Below are positions 1 through 64,000 of a stretch of DNA of 64,000 nucleotides, one piece after another. Location: positions 134,361 to 198,360 of the forward strand of contig DBXY01000022.1 of the NCBI GenBank assembly GCA_002309765.1, given 5' to 3'. This DNA is from Verrucomicrobia bacterium UBA1200. Its GTDB lineage: Bacteria > Verrucomicrobiota > Kiritimatiellia > RFP12 > UBA1067. Position 1 is the stretch's first letter. Every line of letters begins with the position of its first letter. The notes under the pieces are model-generated. The model did no database searches. It was not told the origin of the DNA and saw only the letters and a program-made list of their open reading frames with translations. The translations under genes were made by a program, and so were the position numbers.

Positions 1-519
1 CACCAGCCGCAAGCAATCGTCCTTTCCGGGACGGAGTCCCGACAAATCCCACATGACCGAGATCGCTCGGTCATATTCCTGCGCCGCAGCCAGAGCGTGG
101 CGCAGAACGGTGACGGTACGTTCCCGATCTTGCGCCGGACGGGTCGCGCTTCCCCAGAACCGCTGCAGGAAGACACCGTCAAGGCCATACTCCTTCATCC
201 ACCGGAAGTGCGTCCGGACCGTCTGGGCATCGTCAGAACAAAAAAATCGCGCCGGTGTGCCGTCGGCATGCTTCAACCCGGTGGGATAGGTCTTCTCGTA
301 CTCCGAGACATCGGGCCACATATCAATCCGGACGCTGTTTTCATTCGGGAACATCACCCCGCCCGACGGATTGTGGAACCAACCCTGATACCCCGCCATA
401 ATCCGCCCGTCATAGGTCGGATAAACCGGATTCGCCGCATGTTTGGTTCCCGCCGCCATCACCTGTTGGCATCCCAAACAAACCGCCGCAACCGCAACCC
501 CAAACGACATTCTGTTCAT
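1..519 (-). CDS. secreted glycoside-hydrolase-like protein (partial; 3' end lies outside the window)
   Basis: Minus-strand frame is open from ATG at 519..517 to the window edge, so it is absent from the ORF track. The N-terminus MNRMSFGVAVAAVCLGCQQVMAAG looks like a Sec signal. Motifs MAGYQGWF, DMWPDVSEY and WMKEYGLDGVFLQRF resemble TIM-barrel GH99/GH71-like proteins that are often annotated xylosidase/arabinosidase. The plus-strand ORFs 53..289 and 97..531 look like antisense artefacts. Confidence 0.6.
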   Translation of the reverse strand, partial: MNRMSFGVAVAAVCLGCQQVMAAGTKHAANPVYPTYDGRIMAGYQGWFHNPSGGVMFPNENSVRIDMWPDVSEYEKTYPTGLKHADGTPARFFCSDDAQTVRTHFRWMKEYGLDGVFLQRFWGSATRPAQDRERTVTVLRHALAAAQEYDRAISVMWDLSGLRPGKDDCLRLV

Positions 520-867
520 ACGCACCTCTAACCAATTAAAAAACTCGAAAACTCCGGTCTACCTAAGCTTTATGATAAATAAACGATCAGGCATACTGTT
601 CATTGCCCGCCTGTCTGATTTTCAGTGAGACGGAAACGTTCTCACAAATATCGCCGCCGGCAAACGCAAGTAGAATGCGCCATTTTGCCGTCTACTATAA
701 TATGGCAATTATTTACGAAAATCAAGAATAGTTGCCATTCGCAATTATGCAAATCGTGATCAATATTGCTAATAATGTCAACCGGCAAACACCCAAGGCT
801 TGACCGATTCCGTATTTTTGCTATACTAATTATGATTTTTGTGGAAAAAAGCGAAAAGGAGATTGAG

Positions 868-2274
868 ATGAAAAGGCAAATGTTTTTTGCGTTGGCGGCA
901 ATAGGTATGGCGATGGCTTCATCGGCGGCGTATCAGGCGGGGTTCGCGCGGGTGGACACGGCACCTCCGTCGGGAATCCCTATACCCGGCTACTTTCATA
1001 AACGCGTGGCCGAAGGCACGCTAGACCCGATCTGCGTGGAATGCGTCGCCGTATCGGACGGGGAACACGCGGCACTAATCTATTCGGTTGACAACCTGCA
1101 CATCCCCAGTGTGTTCTTCAAACGCATCTTTCAAGAGATAACGGAGGCGACCGGGGTTTCGCGCGACCGGATATTTGTCCATTCGACGCACACCCACACC
1201 GGACCCACCGTTGGGACGCGCGACGCTTTTACGGAAGAGGAGAACCGATTGGCACGTGAGTATGCGGACAAGCTAATCAAACAGCTGGCGGAAACGGGCC
1301 GCGCGGCGCTTGAGGATTGCGCGCCGACAAAAATCGCCGCCGCAAAGACGGTCTGCACGGGCATTTCCGCCATCCGCCGTTACCGCATGAAGGACGGCTC
1401 GGTGCGGACAAATCCCGGCATCACGAATCCCAATGTGGAAGGTCCGCTCGGCACACCGGACGAGACGCTTCAGGTAATCCGCTTCAAGCGCACGGGCGCA
1501 CCCGACATCGCGATCGTCAATTTCGGTACCCATCCCGATACGGTCGGGGGAACGATGTATTCCGCCGACTGGCCGGGCGTGGTGCGCAAGACATTCGAGG
1601 CGGGCGTAGGTGACGGCGTAAAATGCCTCTTCCTCAACGCGGCGCAGGGTGACGTCAACCACCACATCCGCAATCCCTCGCCAGGGCGCGCGGCGCTCGC
1701 CCGCGCGGACATACACTTCCACATGGGTAGAGCCGTGGCCGGCGTGGCGATGGGCGTGTGGGATATCTGCGAGGAGATCCCGGACGGGCAGGTGCGCGGC
1801 GCGGTGACATCCGTTCGAATGCCGGCCAATGTGCCGACCGCCGACGAGATCAAATGGGTGGAGCTTTTCGACGCGGGAAAGAAGGAAGAGATTCCGCTCG
1901 GAAGCATGGAGATCATGACACTGACGAGTCCCGGTTCCCGCGTCCGAACCCTGCGGAACGGTCCCGACCACTTTGACATCCTGGTATCCTCCATCGCGAT
2001 CGGCGACTCGATCGCCTTCGCGGGTCTGCCGTGCGAACCGTTTGTCGATATCGGGCGCGACATCAAAGCGCAATCGCCATTCCGCACAACGATCATAAGC
2101 TGCCTCACCAACGGGGCGGAGGGATACATCCCTTCCACGAAAGCGCATCAGGAGGGCGGCTACGAAGGTCTATCCTCACGATTTGCGGCGGCGACGGGCG
2201 ACCGGTTAGTCGCCGCGCAGGTTGAGCAACTGAAGAGACTGTACAAAAATGAAGAAGCTAAATTAACGGAATAA
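868..2274 (+). CDS. neutral/alkaline ceramidase-like N-terminal-domain hydrolase, secreted
   Basis: Start trimmed to ATG 868 (MKRQMFFALAAIGMAMASSAA signal, preceded by AAAAGGAG). GFARVDTAPPSGIPIPGYF...DPICVECVAVSDG...SVDNL and HSTHTHTGP fit the bacterial neutral-ceramidase N-terminal domain pattern. Confidence 0.6.
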   Translation: MKRQMFFALAAIGMAMASSAAYQAGFARVDTAPPSGIPIPGYFHKRVAEGTLDPICVECVAVSDGEHAALIYSVDNLHIPSVFFKRIFQEITEATGVSRDRIFVHSTHTHTGPTVGTRDAFTEEENRLAREYADKLIKQLAETGRAALEDCAPTKIAAAKTVCTGISAIRRYRMKDGSVRTNPGITNPNVEGPLGTPDETLQVIRFKRTGAPDIAIVNFGTHPDTVGGTMYSADWPGVVRKTFEAGVGDGVKCLFLNAAQGDVNHHIRNPSPGRAALARADIHFHMGRAVAGVAMGVWDICEEIPDGQVRGAVTSVRMPANVPTADEIKWVELFDAGKKEEIPLGSMEIMTLTSPGSRVRTLRNGPDHFDILVSSIAIGDSIAFAGLPCEPFVDIGRDIKAQSPFRTTIISCLTNGAEGYIPSTKAHQEGGYEGLSSRFAAATGDRLVAAQVEQLKRLYKNEEAKLTE

Positions 2275-2326
2275 GCGGATAAGACATCTCGCGCGCGGTG
2301 ATGTGAGGCATGGTAAAACCGCCATA

Positions 2327-3829
2327 CTACCGCGCCACCTTCATTTCAAACGGAGATGCGGGAAGCCCGCCACTGTTGACTAGATTCACATCGGGATCCG
2401 GTGCCCAAGCGTACCGGACCGCCTGCGGATCGGTTGCCCCCTCCGGAATGATCAACCGGACGGTATCGGAGGATTGGATCGCTGCCGCCACCGGCAGGCT
2501 TTTGCCGTCTGCGCCGACTACCTCGAAGGTGCGGGGTGATTGCCCGTCCGTCAACCGAAGCGATTCCCCCACATCCCGAAACGTAACGAGAATATCGCGT
2601 CCCTCCAACCGGACCCGTACCGGCGTCGGCGACCTAGAAACGATTTTTCGGCCATAGCAATCCGCTAGGGCAAGCCGCGTCAACCGGTCAACCACTTTCC
2701 TTTTGTCTCGGGGGTGAAGCTCCATCTCGTGCCCGTCAATCGTCACCGCCAAACCCGTATGCGGGATCGTCTCGGATAAAATCCGCTGCACGTCGCGGAT
2801 GCGGACCCAATGCTGTTCCCGATAGTCCGGCAACTGGACGATCATCAGCGGCAAATCCGGATCCTCGAAGGCGAACCGCAAGCGCGCCGCAAAGAACGGG
2901 AACTGTTTCAGATATAGTTGCCACCCCGTATTCATCTCGCCTTGATACCAGAGAACCCCGCGCACGCGGTACGGCAGAATCGGACACATCATCGCATTCC
3001 AGGATTGCGAGGGGCGGCTCTCGAAATTGATGCGGGGGAAAGGCAGGTTCCGGTCCTTCTCCGGACGATTCTCCCACCGGGTGATATCGTTACGACGCCA
3101 CTCCTCGCAACGCCGCATCAGCTCCTCCGCCTCTTTCTCCGTCCCTGCCGCCACAATCGTCTCCCGGCTCATCCAAGTCTCCAGATTCGCCCCGCCCGCC
3201 GCGACACCCAACACACCGATCGGAACATCCAACTCCTCATGCATCCGTTTGGCAAAGAAAGTCATCAGCATCGACATCTGTTCCGACGCCTTGCGGTTCT
3301 CCGGCGTGTACGTCAGCCACCGGCACCGCTCCGGGAGATCGAACATTGAGCGCGGGGAGGGATCCCCGTCTTTAGGGACGTGGAAATACCGAACCGTCTC
3401 CGGAATGACACCGCCCTTCGCGATAGTCTTTCCTTCTTCGCAGAGGTCCAACGGGAAATCCATGTTGGATTGCCCCGTTCCCAGCCACACCTCGCCAACC
3501 AGAACATCCCGGAAGTCGATTCGGTTTTCTCCCTCCACCGTGAGCGTGGTTCCCTGCCGCACATATCCGCTAGGCGGCAAATCCACGCGCCAACTTCCCG
3601 TTGGATCGGCCGTTGTCTGGCGAACCGTCCCCGCGAATGACACCCGGACCTCCTCGCCGGGTGCCGCCTTACCCCAAACCGGCACCGACTGTTTCGCCTG
3701 AAGCACCATCCGGTCGGTGAAAATCGCGGCGGCCCGAACCTTCGCGGAAAGCGGAAAAGCGAAACCGATAATCAGCGAGAATGCCGCAAGCCAGAACACC
3801 CCGCTCTTGTTCATCATCCTCCTACTCAT
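2327..3829 (-). CDS. sialate O-acetylesterase (SASA/DUF303, SGNH-type)
   Basis: GEVWLGTGQSNM (GQSN catalytic block) and VLWYQGE motifs, plus an N-terminal signal. The start overlaps the upstream GH2 stop as ATGA (3826..3829). An alternative start is at 3817/3814, right after AGGAGG. Confidence 0.8.
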   Translation of the reverse strand: MSRRMMNKSGVFWLAAFSLIIGFAFPLSAKVRAAAIFTDRMVLQAKQSVPVWGKAAPGEEVRVSFAGTVRQTTADPTGSWRVDLPPSGYVRQGTTLTVEGENRIDFRDVLVGEVWLGTGQSNMDFPLDLCEEGKTIAKGGVIPETVRYFHVPKDGDPSPRSMFDLPERCRWLTYTPENRKASEQMSMLMTFFAKRMHEELDVPIGVLGVAAGGANLETWMSRETIVAAGTEKEAEELMRRCEEWRRNDITRWENRPEKDRNLPFPRINFESRPSQSWNAMMCPILPYRVRGVLWYQGEMNTGWQLYLKQFPFFAARLRFAFEDPDLPLMIVQLPDYREQHWVRIRDVQRILSETIPHTGLAVTIDGHEMELHPRDKRKVVDRLTRLALADCYGRKIVSRSPTPVRVRLEGRDILVTFRDVGESLRLTDGQSPRTFEVVGADGKSLPVAAAIQSSDTVRLIIPEGATDPQAVRYAWAPDPDVNLVNSGGLPASPFEMKVAR

Positions 3830-6800
3830 TCGGGAATGATCTCCAATCCGTTGATCCGCGCGTCGCGATGCTCATCCGCGAGACGTTTTCCGTTCACAAA
3901 CTCCAACACAATTTTCCCCTCGTCATCGCTCTGGATGTGTTTGACCTCCACCACGACACCCTTCCATAGCCCGCCCGCCGCGCCGGCGGCGTCAAAATCG
4001 TTCAGGATCACCTTCCCGTTCGCCTTCACATCGAACCGGCACTTACCGGGACCCTTTTCTCGGGAATGCTCGGCCCAATGGAATCGTACCGTATACGGAT
4101 GATTCTTGGCGGTCATCAGGCAGGTATAGACACTTTGCCCCCACCGCACGCTACGGTAAATGTCGGGCGGCCCAGCCATCTTCGTTTCAGACAGGTCCAT
4201 GTCTTCCGTCTGGAAACCGCACGCGCCCTCCAAGAAACCGGGATCCTGCGCAAAGTTTCCGCGCGCATAACCGCCGCAGTTAATCCGCACTGTTGACTGC
4301 GGTTTCTGGGGGCGGGGCAGGAAGGTGAATCCCTTTTGGTGCGCCCACATGGGAGCGTCAACCGAAGCCGTCTCGTTCGGCATCACCCGATCCCCTTTCG
4401 CGACGGTGACGTTCCATCCGTCCAGATATACGATCGGCTCGTCGTCTTTCAAATCCTCCGCCGCGCAGGAAATTTGGATTAACCGCCGCTTCTTGGGCAG
4501 AATCGAGAAATAGTTGTCGCTGTAGGTTACGGGCAGTATCCGCTTCCCGCTCTTTTTCCCGCGCAGCTGTAAATGGGTCAGCAAGGCCACGGTCCCGCTG
4601 TTGTTAGCCAATTCCACTTTTACGACCCGCTTGCCAGCGGCCTGTTCGGCCGAGACGGAGGCAACATCCAACGTGACTCGCGGCAACCTGTCAAGCTCTT
4701 TAAGGTCGTCATACTCGACCAACCGGTTGTCATCGCGCAGGTCATCCGTCTTGGCGGGGTTGCAGGCGCGGTTGTGCCAATAGAAATTCTCGCTGACCAG
4801 CTTCTTCTGCGCGTCAAATAGTTCCAACTCAAAGAAATGTACCTTCGACAGGTTCTCTGGCCACTTAACCGTCCCCAGCGTCGTCACTGCGGTTCTGTCC
4901 ACCATCACCGGCCAAGTGGAGTTACCAGCAACGCTGCAGTCCAAATTGTAAAACGTCGCCTGCGCCGATCCAGAAAAAGGCGCGGGGTCGTGGTTGACCA
5001 CTTGGACAATACCGCCGTCCGCAGATTCGTTGAAGAAAATGTGGCGCGGCTCACACGCCTTTTTGATTCCGAAATAAGTAGCGTGGGGATCAAGGTCGTA
5101 CGGCAGCATCTGCCAAATCAAACTGGGTTGGGCGGGAATGCTCATCCAAAGCAGTACCCCCTGCATGGGGGCGAACATCCGCCCGATCCGCCCCTCGTAA
5201 ATCGCACGGTGCGTCTCGTAGTTCATCATCTGCGCCTTGCGGACGAAATCCGGGAAGTTTTTCGGTTCGCCGTACCGCGTCTTCATGAACCGCGGATACT
5301 TGCGGCCGCCCGCCGAGCAGAAATTGTGTTCCGCCCAAGAATCGGTAATCCCCTCCCACTCGGAAGCGGGGAACATCGACATCAGCGATTCGATGGTCGG
5401 CAATGAAAAGCTGCCGATTTCGGTCTTGAAGCTCTCCCTCCGATTCCAATTCGGATCCTCGTAAAAACGGGCAAGCCGCGCCGGAGGTGTCCAGTCATAC
5501 GGTCCACCGGAATTGAAACCGTTCCCGTCTCCGGAGTTGGGCTGATAATGCCGCGTCGGATCGGTTTCCAGCAGCACCTGCCGCACCGCGTCGTCCAGAT
5601 ACTTCGGCGGTGTTGCCTCATTGCGGCTGCACCAGAGAACAATCGACGGGTGGTTGCGAAGACGGAGTGCCGCATCCCGGACGTGAGCGAGATAAAGGTC
5701 GGTATTGATTGGATCCGCGCTGTTGATTTGCCAAAACTCTTCCCACAGCAAGATGCCATACCGGTCGCAAGCATCGGCGAGTTCATCGCTCATGCTCTGT
5801 CCGCCCCAATCGCGGATAAAATTGAGGTTCGCCTCGCGGTGCATACGGACCTGATGGTCGATTCGCGTCCGGTTGACCCGTTTCAGCGCCTCGTCAAGGC
5901 CCCAATTCCCGCCGCGCATAAAGACACGTACTCCGTTCACGCGCAGCGCCAGATTCGGATTGCCCGGCTCGAAGTAGGAAAACTTTCGGATACCGAACGG
6001 GACGCTGCTTTGATCGCTTACCACGCCATCCGCAGTAAAAACGGCATCCAGCCGATAAAGATGGGGTTCCCCCAGACCGTTCGGCCACCAAAGCCGGGGT
6101 TTCGCCAGAGTCAGCTGAGGCTCCTCATCCGGCGTAAACGAAACCGTCTTGCTCCGCCACGGGGCAAGCTCGACCCGTCTTTCCATCGTCACCGAATCAA
6201 ACGCCACCTTGAGCGTGCCAGAAACTGGCCGTTCCGTCACGTTCCGGAGTGGGATATCAATGCGTACCGTGGCGACATCCAATCGCGGCAAATTTGGGAG
6301 ATCGGTAACAACGGCGGGATCCTCCATCACCGCACGGCCGGTGGCGGTCAGCGTGACCTTACGCCAAATGCCGCTGTTACGGTCGCGGATACCGCTCAAC
6401 CAATCCCACCCGACCGCGCATCCGAAGGTGGGGCCGTCCAAACGGCCCACGCCGCCACACGGACCGCCGGTCGATCCCATCACATGTTCAGACGGCACCC
6501 CCACCGTCGGCTGCGGCGAAATCCTCACCGCGATGGACATCTCCTCGCCGGGCTTCACGTCGCACCGCGAAAGATCGAATCTACCGCGCTTGAACGCGCC
6601 CATCATCCGCCCCGCGATTCGCCCGTTGACCCAGATTTCGGCGGCGTAGTTGATACCGTCGAACGTCAGCCAAACCACCCGGTCCTTAAACCGTTCCGGC
6701 ACCCTTACCTGTGTACGATACCACCAATCTTTGCGGCATAGCGATTCGGGGATTTTTTCAGGGCGGTTATTCTCATCGTAAAGCGGTTCGGGATAGGCCC

Positions 6801-7071
6801 CGTTGTTCACCAGCGTCGTCAGGATTGTTCCCGGAACCGTTGCCGGATACCACTCGCCATCGTTGAACCCGTTCCGTGAGATGGTTTTTCCCTCCTCCGA
6901 CTGTTTAGCGGAATTTTCCCTGAACCACCCCTCCTTAACTGCCTGCTGATAGACTACCGTCGCATCCTGAAGCTTCCAATTGTTCAGCTCGATCCCGTCC
7001 GCCGCCACCATCGTCTGATGGCATCCCAAACAAACCGCCGCAACCGTAAACCCAAACGCCATTCTGTTCAT
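3826..7071 (-). CDS. glycoside hydrolase family 2 (beta-mannosidase / exo-beta-glucosaminidase-like) with C-terminal malectin-like domain
   Basis: Start trimmed to ATG 7071 (MNRMAFGFTVAAVCLGCHQTMVAA signal). GEWYPATVPGTILTTLVNNGAYPEPLYDENN and WCSRNE (acid/base NE) are GH2-like. The C-terminal VRINCGGYARGNF...YRSVRWG fits a malectin-type carbohydrate-binding domain. Confidence 0.8.
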   Translation of the reverse strand: MNRMAFGFTVAAVCLGCHQTMVAADGIELNNWKLQDATVVYQQAVKEGWFRENSAKQSEEGKTISRNGFNDGEWYPATVPGTILTTLVNNGAYPEPLYDENNRPEKIPESLCRKDWWYRTQVRVPERFKDRVVWLTFDGINYAAEIWVNGRIAGRMMGAFKRGRFDLSRCDVKPGEEMSIAVRISPQPTVGVPSEHVMGSTGGPCGGVGRLDGPTFGCAVGWDWLSGIRDRNSGIWRKVTLTATGRAVMEDPAVVTDLPNLPRLDVATVRIDIPLRNVTERPVSGTLKVAFDSVTMERRVELAPWRSKTVSFTPDEEPQLTLAKPRLWWPNGLGEPHLYRLDAVFTADGVVSDQSSVPFGIRKFSYFEPGNPNLALRVNGVRVFMRGGNWGLDEALKRVNRTRIDHQVRMHREANLNFIRDWGGQSMSDELADACDRYGILLWEEFWQINSADPINTDLYLAHVRDAALRLRNHPSIVLWCSRNEATPPKYLDDAVRQVLLETDPTRHYQPNSGDGNGFNSGGPYDWTPPARLARFYEDPNWNRRESFKTEIGSFSLPTIESLMSMFPASEWEGITDSWAEHNFCSAGGRKYPRFMKTRYGEPKNFPDFVRKAQMMNYETHRAIYEGRIGRMFAPMQGVLLWMSIPAQPSLIWQMLPYDLDPHATYFGIKKACEPRHIFFNESADGGIVQVVNHDPAPFSGSAQATFYNLDCSVAGNSTWPVMVDRTAVTTLGTVKWPENLSKVHFFELELFDAQKKLVSENFYWHNRACNPAKTDDLRDDNRLVEYDDLKELDRLPRVTLDVASVSAEQAAGKRVVKVELANNSGTVALLTHLQLRGKKSGKRILPVTYSDNYFSILPKKRRLIQISCAAEDLKDDEPIVYLDGWNVTVAKGDRVMPNETASVDAPMWAHQKGFTFLPRPQKPQSTVRINCGGYARGNFAQDPGFLEGACGFQTEDMDLSETKMAGPPDIYRSVRWGQSVYTCLMTAKNHPYTVRFHWAEHSREKGPGKCRFDVKANGKVILNDFDAAGAAGGLWKGVVVEVKHIQSDDEGKIVLEFVNGKRLADEHRDARINGLEIIPE

Positions 7072-7184
7072 GCACACCTCTAATCGATGAACCCTTTTTA
7101 AACACTCGTTAAACAAAAGGCTTAATTATTAATAAACGAATAAACGGAAGATTCATTGCCCAACGATTGATAATAGTCGTTAGG

Positions 7185-7223
7185 GGTTAGCCCGTCGCCC
7201 GCGCGGGGCGGGGGCGGCGGGCT
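7185..7223. repeat. GGTTAGCCCG-type GC-rich hairpin element, copy 1
   Basis: The ggttagcccgtcgccc...ggggcggcgggct arms pair over about 12 bp. The same GGTTAGCCCGC head recurs at 7409 and 13038. Confidence 0.5.
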
Positions 7224-7408
7224 TATCTATCTCCAACCGCAATCTCTTAATCTTGTAAATAATGTTAATCCTGTCTGAAGAAAAAAGGCGGTGTGGGGCT
7301 CACGCTCATCGCCTCAACCATCTTTTTCAGCTCTGTGCTTCTTTCTTTAGGTCAACAAGAAAGTGTCAACCTATCGTAAAACAGGACAATCAGAAAATTT
7401 TAATTTGC

Positions 7409-7438
7409 GGTTAGCCCGCCGCCCGCGCTTCGCACGGG
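7409..7438 (+). repeat. GGTTAGCCCGC element, copy 2
   Basis: ggttagcccgccgcccgcgcttcgcacggg, followed by ..ataacttt. Homologous to 13038..13089. Confidence 0.55.
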
Positions 7439-7464
7439 AATGTAAACGAGAATAACTTTGATGA

Positions 7465-7548
7465 TTGCTTTCGCTATTGGGAGTCTCGGAGTTAAGGAGA
7501 AAATTCATCAATTTACTCATTCTCCAAAACTCCCAGCAGCGAAAGCAA
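7465..7548. repeat. 84-nt long hairpin / MITE-like insertion
   Basis: The 20-nt arms are TTGCTTTCGCTATTGGGAGT (7465..7484) and ACTCCCAGCAGCGAAAGCAA (7529..7548), pairing at 18/20. A nested inner stem is GGAGAA (7496..7501) / TTCTCC (7520..7525). The hairpin is absent from the homologous repeat copy at 13038..13151. Confidence 0.6.
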
Positions 7549-7581
7549 GTAAGAGGAAATAAAGGAAGTTATAGGCAAGAG

Positions 7582-7623
7582 CGTGTAAATCTTTGCGAAC
7601 ATTACGCTCTTTGCGGCTAAAAA
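7582..7623 (+). repeat. phased 9-mer element, copy A
   Basis: CGTGTAAAT CTTTGCGAA CATTACGCT CTTTGCGGC TAAAAA. It ends 17 nt upstream of the -35 box at 7641. Confidence 0.7.
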
Positions 7624-7640
7624 CCGTTTTAAAAGATGAC

Positions 7641-7669
7641 TTGACATCTGGGACCGTTTTCCCTACAAT
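7641..7669 (+). promoter_or_regulatory. sigma-70-type promoter candidate for the tandem propeller genes
   Basis: TTGACA (7641..7646), a 17-nt spacer, then TACAAT (7664..7669), about 70 nt upstream of ATG 7738. Confidence 0.55.
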
Positions 7670-7737
7670 TCAAGCTATGAAATTTAAAAATACAATTCAC
7701 TCAATGAGTAGTGCTTTTTACTAGAAGGAGGACAAGA

Positions 7738-10290
7738 ATGAGGATTGGTTTTATTGCATTCATAGCATTGGCGGCGGCGGCGTTCGGGGGTACTGAACCG
7801 ACCTCGCTCGACGAGGCGCTCGCCCTCTGCCGGCGCACATACGACTACGTGGCGAAGTCGCTGCCCGCAAATGAAGCACACCGGTTCAAGCAGGAGCTGG
7901 CAGTCGATGAGAAATGGGCCGCGGCGGCGAAGAGTCCGCAGGAGCGCGCGATAGTGGAGAAGGTGGTGCGCCGTCTCAGGCGTAGAATCCTGTTCGCCCA
8001 CCCTGACCTTCAGTTCGACCGACTCCTCTGCGTGCAGCGCGATGTGCCGTTCTCGCAGTTCAACCACATGGTGGACCAGTATCTCGGACGCTTCTCGCAC
8101 GCCGGCCCCGGCCTCGTGGTGCTGGAGAACTGGCGCACCTTCCCCGAGAAGAAGGTGCTACTCGCCGGCAAGCTGCCCGAAGGCTGCGTGCTCAATCCCG
8201 ATCTGCACTGGGACGCCGACCGCATCCTCTTCGCGTTCTGCGACCACACGCGTTCCCCCGAGGCCGATGCCGAGGCGCTCAAGGTGCCGAAGATCCTCGG
8301 CCCCAATGTACCCGAACGCCATCTCGTGCACCGCCGCTACTTCATCTACGAATGCGCGGCCGACGGTAGCTGGGTGCGCCAGCTCACGGGCGGCCCCGGC
8401 GACCCTATGGAGACCGTGGACGGCAGGCAGACGGTGATGATCGAGGACATCGACCCGTGCTATCTCCCCGACGGCGGCTTCCTCTTCTCGTCCACACGCT
8501 GCCAGACGTTCGGCCGATGCCACTGGGGACGCTACACGCCGAGCTTCCTCATGTACCGCGGCGAAGTGCCGCCCGTGGGAGCGTCCGCGCCGTTCGACTG
8601 CCATATTAGCCGCTTCTCCTTCGGTGAGGCGAACGAGTGGGAGCCTAGCGTGATGGACGACGGACGCATCGCCTACACGCGCTGGGACTACATAAACCGC
8701 AATTCCGCTCGCTTCCACTCGCTGTGGGCAGTGCGCCCCGACGGCACCGCCGTCTCCCACCTCTACGGCAACTGGTCGCGCAACATCACCGGATCGGCCG
8801 AAGTGAAGAGCGTGCCCGGCACGCACCTTCTCGTGGCCACCGCCACCGCGCACCACGCGATCACCGGCGGCTCGCTCTATCTCATCGACCCGCGCAAGGG
8901 CGAGGACGGGCTTGATCCCGTCACGCGCCTCACGCCGGAAATTCCTTTACCAGAGAGCGAAGGATGGAAGTTCCCCGGCTTCTACGCGGCCCCCATGCCG
9001 GTGAATGACACGCTTTTCTTCGCGAGCTACACGGACGATCCCGGCTGGTATCCGCCCGGCCACCCGCAGCATGTGAGCGGCATGGCCGCATGGCCCGAAT
9101 CCCGCTCCAGCGCGATATGGCTCGTCGACACGCTCGGCGGACGCGAACTCATCTACAAGGATCCCGCGTTCGGCACGTACAACCCAATCCCCATCGTTAA
9201 GCGCAAGAAGCCGCCCGTGCTCGCGTCCTCGCTTCCTCCCAACGCAGACGGCACCGGTGTCTGCTACGTGGAGAACTGCTACGACAGCCGTCATGGCATC
9301 CCCGCCGGATCGATCGCCGCCCTGCGCGTCAATCTTCTGCACGGGCTCACGATCGCTCAGCGCGAGACGCCCAGTCGGTACAACGATGTGGAGATTCACA
9401 AGGAGCCGCTCGGCACGGTGCCGGTGAACGCCGACGGCTCGGCCGCGTTCCGAATCCCGGCGGGCGTGCCGTTGCAACTGCAGGCCATCGACACAAACGG
9501 CATGGCCGTCCTGACCATGCGCAGCTTCATCTACTCGCAGAAGGGCGAAGTGCAGGGATGCACCGGCTGCCACGAGGACAAGCGAACCAGCCGTGCGGCG
9601 GTGCTCCGTCCCGAAGGCGTGAAGGTGCACGACATCAAACCCGAGGTTGACCTTGGCTACAAGGGGTGTTTCCGCTACGCGCTATCGGTGCAGCCGATCT
9701 TCGACCGCAAGTGCATATCCTGCCACGGCCTCGGCAAGGCACCGAGCTTCATTGGCGCGGAAGGGCACCACCGCCTTGTCAAGGACAGGCAGGTGGCGTT
9801 CATCCACGGCTATGCCGAGACGGACATTTCACGTCCGCACGACTACTTTGCCGCCGCGAGCGCGCTTACGAAGCGCCTGATGGCCGGGCACGGGCCGAAG
9901 CTCACGCCCGAGGAGTGGAGCACGCTGATTCTCTGGATGGACATGGGCGTGCCGGAGCATTCCATCGGCGGATACGGATGGAACCGTCCTGAGACGCGCG
10001 CCGTCGATCCCGAAGGCGAGAAGGCGCTGCGCGAGGCCGTCGCCGCGAAGGTAGGCGCGGAAGTGGCGGCGCAACCGTTCGACGCGCTCGTGAACCGCGG
10101 CGACGAGACGAAGAGCCGGGTGCTGTGGCTCTGCCGGGACGAAGACCGAGATGCGCTGCTGGCACTCTGCCGAAAGTCGCTCAAGCCGCACCCCGCTTCG
10201 GACATTCAGGGCACGTGCGGACGAGATGACGCGTGCGAGTGCCACAGCTGCTGGGTGCGCCGCGGCGGCTACAACAAGCCGAAGCGCTGA
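7738..10290 (+). CDS. secreted beta-propeller protein with C-terminal CxxCH motifs (HzsA-related / PSCyt-like), paralog 1
   Basis: Start trimmed to ATG 7738, with AGGAGG 6 nt upstream (MRIGFIAFIALAAAAFG signal). TRWDYINRN and GGSLYLIDPRKGEDG are TolB/PD40-like propeller blocks. CTGCH lies at 9559..9573 and CISCHGLGK at 9712.. . The Cys-rich tail is GTCGRDDACECHSCW. Confidence 0.7.
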   Translation: MRIGFIAFIALAAAAFGGTEPTSLDEALALCRRTYDYVAKSLPANEAHRFKQELAVDEKWAAAAKSPQERAIVEKVVRRLRRRILFAHPDLQFDRLLCVQRDVPFSQFNHMVDQYLGRFSHAGPGLVVLENWRTFPEKKVLLAGKLPEGCVLNPDLHWDADRILFAFCDHTRSPEADAEALKVPKILGPNVPERHLVHRRYFIYECAADGSWVRQLTGGPGDPMETVDGRQTVMIEDIDPCYLPDGGFLFSSTRCQTFGRCHWGRYTPSFLMYRGEVPPVGASAPFDCHISRFSFGEANEWEPSVMDDGRIAYTRWDYINRNSARFHSLWAVRPDGTAVSHLYGNWSRNITGSAEVKSVPGTHLLVATATAHHAITGGSLYLIDPRKGEDGLDPVTRLTPEIPLPESEGWKFPGFYAAPMPVNDTLFFASYTDDPGWYPPGHPQHVSGMAAWPESRSSAIWLVDTLGGRELIYKDPAFGTYNPIPIVKRKKPPVLASSLPPNADGTGVCYVENCYDSRHGIPAGSIAALRVNLLHGLTIAQRETPSRYNDVEIHKEPLGTVPVNADGSAAFRIPAGVPLQLQAIDTNGMAVLTMRSFIYSQKGEVQGCTGCHEDKRTSRAAVLRPEGVKVHDIKPEVDLGYKGCFRYALSVQPIFDRKCISCHGLGKAPSFIGAEGHHRLVKDRQVAFIHGYAETDISRPHDYFAAASALTKRLMAGHGPKLTPEEWSTLILWMDMGVPEHSIGGYGWNRPETRAVDPEGEKALREAVAAKVGAEVAAQPFDALVNRGDETKSRVLWLCRDEDRDALLALCRKSLKPHPASDIQGTCGRDDACECHSCWVRRGGYNKPKR

Positions 10291-10347
10291 TTTTGAAGGT
10301 CGCGTCTCGTAAATGGTTAGTGTGAAATTTCTAATTTTACCACCTTG
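10072..10347 (+). repeat. duplicated 3' end plus spacer, copy 1
   Basis: 10072..10313 is identical base for base to 12795..13036 (242 nt, checked by hand). 10315..10347 matches 13166..13198 with 2 mismatches. Confidence 0.9.
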
Positions 10348-10367
10348 ATAAAAAAAGCAGTGCGATT

Positions 10368-13013
10368 ATGAACATCAAAATCCTGTTCGTCGCGGTCGTC
10401 GCGACGGGATGCACGGCAGCCGCAGTCCTTCCGATGCCGGCGACAACGCCCGAGGAGATTATCGCCCTCGCGCACCGCACATACGACTATGTGGCGCAAA
10501 GCGTGCCCGAAAGGGAGTTAGCCGCACTTAAGGACGAGTTGGCCATTGACGAGGAGTGGTACGCAGACGCGAAGAAGGCGAACAACGCGCGCGAGATGCG
10601 CAACGCCGCGCGTGAGTTGAAGTCGGTGCGCCGCCGCATCCTTTTCAAGCACCCCGACCTCCAGTTCAAGCGGCTGCTCGCCGTGCAGCGCGGGTTGCCG
10701 TTCTCGCAGGAGTCCGGCACCACGGACCAGTACGCCGGTCGCTGGTCTCGTCCGGGACCGGGGCTAGTGGTGCTCGACAACTGGCAGGGGGCGCCACACA
10801 AGACGGTTCTCCTGAAGGATAAGCTTCCCTGGGGTACGGTACTCAATCCTGACCTCCACTGGGACGGCGACCGCGTCCTCTTCGCCTTCTGCGACCATAC
10901 GCGCAAGCCAGAGGCCGATCCGAAGGCGTGCGGCGCACCACCGGTGGTGAAGCTGGAGGACCAGCGCCTCGACTGGCTGCGGCGCGTCGATCCCGGCAAC
11001 CCGAACTTCGCGTCGCCGGACGGCCAGTTCTCCGTGATGCACCATCGCTACTTCATCTACGAGGCGGCGGCGGACGGCAGTTGGGTACGTCAGTTGACGG
11101 GCTGTCCCGGCGACTTGATGAAGACATGGGAAGGTCGGCAGACGATCCTGCTGGAGGATGCCGATCCGTGCTATCTGCCGGACGGGGGGGTTGTGTTTAA
11201 CTCCACGCGCTGCCAGACGATCGCCCGCTGCCACGGCGGCCGTTATGTGCCGGCGTGGCTTCTTTATCGCGCCGAGCTGCCGCCGCCCGGTGAGATCTGC
11301 GCGCGGGACATCCGCCAGCTCTCGTGGGGCGAGGCGAACGAATGGGAGCCGGCCGTGCTGAATGACGGGCGCATCTGCTACACGCGCTGGGACTACATAA
11401 ACCGGCATGCGGTGTGGTTCTCCAGCCTCTGGACCACGAAACCCGACGGCACAGCCGTTGGCCACTATTACGGTAACTACTCTAAGACCATCTTCACGAC
11501 AACCGAGGTGAAACCGATTCCCGGCTCACCGCTTGTTGTCGCCACCGCCGCGTCCCACCACCTCTTTTCAAGCGGCTCGCTCGTGCTGATCGACACGCGC
11601 AATGGTGAGGACGGCGAGGCGCCGCTCACGCGCCTCACGCCTGAGTGTCCCTTTCCCGAAGCGGAAGGCTGGAAGGGCAGCGGACTCTGGTGCGGACCGA
11701 TGCCCGTGAACGACACGCTGTTCTTCGCGTCCTACTCGCCGGACACGACGGAATACCCGGAGGGACATCCCCGCTTCCACTCGCACAGCTGGACGGCGGC
11801 GTGGCCAGACCCGCGCTCGTTCGGCGTGTGGCTCGTGGACACCCTCGGCGGGCGCGAACTCATCTACCAAGATCCCGAATGGAGCACGTTCAACCCGATC
11901 CCGCTCGTGAAGCGTCCAAAGCCGCCCGCGCTCGTCTCCACGCTGCCGCCCGCCGACAAGGCGCCGACGAGCGGTCTCTGCTATGTGGAGAACGTCTACG
12001 ACGCGCGCGTAGAGCTGCCGAAAGGGAGCGTGAAGGCATTGCGGATCAACCGGTTGTTCAACCAGGGACCGGTGCGCCACTGGTCGTGGAACCAAGGCGG
12101 AGACCTAGACATCTACAAAGAATCGCTCGGCACGGTGCCGGTGGCGGCGGACGGGTCGGCGGCGTTCCGCATCCCGGCCGAGATGCCGATCCAGCTCCAG
12201 GCGCTCGACAAGGACGGCATGGCGATCTACACGATGCGCTCGTTCATCTACGCGCAGAAGGGCGAGATCCAGGGCTGCACTGGTTGCCACGAAAACAAAA
12301 TGGCGAGCGTCGCGCCCGCGAAGATGCCTGCGGACCGTCATGTGTACGATCCCGTGCCAGAGGTGGATCTCGGCTATCACGGCCCGTTTAGCTATCCGCG
12401 CAGTATACAGCCGATTTTCGACCGCCACTGCATCTCCTGCCACGGACTCGGCAAGGCGCCGGACTTCATCGGCACGAACGGTATCCGCCGCCTCGTCAAG
12501 GACGGGCAGGTGTGCTTCGCGAAGTCCTACGCCGAGACGATCGAGTCGAAGCCCTACGATTACTTCGCGGCGCCGAGTCCGCTCACGAAGCGGCTCAAGG
12601 CGGGACACGGCGGCGCGAAGCTTTCGCCGGACGAGTGGAAGACACTGATCCTCTGGATGGACCTCAATGTACCGGAGTGGAACATCGGCGGCGGCTACAG
12701 CTGGAACCGTCCCGAACTGCGCGAGACAGACCCGGAAGGGGAGAAACGCCTGCGCGAAGCCGTCGCCGCGAATGTGGGCGCGGAAGTGGTGGCACAACCG
12801 TTCGACGCGCTCGTGAACCGCGGCGACGAGACGAAGAGCCGGGTGCTGTGGCTCTGCCGGGACGAAGACCGAGATGCGCTGCTGGCACTCTGCCGAAAGT
12901 CGCTCAAGCCGCACCCCGCTTCGGACATTCAGGGCACGTGCGGACGAGATGACGCGTGCGAGTGCCACAGCTGCTGGGTGCGCCGCGGCGGCTACAACAA
13001 GCCGAAGCGCTGA
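10368..13013 (+). CDS. secreted beta-propeller protein with C-terminal CxxCH motifs (HzsA-related / PSCyt-like), paralog 2
   Basis: Collinear with paralog 1: TRWDYINRH, GSLVLIDTRNGEDG, CTGCHENK, CISCHGLGK and an identical final ~73 aa. The N-terminus MNIKILFVAVVATGCTAAA is a signal peptide or lipobox-like. Confidence 0.7.
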   Translation: MNIKILFVAVVATGCTAAAVLPMPATTPEEIIALAHRTYDYVAQSVPERELAALKDELAIDEEWYADAKKANNAREMRNAARELKSVRRRILFKHPDLQFKRLLAVQRGLPFSQESGTTDQYAGRWSRPGPGLVVLDNWQGAPHKTVLLKDKLPWGTVLNPDLHWDGDRVLFAFCDHTRKPEADPKACGAPPVVKLEDQRLDWLRRVDPGNPNFASPDGQFSVMHHRYFIYEAAADGSWVRQLTGCPGDLMKTWEGRQTILLEDADPCYLPDGGVVFNSTRCQTIARCHGGRYVPAWLLYRAELPPPGEICARDIRQLSWGEANEWEPAVLNDGRICYTRWDYINRHAVWFSSLWTTKPDGTAVGHYYGNYSKTIFTTTEVKPIPGSPLVVATAASHHLFSSGSLVLIDTRNGEDGEAPLTRLTPECPFPEAEGWKGSGLWCGPMPVNDTLFFASYSPDTTEYPEGHPRFHSHSWTAAWPDPRSFGVWLVDTLGGRELIYQDPEWSTFNPIPLVKRPKPPALVSTLPPADKAPTSGLCYVENVYDARVELPKGSVKALRINRLFNQGPVRHWSWNQGGDLDIYKESLGTVPVAADGSAAFRIPAEMPIQLQALDKDGMAIYTMRSFIYAQKGEIQGCTGCHENKMASVAPAKMPADRHVYDPVPEVDLGYHGPFSYPRSIQPIFDRHCISCHGLGKAPDFIGTNGIRRLVKDGQVCFAKSYAETIESKPYDYFAAPSPLTKRLKAGHGGAKLSPDEWKTLILWMDLNVPEWNIGGGYSWNRPELRETDPEGEKRLREAVAANVGAEVVAQPFDALVNRGDETKSRVLWLCRDEDRDALLALCRKSLKPHPASDIQGTCGRDDACECHSCWVRRGGYNKPKR

Positions 13014-13067
13014 TTTTGAAGGTCGCGTCTCGTAAACGGTTAGCCCGCAGCCCCCGCCCCGCGCGGG
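12795..13067 (+). repeat. duplicated 3' end, copy 2, plus GGTTAGCCCGC element, copy 3
   Basis: 12795..13036 equals 10072..10313. ggttagcccgcagcccccgccccgcgcggg lies at 13038..13067 and contains the palindrome CCCGCGCGGG. Confidence 0.9.
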
Positions 13068-13091
13068 AACATTCATCTTGATAACTTTAGC

Positions 13092-13151
13092 CGTGTAGAA
13101 CGTGTAGAGCGTGTAAATCTTTGCGTCCTTTGCGCTCTTTGCGGCTAAAAA
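13092..13151 (+). repeat. phased 9-mer element, copy B (six consecutive 9-mers)
   Basis: CGTGTAGAA CGTGTAGAG CGTGTAAAT CTTTGCGTC CTTTGCGCT CTTTGCGGC TAAAAA. Confidence 0.75.
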
Positions 13152-13195
13152 CCGTTGTTGTAATAGGTAAGTGTGAAATTTCTAATTTTACCCCC

Positions 13196-13224
13196 TTGCA
13201 CATGAGCACAAATTATGGCATAAT
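13196..13224 (+). promoter_or_regulatory. sigma-70-type promoter candidate for cysK
   Basis: TTGCAC (13196..13201), a 17-nt spacer, then CATAAT (13219..13224). Confidence 0.45.
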
Positions 13225-13327
13225 GAACGCACTTGGCCTCTTTGAGGTGTGATGCCGTAATTTCACCATCCCCATAAGGTGATTTCGGACCTAGGTTTCT
13301 GACGATTAACTCTAACAGGCGACAACA

Positions 13328-14257
13328 ATGGTTTGCGACACGGTTTTGGAGGCGGTCGGCCACACCCCGATGGTGCGGTTGCACCGGATGCTTTTGCCCG
13401 GTTCGGCCGAGGTGTTGGTCAAATTTGAAGGGTTGAACGTGGGCGGATCAATCAAGACCCGCACCGCGCTGAACATGATCGAGGACGCAGAACGGCGCGG
13501 ATTGATCGGGCCGGACTCGATTATCGTGGAGCCGACCAGCGGCAACCAAGGTATCGGTCTGGCACTGGTGGGCGCGGTCCGCGGCTACCGCACCGTGATC
13601 ATCATGCCCGATTCAGTGAGCGAGGAACGCCGCAAACTGATGCGCCACTACGGTGCCGAAGTGGTGCTGATCCACGATGCCGGAAACATCGGCGACTGCA
13701 TCAAGACTTGCGTGGAAACGGCGGAGAAAATGGCCCGCGACGATCCTAGGGTTTTTGTGCCGCAGCAATTCTCGAACCCCGCCAACCCGGAGGTGCACAA
13801 ACACCACACCGCGCTGGAAATCATGGAACAGGTCGCCGGACCGATCCACGGGTTCTGTTCCGGCATCGGCACCGGCGGCACGCTTTCCGGCATCGGCGAA
13901 GTGCTCAAGGCGCAGAATCCCGACATCGAGATTTGGGCGGTCGAACCGCAAAACGCCGCGATTTTGGCCGGCGGAACGATTGGTACCCACCTGCAGATGG
14001 GTATCGGGGACGGACTGATCCCGGACAACCTGAACCAAAGGATTTTCAACGAAATTTACATCGTCACCGATGATGAGGCCATCCAAACCGCCCGCGACCT
14101 GGCCCGCAAGGAGGGGTTGATGGTGGGCATCTCGGCCGGAACCAACGTTGCGGCCGCACTTCGGCTCGCGCACAAGCTCGGCCAGGGGAAAACCGTGGTT
14201 ACCGTATTGCCCGATACGGCGGAACGTTATTTCAGCACCCCGCTTTTCGCGGACTAA
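13328..14257 (+). CDS. cysK: cysteine synthase A (O-acetylserine sulfhydrylase, PLP-dependent)
   Basis: GHTPMVRL, SIKTRTAL (PLP lysine region), EPTSGNQGIGLA and GIGTGGTLSG are classical CysK/CysM fold-type II motifs. The 309-aa length fits. Confidence 0.9.
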   Translation: MVCDTVLEAVGHTPMVRLHRMLLPGSAEVLVKFEGLNVGGSIKTRTALNMIEDAERRGLIGPDSIIVEPTSGNQGIGLALVGAVRGYRTVIIMPDSVSEERRKLMRHYGAEVVLIHDAGNIGDCIKTCVETAEKMARDDPRVFVPQQFSNPANPEVHKHHTALEIMEQVAGPIHGFCSGIGTGGTLSGIGEVLKAQNPDIEIWAVEPQNAAILAGGTIGTHLQMGIGDGLIPDNLNQRIFNEIYIVTDDEAIQTARDLARKEGLMVGISAGTNVAAALRLAHKLGQGKTVVTVLPDTAERYFSTPLFAD

Positions 14258-14281
14258 CCCCGCAGGAGGATTTCCAAAGCC

Positions 14282-15379
14282 ATGCCAGTTTCCGTCAACA
14301 TATCTCATGTGGTAAAAACTTTCGGCGAGTTCACCGCGCTTAAGGACGTGTCCATCGACATCCGCCCCGGCGAGTTGTTCTTCCTGCTCGGCCCCAGCGG
14401 ATGCGGGAAAACCACGCTGTTGCGAAGCATCGCCGGTTTCTACACCCCGGATTCGGGGACCATCAGTATCGGCGAACGGGACGTAACCCGGTTACCGCCA
14501 CACCGCCGCGACACCGGTATGATGTTCCAAAGTTACGCGTTGTGGCCGCACATGACCCTAGAAGAGAACGTGGCGTTCGGGTTGGAGATGCGCAAGGTCG
14601 GCAAGGCCGAGCGAAACCGGCTGGTAACGGAAGCTCTGGAGCTGGTTCATCTCGCCGACCGGGCAAAGCAACGGCCAAACCAGCTTTCAGGCGGCCAACA
14701 GCAGCGTGTCGCGCTGGCAAGGGCGTTGGTCATCAAACCGCAATGCCTGCTGCTCGACGAACCGTTGTCGAACCTGGACGCAAAACTGCGTTTGGAGATG
14801 CGTACCGATATCCGGCGCATTTGCAAAGATTCCGGCTTGACCGCGATCTACGTCACCCACGACCAAAAAGAGGCGTTGTCCATCGCCGACCGGCTGGCGG
14901 TGATGCACTCCGGCGTGGTGGAGCAGATCGGAACCCCGGCGGAAGTGTACCGTAACCCGACCAACCGGTTTGTGGCGGGTTTTATCGGTGAAGGCAACTT
15001 CTTTGAGGGCGTGGTGGCTACCGCCAACGGAACTGGGCTGGAAATCAACACACCGTACGGCGACTTCATCGCCGCCCGGCGGAACGTCAAATTCAGTGCC
15101 GGAGACCGGGCAACCTTGTGTATCCGCCCCGAAACCATCCGTTTTGACCCACCGCCTCCTGGGGCACCAAACCGAATCGAAACCACCGTGAAAGGCCATG
15201 TCTATCTCGGCGAAATCGCGCAACGGACTCTGTTAGCCGCGGCAAAAAACGGCACCGCGCCTTTGGAACTGAAAGCGTTTGAAATTAACCCGCAAACCGA
15301 CACTCTGCCCGAAGGTTCGGCCGTCACCTGCTGGGTCGCACCCGAACAAATAATCGTTACCGGAGAAGACACCGTTTAA
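14282..15379 (+). CDS. ABC transporter ATP-binding protein, importer type (PotA/FbpC/CysA/MalK family) with C-terminal TOBE-like domain
   Basis: Walker A GPSGCGKTT, signature LSGGQQQRVALARAL and Walker B LLLDEPLSNLD. AGGAGG lies upstream. No permease or binding-protein gene is adjacent. Confidence 0.85.
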   Translation: MPVSVNISHVVKTFGEFTALKDVSIDIRPGELFFLLGPSGCGKTTLLRSIAGFYTPDSGTISIGERDVTRLPPHRRDTGMMFQSYALWPHMTLEENVAFGLEMRKVGKAERNRLVTEALELVHLADRAKQRPNQLSGGQQQRVALARALVIKPQCLLLDEPLSNLDAKLRLEMRTDIRRICKDSGLTAIYVTHDQKEALSIADRLAVMHSGVVEQIGTPAEVYRNPTNRFVAGFIGEGNFFEGVVATANGTGLEINTPYGDFIAARRNVKFSAGDRATLCIRPETIRFDPPPPGAPNRIETTVKGHVYLGEIAQRTLLAAAKNGTAPLELKAFEINPQTDTLPEGSAVTCWVAPEQIIVTGEDTV

Positions 15380-15541
15380 TCGCGCATAGCAAACTTATTT
15401 GATTGTATTTCACCCGCCTTTTTGATAAATTATTAGCATTTTGTGGAAATGGTGGGGAAGGTTGGTCGATAATCTTTTCATTTAAGGGTTATTGCCATCT
15501 GCTATCTGTCATTGTCGATTACGAACGAAAAGGGAAATGCT

Positions 15542-18500
15542 ATGACGATAAAAAAGTGGGTTGCAATTGCCGTATTTTGTGCGGCATTTTTATCTGGTGC
15601 GGCGTTTGCCGATACCATTTACTCGCCGGGTGGCCAAGGATGGGGCGCGGCGCTTACAGTTGGCAACGGCGAAACCGTCGTGATCGATGCGGGCGATGCC
15701 GCAAACGTATGGTCTGGTGCCGTCACGGTCGAAGCGGGCGGTATTCTCAAGACGCGCGGCAAGCTCTCAATCATGGGTGTCGCCACGGTGAAGACCGGGG
15801 CCACGCTTGACGTCGAGAGCGGCACGTCCTTCATCGCATTCAATTCACGCACCGCGACCGGCACCACGATCGTCCGCTCCGGCGCGACGCTGGAGCTCAA
15901 CCGTTCTGACGCCTTCAACTACTCCAACGGCTTCATCCTCCATGTGTACGGCACGCTTGCTTGCGCTGGAAACCGCATATCAGTCGACAGTACGGACCAC
16001 ATCTACATCCACGACGGCGCGCTCATCACCGGCGCGGGCGACGGCAACGGCATCATCGACGTGTTCAAGGCCGACACCCGCATCGTGGTCGATGGCGAGA
16101 GCGTGATAGACGGGCCAATCAAGGCGCGTTTCACAGATGCGGCACTCAACATCGCCTGTTGCGAGAACGCACACCCGTATTTCAAGGGCGGATTCATCTA
16201 CGGCACATCCTCCAACGGCAAGGGCAACATCGTCCAGGTGGCCGCCACGGTTGACGAAGGCAATGCCTCGGGAACGTGCGTAAACGCCGTCATCGAGATC
16301 GGCCCCAGCACCGGTCAGGGCAAGTTCGTGTTCACTTCGAAGGGCATCGTGCATCTCGCGGGCGATACGCAGTCCTATTCCGTCGAGACGACCGGCGCGG
16401 AGCTAGATATCGTCGCCGAGAAATCAGTCGCTGGCGAATGGCACGCTGCCGTGCAGACGCTTCCCGCAATCACCACTTCCACCGCCACTGTATACCTGAA
16501 GGGTGACGGCGTGGTGGCTCTCCAAAGCGCCGCGCCCGCTTACCCGATTGCGTTCGCCGGCGCCACGCTTCAGATCGACTCCGGCTCTCCCGTGGCTCTC
16601 GCGGCCGGCTCTTCAGTGACGGCCGACACGCTGGTGGGCGTTGACGGTCTTGCCGCGAACACGGCGGCCACGCTCTTCACCGGTGCCGCAGCCGACTTCG
16701 ACGTCTCTAAGGTCACCGCCGCCGCCATGCACAACGGCATTACGATCTCGGCTCCCACCGCCACAGCGCTTGACGGCGCCAGCGTGACAATCGCAGGCCT
16801 GCCCGCGTACGACGCCTCCGCGTGGATTGAGCCTTTCATCCGCGCCAAGGGCCTCATCTGGTTGGACGCTTCGGACGCAGCGAACTTCGTGTTCAAGGAC
16901 AACACCTTCGGCCTCGTTCAGACCTGGAAGGATCGCACCACGTACCACCGCGACGCATCGTTCTACACGTCGCCCGCGCCAGACAAGTACTCCCGCAACT
17001 ACGGCGAGTACGGCATCTCGGCCGGCGTCCCCGCGTTCCTAATGGGCGCGACCGGCAGCAGCATCGACCTGAAGTACACCCGCATGACGAACATACGCAC
17101 CATCTTCTGGGTGATGGCCGTCGAGCAGGACGCCAACGCCTGGTTCCTCGGCGATTCTGGGGTCTACCGTTTCCACCGCACAACCACGCTTGCGTACGCA
17201 TACGACAACAGCAACGTCTATTTCAAAAACGGCAGTATCTACTGTGACGGCGCGAAGGTAAATAATCCCGTATCTGACATTCCCCCGACCGATCGCCACG
17301 TGTATTCCACTGTCAACACGTCGAACAACATGGAGAGCGACTACCTCACCAGCGATGTCCGCGACTCCAATATGGCAGCCGCACGTTCGGGCGGACGCGA
17401 CATCTCGGAGCTAATCGCGTTCGACTTCGCGATGTCCGACGCCGACCGCGAGGCCATCGAGGCGTATCTTGCAGCGAAATGGATGGGCGCCAGCCCGTCC
17501 GCGGCCGGAGTTAACGGCACATACAAGTTCACCGGCGAAGCGACAGTTGACGGTTCGCTCAGCGGCGACAAGAATCTCGTGTTCGCCGAAAGCGCTTCGA
17601 TCTCGATTGTAAATCCCAGCTCCGAAGACTCAATGCTCAAAACGACCGGCACGATGGAGCTTCCCGCAGGCGCGGCGTTGCCCATTACGGTGGACGCGCG
17701 TTCGCTCATGCCCGGCACGTACACGGTCATCGAGACGACGGGCGGAATCACGTCGCTTGACCAGTTTGCGGCGACGGCGCAGATTGCAGGCGGAGTCTCG
17801 GCGACGTTCTTCGTGGCCGACGGATGCCTTAAGATGACGATCACTTCCACCACAACCGCCACGCTGCAAACGTGGCGCCCGCAGAGCGCGACCGACCTCG
17901 GTTGGAACGCGACGAGCGAAAACTGGCTGCTCACCGGGGGCGACGTAATGAGTGGATTCTTGAACTTCGTGCCGGTTTTGTTCGACGGCAACGAGACGGT
18001 CTCGGGTCCCGTGGAGGTGACTGGCGAGCACACGATGGGCCCGCTCAACGTCACCGGAAACAAGGACTACACGTTCACGGGTGACGGCGCACTTCTGGGA
18101 GCAGAACCCATCACTCTCGGCGGTTCGGGCACGATAACGTTGAACGGGCCAAGCCTGGGCGATCAGGAGATCGTGATCGACGCCGGGCGGAAGGTCGTGC
18201 TCGGCGAAAACGCATCCGAAAGCTCTCTTGGCACTGACAGCGGATCCACCGGCGGCAAGGTGACGGTGAGAGAGGGCGGCCAGTTCAACGCCAACTACCT
18301 CGAGACCACGGCCGTCAACACGGCACCGCGTGCCGAGCTGACACACCGCAAGACGTTCGTCATCGCGGGCGACGGTCCCGACGGACGCGGCGCGTTCATC
18401 AACGACGCCCTCGACGGGCGCACTGTGCACGACACGGTCTGGGCCTCGGTACTAAGGCGCGTCGAGCTCTCCGGCGACGCGACAATCGGCGGCGTGGACC

Positions 18501-21500
18501 GCTTCGACGTGCGCGACCGCGTGGGCACCACGGGCACCGCGACGCCTGGCATCTACGGTCCCGATAAGAAGCTCACCATCAAGACCACCGGCTGGTTCGG
18601 CCTAATCAACCATCCGATCGAGGTCGGAAGCATGCTGATCACAGACGGCGGCGTGTTCCGTCCCGAAGGAGTCGGCGAGGCGAAGTTCACAATCCCCGGC
18701 GGCATAACGCTCGACAACGGCACGCTCCACTGCTTCAGCAGCGCGTTCCCCGCCGACATCGCCTTCATCGTGGAGGCCGGCGGCGGCCAGTTCAACGCCC
18801 AAAGCGGTAACACAACGATCAAGGGCCCCGTCACACTGAAAGAAGGCGCTGCGCTTGAACTCGCCGGATCGGGTACGGGATATTCAGTCACCTATTCGGG
18901 TGGAATGAACGTGGCTTCTGGAACGGTGAAGACGACCGGCGGCAGGCACAACCTTGCGAGTCCGTATGACGGAACTGTCATTACCCAAGCCGGTGCCGAC
19001 ACTTATCTCGCCAACGGATTCGTTTCGGGCGATCTCGAGGTGACTCACACTTCCGGCGGATTCTTCCTTCAGGAGGGATCGAAGGCCGGAACGATCAACG
19101 TGACACATTCGGGAGGTTCGGTCGGCATCCTTGCGGCAAACAATCCGGCGCCGGAGTTCACCGCGCTCAACATCACCTCCACAGGCGGCGCGATCGACCT
19201 GCGTCCGCAAACGGCGGGCGAGCTTGACCTAGCGGGGCCGTTGAACGTCAGCCAAAGCGCAGGAAACATCTACGTTTACGGTCCCAACAACAACGACGAA
19301 TACGGTATCGCAATGAAGATGACCGGTTCCGCTGCGACGCTCTCGGTCGGACTCAACTCGAACCGTCCGGGCAAATTGCGCCTCAAAGCGGGTACCGACC
19401 TCACGGTCAATAACCTTTATCTTGCCGAAGCAGGCAGCAAGCCGTGCCGCGGTCATCTGATAATCGATCAAGGCGCAAAGGTCAAGGTAACGGGAGGTTT
19501 GAGAAACGGACACTGGCAGACTGCGCCGGATAAAGCGGCGACACACACCATTGACATCTGTGGCGAACTCGATGCGACGGGCATCAACGTGGCCAATCCA
19601 TGGGATTCGCCGCGCTCCGAGATTTATGTCAGGCCCGGCGCAGTGTTTAAGGCCAACGGATTCTACACCCGTTCCAACTATCCCTACGGTAACGGCGTGG
19701 ACGCGGGCGATGGCCGTCAGTGGCTCATGATGGAGGGCGGCAGGCTCGAGCTTGGCAGCTACGGCTTCAACGGCCACACGATTCCCGGCGTGGCCAAAGT
19801 TGACTTCCAGAACGGCGAGATCGTCAATGTTTCGTCCGCATGGGGCGGCGTGCAGGGCTTCCCGGTGTTCTTCGGCTATGACAAGCTCGGCGGCAGCGTT
19901 GTGTTCGACATGGACGAATACTATGTCAACTGGAACCAGGCACTTTCCGGCTCAAGTGACCTTACAATCAAGGGATCCGTCAACTTCACGGGCGCACGCG
20001 TGGATGACAGAATGCAGGGTGTCACGCTTGGAAAGCTCACGATTGAAAATACCGGCGGCAACGATCTTCGCGTGACCTCGGCCTTCTCCGGCGGACTGAC
20101 GCTGGCGGACGGCGTGAATGCGCAGGTAGCCAAGTATTCCGACGAACGTTACATGTGCGCCGTGGCTGCGGATGGTGCACAGGACAATGCGGCCGCAAGC
20201 AATTGGAGCTATCCGTTCGCCTCATCGGACTTCTTCCCGTTCATAAACCGCTACTACAGCACCCAGGCGCGTTCGAACCTTGCCACGCTCGGACGCGGCG
20301 AGTTCTACGTGCCGGAGGACAAGGCGGGCGTGTGGACATTCGTGGGCAACTACGACGACAAGATCCGCATGGACGTGGACGGTGCGCAGGTGTTCAAGAC
20401 CACATCCTGGAGCGCCATGGGCAAAGGGCAGGTTGAGCTTGCGGCCGGCTGGCACAAGTTCACGATCGCGGTCTATGCCGGCGGACAGCCCGGCGGACCC
20501 TCCAACTCCGGATTCAAGAACCGCATGGCCGTGGGCTATCTGCCTTCTGCCTCCGACTCCACGAACGGCAACGACTACACTCCGTTCATGCCCGGCGGCG
20601 AGCTGCAGATACGTCCGTGTGTCAACGCCTGCGTGTGGAGCTGGCAGAACGGCAACGCCAACTGGGACACGACCGAGAACTGGGCGCACATCAAGTGCAT
20701 GGACTCGACGAAGTTCATGCACACTAGCGGAGACTCCGACAATGCCAACGACTGGAAGAGCTACTTCTCCGGCAAGGCCAGCAAGATCAACGGCTGGTTC
20801 AAGGTCGAGCCTGGGAAAGAGGGCGAGTGGACGTTCAAGATGGCGTACGACGACTACAAGATGGTCACCATCGATGGCGAGACGCTCTTCAGCAAGACAT
20901 CCCAGTGGTATGACGTGTACGCGGGTAAGAAGGAACTTGAGGTGGGTTGGCACCGCTGGGAGATCCGCTTCGGCGACGGCTCTGGCGGATGGGGTCCGGC
21001 GAAGTATAACGGCGTGTTCATAAACGACGGCAACACGCTCAGCTTCATCGAGCCAGGCAGCACCGAGAACAAACAGTGGAACGAGGACAACATCAAGCTT
21101 GCGGCCACGCTCGGTGATATCGCAGTGCTGGAACCGACCGGCATCTATAAGGAACTGGAGCTTTGCGAAGGTTCCACGCTAACTTCCACCGGTACGATGG
21201 CAATGCCAATCTTCGGTACGCTAAAGGGTACCGGTACGCTCGCGGGCGACTTCGCATTTGAAGGCGATGTCAACTGCTGGGACGTCACCGGCGAAGCAGC
21301 CAACAAAGAGCTGGCAAGGGTGACTTTCGCCAATGCATCTGCAAACACTTTTGCCGGGCTTAAGTCCGTCAAGGCAACCTTCGATGGCAAACCGCGGGTA
21401 TCCACCTACTTCCTCACGGATGCCGTGTCAGGTCTAACGGACGGCGTGGTTGAAGATGTCGCCGTTACCGCGACTTACGGCACTACGGACGTCTCTGAAG

Positions 21501-21580
21501 ACTTCTATCTTTCGATTGAAGGCAGCCGAATGGTGTTGAAGAACAAAAAGCCCGCCGGGCTGATAATAATCATCCAATAA
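15542..21580 (+). CDS. giant secreted adhesin-like protein (2012 aa): beta-helix/autotransporter-associated-repeat-like regions, LamG-like module, two PA14-like modules
   Basis: Start trimmed to ATG 15542 (MTIKKWVAIAVFCAAFLSGAAFA signal). G/T/A-rich repeats such as TGNKDYTFTGDGALLGAEPITLGGSGTITLNG are present. The LamG-like block is LIWLDASDAANFVF...ELIAFDFAMSDADREAIEAYLAAKWMG (about 16830..17510). The PA14-like blocks are GEFYVPEDKAGVWTFVGNYDDKIRMDVDG (about 20290..20520) and INGWFKVEPGKEGEWTFKMAYDDYKMVTIDG (about 20785..21010). Confidence 0.75.
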   Translation: MTIKKWVAIAVFCAAFLSGAAFADTIYSPGGQGWGAALTVGNGETVVIDAGDAANVWSGAVTVEAGGILKTRGKLSIMGVATVKTGATLDVESGTSFIAFNSRTATGTTIVRSGATLELNRSDAFNYSNGFILHVYGTLACAGNRISVDSTDHIYIHDGALITGAGDGNGIIDVFKADTRIVVDGESVIDGPIKARFTDAALNIACCENAHPYFKGGFIYGTSSNGKGNIVQVAATVDEGNASGTCVNAVIEIGPSTGQGKFVFTSKGIVHLAGDTQSYSVETTGAELDIVAEKSVAGEWHAAVQTLPAITTSTATVYLKGDGVVALQSAAPAYPIAFAGATLQIDSGSPVALAAGSSVTADTLVGVDGLAANTAATLFTGAAADFDVSKVTAAAMHNGITISAPTATALDGASVTIAGLPAYDASAWIEPFIRAKGLIWLDASDAANFVFKDNTFGLVQTWKDRTTYHRDASFYTSPAPDKYSRNYGEYGISAGVPAFLMGATGSSIDLKYTRMTNIRTIFWVMAVEQDANAWFLGDSGVYRFHRTTTLAYAYDNSNVYFKNGSIYCDGAKVNNPVSDIPPTDRHVYSTVNTSNNMESDYLTSDVRDSNMAAARSGGRDISELIAFDFAMSDADREAIEAYLAAKWMGASPSAAGVNGTYKFTGEATVDGSLSGDKNLVFAESASISIVNPSSEDSMLKTTGTMELPAGAALPITVDARSLMPGTYTVIETTGGITSLDQFAATAQIAGGVSATFFVADGCLKMTITSTTTATLQTWRPQSATDLGWNATSENWLLTGGDVMSGFLNFVPVLFDGNETVSGPVEVTGEHTMGPLNVTGNKDYTFTGDGALLGAEPITLGGSGTITLNGPSLGDQEIVIDAGRKVVLGENASESSLGTDSGSTGGKVTVREGGQFNANYLETTAVNTAPRAELTHRKTFVIAGDGPDGRGAFINDALDGRTVHDTVWASVLRRVELSGDATIGGVDRFDVRDRVGTTGTATPGIYGPDKKLTIKTTGWFGLINHPIEVGSMLITDGGVFRPEGVGEAKFTIPGGITLDNGTLHCFSSAFPADIAFIVEAGGGQFNAQSGNTTIKGPVTLKEGAALELAGSGTGYSVTYSGGMNVASGTVKTTGGRHNLASPYDGTVITQAGADTYLANGFVSGDLEVTHTSGGFFLQEGSKAGTINVTHSGGSVGILAANNPAPEFTALNITSTGGAIDLRPQTAGELDLAGPLNVSQSAGNIYVYGPNNNDEYGIAMKMTGSAATLSVGLNSNRPGKLRLKAGTDLTVNNLYLAEAGSKPCRGHLIIDQGAKVKVTGGLRNGHWQTAPDKAATHTIDICGELDATGINVANPWDSPRSEIYVRPGAVFKANGFYTRSNYPYGNGVDAGDGRQWLMMEGGRLELGSYGFNGHTIPGVAKVDFQNGEIVNVSSAWGGVQGFPVFFGYDKLGGSVVFDMDEYYVNWNQALSGSSDLTIKGSVNFTGARVDDRMQGVTLGKLTIENTGGNDLRVTSAFSGGLTLADGVNAQVAKYSDERYMCAVAADGAQDNAAASNWSYPFASSDFFPFINRYYSTQARSNLATLGRGEFYVPEDKAGVWTFVGNYDDKIRMDVDGAQVFKTTSWSAMGKGQVELAAGWHKFTIAVYAGGQPGGPSNSGFKNRMAVGYLPSASDSTNGNDYTPFMPGGELQIRPCVNACVWSWQNGNANWDTTENWAHIKCMDSTKFMHTSGDSDNANDWKSYFSGKASKINGWFKVEPGKEGEWTFKMAYDDYKMVTIDGETLFSKTSQWYDVYAGKKELEVGWHRWEIRFGDGSGGWGPAKYNGVFINDGNTLSFIEPGSTENKQWNEDNIKLAATLGDIAVLEPTGIYKELELCEGSTLTSTGTMAMPIFGTLKGTGTLAGDFAFEGDVNCWDVTGEAANKELARVTFANASANTFAGLKSVKATFDGKPRVSTYFLTDAVSGLTDGVVEDVAVTATYGTTDVSEDFYLSIEGSRMVLKNKKPAGLIIIIQ

Positions 21581-21621
21581 CAGAGATACCCATAAGGCAA
21601 ATTTCCAAGCCTAAATCATCA

Positions 21622-21648
21622 GGGCGGCCGTTACCGGCCGCCCTTTTT
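21622..21648 (+). terminator. rho-independent terminator after the giant gene
   Basis: GGGCGGCCG, loop ttac, CGGCCGCCC (perfect 9-bp stem), then TTTTT (21644..21648). Confidence 0.8.
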
Positions 21649-21665
21649 CGTCATTCATTTTTTCA

Positions 21666-21694
21666 TTGGAAATCGTCTGCCGTTATGGTAAGAT
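21666..21694 (+). promoter_or_regulatory. promoter candidate for purC-iorAB
   Basis: TTGGAA, a 17-nt spacer, then TAAGAT. Located about 35 nt upstream of purC. Confidence 0.35.
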
Positions 21695-21727
21695 ATCAAC
21701 ATTTCACTGACTTTTTGGAGACGTGTG

Positions 21728-22630
21728 ATGAAGTATGATAAAAACCACGCTTTGCTTGCGACAGCGATTCCTGGGCTGCCAGCCCCCAAAAGCGGCAAGG
21801 TCCGTGATGTTTTTGATTTGGGCGACAAGTTGCTGATGGTGGTGACCGACCGTATCAGCGCGTTTGACGTGATTTTACCCTCCGGAGTACCGGACAAGGG
21901 CAAAGTACTGAACCAGTTGTCACTGTTCTGGATGGAATTCTTGGGCATGAAGAACCATCTTATCACCGCTGACGTTGACGAATATCCCGCTGAGCTGAAG
22001 GTGGTAAAGGACGACTTGCGGGGCCGTTCCATGTTGGTCAAGAAAGTGAACATGGTGGAGGTGGAATGCATCGCCCGCGGTTACCTCACCGGCAGCGGCT
22101 GGAAGGAGTACCAAAAGAGCGGCACGGTCAACGGCCAGCAACTGCGGGCCGGATACCAGAATGCCTCAAAGCTGGACGAAGTACTCTTCACGCCCACCAC
22201 CAAAGCGGCGATCGGTGACCATGACGAGGCGATTGATTACGCGCAGACCGAACAACTGGTCGGCGCAGCCACCGCTGCGGCGCTCCGCGATGCCACGCTC
22301 TCGCTTTACACCCGCGCCGCGGATTACGCGCTCCAGCATGGCATCATCATTGCCGACACCAAATTTGAATTCGGCAAGGATGCTGATGGGTCGCTGATTC
22401 TAGCCGACGAAGTGCTGACGCCAGATTCAAGCCGTTTCTGGCCGTTGGACAGTTACTCCGTCGGAAACAATCCGCCTTCGTTGGATAAGCAGTTTGTTCG
22501 CGATTGGTTGGATAGCGTACACTTCAACCATCAGCCGCCGGCGCCGGAACTACCAGACGACGTGGTGGCAAAAACCCGGGCGAAATACGTTGAGGCGTAT
22601 GAAACCCTCTCCAAGCGTCAGCTGATATAA
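21728..22630 (+). CDS. purC: phosphoribosylaminoimidazole-succinocarboxamide synthase (SAICAR synthetase)
   Basis: SGKVRDVFDLGDKLLMVVTDRISAFDVIL, ADTKFEFG and LADEVLTPDSSRFW are typical long-form PurC motifs. The ORF track starts at GTG 21725. ATG 21728 is preferred. Confidence 0.9.
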   Translation: MKYDKNHALLATAIPGLPAPKSGKVRDVFDLGDKLLMVVTDRISAFDVILPSGVPDKGKVLNQLSLFWMEFLGMKNHLITADVDEYPAELKVVKDDLRGRSMLVKKVNMVEVECIARGYLTGSGWKEYQKSGTVNGQQLRAGYQNASKLDEVLFTPTTKAAIGDHDEAIDYAQTEQLVGAATAAALRDATLSLYTRAADYALQHGIIIADTKFEFGKDADGSLILADEVLTPDSSRFWPLDSYSVGNNPPSLDKQFVRDWLDSVHFNHQPPAPELPDDVVAKTRAKYVEAYETLSKRQLI

Positions 22631-22668
22631 TCGCGTGACCGGATTACACCGTTTTACAAGGAGAAATT

Positions 22669-24444
22669 ATGAGCCGTAAAGTCTTACTGTCCGCCAACGA
22701 GGCGGTCGCCTGGGCTGCCTGCAAAGCGGGTTGCCATGTCGCGTCAGCCTATCCCGGCACCCCCAGCACCGAGATTCTGGAAAATATCGCGAAATTCAAA
22801 GACACCATCAACTGCGAGTGGGCGGTGAACGAGAAGGTCGCGATGGAGGTGGCGGTCGGTGCCTCGATCGCCGGAGCCCGCGCCCTCACCGCCATGAAAC
22901 ACGTCGGTTTGAATGTGGCGATGGACCCGCTGATGACCTACACCTACGTCGGCACCAACGGCGGCCTGGTGATCGTCTCCGCCGATGACCCCGGCATGCA
23001 CAGTTCCCAAAACGAGCAGGACAACCGCAACATCGCCAAATTCGCCCGCGCACCGCTCTTCGAGCCAGCGGACAGCCAAGAGGCGTTCGATATGGTTCAA
23101 GCGGCGTTTGAGGTTTCCGAGCAGTTCCACGCCCCATGTTTTATCCGTTTGACCACCCGCACCTCCCACACCTCCACCGTGGTGGACGTTGGCGACGATT
23201 TCGGTCCCGGCAACACGCCGGTAAAACCGTATGTAAAGGACATCTCCCGCACCATCCCGGTGCCGATGTTCGCCCGCGGGCAGCGGCTGAAAGCCCAGGA
23301 ACGCACCGCCGCGTTGCGCGCTTTCGCCGAGACTTCGCCGTTTAACCGCATCGAACCCGGTGACCGCCGTCTCGGCATCGTAACCTCCGGGGTTTGCTAC
23401 CAATACGTCAAAGAGGTCTTCCCGGAATTCAGCGTGCTGAAACTCGGTCTGTCCAATCCGTTGCCGTTCGAACTGATTCGTAAATTCGCCGAATCGGTCG
23501 ACAAGCTGCTGGTGGTGGAAGAGTTGGACCCGTTCCTGGAAGAGCAACTGCTCGCCATGGGGCTGGAGCTGGTCCGCCACGAGACGGAACTGAACATGCT
23601 GGAGATGAACCCCACGCGGTTAATCGCGTTGCGCAAAGAACTGTTGGGCGACGTGGAGCTTCCGATGGTCAAACGCGCCGATGCCGGTCTGCCCACCCGT
23701 CCGCCAGTGCTGTGCGCCGGATGCAGCCATCGCGGCGTGTTCTACACACTAGCCAAGCTGGGCGCGACCGTCACCGGCGATATCGGGTGCTACACCTTGG
23801 GCGCGTTTCCCCCGCTCAACGCGATGGACACCACCATCTGTATGGGCGCCAGCATTGGCAACGCTTTCGGTATGGAGAAAGCCGGTCACAAGGGACGAAT
23901 CGCCGCCGTGCTGGGCGACTCGACCTTCTTCCACTCCGGCATGACCGGAATCCTCAATGTGCTCTATAACGGCGGCAAGGTCACCACCGTGGTGCTGGAC
24001 AACCGTATCACCGGCATGACCGGGCATCAGGACAACCCCGGTTCCGGCAAGACGCTCACCGGCGATCCCGCCCCGGTCACCGATATCGCCGAAGTCGCCC
24101 GCGGCATGGGCTACAAGCGGGTGGAAAAAGTCTCCGCATACGACCTCCCGAAACTTGAGGCGGTGCTTAAAGAGGCGTTGGACGTCGACGAACCGGCGGT
24201 TGTCATCGCCGGCGGACCGTGCCGGATCGCGGCAAAACTGACCCGCGCCGGGACCTACGCGGTGGATACCGAAAAATGCAAGGCCTGCGGAGCCTGTTTC
24301 AAGCTGGGTTGCCCGGCGATTGTCCGCGGCGAAGCGGTGGCGGACGGCAAGCGGTTTAAATCCAGCATCGACCCCAACCAATGCGCGGGGTGCGGGTTGT
24401 GCCCGCAAGTGTGCAAATTTGACGCCATCAAAAAAATCCGTTAA
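22669..24444 (+). CDS. iorA: indolepyruvate:ferredoxin oxidoreductase subunit alpha
   Basis: N-terminus LLSANEAVAWAACKAGCHVASAYPGTPSTEILE, a TPP-binding GDSTFFHSG block, and C-terminal 2x[4Fe-4S] motifs CKACGACFKLGCP / CAGCGLCPQVC. AAGGAG SD upstream. Confidence 0.85.
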   Translation: MSRKVLLSANEAVAWAACKAGCHVASAYPGTPSTEILENIAKFKDTINCEWAVNEKVAMEVAVGASIAGARALTAMKHVGLNVAMDPLMTYTYVGTNGGLVIVSADDPGMHSSQNEQDNRNIAKFARAPLFEPADSQEAFDMVQAAFEVSEQFHAPCFIRLTTRTSHTSTVVDVGDDFGPGNTPVKPYVKDISRTIPVPMFARGQRLKAQERTAALRAFAETSPFNRIEPGDRRLGIVTSGVCYQYVKEVFPEFSVLKLGLSNPLPFELIRKFAESVDKLLVVEELDPFLEEQLLAMGLELVRHETELNMLEMNPTRLIALRKELLGDVELPMVKRADAGLPTRPPVLCAGCSHRGVFYTLAKLGATVTGDIGCYTLGAFPPLNAMDTTICMGASIGNAFGMEKAGHKGRIAAVLGDSTFFHSGMTGILNVLYNGGKVTTVVLDNRITGMTGHQDNPGSGKTLTGDPAPVTDIAEVARGMGYKRVEKVSAYDLPKLEAVLKEALDVDEPAVVIAGGPCRIAAKLTRAGTYAVDTEKCKACGACFKLGCPAIVRGEAVADGKRFKSSIDPNQCAGCGLCPQVCKFDAIKKIR

Positions 24445-24453
24445 CTGGAGATT

Positions 24454-25038
24454 GTGCAAATGAAGACGATGAATGTTTCTTTGGTCGGCGTCGGCGGACA
24501 GGGCATCTTACTCACCAGCGATATTCTGGCCAAAACCGCCACGCTGGCGGGATGCGACGTTAAAAAGAGCGAGATTCACGGCATGGCCCAGCGCGGCGGC
24601 AGCGTGATCAGTCAAGTGCGCTTCGGCGACAAGGTTTATTCGCCGATCATTCCGGACGGGACCAGCGACCTGCTGGTCTCTTTTGACCGGCTGGAAACGC
24701 TCCGCTGGCGGCATCTGCTGGCCACCAACGGCAAAGTGCTGATGAACGACACGTACATAACCCCGATCACCGTTTCCAGCGGACAGCAGCCGGAGGTGGA
24801 AGACCTCTCTGGGAAACTGGCTGCCGAGTATCCCGACCTGCTTAAAATCGACGCCATGCAGCTGGCCGAGAGCCTGGGCAACATCCGCACGATGAACATG
24901 GTCATCGCCGGGGCTTTGTCCACCCTCACCCCGTTCGGCGCCGAACTTTGGCAGGAGGCGATGCGCCAACGCATCCCGGCCAAGCTGATCGACCTTAACC
25001 TTAAGGCATTCGATTTGGGACGGCAGGCGGTTCTTTAA
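24454..25038 (+). CDS. iorB: indolepyruvate:ferredoxin oxidoreductase subunit beta
   Basis: VGVGGQGILLTSDILA and GMAQRGGSV are gamma/IorB-type motifs. The gene lies immediately downstream of iorA. An alternative ATG start is at 24460. Confidence 0.85.
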   Translation: MQMKTMNVSLVGVGGQGILLTSDILAKTATLAGCDVKKSEIHGMAQRGGSVISQVRFGDKVYSPIIPDGTSDLLVSFDRLETLRWRHLLATNGKVLMNDTYITPITVSSGQQPEVEDLSGKLAAEYPDLLKIDAMQLAESLGNIRTMNMVIAGALSTLTPFGAELWQEAMRQRIPAKLIDLNLKAFDLGRQAVL

Positions 25039-25046
25039 GGATCTCC

Positions 25047-25565
25047 ATGAGAATACTTTTCATCAGCGACATCCACGGTGTCCCGTCAACTCTGGAAACG
25101 GCGTTGGCAGCCGGAGACAAATTGGGCTACGACCGTATCGTCCTGTTGGGCGACCTGCTTGCCCACGGTCCGCGCAACGGCGTACCCAATTTCTACGACC
25201 CGCCCAAGGTAGCCGAAATCCTGAACCGCCATAAAGACCGGATCATCGCGGTTCGCGGCAATTGCGACTCCGAGGTTGACCAAATGATGATGCAGTTCCC
25301 GATTATGGGGGATTATGCCGAGTTGGATGCGGATGGCGAACGGTTTTTCCTAACCCACGGCCATTTGTGGAACGAGTTCCGGTTGCCGCCGGTTGGCACC
25401 GGAACCATCCTTGTGCACGGGCACACCCACATCGCCGAGAAAAAGCGGCTAGAATGCGGGGTCACCATTTTCAACCCCGGTTCCGTCTCTCTGCCCAAAG
25501 CCGGACAAGACCGTTCCTTCGGTTATTGGGACGGCCACGACCTGTTCCACTACCCCGTGGTTTGA
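25047..25565 (+). CDS. yfcE: YfcE/MJ0936-family metallophosphoesterase
   Basis: MRILFISDIHG, GDLLAHGPRN, GNCDS and HGHTH metallophosphoesterase blocks. The 172-aa size fits. Confidence 0.75.
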   Translation: MRILFISDIHGVPSTLETALAAGDKLGYDRIVLLGDLLAHGPRNGVPNFYDPPKVAEILNRHKDRIIAVRGNCDSEVDQMMMQFPIMGDYAELDADGERFFLTHGHLWNEFRLPPVGTGTILVHGHTHIAEKKRLECGVTIFNPGSVSLPKAGQDRSFGYWDGHDLFHYPVV

Positions 25566-25579
25566 CTTCCGAATAACCC

Positions 25580-26707
25580 CTAACTCAATTCGGCCAGAAC
25601 GGCATCGCACACCTCAAACCCTCTCGGGGTTAACCGCCAACCGTTGGGTATCGGTTCGGTTATTCCGTGTGCGGAAAGTTTTCTCAAAACCTTATCCCAC
25701 GCCCGCAAGCGGTCGGCCAGAACAGGAAAGGCGGCTGCCGCCGCCGTTAAATCCAATCCCTCGCCCAAACGGAACCGGAAAAGCGTCCGCTCTACTGCGT
25801 CTTCTTCCGGGGTTAAACGGATGTCAGATTGGGCGGGCGGAATTTCACCGGACGCCAGCGCCCCGCCGTATTTCTTAAGGTCGGGCGCGTTAGTCCAACG
25901 GCGGTCGCCAAACCGCGACGCGGCGGCCGGCCCCAACCCCAAATAATCCTCCCCGTGCCAAACGGCCAGATTATGCCGACACTCGTAACCCGGCAAAGCG
26001 TAATTTGAAATTTCGTAGCGACGGTAACCCGCTTCGTTGAGCATAATGGTGGCTATCTTCAGCCGGTTCATAACCTGGTCGTCATCCGGCGTCGCTACCA
26101 ACCCTTTGCCAATGCGATAGGACAGCACGGTATGCGGCTCCACCGACAACGCATAAACCGAAATATGCTTTGGTGCGCACTCCAAAGCTTGCTCCAACGT
26201 GTAAAGCCATGATTCATCGGTTTCGCCGGGGAACCCGGTAATGAGGTCGATTCCGAAATTGTCCAGTCCGGCAGACTGCAACCGCCGCAGCAGGTCACGG
26301 GAAACCGAGGCCGTATGGCGTCGTCCCATATCGGCGAGAAGCCTATCATCAAAACTCTGCACCCCGACGCTTATGCGGTTAACGCCGACTTTTAACGCGG
26401 CGTCAATTACGGCGGACGAACAGTCGGCGGGGTTAGCCTCGATTGTCCACTCCTCCAAACCGACGACGGGGAAAAACGGCGCGAACAATTCCGCCATTCG
26501 GGTCAAACCCTCGGCACCGAGCAACGTCGGGGTACCGCCGCCGAGATACCAGGTTCGCGGCACCTCACCGTCGGGATTGCGCAGGGAGAATTCGCGGCAC
26601 AGCAACTCCGGGAACCCCGCCACCGTTGCCGCCGGGGCATACACGGAATAAAACCCGCAGTAAGCGCATTTGCGGACGCAAAACGGGATATGGCAATAAA
26701 GGTGCAC
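25580..26707 (-). CDS. hemW: radical SAM heme chaperone HemW (HemN-like, short form)
   Basis: HIPFCVRKCAYCGF (CxxxCxxC), GGGTPT and a HemN_C-like C-terminus. GTG start. At 375 aa it lacks the HemN N-terminal extension. Confidence 0.8.
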   Translation of the reverse strand: MHLYCHIPFCVRKCAYCGFYSVYAPAATVAGFPELLCREFSLRNPDGEVPRTWYLGGGTPTLLGAEGLTRMAELFAPFFPVVGLEEWTIEANPADCSSAVIDAALKVGVNRISVGVQSFDDRLLADMGRRHTASVSRDLLRRLQSAGLDNFGIDLITGFPGETDESWLYTLEQALECAPKHISVYALSVEPHTVLSYRIGKGLVATPDDDQVMNRLKIATIMLNEAGYRRYEISNYALPGYECRHNLAVWHGEDYLGLGPAAASRFGDRRWTNAPDLKKYGGALASGEIPPAQSDIRLTPEEDAVERTLFRFRLGEGLDLTAAAAAFPVLADRLRAWDKVLRKLSAHGITEPIPNGWRLTPRGFEVCDAVLAELS

Positions 26708-26715
26708 CGCCAGTA

Positions 26716-27780
26716 TTATTCAAAAACCATGTCAGGATAAAGGAAGCAGGTAACCTTGGCCGATTTAAGCAGCGATTGGTAATACTCCTTCTTCGCGGCG
26801 GCAAATTTGTTGGAACGGATAGTATCCATGATCTTTTTTCGGTTGATCGGTACCTGCCGGATCAGAATGTGGGACACTCGCGCGGTTTCGGGCGCCTCCG
26901 GCGTGGTATCGGTGGCGGCAACCGCCGGAGTGCGGGCGGTAACCTTCATGATGTGGAAACCGGCATTGGATTGCAGCACCGGGCTAAGCTCTCCGATCGG
27001 CATCGAAAACGCCAGCTTATCCATCTCCTTGGAGGTAAGGTTGCCGTGCCGAATCTCGCCAATGTCGCCGCCCTTGTCCTTGCTGCGCTGGCACTCGGAG
27101 TATTTCTTTGCCATCTCCTCGAAATTCGCGCCCTCCACCAGCTTTTTCCGAAGGTCCTCCATAAAGACCCGCTTCTGCTCGTTGGTGGCCTGAATCTCGG
27201 CGATTACCTTGTCAATCTCTTCGTTGTGGATACCGATGGAGATGCCGACCTTCTGTTCGAACAGCTTGTCGATAACCAACCCGTCCTCAAATTCGCGGTG
27301 CATCTGCTCCGGCGGCAACGGTCCGTTGTTGAAGAAATCGTTGGTGGTCATATTACGCGATTTGAGGGTCTGCGCCAACAAGTTAAGCCCCTTCACCCGG
27401 TCGCGGTCGGTAACGGTGATGGAAGACTTGCGGGCCTCGTCCATTGTGAGCGTCTTCATCACGAAAGCGCTTATCGAGCGCTTGCGGAAGAACGCCTTGG
27501 CGTCCTCCAAACGATTGGACGGAATAATCAGGTGGTTCTGCTTAATGTCCTGGTTCATGTAGCCCATCGCGCGGCGTTCCATCTCTTCCCAGGTGAGCGG
27601 AGTGTCGTTGACCATCGCCACCACGTAATCCGGCGGGGGGTCTTGATTAACTGCCGCCTCTTTCTCGGCGTTCTGCGGGGCGGATTTCGGGCAACCCGTC
27701 AACAACGCGCCGCCAACCAGCGTCGCAAAAAAAGCCGCAAATATCGGAAACATCGGTTTATGGTCAGGTCGGGCGTTCAT
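26716..27780 (-). CDS. parvulin-type peptidyl-prolyl isomerase (SurA/PrsA-like), probable lipoprotein
   Basis: Lipobox-like LLTGC near the N-terminus. The parvulin block is RVSHILI...GGDIGEI...GFHIMKV. Confidence 0.7.
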   Translation of the reverse strand: MNARPDHKPMFPIFAAFFATLVGGALLTGCPKSAPQNAEKEAAVNQDPPPDYVVAMVNDTPLTWEEMERRAMGYMNQDIKQNHLIIPSNRLEDAKAFFRKRSISAFVMKTLTMDEARKSSITVTDRDRVKGLNLLAQTLKSRNMTTNDFFNNGPLPPEQMHREFEDGLVIDKLFEQKVGISIGIHNEEIDKVIAEIQATNEQKRVFMEDLRKKLVEGANFEEMAKKYSECQRSKDKGGDIGEIRHGNLTSKEMDKLAFSMPIGELSPVLQSNAGFHIMKVTARTPAVAATDTTPEAPETARVSHILIRQVPINRKKIMDTIRSNKFAAAKKEYYQSLLKSAKVTCFLYPDMVFE

Positions 27781-27807
27781 AAGGCACTCCTCAGATTTAC
27801 GAAAGAA

Positions 27808-28812
27808 TTACTGGTACTCCTTGAGCCACTGCTGCAGGCCCTTCAAGAAAAGGTTTTTGGCCTCCGCCATATCGGCGGCAATCGTGCATCCGGCGGCGCG
27901 GTTGTGGCCGCCGCCGCCGAATCTCGCCGCCAGGTCCGAAGCGTTGTATGGCGCACGGGTACGGATGCTGATCCGGGTTTCGGGTTTGCTAACCGCGCCG
28001 TAGAAAAAGATCGCCACCCGGTTACCGGCCACGCTACGCGGGATATCCACCACATCTTCGACATCCGCCTTGTGGCCGCCGGTCTCCTTAAAGTCTGCCG
28101 CCTCAAGAGTTATGGTGGCAATGGCACCGTCAGCGGTGAAATCGAGGGTCTGATATGCGCGGCGTTTCAGCTCGATCGCCGGAAGCGGAAAAGCGCAATA
28201 AAGCCGGTCGTTTATATAGGCGGTGCGAACGCCGCAGGAAATCAAATCGGCTCCGCAGCGCAAGGTGGACGGCGCAGTGGATTCGTAAGCGAAGCGCCCG
28301 GTGTCGGTCACCACCGCCACCCACAACGCCTCGGCGGTGATACGGTCGAGCGGCCAGCGGGCGGAACGGAACAGCTTCCAAATAATCTCACCGGTGGACG
28401 ACGCATTGCCTTCCACGTGGTTGAGGTCGGCGAAACGGGTGTTGGTGGCGTGATGGTCAATGCAGATTTTCCGCGGGCAAGCGTCGAACAATTCCCGAAC
28501 CCGGTTGGGAATCCGGTCGGACGAAGCGCAATCCACCGCCACCGCGAGATCGAAAACCATTCCCTCGCACTCTTCCGGGGTTTTCAGTTTCTCGATACCT
28601 TCCAGAAAACCCGGACCGCCGAAACCATTCCTGTCGGCGGTCACCCCCACCGCCGGAATTCCGTTCCGGCTCAACTGGTGAGCCAAAGCGATAACACAAC
28701 CCAAGGCATCTCCGTCCGGACGCACATGCCCGGTAATCATCACCCGACGCGCCCCCCGCAGCGCTTCCAAAACCGATTTGATGGTATCGTTCCTCATCAG
28801 TCCCTTTCCCAA
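27808..28812 (-). CDS. nrnA: DHH/DHHA1 phosphoesterase (NrnA-type oligoribonuclease / pAp phosphatase)
   Basis: ITGHVRPDGDALGC, CIDHHATN and GGGGHNRAAG are the canonical DHH and DHHA1 motifs. Confidence 0.8.
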   Translation of the reverse strand: MGKGLMRNDTIKSVLEALRGARRVMITGHVRPDGDALGCVIALAHQLSRNGIPAVGVTADRNGFGGPGFLEGIEKLKTPEECEGMVFDLAVAVDCASSDRIPNRVRELFDACPRKICIDHHATNTRFADLNHVEGNASSTGEIIWKLFRSARWPLDRITAEALWVAVVTDTGRFAYESTAPSTLRCGADLISCGVRTAYINDRLYCAFPLPAIELKRRAYQTLDFTADGAIATITLEAADFKETGGHKADVEDVVDIPRSVAGNRVAIFFYGAVSKPETRISIRTRAPYNASDLAARFGGGGHNRAAGCTIAADMAEAKNLFLKGLQQWLKEYQ

Positions 28813-28914
28813 CTCAAAGATAAAGGTAATGATAACCTAAAAAACCGGAAAAATCAAGTGTCATCTGCGGAACGGGGGGCTAACTTGTAGGTAAGGCACG
28901 GGGACACGCTTTTC

Positions 28915-30405
28915 TTAATTGTTTACCCACCAGCCGGGAGAGACCTGATAGTTCAGGAAGCCGGTATCGAGGTAGTCGTCCACCTTCATGTCCTGCCCGA
29001 CCAGACGCAGGGAACGCTGGAAGGAGACATCGTGCGATACGGGCGACCCCCACGCCGCGAATGCGGCACCCGTGTACATCTTCTGCCAATTGCGTCCGAA
29101 TAGATGATGCCACGTTGTCTCGATGAACCCGAATCCGCCAATCTTGACGATATGGTCCGCCATCGACTTCATCGACTTGTCGTTCTCCCACGGACAGCAG
29201 GCGACCGAGAACCCATGTTCCTTGAAGTAGGTCATCGTGGGCCAATCGGTCAGTGGGCCTTTATCATGTTGCGCGGTGTCCTGATACTGCCAATCGCAGA
29301 TGATGATGTCCTTGGGAAGTTTGTCGAGTATCGCCCCCGTCCCCTTGTTGCCGCATACGGTAAAGCCCTTCCAGCGTGGATCCGCCTGGTCGAGCAGCAT
29401 GTCGTGCCACATCATCGCGCGCGCCCCCCGCGACTTGACGAACTCCGCCAAACCGGAGATGTGCTTCAACACCAGTTCTTCGTTCGGCGTCTTGACGCAC
29501 TCCGGGCAGGTCTGCCGATCCGCTTCGTCGCAACCGATATGGAAATAAGGGGGATTGCCGAAGTTCTCGTGCATCTCGGCGATCAGCTCGCGCAGAACGC
29601 GCTGTGTCTCGGGATTCGAGAGACACCAGTTCCATCCTCCCGGCTCGAACAGTGGTTCGTATTCGGGATGGATATCGAGCACGCTGTGTTTGATCGTGCA
29701 GCCGCGTGCGGCAGAGGCATGGCCGTAACAGTTGATCTGCGGGATTAGCGTGATGCCGATGTCTTTTCCGATGGCGACAAGACGGCTGACCTCCGCCTTG
29801 GTCATGTTCGCCTGCGGCCATGGCCACCAAGGATGCTTCTCGCTCTTGTACATCCCCCACGGCTCGATGATCGCGTAGTTGAACTTCATCAGCGCCGCAA
29901 GACGGATGGCGCGTTCAATCTGCTGCGGACGCACCTCCGGGAACCAACAGAAATGGATGGCGCGGAACGAAAGATGCGGCGCGTCGGAGATTTTCAATGT
30001 CGGGAGAAGCATTCCCTCCGTCTTGACTGTACCGCGCTTCGCGATCGCAATCTGCCGCAGCGTGTAGGTGGCCCACCGCGTTCCCGCCAAGGTACGCGCA
30101 CTGATCTTCACGCCATCCGCGTTCACCTCCGCCGCGTACGCCTCGTCGCCCGCCTGCAAGGCGAGTCCGGTCGTCCCTCCCGCCACCTTCGGGGAATGCG
30201 CCCCGTACCACTCGGCAAAATGGGCCTTCACCCACTCCGCCGCGGCGGGATCGGGACACTCCACCGTGGCGGTGATGGTGTCGTCAAACGCCACCCAATT
30301 GCTTTTATCCCATGAGAAAGTCTGCGCCGCTACTGCCGTCAGGCAGAGTGACAACTGTAACGCGGCCGCCGCCGCGACCGTACCGATCATCCTATTCGTT
30401 TTCAT
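28915..30405 (-). CDS. family 20 glycoside hydrolase-like protein (beta-N-acetylhexosaminidase-like), secreted
   Basis: Start trimmed to ATG 30405 (MKTNRMIGTVAAAAALQLSLCLTAVAA signal). FHIGCDEA resembles the GH20 H-x-G-x-D-E catalytic block, within TIM-barrel-like context. Confidence 0.55.
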   Translation of the reverse strand: MKTNRMIGTVAAAAALQLSLCLTAVAAQTFSWDKSNWVAFDDTITATVECPDPAAAEWVKAHFAEWYGAHSPKVAGGTTGLALQAGDEAYAAEVNADGVKISARTLAGTRWATYTLRQIAIAKRGTVKTEGMLLPTLKISDAPHLSFRAIHFCWFPEVRPQQIERAIRLAALMKFNYAIIEPWGMYKSEKHPWWPWPQANMTKAEVSRLVAIGKDIGITLIPQINCYGHASAARGCTIKHSVLDIHPEYEPLFEPGGWNWCLSNPETQRVLRELIAEMHENFGNPPYFHIGCDEADRQTCPECVKTPNEELVLKHISGLAEFVKSRGARAMMWHDMLLDQADPRWKGFTVCGNKGTGAILDKLPKDIIICDWQYQDTAQHDKGPLTDWPTMTYFKEHGFSVACCPWENDKSMKSMADHIVKIGGFGFIETTWHHLFGRNWQKMYTGAAFAAWGSPVSHDVSFQRSLRLVGQDMKVDDYLDTGFLNYQVSPGWWVNN

Positions 30406-30527
30406 GTCATCCTTTCGTTCGTTCCGTGGACACAGAGCCGTTACAGGCACGGCTCGTCCCAACATAGGTAAAGCTTTCCTAAACTGAAGATTCCGTCCTG
30501 TTACGTCTGACGGCGCAGGAGAAACTT

Positions 30528-33269
30528 TCAGTTTCTGTTCATCATGTCTTTCGTATCGGCATCAAGCCTGACGGCTTCCTCCGTTTCGACTGTTTTGCCC
30601 GAAAGAAAGATGTTTTCAAACCAGTTCATGCCGACCTTCCACTTCGGCTTAAACGCTTCCGACGCGGCATAACGCCATAACGTACGACGGAAAAGCCTCG
30701 CGCCAGTGTTGTTGGCATCGAGATTGAGCCCGCACGCGATCAATCGGCCCTGGCCAACCTGCACTTCGAAGAACGGCGAGATAAAATAAGAATGATGAAG
30801 ATCCGGCACCACCGTAATGATCGGGCGGAAGTCCTTTGGCAGGCCCTCCAGACGATACGCGACCGCATTTTGTTTGCCGTAGGAAAAGAGCTGACGCCAG
30901 AACTCGTCGAGCCAATAGTCGCAACCCGTAGGCGCAAGAGCCGGATGGTCAGCGTCAATCACAGCACCGAAACCAATGTGCTTTCGGTTTGTAGCGAAAA
31001 GTCCGGTGGACCAGTAGATCGGCATAAACGTCGTGATGTCGCTCTTGGCACTTTTACCGGTGTAAATCACACGCCCGCCCGTCGCGAGAGCCTTCCCCGC
31101 CTCATCCGGATCGGCCGTCACGATAACACCATCCGGCGGCGGTTCCCCAACCGGAATACGCGGCAACACGTAGATGCGCCATGAGTTGTCACCGAAACGG
31201 AGTTCCGCACGGCACGGGGCGGAGAACGATTCCAAAGGAACGGAAATACTCCCAAGCTCCGCGAGTTCGCCGGAAGGTATCGGCCGCTTCGCCGTAACCC
31301 AACCCCCATGGATTCCAAACTCCCAACGCCAACGCGTCCCTTCCGGGATCTCACCCGCAAGACTGTTGCGAACGAGAAGCCGCGCCGTAAAGGTTTCGTT
31401 GGATGTCCAAAGAAACTTGGCGAAAGTGGCGAGGCACGGGACGGGTCGCATCAGATTAGAAAACGGCGGCACTTCCCCCAGCGCAGGTTTCGCGTCGAAG
31501 AAGGCATCGTACCAACCGATCAGTGCCTCGCCTTGCCCGGTGTAGTCGCGCAGATCAAGATACGTGATGCCATTGCACGAAGGGGTACGAAGAAAACCTT
31601 CCGTCTCCAGCTTGTACAAGTGACGGCTCGTCTGCATGGAGGCGGAGTGGAATTCGCGCGCGAAACGGAAAGTGTTGTTCGAGACTGCGGCCTCGCGGAA
31701 GGCGGGCCAACGCCAGGGGACGAGAAGACCGTTAAACTTGGGGATCTGCTCGTCCCAGACTGGATAGACCGGCCACTGCCCGATCTCGTGCGCGATCACG
31801 GGGATTGGGGCTTTCGAATAGACAGGCTCATAATCATAGTCCGCTCCGCCGCCAAGTTTGCCGCGCGTCGCGCCGATGCCGGGATAGTGGTGCGTCACCA
31901 TGAAGTCATCGCTCGGAGTGACTTTACGCGCGGTGGAACACATTGTGAGCCGTCGCGGATCGTAAGCCTTATGTTCTGACATCCACTTGTCGAGCGCATC
32001 AAAATTGCAGAATCCCAATTCGTTGCCGAATGTGGTGGCGACCATCGAGGGGTGGTTGCCATAGGTGTCGGAAACGGCCTTCAACTCGCGTCGCAACCAG
32101 TCGTCAAGCGCATCATTGCCGTACCCAGCGAAACTCGTTGGATATCCGTTTTCGTTCCAATAGCCGAGCTCGCAGAAAACCATCATGCCAAGTTCGTCGG
32201 CCGCCTCGAACGCGGCGGCGGGTGGCGTCCATGTGTGGAGCTGAATCGCGTTCATACCGTTGTTGCGTTCGATGTTCAGGACGCGCATCCATTCGCGTTT
32301 GGTCATATCGGGATGACCGGTGAGCGGGAAGGCGCAGTTGTCGATGTCGGCGCGGACGAAGAGGGCGCGGCCGTTTAGCATGAGTCGGTTACCCTTGTGC
32401 CCGATTGTCCTGAAACCGAAGCGCACGGTCTTTTCAAGACCGCTTTTCGCGTCGCGGAATGCGACGGTATAGAGACGCGGATTGAACTCGTCCCACGCCT
32501 GCGGTTCCTCCGCGAGCGAGGCGGTCACCATAACCCGCCCTTTGGCATAAGGCGACGGGGCTGTTTCGAATCCGGTGAAGGTAAGCGAGTCCGAGGTTAT
32601 GCCCGCCACATCGGCGACGAAACCATCGGGCAATTCAAAACGCACTTTGCGACCGGCGGGAAAGTCGGCAAAAACACGAACCGAATCGAGCGGGTTCACC
32701 TCACGCAGTTCGATTTTTCCGATTGCGCCGTTCCAGACGGATTGCATCCATTCGCTGTAGCCGTGCGCCTTCATCGCCACACCGTACCGTTTTGTGTTGT
32801 CGATCTCAATTTCCAAACGGTGCTCGCCCGGCGCAAGGGCGCCGGCTGGAATTCGGTGGACGTGGGGCGTGCCGAGGGAGTCGCTGAAGCCAAAATCTCG
32901 TCCGTCGATCTTCAGTCGGCTCGCCCACATCACGCGTTCAAGGAACACTTCGAGCGGTTTGGCGACATCCTCGGCGGAAAGCGAAATCGTGCGTGAATAA
33001 ACCGCCGTACCGTAGTACTTGTAACGTCGGGCGAGACCGGTCTTGGCGGTACGCTCGGTGTAGGCGGCAAAGTGCGCGGGTGTCTGGAGCGTACCTAATC
33101 CGGCATCGGCAAGCGTGCCGGGCAAACGCGCCTTGCCCGTGAAGTTCGTCCCGGCACAATCCCATTCCCCCGAAAGGTCGAGACAGAACGGTTGCGCATA
33201 GACCGACATGCACATCGCCGCATAAAGCACAAATGCGGTGACGATAATGTTGTTGGCAATCCGTTTCAT
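30528..33269 (-). CDS. glycoside hydrolase family 2 protein (sugar-binding + TIM barrel), secreted
   Basis: Start trimmed to ATG 33269 (MKRIANNIIVTAFVLYAAMCMSVYA signal). The GH2 N-terminal pattern is YYGTAVYSRTISL...LKIDGRDFG. Also present: LNGRALFVRADID...GMNAIQLHTW...ELGMMVFCEL and FGNELG. Confidence 0.7.
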   Translation of the reverse strand: MKRIANNIIVTAFVLYAAMCMSVYAQPFCLDLSGEWDCAGTNFTGKARLPGTLADAGLGTLQTPAHFAAYTERTAKTGLARRYKYYGTAVYSRTISLSAEDVAKPLEVFLERVMWASRLKIDGRDFGFSDSLGTPHVHRIPAGALAPGEHRLEIEIDNTKRYGVAMKAHGYSEWMQSVWNGAIGKIELREVNPLDSVRVFADFPAGRKVRFELPDGFVADVAGITSDSLTFTGFETAPSPYAKGRVMVTASLAEEPQAWDEFNPRLYTVAFRDAKSGLEKTVRFGFRTIGHKGNRLMLNGRALFVRADIDNCAFPLTGHPDMTKREWMRVLNIERNNGMNAIQLHTWTPPAAAFEAADELGMMVFCELGYWNENGYPTSFAGYGNDALDDWLRRELKAVSDTYGNHPSMVATTFGNELGFCNFDALDKWMSEHKAYDPRRLTMCSTARKVTPSDDFMVTHHYPGIGATRGKLGGGADYDYEPVYSKAPIPVIAHEIGQWPVYPVWDEQIPKFNGLLVPWRWPAFREAAVSNNTFRFAREFHSASMQTSRHLYKLETEGFLRTPSCNGITYLDLRDYTGQGEALIGWYDAFFDAKPALGEVPPFSNLMRPVPCLATFAKFLWTSNETFTARLLVRNSLAGEIPEGTRWRWEFGIHGGWVTAKRPIPSGELAELGSISVPLESFSAPCRAELRFGDNSWRIYVLPRIPVGEPPPDGVIVTADPDEAGKALATGGRVIYTGKSAKSDITTFMPIYWSTGLFATNRKHIGFGAVIDADHPALAPTGCDYWLDEFWRQLFSYGKQNAVAYRLEGLPKDFRPIITVVPDLHHSYFISPFFEVQVGQGRLIACGLNLDANNTGARLFRRTLWRYAASEAFKPKWKVGMNWFENIFLSGKTVETEEAVRLDADTKDMMNRN

Positions 33270-33329
33270 GTCATCCTTTCGTTCATGCCTGTCTGTGGAG
33301 CCCCTCTCGTCACTCTTCACTCGTCACTC

Positions 33330-34610
33330 TTATCTCTTCTCCGTGGTCTTAAAGTCGTAAGCGCCGAGAATGCGGTTGGATTCGTCAGCGGCGGTAACCA
33401 TCATCAGTTGGTAGGTCTTGCCGTCTGGCGCCACGTCCACCACCACATGAGCGCCCTCGAACGACTCGGGCGCGATCTCCTTCAGCCATGGTTCGGCGGC
33501 ATCCGCCTCCCGGCGCAGTTTCGGGAACATACCCGGCGCGTATAGGCACGGCCACTTGGCCTGTGTGAGTCTGCGCATGGTGGGACGGTTCATGTGCTGA
33601 GCATGCCACACGCCCGCCAGAACCACCCGCGCCTTGAGCGCGTTCACGAGCGAGAGCGGCATCGTGTGATGGCCGTGATGGTTGGCCTTGGCCACATCAA
33701 CCTGCGGACACTCCGGAGCGAGCGCGTCCTCGATGTCCGCACGCGTTCCATCCTCCCTTTTCACACCGCCGGAGAAGTCGCCCGCCGTGAAATAACGGAA
33801 GTCGCCCAGCGAAAGTACCATGCCAATCGAAAGCGCGTTTTCATCAAACCCTTTGCGCGTACCCTTCGCGCCGGCTAAAGTTCCCAAATCGAGAACCGTG
33901 CCATCGCGCTTGAGCACGCATCCCCGCGCACAAAGCGGCGTGTACCCGAAAGCCGCGCATCCGCCGTGGAGGAGACGGATCTGGTCCGACCCTTTCTCCA
34001 AACGAAAGCGCTCCACCTTGATGCCCCTTCGTTCTATCTCTTCGTAAACGAGCCGAGTGTGTTCCACCGTCCGTTCGTCGAACGATCCCGCACGCGGTGC
34101 CGGATCGTCCATATCGGGCCATGACCTGTCAATGAACGTGCCGAAGTCGATATAGTCCATCGCCTCTCCGATACCGCTCAGCCAATATTTGCCGTTCGCG
34201 CTCTTTCGCACACCGGATTCGGGGTGTCCCGCATGGTCGCTGTGATAGTGCGTAAGCAGGAAGTAATCGACCTTCTTACCGTTGGGGTTCTCTCGTAGAA
34301 TGTAGCGGGCGGCCCATTCTCCGGCGCGGCGGGAGTCGTCAGGGAGGTGCGGCGTCACATCGCGTCCGGCGAATGTGTAGTCGCCGCAGTCAATCAGGAG
34401 CGAGGTACCGTCGGGAAACACGTGGAAGGTGGTTTCCGCTCGCCCGTTGTAGAGGATATGGATACGGAAATGGCCTTTCTCCCATTTCGGCAAGGTTCCG
34501 CCCGCGAGCGGATGCCGCGCCATCTCGGCCCAAACGTCCATGCCCGACCCCCAAATCCCAGCAGCCGCGACTCCTTGCGAAAGAAACGTTCGTCTGTCAA
34601 TCATGTTCAT
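33330..34610 (-). CDS. MBL-fold metallo-hydrolase with twin-arginine (Tat) signal
   Basis: MNMIDRRTFLSQGVAAAGIWG is a Tat-type signal. HYHSDHAG is the HxHxDH motif. Confidence 0.75.
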   Translation of the reverse strand: MNMIDRRTFLSQGVAAAGIWGSGMDVWAEMARHPLAGGTLPKWEKGHFRIHILYNGRAETTFHVFPDGTSLLIDCGDYTFAGRDVTPHLPDDSRRAGEWAARYILRENPNGKKVDYFLLTHYHSDHAGHPESGVRKSANGKYWLSGIGEAMDYIDFGTFIDRSWPDMDDPAPRAGSFDERTVEHTRLVYEEIERRGIKVERFRLEKGSDQIRLLHGGCAAFGYTPLCARGCVLKRDGTVLDLGTLAGAKGTRKGFDENALSIGMVLSLGDFRYFTAGDFSGGVKREDGTRADIEDALAPECPQVDVAKANHHGHHTMPLSLVNALKARVVLAGVWHAQHMNRPTMRRLTQAKWPCLYAPGMFPKLRREADAAEPWLKEIAPESFEGAHVVVDVAPDGKTYQLMMVTAADESNRILGAYDFKTTEKR

Positions 34611-34810
34611 CTCCCTTTCTACGCAGATTACCCGCTTTTCAAATCGGAATTAATTATGATAATACCAAAAAATTGTTAAAAGGGGAATACTTTATCCAAC
34701 AAAAAAAGATTATCATTTCGCCAAAAACCGGCTGTTTGCCCAAATATTGGGTCATAAAAGGGGACTTGGACAAGTGGACAACTCCATCTGACGCTGAAAA
34801 AAGGAAGCCA

Positions 34811-35842
34811 CTATTTCAGCAATGTCTTTGCATCCACTAAAAAATCAAAGTACCTTTCCGCCTCAACGGAAGGCGACAGCCTGCCGTCGTAAACGAGTGC
34901 CGTGCGAACCGACAGGTTTCTGGAAGCACCTAATGACTCGATCTTGTCCCTGACTTCATCTATGACACTAGGCCCAATCTCCTTACGCCTTTTTATCTCA
35001 ATGACGAAAATCGTGCGCTCCGTCTGGACGAGAAGGTCGATCTGGCAACCCTTGACACCCTTGCCGGACTTTCTCTGATAAGGTGAAGCGGAAAGCACCA
35101 TCGACCGTTCTAGGCCAAGGTGCGGCAGAATGTCTTCCACATGGTTGAGGATCATGTTCTCGAACTGCAGTCCGAGCATCGCATCCCATCCCTTCAGCTG
35201 CTCAAGCGAAGAGAACGTAAACAGCCCCTTCTCTATCGCCCTGCGCTTAGGAGCGACATATCGCAGATAGAACCGCGTGTAGTTGTCCTTTATCCGGTAT
35301 CGTTCCACCCGTAACGGCTCGCCCGTCTGCGGATTCAATCCAGAATCCTTCGCCACAAACCCCGCGTATTCAAGGTCCTTCAGTGCCTGCGTCAGCTTGC
35401 CGCCAGGGGTCTTGTGCATTGATCTGGCAAGCTCTGACACGGATAGCGGTGCGTCCGCCAGCATCCGCAAAGCGTCACCGCGGCTGGATACCCTCCGCCC
35501 AAACACGGCGCTGAACGTCTCATCAAACTCGCGGAAAAGTGTTCCGCGAGGCATAAAGCACAGTTGCCGCATATTTTCTTCGACAGACCACTCCGGGCGA
35601 ATCTCCTCAAGGTACTTCGGTACTCCGCCGGTAATAGACAGGATGTCGAACAGCTCCCGTGACGAAAGCCGCTGCCCTGCCATGCCAAACATCGCCACGC
35701 TTTCAGCAAGCGATAGCTCGCCAACTTCAAGATCAAGAGAGTCCCTACCAACGAACCCCGTACTGTCCAAAATATTTTCGGCAATCCATGACGAAACCGA
35801 ACCACAGAGAACGAGTACGAGATTATCATGCTTCTTGAGGCG
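34811..35842 (-). pseudogene. 5'-truncated AAA ATPase (Arch_ATPase + DUF234-type) remnant
   Basis: GGVPKYLEEI and a DUF234-like C-terminus. The family-like sequence (LKKHDNLVLVLCGSVSSW...) runs up to an in-frame TAG at 35845..35843 with no ATG or Walker A segment. The only in-frame start, TTG 35770, lies inside the homology. Confidence 0.55.
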
Positions 35843-35907
35843 CTAGTCCTCCTTGGAGAGATGGCGGTATGATACCATAATCACCATGAGTATTGCAACT
35901 GACTTTT

Positions 35908-35944
35908 GGGTCAACTAAATTCATTTTTTCGGTTTAGTTGACCC
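35908..35944. terminator. 12-bp perfect hairpin between the phosphoesterase gene and the ATPase remnant (possible terminator)
   Basis: GGGTCAACTAAA (35908..35919), a 13-nt loop, then TTTAGTTGACCC (35933..35944). There is no clear U-tract on either strand. Confidence 0.35.
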
Positions 35945-35978
35945 TAAAGTCGTAACCGTAGCGTTGCCCCCGCCGCCG

Positions 35979-37058
35979 CTAAATATTTAGCGAAACGTCC
36001 GCGCTCTGGATAACCGGACGCGTTTCGCGCCCGTCGTTGTCGCAAACCGGATATCCCGCGTCCTTGGGCGTAACCCCAAAAAGCCAGTCGGCCTTTGAAC
36101 CTTCGATCCGCATTCGTCCGTTCGGCCAAAGCGTGAGAATTCCCGAAAGCGGCGCGGTCCAGCCAAGGGTATGCGGCGCACCGGTATGGTTCGCCACATA
36201 TTCGGCGGGATATTTGTCGTGTACCTTGCCGAACCACTGGTAGTTGGCGCTGTTGACGTCCCAATAGAAAATTCCGTCAAGGACACGGAGATTGTCGCAG
36301 TGAAGATGCCCGTTCATCACCAACCGGACGGTTCCGGGACGCTTCGCGTTCGCCTCGTTGAAAATCGCGCGCACTTCGGCGGAGTTTTTCACCGGGTCGC
36401 ATCTCCCGCGCTCAAAACTCTGATGCGAAAGGACTACGCAAGGAAGCGGCGAGCCGACGATGGTCGCCCTGAGCCACTCCATCTCCTCGGGGGGAATCCA
36501 TGTCGTCGATGCGCCTTCGCCGGGTTTGAAATAGTTGCCGTTCGAATAGTGAACGAACTTACCGTCCGCAGTGCGGATATAATTGGGATCGGCAATCACG
36601 AACCGGAATCCGCCCTTGTCGAACGAGTAGTGCCCGGCGGGCATCCGGTACGCTTCGCACGTCTCGCGGTAGTCGTTTTGATCCTGGTCGTGGTTGCCGA
36701 GAATGTGGTAACCGGGAATCTTGGAGCTGCTGTACAACTTGAGATACTCTTTCTGCCAATCCTTGCGTACACCATGCATGAAGTCACCGCAATGGATCAT
36801 CATGTCGCACCGCTCGCGTTCCGCGCGCGCCATGATACGTTCAAGGAATGACGTATTCTCCGTGTTAGTCCACTTGTTGCGCTCATAGTGGATGTCCGAA
36901 AAAACGCAAACCTTGAGCGGGGCACGCTCCGCCGTCGGCGTCTCCGCCCCGGCCCGGATGGCGCCCACCACTCCTGCGGCGGCGATTCCGGCGAGGAACC
37001 CCCGTCTGTCAATCTTCATCGAATCCGCCGAGCAACGTAATCCCGTGCTGTTTTTCAT
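35979..37058 (-). CDS. calcineurin-like metallophosphoesterase with Tat signal
   Basis: Start set to ATG 37058, with AAGGAGG 7 nt upstream. MKIDRRGFLAGIAAAGVVGA is a Tat motif. Metallophosphoesterase blocks are FSDIHYE, HCGDFMHG, LGNHD and MNGHLHCD. Confidence 0.75.
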   Translation of the reverse strand: MKNSTGLRCSADSMKIDRRGFLAGIAAAGVVGAIRAGAETPTAERAPLKVCVFSDIHYERNKWTNTENTSFLERIMARAERERCDMMIHCGDFMHGVRKDWQKEYLKLYSSSKIPGYHILGNHDQDQNDYRETCEAYRMPAGHYSFDKGGFRFVIADPNYIRTADGKFVHYSNGNYFKPGEGASTTWIPPEEMEWLRATIVGSPLPCVVLSHQSFERGRCDPVKNSAEVRAIFNEANAKRPGTVRLVMNGHLHCDNLRVLDGIFYWDVNSANYQWFGKVHDKYPAEYVANHTGAPHTLGWTAPLSGILTLWPNGRMRIEGSKADWLFGVTPKDAGYPVCDNDGRETRPVIQSADVSLNI

Positions 37059-37072
37059 CAACATTCCTCCTT

Positions 37073-37091
37073 AAACCGTAAACCGTCAAAC
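37073..37091 (+). repeat. AAACCGT tandem array
   Basis: aaaccgt aaaccgt caaac. Confidence 0.5.
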
Positions 37092-37171
37092 TTCCAAGCA
37101 TTGGTGAATTTTGCCAATGTGGAAATGTTGCCAATTCCATTGCTGCCAGGTGCCAATTTGCCATGGCACTC

Positions 37172-37205
37172 CTTTGCGCCCTATGCGATCTTTGCGGCTA
37201 AAAAA
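37172..37205 (+). repeat. phased 9-mer element, copy C
   Basis: CTTTGCGCC CTATGCGAT CTTTGCGGC TAAAAAA. Confidence 0.75.
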
Positions 37206-37251
37206 TCCTCCAATCCCTCATTCTACACGATCTGCACAGCATAACATCTCC

Positions 37252-37283
37252 CCAACCGTCAAACCGTCCAACCGTCCAACCGT
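37252..37283 (+). repeat. 8-mer tandem array (4 units)
   Basis: CCAACCGT CAAACCGT CCAACCGT CCAACCGT, lying 13 nt beyond the GH89-like stop codon. Confidence 0.75.
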
Positions 37284-37295
37284 TTCCCCATCGTT

Positions 37296-39503
37296 TCACT
37301 TCGCAAGGCGCTTCAAGACGCGGCGGAAGTTCTCTTCCGTGCGCGGAAGAGTCGGCTTGAGCGATTCAAGCGGCTGCTTTTTTAGTTCAAGCCGTTCCTG
37401 CTCCACATTGCCGACAATGGTGGTTTTACGGTCATCGGCGGCTACCGCCTTTGCCAGTGACTCCGCAACACGCCGCACATGTGGCGCATACCAATAACGC
37501 GCCAGTTCGTACTGGTGGCTGCGGCAGTAATCGCATGACGCATTCTCGAATAGCGTCTGGGTGAAATCGGGATTGCGGACCTTCTCCACGGCATCAAGCC
37601 GCTGGAAAGATTCCCAAAGCGAATAATCGGTGTCCAGCGCTAGCAGATCGGCCATCTTATCGCACAACGCGGCGATGCGCTCAATACGGCCATAGAGATC
37701 GCCGCCATCGCGTTTCCCATTACGCCAGGCAGTGAAATCGCGGCTGAATTCAAAAACGCGCAGCGCGATCACTCGGTCAAGCGCCATACGGACGATGTCA
37801 ATCGTGTCACGGCGGATAAAAGCATCGTCCCACGGCACATAGGAGAGCAGCGAAAACACCTCTTCCGCCTCGGCGACGGGTTTAGTCCACTTTGCGATGA
37901 GCGCGGAATTGTCCTTAACCTCACTGCCAATGGAAAGCACCGCCCGCGAATAGTTCTGCCCCCAATCCCGAAGGTAGGATGCGGGCAGCGCCGCCTTCCA
38001 CGCGGCTTTCATCAGTGCGTAATGCTCCCCGTAGCGGCTCGCGCACATCTCGTCCAGCACATCGCCGTGCGGCACGGGTTTAGCGGACCAAGCGTTCTCC
38101 GTGAAGAACCGGAGGCAAAGCGTGTCGGTGTGGCTGGACTCCGGCCAAAAAATGTAACCTTTGCAGAACGGGTCGTTCTGCACCGCCTTCTGCCGTTCCT
38201 CGATAATCGGATAATTCGCCCTCGCGTCAAGCGCCTTTTCATAGGCGAGGAAAATGGAGTACGTGTAGGGGAATTTTCCCACGAGTCCCCAATTCAGGAA
38301 ATGGTTGGTGCCGTGCGACACATCCGCCTCATAGTCCCAAATGATATCGCGCTCCGGATCGAGACGGGGCAACAGCGCTTTTACCTCATCCGGTTTCCAA
38401 GTGCTGTAGAAATCCCACCCGGCAATCAACACCTTGGAATCCGGATAGTCGCGATGGGCCCGGGCGAGAAATTTGTCGAGTGCCTCGATCTTCAGGTCAA
38501 AATTCCGCTGGCGGTCTTTGTAGCACCGACGCTCGCCAAGCCCAATGGTGTGCAGCAATTGCGGCGGCGGTGCGCCCACCCCGTATTGCGCCACTGCGGT
38601 CTTGGTCAATTTCCAGTACTCATCGGCCCACTTCTCGTCACGGATATCCCAAACGCGGCCGTTGCGCTCGCTGTAGTGGTTCACTTCCTGCGGCAGAAAC
38701 GGCGGCTGCTTCTTGTCCAGAAAATCCTCCGGCGTACGCGAATACCAGTGCGACATGGTGCCAAAATCCTCCGGCGCCAAAAGCCCGCGCTCAAAGGCGT
38801 ATTTCTGAAGCCGCTTACGCAGTTCCCCGCGATACTGGAGACTCCAGAACAGCGAACGGTCGTCATATCCCTTTCCGGTGCCGGGCAGCGGCTTTGACGG
38901 ATCGGGATAGGAGCAAGTGTCCGGGAAAGTCAATTGGAACAAGTCATCCTGCCCAATGCGCAACATGAAGACATTCAGTCGGCGTTTCAAGATCCAATCA
39001 ATCTCCTTCCTCCAATCCTCCGGCCCCCAATGTTCCGCCTGAAATCGCGTCAACCCGCGATGGGCGAAATAACGGATACCGCGATATTCGAAATGCGCCT
39101 CTTCCTTCACGTTGAGATTGGTGAAGTCGAGCGAATCCCGCTTCGGCACGACATCGCCGTCCCAAAACCAATGGCACCCGCCGCGGCGTTCCAGCAGGTC
39201 GTAAAGTCCGTACCAGACACTGCGCAAATTAGAGCCGGTTATGGTTACGGCGGTATCCCCGGAAACAATTGTGTAGGCGTCTTTGCCGGAAACGGAAACT
39301 TTCGGATCGACCGCAAACGACACCAACCCGTCCGGCGCGGCCTTGCCCGTAATCTGCCGATAGTATTTCGCGAATTCCGACCGTTGCAAGGCAAACGTAT
39401 CAGAAGTTTCCCCGTTGACGGCAAACGGAACAAACGCCGCTGTAAACAGCGCCGCAACCGCAACTGAACACACTACAAAACGGTTTGATTTTTCACTAAA
39501 CAT
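37296..39503 (-). CDS. GH89-like alpha-N-acetylglucosaminidase family protein, secreted
   Basis: ATG 39503 is preferred over TTG 39509. The signal is FVVCSVAVAALFTAAFVPFAVNG. WRKEIDWILKRRLNVFMLRIGQ resembles the NAGLU W..W..EIDWMAL.GIN block. The C-terminal CDYCRSHQYELARYWYAPHVRRV resembles NAGLU DYA.KQ..GLV..YY.PRW (recalled from memory). Confidence 0.55.
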   Translation of the reverse strand: MFSEKSNRFVVCSVAVAALFTAAFVPFAVNGETSDTFALQRSEFAKYYRQITGKAAPDGLVSFAVDPKVSVSGKDAYTIVSGDTAVTITGSNLRSVWYGLYDLLERRGGCHWFWDGDVVPKRDSLDFTNLNVKEEAHFEYRGIRYFAHRGLTRFQAEHWGPEDWRKEIDWILKRRLNVFMLRIGQDDLFQLTFPDTCSYPDPSKPLPGTGKGYDDRSLFWSLQYRGELRKRLQKYAFERGLLAPEDFGTMSHWYSRTPEDFLDKKQPPFLPQEVNHYSERNGRVWDIRDEKWADEYWKLTKTAVAQYGVGAPPPQLLHTIGLGERRCYKDRQRNFDLKIEALDKFLARAHRDYPDSKVLIAGWDFYSTWKPDEVKALLPRLDPERDIIWDYEADVSHGTNHFLNWGLVGKFPYTYSIFLAYEKALDARANYPIIEERQKAVQNDPFCKGYIFWPESSHTDTLCLRFFTENAWSAKPVPHGDVLDEMCASRYGEHYALMKAAWKAALPASYLRDWGQNYSRAVLSIGSEVKDNSALIAKWTKPVAEAEEVFSLLSYVPWDDAFIRRDTIDIVRMALDRVIALRVFEFSRDFTAWRNGKRDGGDLYGRIERIAALCDKMADLLALDTDYSLWESFQRLDAVEKVRNPDFTQTLFENASCDYCRSHQYELARYWYAPHVRRVAESLAKAVAADDRKTTIVGNVEQERLELKKQPLESLKPTLPRTEENFRRVLKRLAK

Positions 39504-39547
39504 ACTCAATCCCCCGTTATAACGCCACTAACTCAATCCGCATCGCG

Positions 39548-40351
39548 TCAAGGCTGCCTGGCAATACCGAACACCAACCCGCCGGATGCCGCCGGCATAG
39601 GCACCACCTCGTGCGCCGTCATCCAGCCGTATTGCACCGGCCACTTTTCTGGCACGCCTTTGAGATACGGCCCCTTCCAACCGACCGTTCCTTCCCGAAT
39701 CACAATCTTTGCCCGCGTTGGAACCAATGCGCCGGCCAAATGTTTCTCACCCAGATAGCTGTAGGTAATATCCGCTGGCGGTCCGTCCAGCTCCGGGGCG
39801 TTACCGAGAAAAGTGATGGTTTGCAACGAGTCGCACAGCACGAAACAGTTAAAGCCTAACCGGCGGAGCGTCGGAGGAAAGGTTACCGAGGCCAACGACA
39901 GACAGTTGGAAAAAGCCGCCGTTCCGACCATCTCCACCCCGCCGAGAAAAGTCACATTCGTCAGGGCCGTACACCATGAAAAAGCCTGATCCCCCACCTC
40001 GCGCACCGTTGCCGGGATAGTGATTGACGTCAATTGCGAGCACGCCACGAAAGCCGAATCCATAATCTTGCGCACCGGCAGTCCGTCGATTGTCTCCGGA
40101 ATCACGAGCGCTCCCTTGTAACTTGGCGGGACTCCCACCCGCTTCGGATAAACCGTACCGATCGTCACATACGTCGCCCGGTCCTCACCCGAAACGCCCG
40201 GTTCGCACACCTTGCTGTAGAAAAGCCCCGGCACCGGATCCCCGGCATCCATTTGATACGGATAGCTGGAGTAACGTCCCACCCAATCGCAATACGCCAC
40301 GCTCGCGAACATAATCCCGACCGCAATAACCCGAATCGTCTTTAACGTCAT
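39548..40351 (-). CDS. BspA-type leucine-rich-repeat (LRR_5) surface protein
   Basis: Start trimmed to ATG 40351 (GGGGGTGA upstream; MTLKTIRVIAVGIMFASVAYC). The repeats are IPETIDGLPVRKIMDSAF..CSQLTSITIPATVREVGDQAFSWCTALTNVTF... Confidence 0.7.
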   Translation of the reverse strand: MTLKTIRVIAVGIMFASVAYCDWVGRYSSYPYQMDAGDPVPGLFYSKVCEPGVSGEDRATYVTIGTVYPKRVGVPPSYKGALVIPETIDGLPVRKIMDSAFVACSQLTSITIPATVREVGDQAFSWCTALTNVTFLGGVEMVGTAAFSNCLSLASVTFPPTLRRLGFNCFVLCDSLQTITFLGNAPELDGPPADITYSYLGEKHLAGALVPTRAKIVIREGTVGWKGPYLKGVPEKWPVQYGWMTAHEVVPMPAASGGLVFGIARQP

Positions 40352-40576
40352 AAATTCACCCCCGGTTAAAACCCCGCGCCAACGACTCACCTTGCCGCTT
40401 TCCTTGACGCAGTTACTATCCCGGTTTTTGCTCCTTTCCCCATTCACAATTGCCATTGTAACACAATTTCACCGGAAATCATATAACAAATCGTTCGAAA
40501 CGGCTTTTTTGCAAAACGAAAACCGCGGCGTGGCGGGTTTCCCCACCCGCGCCAGCATTTCCCGCGCAATCTCCTG

Positions 40577-40906
40577 TCACTCTTCATCCAGAAACTCCTC
40601 CCACGACATCAGTTCTTCATCGTCACTACATGAAACCCGCTTGCCATGTTTTTCACGACGGCGCTTTTCTTTATCCTCCTTTGCGGCCAGTTTCTCGTTT
40701 TCGATCTTAGTGATAATCTCAAGCGCCTTGTCGCGGGTAACGCCATAAATGCGCATGACCATCTTTGCCTTTACATCGTTGAATAACTCATCCGAAGTCT
40801 TTTTCTTCTGGTGGCACTTCTTGCGGGAAGACGATTTACGGTCTTTTGCAATGCCGGCAAAGAACTCCTCGGCGGACATTATCTCAAGAGAATCATCCCA
40901 TTCCAT
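40577..40906 (-). CDS. highly charged small protein of unknown function, with a repeated acidic motif at both termini
   Basis: ORF with AAGGAA 7 nt before ATG 40906. Alternative starts are 40912 and 40927. The sequence is K/E/D/R rich. The N-terminal DDSLEIMSAEEFF and C-terminal DDEELMSWEEFL motifs match each other. It starts 15 nt after the sigma-r4 ORF stop. Confidence 0.5.
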   Translation of the reverse strand: MEWDDSLEIMSAEEFFAGIAKDRKSSSRKKCHQKKKTSDELFNDVKAKMVMRIYGVTRDKALEIITKIENEKLAAKEDKEKRRREKHGKRVSCSDDEELMSWEEFLDEE

Positions 40907-40920
40907 TTTCATTTCCTTTC

Positions 40921-41109
40921 TTAACAATCCGTCATTATATCGGACAAGTTGGTGACTCCGAAACGACGCAGAAGCTGCAGCCGCAGCTTTTCGAGTGCCC
41001 GTTTTTCAATCTGTCTAACCCCCTCGCGGGTAATTCCCATCATTTGTGCGGTTTCCGCCAACGAATGGGAAATCCCATAACCAATGTGCCCGACATCATT
41101 TTTTGCCAT
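40921..41109 (-). CDS. standalone sigma-70 region 4 (4.2 HTH) domain mini-protein, 62 aa
   Basis: AAGGAG sits 7 nt upstream of ATG 41109. SLAETAQMMGITREGVRQIEKRALEKLR closely resembles the region 4.2 consensus (..T.ERIRQIE.KALRKLR). No region 2/3 coding sequence lies upstream. Confidence 0.65.
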   Translation of the reverse strand: MAKNDVGHIGYGISHSLAETAQMMGITREGVRQIEKRALEKLRLQLLRRFGVTNLSDIMTDC

Positions 41110-41194
41110 TTTTGAACTCCTTAACGATTCCCTCTTTAAGGGAGGTTATGATTTTCAACCATACCCACTATATTCTTCTCGCGAACTAGGGAAA

Positions 41195-41223
41195 ATATTA
41201 CAAAGAAAATGAAGAATTATGAA
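41195..41223 (-). promoter_or_regulatory. promoter candidate for the sigma-r4 cassette
   Basis: On the minus strand: TTCATA (41223..41218), a 17-nt spacer, then TAATAT (41200..41195). The implied leader is about 80 nt. Confidence 0.4.
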
Positions 41224-41237
41224 TGAAAATGAAGAAT
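41205..41237. promoter_or_regulatory. two 13-nt direct repeats overlapping the candidate promoter (possible operator)
   Basis: GAAAATGAAGAAT at 41205..41217 and at 41225..41237, with 20-nt phasing. One copy fills the -35/-10 spacer. Confidence 0.5.
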
Positions 41238-41294
41238 GGATTAGTCGTTGTTAGCCGACAGCAGTTAGACGTTAGTGGCAAATCGTCCAAATTT

Positions 41295-41326
41295 CCAACC
41301 GTCAAACGGTCAAACCATTCAACCAA
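41295..41326 (+). repeat. 8-mer tandem array
   Basis: CCAACCGT CAAACGGT CAAACCAT TCAACCAA. Confidence 0.6.
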
Positions 41327-41358
41327 TTTATGCACGGTTTCACGCTCGACATCTCATC

Positions 41359-41392
41359 TTTTTTAGCCGCAAAGGGCGCATAGAGCGCAAAG
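41359..41392 (-). repeat. phased 9-mer element, copy D (inverted relative to A-C)
   Basis: The reverse complement reads CTTTGCGCT CTATGCGCC CTTTGCGGC TAAAAAA. Confidence 0.75.
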
Positions 41393-41421
41393 AAGAGTAG
41401 CTAGCAGCTAGTTGTTAGTGA

Positions 41422-41453
41422 TAAACGGTCAAACGGTTCAACTATCAAACTGT
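41422..41453 (+). repeat. 8-mer tandem array
   Basis: TAAACGGT CAAACGGT TCAACTAT CAAACTGT. It overlaps the small hairpin CTGTGGT-aaca-ACCACAG (41450..41467), a possible terminator for the orphan gene on the minus strand. Confidence 0.55.
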
Positions 41454-41484
41454 GGTAACAACCACAGAACGGCACAAGTAGTTG

Positions 41485-42540
41485 TCATGGCGCGATGTTT
41501 GGCTGTTTCTCTCGTGCATTTGGATAGTTCAAACTATGATATGGAAGAAACTCAAGATTCGTGTCGTTCTCTGTCGGATTGGCATATATTTGAATGCCGA
41601 ATTGAGCTTTTGCACCTTTGCCGTAACGATCCAAAGGGTATGTACGACTATAACCGATAGGGCCATATATTTTCCCATAATGTGCGCCTATAAGTTTTCC
41701 ACTTGACGAGAAACGGGGACGGATTCGGAAAACAAGACATTTTTCAATATTATGTCGTTGATTAAGCATAATTGATCGAGACAAGGGTCGATTTATTGCG
41801 GCATTATGAGGAGACTTTAACTCGCTCCCATCATAATCCACAATATAATACCCACACTCCCGGTCTGTCCATATCAGAGTCAAGGAAACTGTTTCAGAGG
41901 CATCTGCAACAAGGCGCATCCATTCTCTATAATCATCCTCTTGAATATTTATTTCTTTACCATGGTATTCGATAAGTAGATCCGCATGTTTTCCCTTTCC
42001 CATTGGCTGAACCCAATCCATCTCCATTAGGTCGAAACCGTAAGAAGTGTTAAGTTCAGGGAAGTAATAATCATAATATTTGGGATGCGCATACATCGGA
42101 ATCGGATTACGCTTGCGTTTTAATACCACTTTATGCTCCATACCGTATGGTTGCCATTTTCCGTCTTTAAGTGATGCGCCAGACAGGCCGGGTATGTAAA
42201 AACCGCCGTGGGTATAATAGTACCCGTCTTTGTTGACGGAATACCGCACATCGCCTATCGTTGCGCCCCGAACCACCAAAACCCCCTTTCGGTCCGTCAC
42301 GCCATTCACTCCGTTGTGGTCGGTTGACCAGAGTAATAGCCCGGCACTGATTTTAGCGCCGGAAACGGGAGTCCCCTCCTCATCCACCACCTTGAACACT
42401 ATCTTGGCCTTTGCCCCGAACGTTTTAGCCTGCTTGAGGGAATCCCCAACCACCACCATGCGGGGCAGGTTCATCGCCCCAATCAACCATACTGCGCCAA
42501 TGATCCCAATGAATGTTACCAATGTCTTTCTTGCCATCAT
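41485..42540 (-). CDS. membrane-anchored hypothetical protein (N-terminal TM segment, CarboxypepD_reg-like Ig domain, unknown C-terminal domain)
   Basis: MMARKTLVTFIGIIGAVWLIGAM is a TM anchor. KIVFKVVDEEGTPVSGAKISAG looks like a carboxypeptidase-regulatory-like beta-sandwich. AAGGAG SD upstream. The G+C content is markedly lower than in neighbouring genes. Confidence 0.55.
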   Translation of the reverse strand: MMARKTLVTFIGIIGAVWLIGAMNLPRMVVVGDSLKQAKTFGAKAKIVFKVVDEEGTPVSGAKISAGLLLWSTDHNGVNGVTDRKGVLVVRGATIGDVRYSVNKDGYYYTHGGFYIPGLSGASLKDGKWQPYGMEHKVVLKRKRNPIPMYAHPKYYDYYFPELNTSYGFDLMEMDWVQPMGKGKHADLLIEYHGKEINIQEDDYREWMRLVADASETVSLTLIWTDRECGYYIVDYDGSELKSPHNAAINRPLSRSIMLNQRHNIEKCLVFRIRPRFSSSGKLIGAHYGKIYGPIGYSRTYPLDRYGKGAKAQFGIQIYANPTENDTNLEFLPYHSLNYPNAREKQPNIAP

Positions 42541-42658
42541 AGCCCAACTCCTTTTTCAAGAAAACACCAGTTTCACCTTGCTTCCATTAGAACGGCCAAA
42601 GTTTCCGGTGCTTCTTATTTTGAGACTGTTCATTCTCCTCGCGTTAACGTTGCACCAT

Positions 42659-44242
42659 TTATTTCTTTAGTCCGGTCTCGCGCTCTACCGACTTTTCGCA
42701 ACACGCTTTGATCGAAGCCTCGCCCGCATAGATACGAATCGCGCCTTTGGTACGGGTGATGCCGGTGTAGAGAATTTCACGAGTCAGAAGCGGCAAATCG
42801 GCTTCCGGCGGCATGACAATCGACACATTGCCGAATTCCGACCCCTGCGCCTTATGGATGGTGGTCGCAAACGCCAGTTCGGTGCCGTTTAGCAATTCCA
42901 AGCGAAGCTTACGGACACCTTTCTCCAATGTCGGTAGGTAGATGTACTGCGGCTCGTCAGGTATAACCACGCCGACATCACCGTTTTGCACCTCCAGCGA
43001 ATGATCGTTCCGCGTAATCATCACAGGCATCGGACACTTCTTGCCAAGCAACCGCTTAATATACTCGTTCAGGCTTTCGGTGCCGTACGGCCCTTTCCGA
43101 AGGACGCAGAGGACGCGAAATCCGTTAAGCTTTTCCAGGGCCGACACCGCCTCTGAACATTGGGATAACTCTCCGAATCCGTTGCGAACCGCACTTTGGA
43201 AATCGTTCCATTTTGCAGGCGCAAAAGGATCTTTCCCCGAAATGTTCCGAAAACTGGCCTCTTTCTCCTCCCGCAACACCGCCATCACGGCGTCGAAACT
43301 CCCGTCCCTGCCGCTGTTGACGGCAGACGCCAGACGATCAATCGTGCCACCCGACGGGAAACGCTTGCTAATCATAAGCTTAGCGACATTATGATCGAAC
43401 AAGTCACACAGGTCTCCAAACACCCGCCCCTGATCCACGGAGGCCAGCTGATGAGAATCGCCAATCAGCGTCAAAGCGCACTCCGGCGGTAACGCGTCCA
43501 GCAACTTCGCCATCAGCGGCAACCCGATCATACTTGCCTCATCGACAACGAGCCAGTCCATCGGTAGCGGATTCGAACGATCGTGTTTGAACGACACAAA
43601 ATCAGGATTCGTCCCCAACAGCGTGTGAAGCGTGGTCGCGGGCTGGATACCTTCCAGTAACCCTTGCTTTTTCAGATCCACAAGCGATTCGTTAATGCGC
43701 GCGGCGGCCTTGCCGGTCGGGGCGGCAAGGGCAATCCGTGCATCAGACATACGCTCCCGCATCAGGTTAACCGCCTTCCCCAACGTGAACGTCTTGCCCG
43801 TACCAGGGCCGCCCGTGAGGATTGAGAACCGGTGCGCCAACAGGGTGGGAATAGCCGGACACTGGTCTTCCGGGCGCAACATGGCGTACTCTTCACGTTG
43901 CGGAACAGTGACATCGGAGAGCCATGGGGCGCAAGACATGGCGGTAACCCGGCTGCGCACAATCTGCTCGTACCGCCAATTCCGCCGCGTGTAGAGCAGA
44001 TCGCCAAACCGCACAAACGGCGTGTCAACCGTGTCCGGATCGGTCTCCGCCGTGACAACGGAGACTATTTCAGGCACTCCGTCCAGCAACGCCGCCTCAT
44101 CGCCGCTCAACCGGCAGCACACATTTCCGCCGTCGGTCTCATCATTGTCATCCGACACCCCGATGGCGCGAACGCAGAGTTCCGGTACATCCTCACGCCC
44201 GCCCATCATCCGCTTTACCAAATCCGCGATTGCCGTTTTCAT
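42659..44242 (-). CDS. recD: exodeoxyribonuclease V subunit alpha
   Basis: Walker A LTGGPGTGKTFTLG, DEASMI, and the C-terminal ATTIHKAQGSEF / YTGITR SF1 helicase motifs. Its start overlaps the recB stop. Confidence 0.85.
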   Translation of the reverse strand: MKTAIADLVKRMMGGREDVPELCVRAIGVSDDNDETDGGNVCCRLSGDEAALLDGVPEIVSVVTAETDPDTVDTPFVRFGDLLYTRRNWRYEQIVRSRVTAMSCAPWLSDVTVPQREEYAMLRPEDQCPAIPTLLAHRFSILTGGPGTGKTFTLGKAVNLMRERMSDARIALAAPTGKAAARINESLVDLKKQGLLEGIQPATTLHTLLGTNPDFVSFKHDRSNPLPMDWLVVDEASMIGLPLMAKLLDALPPECALTLIGDSHQLASVDQGRVFGDLCDLFDHNVAKLMISKRFPSGGTIDRLASAVNSGRDGSFDAVMAVLREEKEASFRNISGKDPFAPAKWNDFQSAVRNGFGELSQCSEAVSALEKLNGFRVLCVLRKGPYGTESLNEYIKRLLGKKCPMPVMITRNDHSLEVQNGDVGVVIPDEPQYIYLPTLEKGVRKLRLELLNGTELAFATTIHKAQGSEFGNVSIVMPPEADLPLLTREILYTGITRTKGAIRIYAGEASIKACCEKSVERETGLKK

Positions 44243-47200
44243 TTAACGTTCTCCATTCCAAACGCCGCCGCGAGTTCTTCCAGCATCGCCTCGCATGGGC
44301 GGTCTGCAAACACCGCCGATTCGCAACCAGCCGCCACTCCGCGCAGAAAATAGTATCGGATACCGCCGAAATTCCGTTCCCAAAAGTACTTATCTTTCAG
44401 GTTCTCTTTTAAGAACCGGTGCAACACCGTCGCATACAAGAGATACTGGAAAAAGTAACCGTGTTCAGCCATCTCCGCCGTAACGCCTTCTTTGGAAAAA
44501 CCGCTTTTACATCCGTTGATTGAATTCGACTTCCAATCAACTACATAATAATAGCCGTTGTGGCGGAAAAGCAAATCCAGATACCCTTTTAGGAATCCGT
44601 TCGGCACTAATCGGTTCCACCCATCCATCGCACGAATGAACGGGCGTTTTTCGGAATCTTCTCCCCAGTATCTTTCGATAACGGTTTTGATGGCCGCCGT
44701 GGTAGCCACCGCGTCTCTCGAAGAAAAGTCGAACTCCCATTCGCTGAAACGATCAGCCGCCTTGACTTCGCGCAACGAAAACGTTTCGCCGTCAGGGGCG
44801 TTAATCCGGCGGCTCAACGTCGCTTTCATCATTTCGGCGACCACATCCGCGTTATCGTCGGGCAATCCATGCATTCTCAACGCCGATAGCGTAGCCGTTC
44901 CCACCGTATCATCATCCGCCGCGAAATCAATCTTTTCCAATATCGAATGCCAACATGTGCCCACCGCCAAGCCACCCGGCAAAGCGAAGACTTGATGTTC
45001 TTTGCCTTTCGGATTTCCAGTCGCCGCCGCGGCGGAATTGGTTTCGGTCGCGCCATCCCAATCACGCCCGTCATCGTCTTTACGCTCGGAAGGCGATAGC
45101 GAAGAGTAACTGCCTTTGGACGGTGTCAAATCAAACTCGTGCAGCCTTTTTTCCGGTTTGGGAGAACCTTGGTTCCGGTTCTGCTGCGGCACATAATTTT
45201 CCTGATCTTTAGGCTGGTAATCCTCATTCTCGCGAATCGGGCTGTATTCTGAATCGATGCCGGACTGCGCCAAATGACGTTTGGCGTTGGCCAGCAGCCG
45301 ACAAACCGGCCACGATTCGGGTACGTTTTCCGGCACAATCAACACCGTCCGTTTCGTTGCCCGCGTCATCACCACATAGAGCAACCTGATTCTCTCGTCG
45401 ATAATCTCGCTATGATGTTTCCCGGTAATTTCCGTTGAATAGACAAACGTGCCGTCATCATCATGATACCCGTAAGGCCCTTTGTCGTTTTGGTTTTTCT
45501 TGTCACTCACGGGCAGGGGAACAATCACCACGGGAAACTCCAGTCCCTTCGAGACGTGCATGGTCATGATTTTCACCGCATCATGCTCACTCTCAAGTTC
45601 ACGCGCATATTCTTCGCTGCGCGCTTCAGGCCCCGCGGCACCGAAATTATTGCTGTATCCTTTTGCGATGCGGTCCGCCACCCATGCGATCAGTGCTTCC
45701 GGTGACGGCCCTTGCTGTCGGACGGTACGGATGGAGAGATCAATCAGCTGAATCGCGTCCGCCAGTTTTCGCTCTCCGTCTGGTTGCGCCGCGAACCGAC
45801 TGCGGAAATTGCAACGGTCATAGTTCTCCAGTTCGGCCATCGCCGCATCAAACCCGCGTTTCATCCAGACACGGTTCAACTCCTTGAACTTGGCCAGCGC
45901 CTGGGCCAATGTCTCGCCCTCTCCCTCGGCATCGGCATCCAGCTCACCCGGTGTGAAGTCGAAGAACGAGGAAAGCATGGCGGCCCGCACTCGACCCGCG
46001 CCGCCCTCCAGCGCCATTGCTTGAAGCAAGGTGAGGAATTCTTTCGCCAAGGGTTGACCGAACACATTGCCGGCGTGTTGCAACACCACCGGCACATTCT
46101 TTGCGCGAAGCGCATTGCGCAGTATATCGCCACTTGTATGACTTGGCACAAGAATAGCGATATCTTTCGGCGTGATTTTCCCGCGCTGTTCCTCAAGAAC
46201 CGATAGCACCGACTCCACAACCGCGGAGTTCATGCCTTCCGAAATCGCCAATCCTTCCTTATTTTCTTTAGTCTTGTGATTTTTTACATGGATTACGCGG
46301 AAGGGCTGAGGATCATCCGCCCCATTGATTTGAAACGCTTCTCTTGTGTTGTCTGCTTCTAAATTCGCTGAATAGTCAATCGTTGCATCGCCAAAAGTGT
46401 AATCGGTTTTCCCGTCCGCAGACCGAAAATCTTTGAAAAAAAGATTCACCGCGTCGATTAGCCGAGGGGTTGAACGGTAGTTCTTGCCAAGACAAAACGT
46501 ATTGGCGGAGACATCGTCGCGCCTTGCGGCGGCCGCGTAAGTGTAAATGTCGCCGCCGCGAAAAGAATAAATCGCCTGCTTGGGATCGCCCACAAAGAAG
46601 AGTGTCGGCTTTACCACCCCGTCAGGAACATCGAGAAAGACGCGACGGAAAATCTCGTACTGTACGGGATCCGTATCCTGAAACTCATCAACCACCACCG
46701 CCTTGAACTCCTGACGCAAATGCACCGCCAACTTACCAGCGGTATCGTTGCGCAACGCATCCCGAAGCGATAGCAGTAGCTCGTCGAATGTGCGAGTGCG
46801 ACGGGAGTCACGTGCGGCATGGTATGCCTCGACGATCTCTTGGGCTTTCGCCAACATCTGTCCGTTCGGCGAGTTTTCATCGGCAACGATTTTCGCGTCG
46901 GGATGGCTTGCGAGTTTTACCACATATTCAGTCATCAGCCCCAAATCCGGTTTATTCTGCGGCCGTTCGCGCGCCACGCGCCACCAATCGCGCGCCATCC
47001 GGTAGAGCAACGCGGAATCGCTATCGGTAAGCTCGGCATCGAACGGTGCCCCTGTCTCGAAAGCATACCGCGCCAAAGCGCGACGGCTAAACCCGTGGAT
47101 GGTGGAGATTGCGGCACAGTCGAACTCCATCAGCGCGATCTCCAGACGGGTACGGGCAATTTCATTGGAGACTTCGGCTACTTTTACGCGTCTGCACAAA

Positions 47201-47484
47201 TCTTCAAGGCGGCTGCGTTCTTTGTCATCGACCTGTTCCCCGTTGTAGTATGCGTACAACAGTTGCAACACTTTTCTCAAGCGGTCGCGCAATTCCTTCG
47301 TCGCTTTTTCGGTGAAGGTCATCACTTGTATTTCGGCTACGCGCAATCCCCGCTCGGCCACCAGCCGGGCGTAGATGTTCTGGATGCTATAGGTTTTTCC
47401 CGTCCCGGCGGATGCCGCGACAAGATGCGGTCCGTCCAAAGCTACCGCATTATCGAAAACCCGGCCTTTACAATTATTATTCAT
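44239..47484 (-). CDS. recB: exodeoxyribonuclease V subunit beta (UvrD-type helicase + PD-(D/E)XK nuclease)
   Basis: VAASAGTGKTYSI, VDEFQDTDPVQYEIF, and the C-terminal nuclease block GYLDLLFRHNGYYYVVDWKSN. Confidence 0.85.
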   Translation of the reverse strand: MNNNCKGRVFDNAVALDGPHLVAASAGTGKTYSIQNIYARLVAERGLRVAEIQVMTFTEKATKELRDRLRKVLQLLYAYYNGEQVDDKERSRLEDLCRRVKVAEVSNEIARTRLEIALMEFDCAAISTIHGFSRRALARYAFETGAPFDAELTDSDSALLYRMARDWWRVARERPQNKPDLGLMTEYVVKLASHPDAKIVADENSPNGQMLAKAQEIVEAYHAARDSRRTRTFDELLLSLRDALRNDTAGKLAVHLRQEFKAVVVDEFQDTDPVQYEIFRRVFLDVPDGVVKPTLFFVGDPKQAIYSFRGGDIYTYAAAARRDDVSANTFCLGKNYRSTPRLIDAVNLFFKDFRSADGKTDYTFGDATIDYSANLEADNTREAFQINGADDPQPFRVIHVKNHKTKENKEGLAISEGMNSAVVESVLSVLEEQRGKITPKDIAILVPSHTSGDILRNALRAKNVPVVLQHAGNVFGQPLAKEFLTLLQAMALEGGAGRVRAAMLSSFFDFTPGELDADAEGEGETLAQALAKFKELNRVWMKRGFDAAMAELENYDRCNFRSRFAAQPDGERKLADAIQLIDLSIRTVRQQGPSPEALIAWVADRIAKGYSNNFGAAGPEARSEEYARELESEHDAVKIMTMHVSKGLEFPVVIVPLPVSDKKNQNDKGPYGYHDDDGTFVYSTEITGKHHSEIIDERIRLLYVVMTRATKRTVLIVPENVPESWPVCRLLANAKRHLAQSGIDSEYSPIRENEDYQPKDQENYVPQQNRNQGSPKPEKRLHEFDLTPSKGSYSSLSPSERKDDDGRDWDGATETNSAAAATGNPKGKEHQVFALPGGLAVGTCWHSILEKIDFAADDDTVGTATLSALRMHGLPDDNADVVAEMMKATLSRRINAPDGETFSLREVKAADRFSEWEFDFSSRDAVATTAAIKTVIERYWGEDSEKRPFIRAMDGWNRLVPNGFLKGYLDLLFRHNGYYYVVDWKSNSINGCKSGFSKEGVTAEMAEHGYFFQYLLYATVLHRFLKENLKDKYFWERNFGGIRYYFLRGVAAGCESAVFADRPCEAMLEELAAAFGMENVK

Positions 47485-50400
47485 GCTTTTTGCAACCTCG
47501 CCGAACTGACAAATACCATGTCCCTCAACACCATTTCGCGCAACTCGTCCGGCAGCGCGTCATCCTTCCAGCCGACATTTAGATCTGGCAAATTTTCCGG
47601 TAACGGATTGAAAGCAAGTTCCAAAATCTCATCAAGCTTCTGATTCGCCCGCTCCGCGTCCATCGGATGGATACACATCAGCTTACCGTCGCCATACATA
47701 ATGACGGATAGAAATCGCAGACCTGCCGCATGGCCGACCAAATGGCGCACCAGTAATTCGCTTTCCGCGCTGCCCAACTCATCCGCCCCGTATTCCGAAT
47801 AAACCATGTGATGATCAGTGCCGTTATCTTGGGCAAACTTCATCATGCCGGTCACCAGCACGTTATGCCCCTTCACCAATCGGCACACATCCACACGCGC
47901 CGGATTAGCTTCGGCCACCCGCCGCAATATATCAACGGCTCTAACCGATTCGCTCTTGTACCCTTCCGGAGAACGTTCAAACCGCATTTTTCTCCGCATG
48001 ATTTTATTACGGTCGTTCCCGTTTTTAATCTGATCAACCGCTTCTTCGACCGAAGTCCTATCGCAAGCCCGACCTTCCTCTATCAAGAGGTCTCCGGGCA
48101 ACTGTTTATCGTCATCACCCAGCTTGATCATAACCCTCTCACCATAGGATAGCTTCGTGGCCGTCGCTTCCTCGTCAACCAGTTCATCGCTTGAGGCGTC
48201 AGCACCCCACATTTTCAACCGTCTTCTCAAGAAGGCGTTTGGTTTGGCAAGGAACTCTGACAAATCATCAAAATACACCACGGTCTCGCCCTCGGACGCG
48301 AACTTAAACGCGGTAATAGTATTCGTCACGTTTTCATCTGGCCGTTTGTCCGCTTTCGCCAGAATCGCCGCCGCAGCCGCGCGATCGGCGGTGGAATAGT
48401 TGGGCGGCAACGGGGAATCGCCCTCAAACTCGTAGAAGTACCGGATGCTGTAGGACTGCAACGGATGCTCATAACGGGTTATGCCGTTTTTTCGCTCCCG
48501 ATCAAACCAGTCCAAAAGATCGCTGAGCGGCACCGCCGGCGGAATCTTCTCATTCGAGCGGATGTCATGACCCACATAACTCAACGCAAGCCGCTCACGC
48601 GCACCGAGAACTGCCTTGAGTAGGGAGAATCCGTCCCTTTCCCGCAGCGACGCGTCATACGGCGTGGGATGCCGCCCAATCTGGTCGAATGACGGGCGGG
48701 TACCGTCGCGGGGGAACTTGCCGTCGTTCAACCCGCAGACCCACACCAGTTTCGCGGGGGTCGCCGCAGAACTTTTGAGTGGCGCAAACCTCACTGCATC
48801 ACCCACCGCCGCGCTATACGGACGTACACCGCGAATCGCGCTTTGCACCGCGCTAAGAAACACCTCCGCCTCGATTTCCGGCGGGACACCTACTCCGCCA
48901 TCCGCCACCCAAGCATCCATCGCGTGCTGCTCCGCGGATTTAATCGCGCGGCGGACCGCGGTCAACTCTTTCCGGTTGTCCGATCCCGAATCGTCATCCC
49001 CGGCATTGTAGAAACAATCGACCGCCTCCCGCAACCGTTCTCCCCAATCTTCAGCGGTTTTGCCACCGCGCAGTTCTGCCCGAAACGCGTGTAACTGTTT
49101 TACGAATTTGTCCAGTGCCGCCACAAGACGGGTGCGTTCCTGTTCCACCTTACCGCAAGGGCGCAAAACTCCGATTTCCCCGGCGCTGACGAGCGAATCG
49201 GGGTTTCCCCTCGGCCCCATCAAGGCATCGAGTTCCAGACGATCAAGTCCGCGCCGCCAAGTGAATGGGTATGGCTCAGCAGGGTTGGCCAAGCCAAGCC
49301 CCAGCGACTCCGCCACATCCCGGTCGTCATAACCCCAGTGGATGTTCGCATCACGTACCATCCGCTTCAACACATCGATCCCGTCAGCGGCGATTCCAAA
49401 TTTGCCGCGGATGGTCGGCACGCTTAAAAGAGAAAAGACCGCGCTCACCTCGAACCGGTTCTCCCGGAACGCAAGTAATTCACCAAAGGAATGCATGAGC
49501 GGCGATTCATCGGCGACCAGTCCGTCCAGTTTCAAGGGGATTCTCGCCGCCACTTCGCGCTCGGTACCGAACACCGCTTCTGCCAGCGGCGCGTAGGTAG
49601 CCCAATCGGCACACAAAACCAACACCTCCCCCGGCTTGGTTTGAGGATTTTCCTCAAAGAAACGGTAGATGCCGTTGCGTACCGCCTCCAGTTCACGGCG
49701 CGGCGAATGGCAGACGTGCAATTCAACATCCAACTCGCGCAACGGTTTGAACCGGCATCCGGTTTCCGCCGCTTCCGCCGGAACGGGCTGGGAGAAAACA
49801 TCGGATAGCCAATAGCAATTTCCCTCGGAAATGTCAACCTCCGAAAACAGTGCCCCGCGCCCGCCGGTAGCAAGGGCACCAAGGAGCGCCCGGTCCGCCA
49901 CGTTTCCGATTTCGGGCATACTGGGTTCCAGCGCCTCATCGCCAATTTCCATCGCGCTACGCAAAGCCGTCACCCGTTGACGAATACTCTCCCGCTTCCC
50001 CTCCACATCCATCCAAAAACCGGGGCAGGGGCTGAAACTCCAAACCACAGTGGGAATTGAATCGGCAATCCGCTTCAAAAACTCAAAATAGGGCCACGGC
50101 GCGAACGCAACATCAAACACATGGATGGACTTGTATCTTGGGAAACCATGCACAAACGCCGTCTCCGGATTTGACTCTCCGCTAAATACCCCAACGTAGT
50201 CCTTCGTATAAGTGTTCCCGTTAACCCGAACCAGTCTGCGATACAACTCACGCTGCCACGCCTCTTCGTCCCTTTTTAGTTCGCCACCGTTCTCCCAACG
50301 GTCCAGCATGGTATAACGGTAATTGAGATAATCGTCGAACATCTCTGCCAGTTTCGCCGCCAACTCGTAACGGCGGAGCGCCGAAGCCTTCTCCCCGATG

Positions 50401-50789
50401 TAGGAGAGCAAAGGACCGAAAACCGTATCGACAGGATTCTGCCCCGGATCTGCGGCGCGGAGTATCGCGTCGATCCGCCAAGCCAGCACTTCTTTGGCGT
50501 ACGGATGCGCCGCCGCGTTACGCTGAATCCCGTCCTTGCCGCGCACCGCAGCCAACCAGTCGTTAACGAACTCGGCAACCGGCTTATAGTCAATGTTCGC
50601 CAAAATGCGGCGGGAACCGGATTTGCGGCGCAGAAGAAAATAATCCTGAAGCCAATTGCGGGTGGATAAATCACCCACCACCACGCAGGTGCGGTCGAAC
50701 GGTTCGCCGCCGGCCCCATTCTCCCAGTGCGCGAACAGCCCTTCCGCCAGCACTTCCAGCCGGTCACTCCAAAAAACTTCCAACGACAT
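47481..50789 (-). CDS. recC: exodeoxyribonuclease V subunit gamma
   Basis: 1102 aa. It has the RecC-like N-terminus MSLEVFWSDRLEVLAEGLF and lies upstream of, and overlapping, recB in the canonical recC-recB-recD order. Confidence 0.75.
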   Translation of the reverse strand: MSLEVFWSDRLEVLAEGLFAHWENGAGGEPFDRTCVVVGDLSTRNWLQDYFLLRRKSGSRRILANIDYKPVAEFVNDWLAAVRGKDGIQRNAAAHPYAKEVLAWRIDAILRAADPGQNPVDTVFGPLLSYIGEKASALRRYELAAKLAEMFDDYLNYRYTMLDRWENGGELKRDEEAWQRELYRRLVRVNGNTYTKDYVGVFSGESNPETAFVHGFPRYKSIHVFDVAFAPWPYFEFLKRIADSIPTVVWSFSPCPGFWMDVEGKRESIRQRVTALRSAMEIGDEALEPSMPEIGNVADRALLGALATGGRGALFSEVDISEGNCYWLSDVFSQPVPAEAAETGCRFKPLRELDVELHVCHSPRRELEAVRNGIYRFFEENPQTKPGEVLVLCADWATYAPLAEAVFGTEREVAARIPLKLDGLVADESPLMHSFGELLAFRENRFEVSAVFSLLSVPTIRGKFGIAADGIDVLKRMVRDANIHWGYDDRDVAESLGLGLANPAEPYPFTWRRGLDRLELDALMGPRGNPDSLVSAGEIGVLRPCGKVEQERTRLVAALDKFVKQLHAFRAELRGGKTAEDWGERLREAVDCFYNAGDDDSGSDNRKELTAVRRAIKSAEQHAMDAWVADGGVGVPPEIEAEVFLSAVQSAIRGVRPYSAAVGDAVRFAPLKSSAATPAKLVWVCGLNDGKFPRDGTRPSFDQIGRHPTPYDASLRERDGFSLLKAVLGARERLALSYVGHDIRSNEKIPPAVPLSDLLDWFDRERKNGITRYEHPLQSYSIRYFYEFEGDSPLPPNYSTADRAAAAAILAKADKRPDENVTNTITAFKFASEGETVVYFDDLSEFLAKPNAFLRRRLKMWGADASSDELVDEEATATKLSYGERVMIKLGDDDKQLPGDLLIEEGRACDRTSVEEAVDQIKNGNDRNKIMRRKMRFERSPEGYKSESVRAVDILRRVAEANPARVDVCRLVKGHNVLVTGMMKFAQDNGTDHHMVYSEYGADELGSAESELLVRHLVGHAAGLRFLSVIMYGDGKLMCIHPMDAERANQKLDEILELAFNPLPENLPDLNVGWKDDALPDELREMVLRDMVFVSSARLQKA

Positions 50790-51012
50790 CTAGCCCCCCG
50801 CCATGTTTAGCGTCGCACCTTTTTCGGACGGTGCTTTTGCCGGTGACAATTGCGAAAAACGTCCTAATAATACACTAAATATGGGCGTTTTGGCAATTAA
50901 TGTACGCCATTTTTTTATTTTTGGCGAAATAATAAGCTTTTTTTAGCGAAAAATGCATTCCCAAAAGTGATGGATTGTCGTATAATATAAAACTGTTTTT
51001 GGAGTTTGTGTC

Positions 51013-51714
51013 ATGAGCGAATACCTGAATCGAATCACGGAACTATTGCAGCGGATTGAAAATGAAGAGGATACGGCGCTAAACCGCGCTTCAGATGCGG
51101 TGGCGGATACCATTTGCCGGGATGGCATCGTACACGTTTTCGGCTGCGGCCATTCGCACCTTGCCGCGCTGGACACTTTCTACCGCGCAGGCGGGCTTGC
51201 CTGCGTATCCCCCGTGCTGGATGTGGACCTGATGCTCCACGACGGCGCGGCGAAATCCAGCCGAATGGAGAAGATGCCGGGTATCGCGGCGGAAGTCTTC
51301 CGCCGCCACGGCGTTAAGCCCGGCGACCTTTTCATCGTCATCTCCGCCAGCGGCAAGAACGCCGCGCCGGTCGAGATGCTGCGCACCGCAAAGGCGGCCG
51401 GGGTGACGACGGTCGCGATTTCGTCATCCGCCTACCGCGAACACGGGGCGGTGCTGTTGGACGAGGCGGACCTACCGATCGACTGCAAAGTCCCTTACGG
51501 TGACGCCGTGATCGCGGTCGGCGAATCTAAAATGGGCGGGCTATCCACCTCCGCCTCTTGTTTCATTCTCAACTCGATACTGATCGAAGGGGCGAAAAAG
51601 GCTTTGGGACGCGGCGTTAAGCCCCCTATCTATACCAGCGGCAACATCGCGGGCGGCACGGAGAGTAACATCGCGCTGGAGAAGCGGTATTTTAACCGGG
51701 TGAAACATCTATGA
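51013..51714 (+). CDS. SIS-domain protein (UPF0309 family sugar-phosphate isomerase-like)
   Basis: GIVHVFGCGHSHLAALDTFYRAGGLA and ISASGKNAAPVE are SIS-type blocks. Confidence 0.65.
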   Translation: MSEYLNRITELLQRIENEEDTALNRASDAVADTICRDGIVHVFGCGHSHLAALDTFYRAGGLACVSPVLDVDLMLHDGAAKSSRMEKMPGIAAEVFRRHGVKPGDLFIVISASGKNAAPVEMLRTAKAAGVTTVAISSSAYREHGAVLLDEADLPIDCKVPYGDAVIAVGESKMGGLSTSASCFILNSILIEGAKKALGRGVKPPIYTSGNIAGGTESNIALEKRYFNRVKHL

Positions 51715-52556
51715 CAAAACGACAGGCAAAAATCGCCGTAATCGGCATGATCGGCAAATCCGTGTTTATGGAGGTCGATCAGTTCCACAAGGGCGGCGAA
51801 ACGGTGGTCGCCAAATCCTGCCACGAGGATTGGGGCGGCAAAGGATTCAACCAAGCGGTGGCGGCGGCGCGGCAGGGCGCGGCGGTGGCGTTCTTAGGCG
51901 CCTGCGCAGAAAAAGACCGCCCCTCCATCGCGTCCGATCTCGCCGGGGAACGCGGACTGACGCTGCGGCTGATCGGACGGCCGGTCAACTCCGCGCTGGC
52001 AACGATTATAACCGATGCCGAGGGTACTACGCGAGTCACCTGCTGCGCCGGCGCGGAATTGGAGGTTGCGGATGTCGATGCTTTCGCCGATGAAATCGTC
52101 GCGGCAGATCTGCTTCTGTTGAGCAACGAGGTGCCGGAAGAGGTGAACCTACGGGCCTCCGAAATCGCGGCGGCGCATGGCGTGGAGATTATCCTAAACC
52201 CCGCCCCGGCGCGTCCCCTGCCCGAAGCGCTGAAAAGCCGGGTATTTCTCTTCACGCCGAATGAGTTTGAAACGGCCGGACTGGAAGACGCCGGCGGCGA
52301 GGTTGTCACAACGCTGGGCGGCGCCGGATGCAAAATCCGTTCTACCGGCGAGGTTGTTCCGCCGGTATGCTGCGGCAAAGTGCTCGACACCACCGGCGCG
52401 GGTGACACTTTCAACGGCGTACTTGCCGTGCGGATTGCCGAGGGCGAACCGATTGCGGACGCCTGCCGCGTCGCCAACGCCGCGGCCGGCAAAGGAGTGA
52501 CGGTGCGGTACGTCCTGCCGTCGATACCATACCGGGAAGGTTTTACAAAGGAGTAA
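51711..52556 (+). CDS. PfkB-family carbohydrate kinase (ribokinase-like)
   Basis: GGKGFNQAVAAAR and DTTGAGDTFNG motifs. ATGA overlap with the SIS gene. Confidence 0.75.
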   Translation: MTKRQAKIAVIGMIGKSVFMEVDQFHKGGETVVAKSCHEDWGGKGFNQAVAAARQGAAVAFLGACAEKDRPSIASDLAGERGLTLRLIGRPVNSALATIITDAEGTTRVTCCAGAELEVADVDAFADEIVAADLLLLSNEVPEEVNLRASEIAAAHGVEIILNPAPARPLPEALKSRVFLFTPNEFETAGLEDAGGEVVTTLGGAGCKIRSTGEVVPPVCCGKVLDTTGAGDTFNGVLAVRIAEGEPIADACRVANAAAGKGVTVRYVLPSIPYREGFTKE

Positions 52557-52561
52557 CAGAC

Positions 52562-53314
52562 ATGAATCTTAAACGAATGAACAAAGGACTCGACTTCCTG
52601 CGCGGGAAGTACGGAGCAAAAAAAGGCGAAATCACCATTAAGGACGGGCACTGCTATGTTGGGGCAACGCCACTCCTGCCGGGCCGAATGGAACGTAAGA
52701 TCGTCGAGTTAAAGAAAATGACGGAAAACGGGACGCTCGAAGGCGTCTCCACTTTGCGTTTTGCCGCCTTCGCGCCCAAAGGGACGGACTTGGAGGCGAT
52801 GCTGGCGAAGGAACTGGATCTCGCCGCCTACCTCGGCGCATCGGACATCGTGCGCGTAATGGCCGTCGCAAACGGGAACGCGATTAACGTGCTGGCGAAA
52901 CTCGCGAACGATGTCAACGTCTCGGTCGAGATCGGCGCGGGACTCCCGAAGGGAGAGTCCGGCTATGACCGTCACGAGATCATCGCCAAGCGCGGCGTCG
53001 CCTGCGACCAGACCGTTGACACGCACACCCCGCACTCGTCAATCCGGTGCTGGGGCGCTAAGGGGACTGACGACTTCACCGATGTCGATACCGAACTGTT
53101 CGGGCTGACTTACGAAGAGATTTGGAACGTTCGCGCCGCGTTTGCGCTATTGCAGGGACGCGCCTCCGCGAAAATCTGGAAAGCCGCATGGGCCAAAGCA
53201 ACGAAAGCCGCCGCGCTCGCCTTTGAAAGCGATCGCAAGAAAGCGGCAAAGGCCATTGCAGTCAAGCAGGGCTTGAACACTAACGAGGCCATCAAAACAT
53301 CGGAGGTGCGCTAA
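52562..53314 (+). CDS. hypothetical protein resembling a Gfo/Idh/MocA C-terminal domain without the Rossmann N-terminus
   Basis: No GxGxxG N-terminal region. The central part loosely resembles the oxidoreductase C-terminal alpha/beta domain. TAATG overlap with the next gene. Confidence 0.4.
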   Translation: MNLKRMNKGLDFLRGKYGAKKGEITIKDGHCYVGATPLLPGRMERKIVELKKMTENGTLEGVSTLRFAAFAPKGTDLEAMLAKELDLAAYLGASDIVRVMAVANGNAINVLAKLANDVNVSVEIGAGLPKGESGYDRHEIIAKRGVACDQTVDTHTPHSSIRCWGAKGTDDFTDVDTELFGLTYEEIWNVRAAFALLQGRASAKIWKAAWAKATKAAALAFESDRKKAAKAIAVKQGLNTNEAIKTSEVR

Positions 53315-54393
53315 TGAAACCGGTTAAAATCGCAATGATGGGCATGACGCACGGGCACACCCGCAAGTACTACCAGACGCTGATCGAAAACAAGAAGCTG
53401 GATTGGGTCGCGTCTTGCGCCCAAGACGAAGAGGCGAAGCGCGTTTACGAGCTTTACGAAACCGGCGTCCCTTGTTATCTCGATCCTGACGAAATGTACC
53501 GGAAACATCCGGACATCGAGGCGGTGGTGATCGCTTCCGCCAACGACCGCCACTTCGAGCAGATGAAGTGGTGCGCCGAAAAGGGTATCCACATTCTCTC
53601 GATGAAGATCCCGACCTTCGACATGAAGGAATATGACGAAATGATCGAGATGTGCGACAAGGCCGGAATCGTCTGCCAGATTGAACTAGAGATGCACTAC
53701 AACTCCGTAGTGAGGAGGTTGGAAAAGCTGATCAAGGACGGCGCGATCGGCAAGATCAAATCGGTGCAGGCCACCAACATCACTCTCTCGCCGGTCTGGG
53801 CGTTCCCGTGGCAGGGCGACCCCAAGGCCAGTTTCGGCAGCATTGTACCGCTGAAGCGGGGCGATCCTCGTTTCCGCGGCGGCGCGCTTTGCGATCATCC
53901 GCACATCTTCGACCTGATCCGTCACCTGACCGGTTCGGATTTCGACTACATCTTCGCCGAGGTAGCGCCGAATCTCCGCGACGGGTTGAAGGTGGAAGAT
54001 ATGCTCATGGCGGTTGGCAAAATGAAAGACGGAACCGCGTTTCTGTTTGATCCGTCCTGGTCTCGCCTCGAAGAGAAGCTCAAGGTGCCAGGACCGGGCT
54101 GGGAACGCTTCCCGAAACGCATGGAGGTGAACGTCACCATCACCGGCGATAAGGGAATGATCAGCTGCGACTGCTTCGGGCCGAACGTCTATCACAACGG
54201 CGCCCCCAACGACCGCTATACCGTGCAATACACTTACTTTGACGAGTGGGTCGGACTCATCGACGAGTTTGTCGATTGCATCCGCAACCACAAGACCCCG
54301 CTTATCAACCTCAGGTGGCACAAGCAGACGATTCAAGCCATGCTTGGCTGTTACGAGTCTATCCAGACGGGTAAAATCGCCAAGGTCAACTGA
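53314..54393 (+). CDS. Gfo/Idh/MocA-family oxidoreductase
   Basis: MKPVKIAMMGMTHGHTRKY Rossmann start and the typical EKP-like region CAEKGIHILSMKIP. Confidence 0.7.
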   Translation: MKPVKIAMMGMTHGHTRKYYQTLIENKKLDWVASCAQDEEAKRVYELYETGVPCYLDPDEMYRKHPDIEAVVIASANDRHFEQMKWCAEKGIHILSMKIPTFDMKEYDEMIEMCDKAGIVCQIELEMHYNSVVRRLEKLIKDGAIGKIKSVQATNITLSPVWAFPWQGDPKASFGSIVPLKRGDPRFRGGALCDHPHIFDLIRHLTGSDFDYIFAEVAPNLRDGLKVEDMLMAVGKMKDGTAFLFDPSWSRLEEKLKVPGPGWERFPKRMEVNVTITGDKGMISCDCFGPNVYHNGAPNDRYTVQYTYFDEWVGLIDEFVDCIRNHKTPLINLRWHKQTIQAMLGCYESIQTGKIAKVN

Positions 54394-54435
54394 TTGGGCG
54401 AAAATCGTTTAAGCCTGCGTAAGCAGAAAAATTTT

Positions 54436-54476
54436 GACGGAAAAGAACGTCCTGCCCCAAGGTGTTCTTTTCCGTC
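54436..54476. terminator. bidirectional hairpin terminator candidate between convergent genes
   Basis: GACGGAAAAGAAC (54436..54448), a 15-nt loop, then GTTCTTTTCCGTC (54464..54476): a perfect 13-bp stem. Confidence 0.55.
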
Positions 54477-54503
54477 AGTCATATCGTAACGGCACTCTGC
54501 CCG

Positions 54504-57374
54504 TTACTTTAATTCAGTCCAATCCAGCGCCCAATATTTGCGGTCGATCTGATACGGATCCATTGAGGGGGAACTTTCGCTGTCCGGAGGAAGCACCCCG
54601 TAACGCACCATCTCGCGGACATACTCGGGCTTGGGCGCAAAACCGGGCATATCGAACCTTTTAACTGTTTCGAGGACCTTCTTGCCATCCTCGATCATCG
54701 CCAAAAGCGCCTGATATCCAGGGTCGTCTTTCGATGCGAACACCGCACTACCGTCAGCATTTTTGCACAAACCCAATCCCCCCGCCTCGCGTGCCAACGG
54801 CGCCCGCAGATAGACGGACTTTTCCGGCCGGGACAAATTGAAAAGCGTGTGGCGGTGGTAGGTTTTCAGCCGGGGATCGTTCCAATCCGGCGTCCAAAAA
54901 CTGATGCCGTTTTCATCCGACAGCGCATGCGGGACCCGCTTCGCGCCGGAATGGCAACAGTCGCAACGGCTGGTGATGGTCGGTTTAGCGGCCACCGTCG
55001 CGGCCCGAACGGTGTCGTTGTTCACAATCTGCTTGTTCTGCATATATCCGCCGATAGAGCCGCATCCCAGCGCGGCGTAGGTGCCGGGATAAGGCGCGGA
55101 ACCGTCCAGCCACTGCATAATAACGCGCCGCTCCGCCGGGGTAACCTCAACCCCGTGGTGCCGTCCGGAGATTTTTTCCATCAATGGACTGCCGCCGCTA
55201 CCCCGGGCGTATGGCGGCCAATCGCTCTTTTCGGAGTTGCGCCCGTCATACACCTGATTGTGGGAAATGAGGCTGTAATACGACATCGAAAACATTACGC
55301 CATGGTCGCCGCACAAATCGACGCCGCCTTTCCGGCTGTCCGGATTGTGGCATTTCACGCACGCCCGGTCCAAGATCGGCTGCATGTCGCGCGGGAAATC
55401 GGGGACGTCAAATGCGAGGCCGGAGGCGTCAAGCTCCGACGGCGCACGCGAAAGAGCCTTGGAGACCGTTACGGTCCGACGAACTGCATTGTCGGTCTTT
55501 ATTTCGTGGCACCCCACGCAACCCAGCTTCTCGCCCGGCATCACCTGCGTGAAGCTTTGCATCCGTTTTACGGCCCGCCCGTCGCCGTCCAGCGCAACGA
55601 AGAAGAGCGACTTCAACGCCGGCGCCCGGAAATACGCGCTCCCGTCGTCTTCAACCGGAACCGTGCCCAGCAGTCTGGTTAGCGTGAAGGTGCCGCCATA
55701 GGTTAGCGGATCCATCCCGCCGGTGTAATTGATCGGCTTCGGAAGACTTTCCATAACCATAAGTTTTTTCACCGTCCCCGGTTTCACGCCCTGCATGCTG
55801 CGGCTGGTGAGGACATTCTCAAGATAAAACTCGCCGGTTTTGGACGTAAGGTCGGTGCGGTCGGCATGCAGTTCCTCGCGAGAATGCGCTAACAGCGGAC
55901 GCGGCTCACTGATCTGCGAGCCAGCGGGTGCGCCTTCGAACTGCGTGAACTCTCTGGGCATGTCAAAGAGCTTTAGCGTTTTTCCGGCTCGGTTCATCAG
56001 GAAAACTTCATCCCCGGTCGTGGCCATAAACAACTCGGGAGAGAATGCCCAAGGGTCATAACAGCGCACCTTCGAGAGTTGCCGGATATTCCCCCGGTTG
56101 TCCGTCCCGGATTTCGTTGAGAGCAGACTGAGATATCCGCCGTGCTCGAAACTCCCGTGCCCGGGCGAATCGATCAATATCACCTCATCTGAACCTGGCA
56201 CCGGTTTGGCGTCAATATACACGCTGCCGGGATAGGTGTTGCCCTGATACACCTGATGCTGCGTTCCGTCCTGATTCATTGTCCAAAGATGGTGGAACGT
56301 CACCTGGCGGCGATCGACATACTCCCAGCGCATATACAGAATGCGCCCGTCGGGCAGCAGCCAAGGAGTGTTGTCGTGCTCGATGTTCGCGGAGAGCATC
56401 CGGATGCCGGTCCCATCCGGACGCATGCGGTAGATGTTGGCCACCTGCGTGAGCCAGCAGTTCACCCAACGCCGGCAGCGCGACGAAACAAACACGATAT
56501 CGCCATCGGGAAGCCAAGCCGGCTCTATATCGTCATACTCGCCGAAGGTAAGCTGTTTCAGCCCCGTGCCGTCGGAATTGATGGTGTAAAGGTGGTAGCG
56601 TACATCGTTTCCCGGCCGGTACGAAAAGAGAATCGTGCGACCATCGTAATGTACGCACGGATCGCGTACCGCACCCGCCAAATCTTCCAAAATTACGCGG
56701 AACGACTGGGTCTTGATATTGTACGCCACCAATCTTCCCTGCCGATTCAGGATCGTCCAATCCCGCGCATAACAGTAATATCCGAAATTAGCGTACCAGT
56801 GTTCCCGCGTGTGGGTGCGCGTGGCGAAAACTATCTCGTCCACCTTCCCGAAATCCCCGGCAAGCAGTTTGTCGTAAAGCGTTCCGACGGCCGGTACCTT
56901 GTCTTCTTCGGGTTGTTCCGGCGGCTTATCGGTGTTGTAGAACGTCATGCTGTCGAGGTTGACCGGGAGCGAGGGGGCGACAATCCGGAGCCGCGCCCCC
57001 TCCGGGACGGAGAACTTCGCCAGATAACTGCTCATCGTGTGGTAATCGCCAGAATCAGGGAACTCCACATCGCCCAGATGGGTATCGCCGTCGAAGAACT
57101 GAAGCCGCGCCTTCTTCCCGTTGCTTTGCGTCCCATAGGAGAAGAGAATCCACTTCGCGGCGGGTACTTTGGCGTATTGCACACCCCGCCCTTCCTGAAA
57201 GTAGGCCAAAATCGCGCCGCCGGAGGCGTTGGCGATCTTGGTATAGACCTCCGCCTTCTTTCCGTCTGGTGCCGGCAATATCGTCCCGCTTTCGGCCTCA
57301 ATCTTTGTCTGGGCAATTACCGAACCGGCACACGCCAAACCAAGCAAAAGCGTATAAAGCAATCTGTTTTTCAT
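54504..57374 (-). CDS. secreted CBM-like + beta-propeller protein with three C-terminal CxxCH motifs (HzsA-related / PSCyt-like), paralog 3
   Basis: ATG 57374 forms an ATGA overlap with the hydE stop. The signal is KNRLLYTLLLGLACAGSVIA. The N-terminal KIEAESGTI...GARLRIV is CBM6/35-like. MRWEYVDRRQ is a propeller block. The heme-type motifs are CVGCHE, CVKCHNPDSRKGGVDL (PSCyt1-like) and CDCCH. Confidence 0.7.
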   Translation of the reverse strand: MKNRLLYTLLLGLACAGSVIAQTKIEAESGTILPAPDGKKAEVYTKIANASGGAILAYFQEGRGVQYAKVPAAKWILFSYGTQSNGKKARLQFFDGDTHLGDVEFPDSGDYHTMSSYLAKFSVPEGARLRIVAPSLPVNLDSMTFYNTDKPPEQPEEDKVPAVGTLYDKLLAGDFGKVDEIVFATRTHTREHWYANFGYYCYARDWTILNRQGRLVAYNIKTQSFRVILEDLAGAVRDPCVHYDGRTILFSYRPGNDVRYHLYTINSDGTGLKQLTFGEYDDIEPAWLPDGDIVFVSSRCRRWVNCWLTQVANIYRMRPDGTGIRMLSANIEHDNTPWLLPDGRILYMRWEYVDRRQVTFHHLWTMNQDGTQHQVYQGNTYPGSVYIDAKPVPGSDEVILIDSPGHGSFEHGGYLSLLSTKSGTDNRGNIRQLSKVRCYDPWAFSPELFMATTGDEVFLMNRAGKTLKLFDMPREFTQFEGAPAGSQISEPRPLLAHSREELHADRTDLTSKTGEFYLENVLTSRSMQGVKPGTVKKLMVMESLPKPINYTGGMDPLTYGGTFTLTRLLGTVPVEDDGSAYFRAPALKSLFFVALDGDGRAVKRMQSFTQVMPGEKLGCVGCHEIKTDNAVRRTVTVSKALSRAPSELDASGLAFDVPDFPRDMQPILDRACVKCHNPDSRKGGVDLCGDHGVMFSMSYYSLISHNQVYDGRNSEKSDWPPYARGSGGSPLMEKISGRHHGVEVTPAERRVIMQWLDGSAPYPGTYAALGCGSIGGYMQNKQIVNNDTVRAATVAAKPTITSRCDCCHSGAKRVPHALSDENGISFWTPDWNDPRLKTYHRHTLFNLSRPEKSVYLRAPLAREAGGLGLCKNADGSAVFASKDDPGYQALLAMIEDGKKVLETVKRFDMPGFAPKPEYVREMVRYGVLPPDSESSPSMDPYQIDRKYWALDWTELK

Positions 57375-58471
57375 AAGCATCCCCCGTCTTGTCTCTTTTT
57401 GTAATGGCGGCTATCCCCGTATTGACCGTATAACACCGTTTCCCCGATCGACTCTAGACGGCTCTCAAGGCAACCCTTGCACATGCCGGCATTTTCGTTG
57501 AGGCACGGCTTGCCGGCGTAGAGCTGGTAGCTCCGGCGGTACCTGACATCCGTGATGTTCGGCATTATCACATTCGCCCCGGCCATAACCCCGCGTTCCC
57601 GTCCGTCCTCCGCAAGCGCCTGCAACGCGGTGGCGGCGGCAATGTTCACATCGTGAAGATACAGCCGTGTCACGGCTATCATCTTTAGCCCCATAAGCAA
57701 CCGCTCTTCGGTGGTCACGTGTCCGGCTTCCTGTCCCAACGGCGTTTGTTCATGCGGTATGTAAGGTCCCATGCCGATCATGTCCACGTCCATTCTCGCG
57801 TAAAACTCGATGTCGCGCGCAAGGTCGGCCAGCGTCTGGCCCGGCAGCATGCACATCACCCCGGTGCCGACCTGGTACCCGGTTCTGCGCAACGCCCGAA
57901 GACACTCCACCCGCCGTGCCCAATCGCACTCCGCCGGATGGATCCGGGCGTAAAGCTCCGGGTTCGAGGTTTCGATGCGCAGCAGATAGCGGGACGCGCC
58001 TGCCGCCTTCCATCGGGCGTAAACCGATTCTTCCTGTTCCCCGAGCGAAAGCGTCACCCCAAGGTTGAGGTGCCGGATCCGTTCCAAAACGTTTTCGATA
58101 AACGCCGTATGGGATTCGCTTTCGATCTCGCCGCTTTGGATAACCAGCGAGGCATACCCGAGGGCTTTGGATTCTTCCGCCGCCGCGACGATCTCGTCCG
58201 CGGAAAGCGAATAACGGGTGACCGCGGCGTTTGATTTTCTGATCCCGCAATAGAAGCAATCCTTGGCGCACGTGTTGCCCGCTTCGACCAAACCGCGCAT
58301 CGCGATGCCTTTGCCGCAGCATTTGAGTTTCAGTTTCCGGGCGGCGTCAAACATTCGCGACAGTTCTTCCGGATCCTCGACGCCCAACAGCGTCTCCAGC
58401 TCCGCCAACGCCAGGTTTTGCGGATGTTCAACGGCTTTCGCCATAATTGTCGCTATCGTGTCGCTCATCAA
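57371..58471 (-). CDS. hydE: HydE-like radical SAM protein ([FeFe]-hydrogenase maturase HydE family)
   Basis: CAKDCFYCGIRKSN (CxxxCxxC), LSLGE, WKAAGASRYLLRIETSN, GVMCMLPGQT and MIGMGPYIPH match the HydE block pattern as I recall it. They do not match BioB (CPEDCKYC). Confidence 0.65.
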   Translation of the reverse strand: MMSDTIATIMAKAVEHPQNLALAELETLLGVEDPEELSRMFDAARKLKLKCCGKGIAMRGLVEAGNTCAKDCFYCGIRKSNAAVTRYSLSADEIVAAAEESKALGYASLVIQSGEIESESHTAFIENVLERIRHLNLGVTLSLGEQEESVYARWKAAGASRYLLRIETSNPELYARIHPAECDWARRVECLRALRRTGYQVGTGVMCMLPGQTLADLARDIEFYARMDVDMIGMGPYIPHEQTPLGQEAGHVTTEERLLMGLKMIAVTRLYLHDVNIAAATALQALAEDGRERGVMAGANVIMPNITDVRYRRSYQLYAGKPCLNENAGMCKGCLESRLESIGETVLYGQYGDSRHYKKRQDGGCL

Positions 58472-58482
58472 CTCTCTCCGCG

Positions 58483-59052
58483 TCAGCCGAGATCCGGCGC
58501 AGGGCTGCCAACCAAACTGCGGGCCAGATCCACCGCCTCCAACGGCAACCCCATAATATTTTCATAACCGCCGGTGTAGGCCGCCACCAAACGTTCCCCA
58601 TGGTCGTCGATGTCGTAAGCCCCCGCCCGGTCGGTCGGACGCGCCAACGCCACGTACTCCGCAATGTCTGCTTCGGAGAGCGGACGGAAGGTAACTTCCG
58701 ATTTCACCACCAGTGTCTTTTCCTCGCCGGGCCACCCCACCGCCACCCCGGTGTAAACAACATGGGTATTGCCGCCCAACTCTCGGAGCATTTGCGCCGC
58801 CTCGATCAAATCTCGCGGTTTGCCGTAGATTTTCCCGTCAAACCAAACAATGGTGTCAGCAGCCAGCACCGGCGCGTCGCCGCCGTTGCAAGCCCGAAAC
58901 TTGTTCAGCGCGTTAGTCCGCACCGTGAGTTCCGGATCGCCGGGGATGGAAACCTCCGCCGCCTCGGTGGGGCGAACCTCAAACTCCAAGCCCGCCGCCG
59001 CCAGTATTTTCGCACGTCGCGGAGATTTTGACGCCAGAATCAGCATGGGCAT
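58483..59052 (-). CDS. maf: Maf-family nucleoside triphosphate pyrophosphatase
   Basis: LILASKSPRRAKIL, GKPRD and AGAYDID are typical Maf blocks. Confidence 0.85.
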   Translation of the reverse strand: MPMLILASKSPRRAKILAAAGLEFEVRPTEAAEVSIPGDPELTVRTNALNKFRACNGGDAPVLAADTIVWFDGKIYGKPRDLIEAAQMLRELGGNTHVVYTGVAVGWPGEEKTLVVKSEVTFRPLSEADIAEYVALARPTDRAGAYDIDDHGERLVAAYTGGYENIMGLPLEAVDLARSLVGSPAPDLG

Positions 59053-59945
59053 CCCGTCCGGAAAAGCCGTTCAACCAGTTCTGCCGGCGGCGGCTGCCCG
59101 CCCGGCAAAGTACAGGCGGCAGAACCCGCCGCCACCGCCCATTGAGCGGCGGAACCGGATTTTTCCGCAAACCGCCGCCAACACCATTCCGCAAGCAGGG
59201 TGTCTCCGGCAGCGGTGGTGTCAACCGCGCCCACCTCCGGAGCCGGACAAAATTCGCCGTTGAACCAAGCGCCGGACGCACCGTCGGAGACAATCACCTC
59301 CGGCGCAAAACGCTGTAACTCCACAGTGGCGCGGCGGAACTCGTCCGGGGTGCGCGGAACAAAGCCTACCAAATCGGCGCACTCGTCGGCATTGGGTTTA
59401 ATCACCGAGGGATGCGCGGCGGCGGCGCAGCGTAACACTTCGCCGCTGGCATCCAATACCACCGTCGCGCCACGCTGACGGAGCAACCGCACGCAACGGG
59501 CATAAAAATCCTTGGGGCAGCATGGCGGCAACGATCCAGAAAGCACGAACACCGCGTCGGTGTCGTTTTCGTAACCTTGGAAAAACGCGTGCAGCGGCGG
59601 CAGCTCCGCAAGGTTGGGAAACGCGGCCCGGTTGAGCTTGAACCCGCCGCCCGGCCACACGATCATCTCGTTGCGGCGGGTTGGTCCGGGAACCCGCACA
59701 AAGGCGTCGGCGATCCCGTAGCGCGACAGTTCGCTTTCAAACACCGCCGCGTTGTCCTTGCCCAAAAGCCCGCCGCACGCTACCTCGGCGCCGCGGGTGG
59801 CGAGGTATCTGGCGACGTTAAGCCCCTTGCCGCCGGCGTTTTCCAAATCACGGACGTTTTTCATCACCGCGCCGTTTTTAGGTTCGCCATCCACCGTGAC
59901 CGTGGCATCCACCGCCGGACTCATGCACAAACAAAAGAATCTCAT
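59040..59945 (-). CDS. PfkB-family hexose-phosphate kinase (1-phosphofructokinase / tagatose-6-P kinase-like)
   Basis: SPAVDATV, NAGGKGLNVARYL and DTTAAGDT motifs. Confidence 0.7.
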   Translation of the reverse strand: MRFFCLCMSPAVDATVTVDGEPKNGAVMKNVRDLENAGGKGLNVARYLATRGAEVACGGLLGKDNAAVFESELSRYGIADAFVRVPGPTRRNEMIVWPGGGFKLNRAAFPNLAELPPLHAFFQGYENDTDAVFVLSGSLPPCCPKDFYARCVRLLRQRGATVVLDASGEVLRCAAAAHPSVIKPNADECADLVGFVPRTPDEFRRATVELQRFAPEVIVSDGASGAWFNGEFCPAPEVGAVDTTAAGDTLLAEWCWRRFAEKSGSAAQWAVAAGSAACTLPGGQPPPAELVERLFRTGCPC

Positions 59946-60577
59946 GGGCTAACCTCCCCGACCCGAACGCCAGTACCGGCCGCCGGTTTTTCGTCCTCCC
60001 ACAGACGATGCTTCGAACCGGACAGCTCTTTGAATTTCAGACGGACTTCGTCGCCGGAGGCGTAACTCAACTCTACGCGCTCCAGAGTCTCCGAACCGAA
60101 AAGCTCCGCCCGGCGTAGGAATTTGGCGATTTGCGACCGCTGCGGCGTCACCGCCATCTTCCATCCGCCATTCGGCGCGGAACTCCACTCGAAACTAAAC
60201 TCGCGGTCAAACGCTTTGGCGTCGCCGGCCACGAAATCGTCGACCATTTTCCGCAGTTGACCATAGTGCTGGAGCTGCTTAAGCGGCTTGACCTCTGTGT
60301 AATGCTCGTGAACAAACTCCATCGAGTTGGTGGTCATGCGGATCTGGCTCATCAGCGGTTCCTGCGTTTGCCAGACTATGCCCCGCCCGGCGCAGCAGGA
60401 AACCTGGCCCGACGACTCCAGCTCCAGCTGGGCGGAAGCGAGTTTCTTGGTCATCACCCACTCCGCGTCCGCGTCCATCGCCCTTCTGACCGCGGCGGAG
60501 AAGCGCTCCGGGATTTCCGCCGCCAGCGAAACCCATCCGCACCACGCCAACGCAACCAAAGGCAAAAACTTCTTCAT
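59942..60577 (-). CDS. secreted LolA-like / hypothetical protein
   Basis: The signal is MKKFLPLVALAWCGWVSLAA. The size and beta-rich pattern resemble LolA-like proteins often paired with thioesterases. This is a weak call. Confidence 0.35.
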   Translation of the reverse strand: MKKFLPLVALAWCGWVSLAAEIPERFSAAVRRAMDADAEWVMTKKLASAQLELESSGQVSCCAGRGIVWQTQEPLMSQIRMTTNSMEFVHEHYTEVKPLKQLQHYGQLRKMVDDFVAGDAKAFDREFSFEWSSAPNGGWKMAVTPQRSQIAKFLRRAELFGSETLERVELSYASGDEVRLKFKELSGSKHRLWEDEKPAAGTGVRVGEVSP

Positions 60578-60580
60578 CGG

Positions 60581-60991
60581 CTACTCCAGGTTACCTTGAC
60601 GCAAACGCTCCCAGAACAAAGTCGGCAGCTCAAACAGCAACTCTCGCGTGCCGCGGGAAATCGCGGCGTGGCGCGTGGTGCCGCGGCATAAGCGTTCTCC
60701 GGTGGCGATATCCGTCACGGTGTAGTTCAGCACCAGCAAATTACTGTTCTCCGTATCGAAATCCACTCCCACCCCGATACGCTGGCCGAAAACACACGGG
60801 TGCATGTATTTGATGGAAAGCGACACCACCGGCAACAAGAAACCAGCCCGCTCCATGTCACGATAGGTCAAACCAAGCCGTTCAAAAAACGCGCAACGCG
60901 CCTCTTCAAAATATTTGACGTAATTGCCGTGCCAAACGATCTCCATCGAATCGACATCGTAAAACGGCACAGTCAAATCGTAACGGAACAT
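60581..60991 (-). CDS. YbgC/FadM-type 4HBT acyl-CoA thioesterase
   Basis: VPFYDVDSMEIVWHGNYVKYFEEAR is the hotdog-fold catalytic Asp region. Confidence 0.8.
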   Translation of the reverse strand: MFRYDLTVPFYDVDSMEIVWHGNYVKYFEEARCAFFERLGLTYRDMERAGFLLPVVSLSIKYMHPCVFGQRIGVGVDFDTENSNLLVLNYTVTDIATGERLCRGTTRHAAISRGTRELLFELPTLFWERLRQGNLE

Positions 60992-61485
60992 CAGCCGTTC
61001 ACCTTTTTATCGCCGTCCAGCACTTTTTGGCGCAACCCCTGCTTGTATTGGCGGAATTTCTCGCGCAGTTCGGAGTCGGCGGTTCCGAGAATCTGGACCG
61101 CCAGCAACGCGGCGTTGGTAGGTCCGGCACTGCCCAGCGTGACAGTCGCCACCGGAATGCCCGAAGGCATCTGGAGCGTGGCGTACAACGCGTCCAATCC
61201 GTTCAGCGCGCCGCCCGCCACCGGAATGCCTACCACCGGCAGAACGGTGTGCGCCGCCAAAACCCCGCCCAGATGGGCCGCGCCGCCGGCGGCGGCGATG
61301 ATCACCTTCAAGCCGCGGCTTTCGGCATCGCGCGCGTATTCAAAAGCCAGATCCGGGGTACGGTGCGCGGAAATCACCCTGACTTCATACGGCACCTCAA
61401 AAGACTTAAGGGTGTCCGCCGCTTTCTGAACCAGCGGCCAGTCCGAATCGCTGCCCATTACGATGCCTACCAAAGGGTTGCTCAT
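60991..61485 (-). CDS. purE: 5-(carboxyamino)imidazole ribonucleotide mutase
   Basis: VGIVMGSDSDWP, SAHRTP and AGGAAHLGGVLAA. Confidence 0.9.
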   Translation of the reverse strand: MSNPLVGIVMGSDSDWPLVQKAADTLKSFEVPYEVRVISAHRTPDLAFEYARDAESRGLKVIIAAAGGAAHLGGVLAAHTVLPVVGIPVAGGALNGLDALYATLQMPSGIPVATVTLGSAGPTNAALLAVQILGTADSELREKFRQYKQGLRQKVLDGDKKVNG

Positions 61486-61521
61486 AAAAACTCCTCTTTG
61501 CGTTAAGGGATGGTCCAGCGT

Positions 61522-62583
61522 TTACTCGTTCGGATCGCTGTACACAACCTTGCGCTCGCCCGCCTCAATGCGCCCGATAATCACCGGCTGCTGCTTTTGC
61601 TTCGTGAGCGAAGCCATCGCGGCGGCGGCATCCTTCTCCCGGACGATAATGACGAACCCGATGCCCATGTTGAACACGCGGTACATCTCGTCGCGGTCAA
61701 CGTGGCCTTGGCGCTCGATGAAGGTGAAGATTCGCGGGACTTTCCAAGTGGTGCGGTCGATCACCGCCGTGCAGTTTTCGGGAAGCACCCGCGGGATGTT
61801 ATCGACAAAACCTCCGCCGGTAATGTGGGCCATGCCCTGAATCTGCACGGATTTCATCAAAGCCATGACCGGACGCAAAAAGCTCTTGTGCACCGCCAGC
61901 AGCAGCGAAGAGACCGTAAGCCGCGTACCCGGCAGCACATCCTGCGGGGTCAGGCCGCACTGGTCGAACAGCACCTTGCGGGCCAACGAGAAACCGTTGG
62001 TCTGCAAACCGCCCGACGGCAAACCGATAATCACATCGCCGGGCGCTATGTTTTCGCCGGTAATCACTTTCTTGCGGCTCACCACGCCCACGATGGTTCC
62101 GACCAGATCGTACTCGCCGGTCGGGTACAGCCCCGGCATTTCCGCCGTCTCGCCGCCCAGCAGGGCGCAGCCGTTTTCTTTGCAAGCCTTACAAAGTCCC
62201 GCCACGACATCCTTGAAGATCGCGGTATCGAAACGCGAAGCGCCGATGTAATCCAGGAAAAACAGCGGGGTCGCCCCCTGCACCAGAATGTCATTGACGC
62301 AGTGGTTGACGATGTCCTGCCCCACAGTATCATGCCGCTTGGAGAGTGCCGCCACCTTCAGCTTCGTCCCGACACCGTCCGTGCTGGCCACCAGCAGCAT
62401 ATCCTTGCCCGGCGAAGTAAAAAGTCCGCCAAAGCTACCGATGCCGCCCACCACCCCGGCGGTGGTGGTCTCGCGCACCATCTTTTTGATGTGCTCGATG
62501 CCGGCCATTTTCATGTCAATGTCAACGCCAGCTTGGGCGTATGCGGAATCTTTTCTAGCGGGGCTGTTCTGCGGTGTGGCCAT
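61522..62583 (-). CDS. purM: phosphoribosylformylglycinamidine cyclo-ligase (AIR synthetase)
   Basis: YAQAGVDID, DGVGTKLK, FLDYIA-like FLDYIG and AHITGGG. Confidence 0.9.
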   Translation of the reverse strand: MATPQNSPARKDSAYAQAGVDIDMKMAGIEHIKKMVRETTTAGVVGGIGSFGGLFTSPGKDMLLVASTDGVGTKLKVAALSKRHDTVGQDIVNHCVNDILVQGATPLFFLDYIGASRFDTAIFKDVVAGLCKACKENGCALLGGETAEMPGLYPTGEYDLVGTIVGVVSRKKVITGENIAPGDVIIGLPSGGLQTNGFSLARKVLFDQCGLTPQDVLPGTRLTVSSLLLAVHKSFLRPVMALMKSVQIQGMAHITGGGFVDNIPRVLPENCTAVIDRTTWKVPRIFTFIERQGHVDRDEMYRVFNMGIGFVIIVREKDAAAAMASLTKQKQQPVIIGRIEAGERKVVYSDPNE

Positions 62584-62700
62584 TGTTTACTCCTAAAACG
62601 GGTTGCTGAAAAAAATCGTGCGGGATTTTACCACATTGCGGGTAAAATTTTCCAGCAAAAAAAGCTGGTCCGGGCCTTCGGTCTTGACGGGAGCCTAGGT

Positions 62701-64000
62701 CTACTCTTCGCCACCCCAATTCAACTCGAAACAAGCCGCATAACCGTTGAACTTTCCGGCTTTGGGCGGGATGTAAACGAACACGTAGTAGGAATTGTAG
62801 CCGCTAAGGCACAGCACCGCGCTGCCACTGGCGTTGTAAACCACATTCCGCTCGGTTTTCGGGTCAACCCCAAGATAGAACTTCGCGGTGACCAACACGT
62901 TGCCAGTGGATTGCGCCTTGAGCGTGATATCCCCGTAACTCCCGTCTTCCAACTCCACCTGACTCTGGAGAACGGAACCGGCCATCTCTTTGGCCGTCGA
63001 TTTCCACGGTTCTTTGCTCCACAGGTTCTGGTAACCAGAGAAGTACTCACAGTCCAGATATCCGCCGAAATCGTCGCCACCCACATAAACCGTGGTGGTG
63101 AAGGTCTCCTTGCCGCTCTTGCCGACCACCACCGCCGTGTACAGGTTCGACACCGAATCGTAACTGCAATACGACGCCGCGGTCAAAGTCCACGTCAACC
63201 CTTCGCAGAGGAATTTACCGCTGATCTTTCCGGTGTTCCCCACCGTGAGCGTAAGCTGGCCGTAATCGCTGCCGCCGTCGAATTTCCCGTTCGCCCACTC
63301 CGGCAACGCGGTGATTTCCACCCTGACCACCTGCGATGCCGCCTTGCCAGCCACACTGGAGGAGTCAATCTTCACGTCAAAGGTTCCGGCCTTGGTCGGC
63401 ACCCCGTACAACCGCATCTTCGCGGCATCGTACTTCAATCCGGGCGGCAGGCCGGAGACCTTGACCGTCGGCAGAACGTCGGAAACCACCGCGATCTCCC
63501 GCTCAAACTCCACCCCGACATATCCGTCCCACGCTCCGGCCTCCGGGGCCGTAACCGTCGGTACCGGCACTTCGTCGACCGGACGGAACCGGGCCTCCAG
63601 CTCGAAGTCGTCCTCCGGCATCGTAAAGCTAAAGTTGGGGTTGAGCGACACCAGACCTTCGCTGTCGAACCAACCCACGAACGCCATTTTGACCGGCTTG
63701 GTCGCGGGTGAGGCCTTGAGCGTAACCTTCGCCCCGACCGCGTAACGTCCGGCTCCGGTCACCTTGCCGGCATCGGCGGAGTAGTTTACCGTCACCCGCG
63801 GATTGCCCACAAAGCGGGCGCAGTAGGTTTTGTCCTCCGTAAGGTTGGTAACCACAAAACTCGTCTTGGTGGGCGAAGCCGGCTTGGCGCTGTTGTCCAG
63901 CACCAGCGAAGCGGTGGTACACACCGGCTCCTCGCTGCCGTACTCGTACCAGCCGATGAACGTAAACCCGCTGTTGGCGCTGGCCCGCAAGGTAATCCGC
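62701..64000 (-). CDS. surface protein with Listeria-Bacteroides (InlB B-type) repeats and Ig-like domains (partial; 5' end outside the window)
   Basis: The frame stays open to the window end. GFTFIGWY and MAFVGWFD are Flg_new-type repeat signatures. VSGLPPGLKYD is putative-Ig (He_PIG-like). Confidence 0.5.
   Translation of the reverse strand, partial: RITLRASANSGFTFIGWYEYGSEEPVCTTASLVLDNSAKPASPTKTSFVVTNLTEDKTYCARFVGNPRVTVNYSADAGKVTGAGRYAVGAKVTLKASPATKPVKMAFVGWFDSEGLVSLNPNFSFTMPEDDFELEARFRPVDEVPVPTVTAPEAGAWDGYVGVEFEREIAVVSDVLPTVKVSGLPPGLKYDAAKMRLYGVPTKAGTFDVKIDSSSVAGKAASQVVRVEITALPEWANGKFDGGSDYGQLTLTVGNTGKISGKFLCEGLTWTLTAASYCSYDSVSNLYTAVVVGKSGKETFTTTVYVGGDDFGGYLDCEYFSGYQNLWSKEPWKSTAKEMAGSVLQSQVELEDGSYGDITLKAQSTGNVLVTAKFYLGVDPKTERNVVYNASGSAVLCLSGYNSYYVFVYIPPKAGKFNGYAACFELNWGGEE

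Follow-up and report, generated by a model that had tools for sequence, protein, structure and literature searches.

Three HzsA-like genes in one window

What does a Kiritimatiellae bacterium of the rumen do with several exported proteins that resemble the alpha subunit of hydrazine synthase (HzsA)? The question is raised by a window of 64,000 nucleotides, the whole stretch of DNA analysed here, in which an earlier note made from the sequence had described three paralogous genes. All three open reading frames, hereafter P1, P2 and P3, were found at the places given there, except that P3, on the minus strand, starts at 57380 instead of 57374, the latter being a second in-frame ATG that the note had used. 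P1 starts with the ATG at 7738, and a GTG lies upstream at 7711. The features to which we refer are the following.

7641 to 7669, + strand: promoter-like site, TTGACA-17-TACAAT (11/12, consensus match only), ∼70 nt upstream of P1
7738 to 10290, + strand: P1, ORF of 850 aa, putatively exported HzsA-like dihaem protein
9397 to 9576, + strand: matched part of the P1 HZS_alpha middle domain (Pfam), ending in haem motif 1, CTGCH, at 9559 to 9573
9712 to 9726, + strand: P1 haem motif 2, CISCH (motif scan), in the column of HzsA Cys685/His689
9966 to 10265, + strand: P1 3′ segment, DNA 92% identical to P2 12689 to 12988 (elsewhere 72 to 79%)
10368 to 13013, + strand: P2, ORF of 881 aa, HzsA-like, dihaem; signal lipobox-like
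12024 to 12293, + strand: P2 HZS_alpha middle domain (Pfam), holding the invariant M623 and E633 and haem motif 1, CTGCH, at 12276 to 12290
12429 to 12443, + strand: P2 haem motif 2, CISCH (motif scan and alignment)
54504 to 57380, − strand: P3, ORF of 958 aa, HzsA-like; three CxxCH motifs, beta-sandwich module at the N terminus
54951 to 54965, − strand: P3 third haem motif, CDCCH (motif scan), invariant across the P3 subfamily
55347 to 55361, − strand: P3 haem motif 2, CVKCH (motif scan)
55503 to 55778, − strand: P3 HZS_alpha middle domain (Pfam), ending in CVGCH at 55506 to 55520
56931 to 57311, − strand: P3 N-terminal beta-sandwich, putatively CBM6-like, by fold only

P1 runs from an N-terminal helical region through a TolB-type propeller, the HZS_alpha middle domain and a cytochrome c domain to a Cys-rich tail. 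Export signals, read by eye rather than with a predictor, accompany all three proteins, as had been proposed: a Sec-type signal in P1 (MRIGFIAFIALAAAAFGG) and lipobox-like signals in P2 (VATGC) and P3 (LGLAC). The Pfam search returned PF18582 (HZS_alpha) with 67.8, 72.7 and 74.5 bits for P1, P2 and P3 (E-values of 1.3e-18, 3.8e-20 and 1.1e-20), all above the gathering threshold of 26.6, and the three proteins are new members of this known family. Each contains a TolB-type beta-propeller, with a PD40 match in P3 (E = 2e-6), and RWDY/RWEY and LIDxxxGEDG-type blocks are present in the set. The CxxCH-type motifs named in the note were recovered as CTGCH and CISCH in P1 and P2, and as CVGCH, CVKCH and CDCCH in P3. 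The PSCyt-like label given in the note was not supported: PF07635 scored 15.5 bits in P3 (E = 0.028; gathering threshold, 22) and had no match in P1 or P2. P1 and P2, which are 65% identical, are probably co-transcribed, since they lie 77 nt apart and no terminator-like site was found in the gap.

Homology to HzsA and capacity for haem

The relatedness to HzsA put forward earlier extends over the full length of the proteins. In Foldseek searches with the AlphaFold models of P2 (pLDDT 83, pTM 0.84) and P3 (pLDDT 76), the best match was 5C2V_A, HzsA of Kuenenia stuttgartiensis, with E-values of 1.4e-23 over 867 columns and 6.7e-25 over 771 columns, respectively; TolB ranked next for both models. 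HMMER matches to 5C2V_A were colinear from the propeller through the C terminus. P1 to P3 are full-length homologs of hydrazine synthase alpha, not proteins that carry its middle domain alone. They have in common with HzsA (5C2V chain A; NF052339) the order of a six-blade-type TolB-like propeller, a haem middle domain and a C-terminal cytochrome c domain, as well as a W-x-D motif (Trp787/Asp789), although identity is only 15 to 18%. The extras relative to HzsA are an N-terminal helical bundle, a CBM-like module, the Cys-rich tail and, in P3, the third haem motif. The helical N-terminal region and the propeller expected from the sequence are both visible in the P2 model, where the helices of the bundle lie within residues 28 to 92. 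For the propeller alone, TolB/PD40 and Tricorn-type propellers are the best structural match (Foldseek E of ∼1e-10 to 1e-12; Pfam PD40 and Tricorn_N); unlike the window family, TolB lacks both the haem domains and the invariant Cys/Arg-Trp-x-Tyr/His set described below.

Whether the CxxCH motifs are placed for haem was addressed by alignment: the first motif lines up with HzsA Cys583/His587 and the second with Cys685/His689, the positions of haems alpha-I and alpha-II. The loop that follows the first motif in P2 (residues 638 to 650) has pLDDT below 50 in the AlphaFold model, which contains no cofactor. Both motifs are invariant in all 13 family paralogs of this genome and nearly so across the family, a pattern that, judged by conservation, is far beyond chance because the paralogs are only 24 to 34% identical. 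A search of the genome for cytochrome c maturation genes found a ResB-like gene and CcsA on contig C20. HemB, of tetrapyrrole synthesis, is on C57, and other multihaem cytochromes with 7 and 9 CxxCH motifs are encoded. Among the genomes of the phylum that were sampled, CcsA occurs in 43/43 genomes positive for HZS_alpha versus 78/158 negative ones (Fisher p = 8e-12, uncorrected for phylogeny). Haem attachment to P1 to P3 is plausible given this machinery, the other multihaem cytochromes and the presence of CcsA in every family-positive genome sampled.

An expanded family with sugar-binding modules

The genome carries 13 HZS_alpha copies, P1, P2 and P3 among them, which diverged anciently. The family comprises 6474 clusters at 50% identity, 1758 of them with E ≤ 1e-30; it is multiplied in polysaccharide-degrading bacteria of the PVC group and present in gut Bacteroides, with one homolog in Bacteroides thetaiotaomicron.

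Fusion to carbohydrate-binding modules, noted before for P3, proved to be a family-wide trait. CBM6, NPCBM, F5/8C (discoidin), LamG and CE2_N-like modules occur in the paralogs, and in an even sample of 46 representatives of the family, roughly one in three has sugar-binding modules (8 F5/8C, 7 NedA-like, 6 NPCBM and 1 CBM_AftD). Relatives of P2 carry PF06439 and F5/8C, and more distant relatives of P3 carry domain III of PL4 (PF14683). The CBM6/35-like identity of the P3 N-terminal module itself was supported, tentatively, by fold and not by sequence. The P3 model matched CtXyl5A GH5-CBM6 (5LA2/5G56) over 149 columns, with an rmsd of 3.0 to 3.7 Å, 19% identity and a Foldseek E of ∼2e-6, the match being tentatively placed on the N-terminal module from the length of the alignment; by contrast, no Pfam CBM matched it at E ≤ 0.1, and PDB sequences gave only spurious matches, to designed repeat proteins. 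Among the orthologs of P3, only the closest have this module. In P1 and P2, Pfam found no recognisable sugar-binding module, which counts against a role on glycans.

Gene neighbourhoods

The earlier note had set the genes in a glycan-degradation neighbourhood. A GH2 gene and a SASA-type esterase gene do lie upstream on the opposite strand, but even the closest relatives have not kept this arrangement: around orthologs of P2 and P3, neither GH2/SASA nor HydE/Gfo/Idh/MocA neighbours are kept. The 13 paralog loci have no neighbour family in common. In 79 related loci, the recurrent neighbours were sulfatase (12), Gfo/Idh/MocA (9), DUF1080 (3) and GH10 (3); the recurrence of the first two is not clearly above the background of sulfatase-rich genomes and is about what chance gives. 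With unshared loci and near-background counts, we rejected the idea that conservation of the neighbouring genes could point to a function.

The radical SAM gene that overlaps the start of P3 was rejected as a maturase, since it encodes a genuine HydE (327.5 bits versus a cut-off of 254.6) and the adjacency is confined to the same genus. Contig C43 has genes for a GMC flavoprotein, a Gluconate_2-dh3 subunit and a nine-haem NrfH-like cytochrome on one strand, with a paralog on either side of the set. This triad occurs in 2/121 genomes of the class, and in the other triad-bearing genome no HzsA-like gene was found within the 20 kb examined around it. Given this rarity and the lone case on C43, the link was rejected as a rule, and the C43 set serves as a hint of electron partners only.

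An invariant site on the propeller and a proposed function

Apart from the haem motifs, the family has an invariant set of its own, comprising (P2 numbering) Cys288, Glu325, Arg340-Trp341-x-Tyr343 and His397/398, which is kept across the 13 paralogs and the 46 representatives. HzsA has other residues at the columns of Cys288, Arg-Trp-x-Tyr and His398, as it does at those of Met623 and Glu633. From the strand order of the model and standard propeller topology, the set is predicted to occupy a single propeller face, in B-C or D-A loops contributed by three successive blades, and its residues would cluster near haem 1.

We put at roughly one in two the probability that P1 to P3 are lectin-targeted periplasmic haem oxidoreductases acting on glycan-derived substrates, the notion of redox chemistry on glycans being drawn from domain architecture. 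The proteins would be exported and function as periplasmic or lipid-anchored c-type haem proteins. A lectin-type accessory module, such as the CBM6-like one in P3 or the CBM6, NPCBM, discoidin and LamG modules in the paralogs, would direct the protein to a glycan or glycoconjugate, which the invariant site on the propeller face would bind or transform beside haem 1. The canonical ligand of this haem would be His641, with the invariant Met623, Glu633 and Glu642 close by. The ligands of haem 2 are probably both histidines, His692 and that of a GH(H)G motif next to the HzsA His772 column, and this haem may exchange electrons one at a time, in either direction, with other cytochromes of the periplasm; a candidate partner is the membrane-anchored NrfH-like nine-haem cytochrome, which could connect to the quinone pool. 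A point against this reading is that the host looks like a fermenter (PFOR/IOR-type enzymes and HydE), in which periplasmic oxidations would require an electron sink.

Propeller-plus-cytochrome designs are found in fungal AA12 pyranose dehydrogenase (with a cytochrome domain and CBM1), quinohaemoprotein alcohol dehydrogenases and cytochrome cd1 nitrite reductase. The family of P1 to P3 would follow the same design logic as these enzymes, namely, a catalytic beta-propeller, one or more built-in cytochrome domains and optional carbohydrate-binding modules. None of them appeared as a sequence or fold match among the top Foldseek hits listed. P1 to P3 differ in giving no sign of PQQ or haem d1 and in having a propeller of the TolB/PD40 type.

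If redox chemistry on glycans without oxygen were true of P1 to P3, it would represent a new enzyme class in anaerobic carbohydrate breakdown in rumen, gut and sediments, and would show the kind of protein from which hydrazine synthase evolved. A wider proposition, which we regard as unlikely, is that outside anammox the HZS_alpha superfamily constitutes a large, unrecognised carbohydrate-active 'auxiliary activity' class of lectin-targeted, exported haem oxidoreductases performing oxygen-independent redox chemistry on glycans or glycoconjugates. In such proteins, the invariant Cys, Trp/Tyr and His on the propeller face might form a protein-derived cofactor or a metal site, which the two haems c would wire to the respiratory chain; the 13-fold expansion would then correspond to a new route of anaerobic polysaccharide breakdown.

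Electron carriers or enzymes acting on proteins

A simpler possibility, unlikely in our view although the strongest of the alternatives, is that the proteins are non-catalytic electron carriers or scaffolds, in which the two haems would do no more than pass electrons along, within the periplasm or on the cell surface, and could, for instance, give the fermenter an electron sink; the propeller and lectin modules would merely anchor the proteins to glycans of the envelope or matrix, or to protein partners. The resemblance of haem 2, with its two probable His ligands, to a relay haem fits such a role, as do the classical binding of proteins by TolB-type propellers, the dehydrogenase and multihaem cytochrome set flanked by two paralogs and the missing sugar-binding modules of P1 and P2. 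However, 13 paralogs with swapped substrate-type modules and an invariant polar and aromatic set on the propeller look more like an enzyme family, and the domain that holds haem 1 is the catalytic one in HzsA. Were the proteins only carriers, they would still be what the cytochrome c maturation system of this supposed fermenter mainly serves, and the reading of the host's energy metabolism would change.

Less probable still is a propeller that, like those of TolB, Tricorn or DPP-type proteins, has peptides or unfolded proteins as its ligands. P1 to P3 would then act on exported proteins or glycoproteins, oxidising them or modifying them in some other way, for instance in an oxygen-independent periplasmic maturation. 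Tricorn_N and PD40 matches agree with this idea. Its clearest case would be the three paralogs (C16, C42 and C56) fused to an FGE-sulfatase-fold domain, a fusion belonging to a family of >3800 hits; strict anaerobes of the host's class are also known to encode, paradoxically, many FGE-domain genes (PMC6388578). Against it, the fused FGE folds lack the catalytic Cys pair, the window genes have no FGE fold, and NPCBM or discoidin modules sit on the same FGE-fused proteins. The C-termini of the three fused domains (VRGGSFASRPRDG, VRGGSWYSRPKLA and VRGGSWYRRPVVS, respectively) are cysteine-less and of the form RGGSW/F...R. Sulfatase maturation of the FGE type was rejected on these grounds, the missing Cys pair being the catalytic one that binds copper near the C terminus of the enzyme. 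The reading of P1 to P3 as oxidoreductases on glycan-derived substrates has to be set, finally, against the chemistry of their only characterised homolog.

P1 to P3 are not hydrazine synthases

That homolog is HzsA, which speaks for nitrogen-oxide or hydroxylamine chemistry as in hydrazine synthase, for example in the detoxification of NO or NH2OH in the rumen, as does the one beta-gamma-like protein encoded in the genome. Nevertheless, the HzsA equivalog model NF052339 scored the window proteins at only 39.3, 52.8 and 74.7 bits, 10 to 20 times below its cut-off of 800, whereas true HzsA genes reach 1518 to 1606 bits. In a MAFFT alignment of the 13 paralogs with a true HzsA (L117), Tyr591, the iron ligand of haem alpha-I, is missing (its column holds M, R, T, V, N, S, H or E), as is Cys303, the zinc ligand together with His587 (gap or T). 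The family Cys288 was ruled out as an equivalent of Cys303, since it aligns with Phe206 of the true HzsA. HMMER local alignments and MAFFT disagree by one blade in the propeller register, and we followed MAFFT, whose register agrees with how the flanking anchors are spaced. The histidine of the near-invariant GH(H)G motif is offset by one column from HzsA His772, the distal ligand of the bis-His haem alpha-II, in a register that is imprecise here.

The beta-gamma-like gene (C12:27871-29748; NF052342, E = 4e-35) encodes a YncE-type propeller with a MauG/CCP-like dihaem domain. It lies on another contig than P1 to P3, among rtcR/rtcA/rtcB and housekeeping genes, with no second copy in the genome and none adjoining P1 to P3. 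Sugar-binding fusions, moreover, are ill-suited to a small nitrogen substrate, and the two hosts differ, a rumen fermenter for P1 to P3 and an anammox bacterium for HzsA. In our reading, P1 to P3 are a different enzyme from hydrazine synthase, and nitrogen chemistry, to which we give very little weight, is largely refuted by sequence.

Hagglund et al. (2025, PMC12758564) came to the same conclusion for other homologs. They described clades I to IV of non-anammox HzsA homologs in Planctomycetota, Desulfobacterota and others, which, like P1 to P3, are of the distant alpha-subunit type, with a canonical haem 1 pocket and key HZS residues missing; none has an experimentally confirmed function, in agreement with the view taken in the earlier note. 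Their alpha genes were chosen by co-location with beta-gamma genes, in many cases beside an FG-GAP/CRTAC1 gene as well, and haem alpha-II is missing from clades II and III. The window genes, in contrast, stand alone, retain the two haems, have been multiplied 13-fold and come from branches that bear sugar-binding modules, an aspect absent from the discussion in that paper.

The remaining idea, that the CxxCH motifs are haem-free disulfides or metal sites in plain lectin/propeller proteins, is the least probable of all: although the haem evidence for P1 to P3 is indirect and Pfam cytochrome c models stay below threshold, no paralog departs from either motif and few members of the wider family do, the motifs occupy the columns of crystallographically proven haem sites, and the family co-occurs perfectly with CcsA.

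A shared 3′ segment in P1 and P2

The 3′ segment of P1 that is nearly identical to P2 looks like a gene-conversion tract. It encodes the C-terminal tails, which are identical in the two proteins and contain the motif C-x5-C-x-C-H-x-C-W, with all four Cys invariant within the P2 subfamily.

Three exported HzsA-like proteins

The three ORFs that the earlier note had read as propeller proteins with CxxCH motifs were found, and every motif it quoted was verified by coordinate:

7738-10290, + strand: P1, long ORF
10368-13013, + strand: P2, long ORF
54504-57380, - strand: P3, long ORF

P1 and P2 lie in tandem, 77 nt apart, with a strong sigma-70-like consensus match at 7641-7669 and no terminator-like site found between them. 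Export signals were predicted by eye at all three N-termini (Sec-type in P1, lipobox-like in P2 and P3). A Pfam scan detected the middle domain of hydrazine synthase alpha (HZS_alpha, PF18582) in each protein at 68-75 bits (threshold, 26.6 bits), and scored all generic cytochrome c models, including PSCyt1, below threshold. The AlphaFold models of P2 (pLDDT 83, pTM 0.84) and P3 (pLDDT 76) both returned the alpha subunit HzsA (5C2V_A) as top Foldseek match (E 1.4e-23 over 867 columns and E 6.7e-25 over 771 columns, respectively), followed by TolB propellers. This protein is also the sole solved relative by sequence, with local matches running colinearly from propeller to C-terminus. The HzsA-related assignment of the earlier note was borne out, and its PSCyt-like label was less well supported.

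The source genome is a rumen-type Kiritimatiellae, whose nearest relatives are MAGs from sheep, goat, and cattle rumen, and it carries 13 paralogs over nine contigs. Proteins of this kind are already known, from the Pfam domain and from Hagglund et al. 2025 (PMC12758564), and the family is uncharacterised. New here are the 13-copy case in a rumen fermenter, the quantified sugar-binding fusions, the 43/43 co-occurrence with the maturation protein CcsA, and a family-specific residue set absent from HzsA.

A proposed family-specific site on the propeller

True HzsA genes of anammox genomes, which score 1518-1606 bits against NF052339, served as the reference, and one was aligned with the 13 paralogs. 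In P2 numbering, Cys288, Arg340, Trp341, Tyr343, Asp360, Met623, Glu633, and the CxxCH residues are invariant among the paralogs, and His397/398 and Glu642 nearly so. On the propeller, essentially this set recurs in 46 distant representatives, where the propeller Cys, Trp, Tyr, first His, and one Glu are invariant and the propeller Arg and second His nearly invariant. In true HzsA, the column of Cys288 has Phe, that of Arg340 Ser, Trp341 Val, Tyr343 Ala, His398 Met, Met623 Gly, and Glu633 His. By the strand order of the P2 model, these residues are carried by three successive blades, in B-C or D-A loops. Because these loops lie on one common face in standard propeller topology, we infer that the invariant residues would form a single functional site adjoining the domain of haem 1 (predicted at CxxCH motif 1).

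In our preferred reading, to which we assign a probability of about one half, P1-P3 are periplasmic haem oxidoreductases that are targeted by lectin-type modules and act on substrates derived from glycans. The reactive centre would comprise haem 1 together with the propeller site, and haem 2, at motif 2 in the cytochrome c domain, would serve as an electron relay. That the proteins are non-catalytic, working as electron carriers or tethers, we regard as unlikely.

Accessory modules and spread of the family

When 1.84 billion representatives were searched with a profile, 6474 clusters passed E <= 1e-3, of which 1758 also passed E <= 1e-30. HZS_alpha was present in 45 of 46 evenly sampled members, along with F5/8C (8), NedA-like galactose-binding (7), NPCBM (6), and CBM_AftD (1) modules, counts that may overlap. 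Judged from these counts, a recognised sugar-binding module is present in about a third of the sampled members. Of 201 sampled genomes of the phylum, 43 contain the family, some with at least 23 copies; it is also found in Planctomycetota, Lentisphaerota, Anaerolineales, Armatimonadota, and Bacteroides thetaiotaomicron.

Among the paralogs, modules vary from CBM6 to NPCBM or discoidin with an FGE-fold domain, an FGE-fold domain alone, or LamG with a CE2_N-like module and a third cytochrome. The CBM6/35-like N-terminal module claimed for P3 is suggested by fold only: a Foldseek match to CtXyl5A would superpose the N-terminal beta-sandwich of the AlphaFold model on its CBM6, without any sequence match. 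PL4 domain III occurs in more distant relatives of P3, which NCBI names 'polysaccharide lyase family protein', and some P2 relatives have PF06439 or discoidin modules. Peptides or glycoproteins as substrates of P1-P3 appear distinctly improbable.

A C-terminal FGE-sulfatase-fold domain, lacking the catalytic cysteine pair, ends three paralogs on other contigs:

C16:49185-52724
C42:30620-34699
C56:5299-9015

The fusion of NPCBM, HzsA-like core, and FGE-fold is a very large family (>3800 matches), annotated as SUMF1/EgtB/PvdO family enzyme, that retains ~50% identity across Kiritimatiellae, Phycisphaerae, and Planctomycetes. These tails alone do not explain the paradox, raised in PMC6388578, that strict anaerobes have FGE-domain genes.

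Gene neighbourhoods

Genomic context yields little on function. Upstream of P1, on the opposite strand, are genes for a SASA-type esterase and for an exo-glucosaminidase-like GH2 enzyme that has a malectin domain; downstream are cysK and a gene for an ABC ATPase. P3 is flanked by a sugar-kinase/SIS/Gfo-Idh-MocA block and by a genuine HydE gene; the HydE stop and the start region of P3 overlap, and the adjacency is confined to the genus:

57371-58471, - strand: HydE, [FeFe]-hydrogenase maturase (TIGR03956, 327.5 bits; cut-off, 254.6)

Neighbours of P1/P2 and P3 are not retained beside orthologs in relatives, and the 13 loci have no neighbour families in common. The proposed glycan-degradation neighbourhood holds for the GH2 and esterase genes beside P1 but is not kept with orthologs. 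In other Kiritimatiellae, tandem arrangements of family genes with other paralogs are frequent.

The most suggestive locus is an operon-like, single-strand array:

C43:31448-45258 (L002:3449-17259), - strand

It encodes two HzsA-like paralogs, one of which has CBM6, on either side of a Gluconate_2-dh3 small subunit, a GMC flavoprotein, a membrane-anchored NrfH-like cytochrome with nine haems, and a 1388-aa protein lacking any family match. This GMC/G2DH3 set is the only one in the genome. The GMC/Gluconate_2-dh3/nine-haem cytochrome triad is rare in the class; it was found in one other, related genome, with no HzsA-like gene detected within the 20 kb examined around the triad. The triad shows only that cytochrome-wired periplasmic sugar oxidation exists in the organism.

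Elsewhere in the window, ORFs without Pfam match at E <= 0.001 comprise a repetitive, Gly/Thr/Ala-rich one of 2022 aa, possibly a surface adhesin-like protein, whose N-terminus by eye may be an export signal, and four others of 211-733 aa, of which those at 766-2274 and 52562-53314 also lack an NCBIfam match:

15512-21580, + strand: 2022-aa ORF
766-2274, + strand
52562-53314, + strand
59942-60577, - strand
61510-63711, + strand

Divergence from hydrazine synthase

In the alignment, the two CxxCH motifs coincide exactly with Cys583/His587 and Cys685/His689 of HzsA, a W-x-D motif near the C-terminus is common to paralogs and HzsA, and the near-invariant GH(H)G histidine of the paralogs lies beside the column of His772, the distal ligand. 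In contrast, the residues that set HzsA apart are missing: the Tyr591 column is variable among the paralogs and that of Cys303 is a gap. P1, P2, and P3 score 39-75 bits against 800 for the NCBIfam equivalog. A single beta-gamma-like gene, with a YncE-type propeller and a MauG/CCP-like dihaem domain (NF052342, E 4e-35), lies beside rtcR/rtcA/rtcB and housekeeping genes on a contig other than the window's, linked to none of the 13 alpha-like genes:

C12:27871-29748 (L012:7872-9749), + strand

Since Tyr591 and Cys303 are absent, scores are this low, and the beta-gamma-like gene is unlinked, P1-P3 are, on sequence grounds, HzsA homologs and not hydrazine synthases; nitrogen chemistry of that type is very improbable for them. 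Other non-anammox HzsA homologs were likewise judged not to be hydrazine synthases, and an experimentally confirmed function was found for none (Hagglund et al. 2025, PMC12758564).

Probable haem attachment

The earlier note would have counted a genome lacking cytochrome c maturation against haem binding. Such a system was looked for and found, as an unusually small System II pair of ResB-like (238 aa) and CcsA (261 aa) proteins directly after the lipoyl synthase gene lipA:

C20, about 76.0-78.1 kb (L001:596-2100)

HemB and further multihaem cytochromes (7 and 9 CxxCH motifs) are also encoded. Across 201 sampled genomes of the phylum, CcsA occurs in 43/43 HZS_alpha-positive and 78/158 HZS_alpha-negative genomes (Fisher p = 8e-12, uncorrected for phylogeny). 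CxxCH motifs 1 and 2 are invariant across the 13 paralogs, though identity is 24-34%; within the P3 subfamily, the third motif is invariant as well. P1-P3 are very probably exported c-type haem proteins, homologous to HzsA yet functionally distinct, and that they bind no haem at all is scarcely credible.

Duplication of P1 and P2

Apart from P1 and P2 (65% identical), the paralogs are old duplicates. A 300-nt 3' tract (9966-10265 in P1, 12689-12988 in P2) has 92% DNA identity, against 72-79% elsewhere, and looks like gene conversion. Both tracts encode an identical ~70-aa tail ending in GTCGRDDACECHSCWVRRGGYNKPKR. Its four Cys and Trp are invariant within the P2 subfamily, and this segment might form a metal knuckle or, alternatively, a disulfide knot.

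Follow-up and report, generated by a model that had tools for sequence, protein, structure and literature searches.

What does a bacterial gene do that encodes the -35-reading end of a sigma factor and nothing else of it? The usual description of a sigma factor is that of a single chain, whose domains 2 and 4 are spaced by RNA polymerase to read the -10 and -35 promoter elements. In the stretch of DNA analysed here (64 kb, hereafter the window), a mini-gene, ORF62, carries only the last part of domain 4 and is followed on the same strand by a second small gene, which we call the partner (Table 1). Our preferred reading, to which we assign a probability of about 50%, is that the mini-protein belongs to a split sigma factor, as a -35 module that can detach, and that the partner links this sigma to a protease. 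The first-pass annotation had not recognised the pair as a described system, and we agree that it is none.

Table 1. Features of the mini-sigma locus, in window coordinates.
Feature	Position	Strand	Remarks
Mini-sigma gene ORF62	40921..41109	-	62 aa, ATG start; sigma region 4.2 helix-turn-helix and short C-terminal tail only
Shine-Dalgarno AAGGAG of ORF62	41117..41122	-	7 nt 5' of the ATG at 41109; read from the sequence
Non-coding leader	41110..41484	-	375 nt, repeat-rich, low GC
T-rich tandem tract, period 7-10	41202..41238	-	low-complexity; holds both 13-nt repeats; overlaps weak candidate promoter
18-nt box CACTAACGTCTAACTGCT	41260..41277	-	second copy at 41403..41420
Octamer array 1	41276..41323	-	six tandem octamers related to GTTTGAC(C/G), with -35-like core TTGAC
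Octamer array 2	41419..41450	-	four GTTTGAC-like octamers; part of a ~51-nt module duplicated 143 nt apart
Partner gene	40577..40906	-	109 aa, helical-hairpin core, acidic-aromatic peptide at both ends
N-terminal motif copy (I)MSAEEFF	40859..40879	-	family consensus M-[ST]-A-E-E-F-F
Invariant core FxxxKxKMVMRIYGVTRxKAxEII	40712..40783	-	turn of the helical hairpin; invariant alignment columns
C-terminal motif copy (L)MSWEEFL	40589..40609	-	3 residues from the stop codon
GC-rich hairpin and U-run GUUUUCGUUUUG	40512..40556	-	probable intrinsic terminator of the two-gene unit

ORF62 and its closely spaced Shine-Dalgarno sequence, as first annotated, were confirmed on the sequence, and so was the description of the product as a protein of region 4.2 with no region 2 or 3 beside it. 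ORF62 exceeded the gathering threshold of the Pfam model Sigma70_r4 (PF04545; E 3e-11, 43.1 bits against a cut-off of 24.1), its residues 14-43 corresponding to profile positions 20-49 of 50, i.e., the helix-turn-helix of region 4.2. Region 4 is incomplete, as helix 4.1 is missing. Neither region 2 nor region 3 gave a significant match among the Pfam sigma domain models and NCBIfam, where Sigma70_r4 was the only sigma domain to score. The NCBIfam RpoD model NF004208 was matched at positions 583-617 of 631. A PDB search with the profile of the mini-sigma family led to region 4.2 of SigA (E 8e-16 to residues 326-359 of Bacillus subtilis SigA), and hhalign gave a probability of 98.5% against region 4 of Kiritimatiellae sigma factors. 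The AF2 model of ORF62 has helices at residues 17-23, 28-50 and 55-59.

The mini-sigma family consists of proteins of about 53-74 aa that were confined, within our sample, to rumen and gut bacteria of the Kiritimatiellae/Lentisphaerae type. Its members start with 'GYG[IV]T.[TS]LEET'. Ten residues of the recognition helix (E29, V31, R32, Q33, I34, E35, K36, R37, A38 and L39) are invariant across the family, as are most DNA-contact residues, and dN/dS values of 0.11-0.22 in unsaturated pairs signify purifying selection. The same pair of ORF62 and partner recurred in six more contigs, each from a different sample and all of essentially the same species; being near-identical, these contigs provide no independent information on the pair. 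An indel of ~585 nt carrying the mini-gene separates two close relatives (L016 and L010), which implies that the gene is dispensable at that site. In L012 it is shortened to 41 aa, while P0119 is a deletion fusion of mini-gene and partner. The system-specific models of PADLOC returned no known anti-phage defence system, and identity with such a system was rejected; the similarities found were generic, with MzaA resembled by sigma region 4.2 (E 4.5e-4) and IetA by the AAA domain.

In the leader upstream of ORF62 no ORF found support, and searches for Rfam families and tRNAs were negative. It is rich in repeats: three exact copies of the octamer GTTTGACS lie within 135 nt, of a total of 15 in the whole 64 kb. 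The 18-nt box of Table 1 had two matches where none was expected; it was found only in contigs of the same species. The octamer arrays of the window were not conserved 5' of other mini-sigma genes. Candidate DNA targets of the mini-sigma are these GTTTGAC arrays and the upstream sequence GGTCAGAATTTGAC. The proposed promoter TTCATA-17-TAATAT, which according to the first-pass annotation was overlapped by two 13-nt direct repeats in an autoregulation-like layout, was not supported. It agrees with the consensus at 8 of 12 positions, which is no better than chance, and a sigma-70 promoter scan of 40300..41700 found 0 sites against 2.1 expected in shuffled sequences. The repeats themselves, at 41202..41237, belong to the low-complexity tract and are conserved in no other lineage. 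Downstream of the partner, the hairpin is probably an intrinsic terminator that closes the two-gene unit. It was absent from the terminator-scan output, and with a z-score of only -1.5 it is called for its shape and not on statistical grounds. The pair as a whole sits in a low-GC island.

The partner was first described as a charged ORF of ~110 aa about 15 nt past the stop of ORF62 with the same acidic motif at both termini, and this description holds: the product has 109 aa, of which 48% are K, R, D or E, and starts 14 nt past that stop. The ATG at 40906 was favoured by gene callers and homologues; if translation started at the ATG at 40912 instead, the product would have 111 aa. The repeated motif is real and conserved in the family, so that its twin occurrence is far beyond chance. 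Our search recovered 206 clusters of partner proteins at 50% identity, all of 37-171 aa, which share a single motif consensus at one terminus or at both; a search with the partner itself gave 21 homologues. The invariant core was present in 164 of 169 family representatives. It is also the highest-confidence part of the AF2 model, in which two helices (residues 40-56 and 60-88, pLDDT above 90) form a hairpin, flanked by low-confidence linkers that bear the motifs. As modelled, this layout of the motifs is that of a tethering peptide.

The partner family is a new family. Nothing significant was found in Pfam, NCBIfam, PHROGs, PADLOC, a PDB sequence search or Foldseek. Searches for an anti-sigma signature or homology of the ASD or zinc-binding type (Pfam, NCBIfam, PDB, fold search) and for homology to the protease adaptors ClpS, SspB, MecA and RssB (by sequence and fold) were likewise negative. 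We make no claim of homology between the partner and the mini-sigma or sigma region 4, for which the hhalign probability was only 2.5-13%.

Does the pair recur in other genomes? It does: of 27 loci with a partner gene, 8 have the mini-gene directly 5' of it. The dominant link of the partner is with a protease operon: in 23 of the 27 loci it is the first gene, followed by a gene for a Cdc48-like AAA+ ATPase with a conserved C-terminal IGF and usually by ClpP. The mini-sigma shares this neighbourhood, as a partner, ClpP or AAA+ gene is found within ~2.5 kb in 11 of the 12 distinct loci with a mini-gene, and in L120 the mini-gene lies between ClpP and AAA+. Most partner operons of relatives have a sigma-54-type -24/-12 promoter (TGGCAYG-N5-TGCW), with a gene for the activator RtcR nearby in two loci (L020 and L025). 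A conserved sequence upstream of the operon contains TTGAC-type repeats and was found both at loci that have a mini-gene next to the operon and at loci that lack one. At many loci, the slot of the mini-gene 5' of the partner is taken by another protein, of ~200-250 aa. By eye it gave the impression of an ECF sigma factor, for which Pfam and PDB profile searches provided no support, and the idea was dropped. Of these genes, the window contains the two small ones only; the AAA+ and ClpP genes normally found 3' of the partner are missing, and the whole 64 kb contained no sigma-54 promoter, the partner starting directly behind ORF62.

The first-pass annotation had also suggested that ORF62 might be half of a split sigma factor. 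This suggestion gained unexpected support from relatives, where an RpoD-like sigma ends where the mini-protein starts and the two pieces share a locus in some cases, but the window itself contains no sigma gene of any kind. Eight clusters of RpoD-like sigma factors (90% identity; P0178-P0184 and P0249), mutually 61-74% identical, all stop right after 'REREVLDYRFGL[TAKS]', with the ending "...DYRFGL", which is the 4.1/4.2 junction. Their nearest full-length homologues run on past this break with 'DG..'. For instance, Pfam recognises regions 1.2, 2 and 3 in the 386-aa sigma of L002, but only positions 2-23 of 50 of Sigma70_r4. On the RpoD model NF004208, the truncated sigma covers positions 368-585 of 631 and ORF62 continues from 583 to 617, so the end of the one dovetails with the start of the other ("GYGIT..."). 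Hence, a complementary polypeptide that lacks exactly region 4.2 exists in relatives. The truncated sigmas are under purifying selection (dN/dS 0.25-0.39 in unsaturated pairs), although a housekeeping sigma would be expected to show lower values.

Two distinct arrangements bring truncated sigma and mini-sigma together at one locus. In L002/3/4 the gene order is ClpP, mini-gene, p72, RapZ_C and sigma386, while in L124 it is sigma380, p361, ResIII, mini-gene, partner and AAA+. Conversely, three loci with a full-length sigma (L020, L025 and L206) had no mini-gene in flanks of about 15-21 kb. L125 has a truncated sigma with no mini-gene within 12.7 kb, and a truncated sigma, P0298, was also seen on a 37-kb contig. 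The sample for this co-variation is small, with two loci containing both pieces, one truncated sigma without mini-gene and three full-length sigmas. Among the matches listed in a metagenome scan with the sigma alignment, only distant RpoDs were found (35-53% identity). The region 4.2 core of the mini-sigma does not separate the RpoD-like sigmas by length, as it is 47% identical both to those of <495 aa and to those of >=495 aa. Furthermore, mini-proteins on phage contigs outscore RpoD-like sigmas against the mini-sigma HMM, a result that bears on whether the mini-gene originated by fission or by recruitment. Since these viral region 4.2 proteins score higher and have no region 2 or 3 gene nearby, the mini-sigma family might be a recruited autonomous helix-turn-helix.

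As a free-standing region 4.2, the helix-turn-helix with which a sigma factor recognises the -35 element, ORF62 would serve as a detachable subunit that completes a truncated sigma in the RNA polymerase holoenzyme, the two pieces assembling in trans. The partner, as adaptor or anti-factor, would link the mini-sigma to the AAA+/ClpP protease through contact with the mini-sigma or the AAA+ protein, and -35-dependent transcription by the split sigma could thereby be switched. The pair in the window would then be an orphan copy of both small genes, and the genome of the window would presumably encode a truncated sigma of its own. A more elaborate version, which we put forward as a speculative model, is that an RpoD-type sigma is split inside domain 4 and that the level of the ~60-aa subunit is set by a stress-induced (RtcR/sigma-54) Cdc48-like AAA+/ClpP protease, with the partner as two-headed adaptor. 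This would provide a reversible switch between -35-dependent and -35-independent promoters.

The main alternative, which we consider rather unlikely though it is the strongest competitor, is that ORF62 is an autonomous small regulator of the class seen on phage contigs. It would bind TTGAC-like DNA by itself, for example at the octamer arrays 5' of its own gene or at the activating sequence upstream of the partner operon, and would regulate itself or the protease operon with no role in RNA polymerase; the truncation of the sigma in relatives would be unrelated. Indeed, 20 of the 56 top viral-contig matches that we examined are ORFs of 63-95 aa with region 4.2 alone, or 4.1 plus 4.2. The mini-sigma HMM gave such viral proteins 42-54 bits, tail included, against 32-42 bits for region 4.2 of Kiritimatiellae RpoD-like sigmas. 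These viral proteins share a C-terminal 'LRxxLxxxGIxxLxDL' tail and have no sigma region 2 or 3 gene within 6 kb, and distant members of the family itself (P0007 and P0008) are found in phage-like replication modules. The TTGAC-type repeats both 5' of ORF62 and in the conserved upstream sequence of the partner operon point in the same direction, as does the variation of the mini-gene as an indel between close relatives. However, the upstream activating sequence occurs irrespective of an adjacent mini-gene, and the octamer arrays are not kept at other mini-sigma genes. Moreover, no partner-family gene was found on viral contigs, and the locus in the window has no phage genes. An autonomous regulator also leaves unexplained why a whole RpoD-like clade ends exactly where the mini-protein starts, and why the two share a locus.

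Less plausible still, in our view, is that ORF62 mimics sigma region 4 and titrates a protein that binds it, be it an anti-sigma factor or the partner, in a switch like that of PhyR and NepR, with one of the participants then eliminated by AAA+/ClpP. The order of the genes, in which a small helical protein comes after a sigma-like one, is like that of sigma/anti-sigma pairs, and small class-II-type anti-sigmas resemble the two-helix hairpin predicted by AF2 for the partner. The ~200-250-aa protein that takes the place of the mini-gene in other loci might fit a decoy as well, yet it has no detectable sigma homology. A decoy has no need for invariance at most DNA-contact positions, and the partner is not significantly similar to any anti-sigma or to sigma region 4. 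It also seems very improbable that the pair is a non-functional remnant, made up of the 3' end of a sigma gene and a leader gene orphaned by loss of the protease operon. The missing protease genes, the low-GC surroundings, the shortened mini-gene of L012 and the fusion in P0119 are what a remnant might leave. Both ORFs are nevertheless intact with good ribosome-binding sites, the pair recurs in the six further contigs, dN/dS against distant homologues is well below 1, and all core and motif residues of the partner are retained, together with most DNA-contact residues of the mini-sigma. In the same vein, the first-pass annotation had considered that an intact sigma gene at related loci would mark the mini-gene as a product of decay. 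Full-length sigmas do lie near the partner operon in L020 and L025, but the mini-gene, with its low dN/dS, mostly invariant DNA contacts and Shine-Dalgarno sequence of its own, shows no decay.

How does the preferred reading, a split sigma with a detachable -35 module, compare with known systems? In the SigO-RsoA pair of B. subtilis, which is ECF-related, two neighbouring genes encode a -10- and core-binding part and a -35-reading region 4. This two-subunit sigma, also called YvrI-YvrHa, is mentioned in PMC7826278 and PMC8103513. It resembles our proposal in that two polypeptides, each with its own gene, share the work of one sigma factor. It differs in that SigO-RsoA is cut between the sigma-2 and sigma-4 domains, whereas the break described here falls within domain 4 and separates helix 4.1 from the 4.2 helix-turn-helix, in an RpoD-like sigma (regions 1.2 to 4.1) whose function in trans is a proposal. 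Sigma genes can also be divided into a 5' and a 3' piece at the DNA level, as in sigK with its skin element in B. subtilis and Clostridioides difficile, where site-specific excision rejoins the pieces. In contrast, each piece here has its own start, stop and Shine-Dalgarno sequence. An excision model of this kind was rejected on gene order, L002 having its 3' piece upstream of its 5' piece. The annotated genes in between included no recombinase gene.

Phage T4 combines a minimal sigma-2-like late sigma, gp55, with gp33, a small separate protein at the beta-flap site of region 4, and thus offers another minimal sigma plus small region-4-site protein. However, gp33 reads no DNA and is unrelated to region 4, while ORF62 is a true homologue of region 4.2 that keeps most DNA-contact residues. 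Escherichia coli sigma-70 deleted for region 4.2 reportedly acts at extended -10 promoters, a result attributed to Kumar et al. in 1993. Since such a sigma-70 still initiates, the truncated clade can be functional. The ability of a sigma lacking region 4.2 to act by itself at promoters of the extended -10 type also counts against the need for a mini-sigma. The E. coli deletion is a laboratory construct, whereas the truncation described here occurs in nature, is conserved and goes together with a region 4.2 that has its own gene. The region 4.2 mini-proteins of phage contigs (63-95 aa), with the same helix-turn-helix and a similar tail, are the best-scoring relatives outside the mini-sigma family, but they occur in replication or early-gene contexts with neither a partner-family gene nor a ClpP/AAA+ module.

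Tethering adaptors of AAA+ proteases are exemplified by SspB for ClpXP and by RssB for RpoS. Like these, the partner has a small folded core with short terminal peptides on flexible linkers and a gene adjoining that of an unfoldase, and RssB sets a precedent for control of a sigma factor through an adaptor. Unlike these, the partner has two identical motifs per chain and no similarity to them in sequence or fold, and the unfoldase beside it is Cdc48-like with a C-terminal IGF.

If RpoD-like sigmas are indeed divided in nature at the 4.1/4.2 junction, and the split is conserved with the -35 reader as a gene of its own, this would represent a new architecture of promoter recognition, and a natural test of how important it is for region 4.2 to be covalently attached. 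Two undescribed components come to light here as well: a family of small proteins, 206 clusters in size, with a duplicated terminal peptide motif, and a Cdc48-like unfoldase of bacteria that ends in IGF and whose gene lies beside that of ClpP. Together with the sigma-54-type promoter of relatives, and the RtcR gene near two of their loci, these components suggest that proteolysis is regulated and coupled to transcription in an abundant but uncultured lineage of the gut and rumen.

ORF62, the mini-sigma gene of the window, was described in the first-pass annotation as a 62-aa ORF preceded by AAGGAG at 7-nt spacing and consisting only of a region 4.2-type helix-turn-helix (HTH). Both the ORF and the ribosome-binding site are present as described (see table), and the match to Pfam Sigma70_r4 (E = 3e-11; 43.1 bits, cut-off 24.1) is indeed limited to residues 14-43, which correspond to profile positions 20-49 of 50, the HTH of region 4.2. 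Likewise, ORF62 aligns to positions 583-617 of 631 of the NCBIfam RpoD model NF004208, and its family profile matched region 4.2 of solved SigA/RpoD structures, with E-values down to 8e-16. In the AF2 model (pLDDT 73), residues 17-23, 28-50 and 55-59 are helical; sigma factors ranked top in a Foldseek search with this model, none of them significant at such small size. Homologues are 53-74 aa long, begin with 'GYG[IV]T.[TS]LEET...' and share an invariant recognition helix (E29, V31, R32, Q33, I34, E35, K36, R37, A38, L39). Mini-sigma keeps four of the five residues with which E. coli sigma-70 contacts -35 DNA: R28, E29, R32 and Q33, which we take to be R584, E585, R588 and Q589 of sigma-70. 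The fifth, presumably R586, is replaced by G30 in the window protein only.

Features of the window and of the loci (L) and protein clusters (P) compared with it
Feature	Position or locus	Strand	Remark
ORF62 (mini-sigma)	40921..41109	minus	62 aa
Shine-Dalgarno AAGGAG of ORF62	41122..41117	minus	7-nt spacer
Partner ORF	start ATG 40906, end 40577	minus	109 aa; ATG 14 nt past ORF62 stop
G+C-rich hairpin + U-run	~40512..40556		3' of partner ORF
Non-coding leader of ORF62	41110..41484		375 nt
GTTTGAC-like octamer array	41276..41323
Second GTTTGAC-like octamer array	41419..41450
ORF351	41485..42540	minus	weak CarboxypepD_reg-like match only
Truncated sigma	L002:2974-4134; L124:7186-8328; L125:6698-7864; P0178-P0184, P0249
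~725-aa ATPase	L008:2201-4384; homologues L006, L010, L012, L016, L018, L020, L021, L024, L025, L027, L028, L031, L124
~200-265-aa family	L017:7100-7855; L020:7146-7853; L013:5160-5912; L125:6086-6682; L124:14320-14937
Sigma-54-type promoter, examples	L007:3680-3793; L016:480-600; L021:7880-8000; most other partner loci
Viral region 4.2-only ORFs	L035, L040, L046, L055 + 16 other contigs		match near 6000 in most

A sigma gene is not visible within the 64 kb of the window, and the truncated sigma is known from relatives. At L002, L003 and L004, a 386-aa RpoD-like sigma is encoded ~0.9 kb from the mini-gene. It contains regions 1.2, 2 and 3, matches Sigma70_r4 at positions 2-23 of 50 only and aligns to 368-585 of the 631 positions of the RpoD model. 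It ends in '...LTDREREVLDYRFGLT' plus a short unrelated tail, with the next gene 46 nt on; its homologues at L020 and L025 run on past this end point. Its closest relatives in a search were all truncated. The members of this clade are RpoD-like, 297-388 aa long, all end in ...DYRFGL and lack the region 4.2 HTH; clusters P0179-P0184 (359-388 aa, 64-74% identity) are without PF04545, and P0249 is likewise truncated. In the alignment, each truncated relative ends at YRFGL[TAKS], followed by divergent tails, while all of the more distant complete relatives (~410 aa and longer) have a full region 4. All sigmas compared matched RpoD models best, at scores below the model cut-offs. Since the truncated sigma ends at YRFGL and mini-sigma starts with GYG[IV]T, the two pieces dovetail and overlap slightly at YG[IL]T.

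Gene order links the pieces. The order at L124 is SbcD, SbcC, sigma380 (truncated), p361, ResIII helicase, mini-sigma, partner, AAA+ (the Cdc48-like ATPase of the operon headed by the partner, a 109-aa protein in the window), and the conserved 361-aa protein and ResIII helicase follow the truncated sigma wherever context was seen (L002, L124, L125). No mini-gene was found in the loci with a full-length sigma, namely L020 (p361, ResIII, sigma443, RtcR, a 235-aa protein, partner, AAA+, ClpP), L025 (sigma483, p361, ResIII, RtcR, then partner, AAA+, ClpP) and L206 (SbcD, SbcC, p352, ResIII, sigma449). This apparent co-variation of truncation and mini-gene comes from a small sample of loci, and in the 12.7 kb of L125 a truncated sigma occurs with no mini-gene.

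The simplest reading of these sequences is a split sigma factor, in which one piece would carry regions 1.2 to 4.1 and mini-sigma would be a separate module reading the -35 element through region 4.2. The ends dovetail, both pieces are conserved (dN/dS 0.25-0.39 for the truncated sigma) and the two are linked, all of which points to this. A decoy or mimic, or a dead remnant of a gene pair, is less likely, because most DNA-contact residues of mini-sigma are invariant and its dN/dS (0.11-0.22, unsaturated pairs) is well below 1. Alternatively, the family could have arisen by recruitment of an autonomous HTH regulator, not by fission, and may act by itself on TTGAC-type repeats. Viral contigs commonly encode small stand-alone region 4.2 proteins (20 of the 56 top matches examined), with no sigma region 2/3 gene within 6 kb, and these proteins score 42-54 bits (tail included) with the mini-sigma HMM, versus 32-42 bits for region 4.2 of host sigmas. 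ORFs of this kind, 63-95 aa long and with a region 4.2-like HTH only (a few also with 4.1), are frequent in IMG/VR.

The partner ORF, for which homologues and gene callers favour the start at ATG 40906, is probably co-transcribed with ORF62. With K/R/D/E at 48%, it is as charged as first annotated, and the acidic motif noticed at both of its termini is a family feature: the peptide M-[ST]-A-E-E-F-F has an identical consensus at either end and, among 169 representatives, is placed on the N-terminal side of the core in 75, on the C-terminal side in 76 and on both sides in 34. Across all fetched loci it is essentially confined to partner termini. A word search found 21 homologues, a genome scan 22 loci and an exhaustive profile search 206 clusters at 50% identity (37-171 aa throughout), with the invariant core FxxxKxKMVMRIYGV[ST]RxKAxEII and dN/dS of 0.23-0.6. 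Loci with a taxon in the title are nearly all from rumen/gut Kiritimatiellae, Lentisphaerae or Verrucomicrobia MAGs; no partner was found in viral contigs, and the protein had no match in Pfam, NCBIfam, PHROG, PADLOC, PDB sequences or a fold search. In its AF2 model (pLDDT 72), a helical hairpin (H40-56/H60-88) is predicted with confidence, and each of the two motifs forms a short helix on a low-confidence linker. A folded hairpin, two identical terminal peptides and first place in the operon fit a tethering adaptor or anti-factor, with putative contacts to mini-sigma or the protease. One 73-aa protein, P0119, joins the N-terminal half of a mini-sigma (…GYGITHTLEETAQLLGI) to the partner core (ARGKKPEKLF…KMVMRIYGVSRAKALEII); it is a natural fusion or a deletion product, and resembles an L124-type pair minus ~330 nt.

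All loci were mapped with local HMMs. Downstream of the partner, 23 of 27 distinct loci encode a ~725-aa ATPase that has two classical AAA domains and whose best matches among solved structures are Cdc48, VAT and p97; most of these loci also have a ClpP gene, in either gene order. The ATPase ends in a conserved ...KKDGxxxxxIGF, and IGF-type tripeptides dock unfoldases onto ClpP; its N-domain (residues 1-250) had no Pfam match. Mini-sigma stands immediately before the partner in the window, L006, L007, L015, L016, L022, L027 and L124, between ClpP and AAA+ in L120, right after ClpP in L002, and alone in L001 only. Of the 12 distinct mini-sigma loci overall, 11 are linked to the module. Immediately upstream of the partner, a ~200-265-aa family without Pfam or PDB match is often found; by eye it seemed ECF-sigma-like (ADREDAVEEAFHKLM plus a C-terminal HTH-like stretch), a likeness that no search backs. 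Genomes with a full operon can also have an orphan partner copy at another site (L033 and L021 share a contig, L029 and L013 a MAG). At L029:7911-9624, the orphan has a sigma-54-like promoter, RtcB (RNA ligase) directly after it and ADP-ribosylglycohydrolase before it, which suggests that members of the family lead RtcR-type operons of more than one kind.

At most loci, the partner start is preceded, at 43-57 nt, by a sigma-54-type promoter, TGGCA[CT]G-N4-[AT]TGCT, with two direct repeats (GGTCAGAATTTGAC / GGTCAGATTATGAAC) further upstream; in L020 (5040-6992) and L025, an RtcR-type sigma-54 activator gene lies upstream of the operon in the opposite orientation. L016:20-605 and L010:~520-560 differ by a ~585-nt indel between otherwise nearly identical flanks, and this indel carries a TATAAT promoter-like site, the mini-sigma gene and the upstream activating sequence. 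In the window, the sigma-54-type promoter is absent, as are the AAA+ and ClpP genes. The leader of ORF62 is non-coding, as proposed: it has no supported ORF and no match to Rfam families or tRNAs. Contrary to the first-pass annotation, the promoter TTCATA-17-TAATAT fits only 8 of 12 consensus positions and a promoter scan called none in the region, and the two 13-nt direct repeats are a portion of a low-complexity tandem tract of period 7-10. The GTTTGAC-like arrays and an 18-nt box (two copies) in the leader are real repeats. A low-GC island (40400-42200; 41-48% GC versus ~56% in the flanks) spans the gene pair, leader and ORF351. Beyond it, 42659-50789 (minus strand) encodes a RecD-like helicase (527 aa, AAA_19/AAA_30/UvrD_C_2) and then two ORFs of ~1,100 aa, probably a RecBCD-type operon, judged by the domains of the helicase; in L017, L021 and L032, too, RecD-like genes are found a few kb upstream of the partner operon. 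BspA-type leucine-rich-repeat (LRR_5) genes (window 39548-40456, minus; L012:3409-4668; L033:8255-9966; L206:11414-12598) recur directly downstream of the partner or protease module, or beside the sigma gene, at several loci.

The nearest concepts are SigO-RsoA, T4 gp55/gp33, sigK/skin and laboratory sigma-70 without region 4.2. To our knowledge, none of the four has a break within domain 4 of an RpoD-type sigma, as the present case does. SigO-RsoA is cited in PMC7826278. Our literature search gave no paper on sigma factors of Kiritimatiellae, nor any on ClpP with a Cdc48-like partner. The split sigma factor, in itself a known concept, would here be embedded in an undescribed protease module. 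Because the mini-gene nearly always lies beside a partner, ClpP or AAA+ gene, mini-sigma availability may be coupled to the AAA+/ClpP protease.
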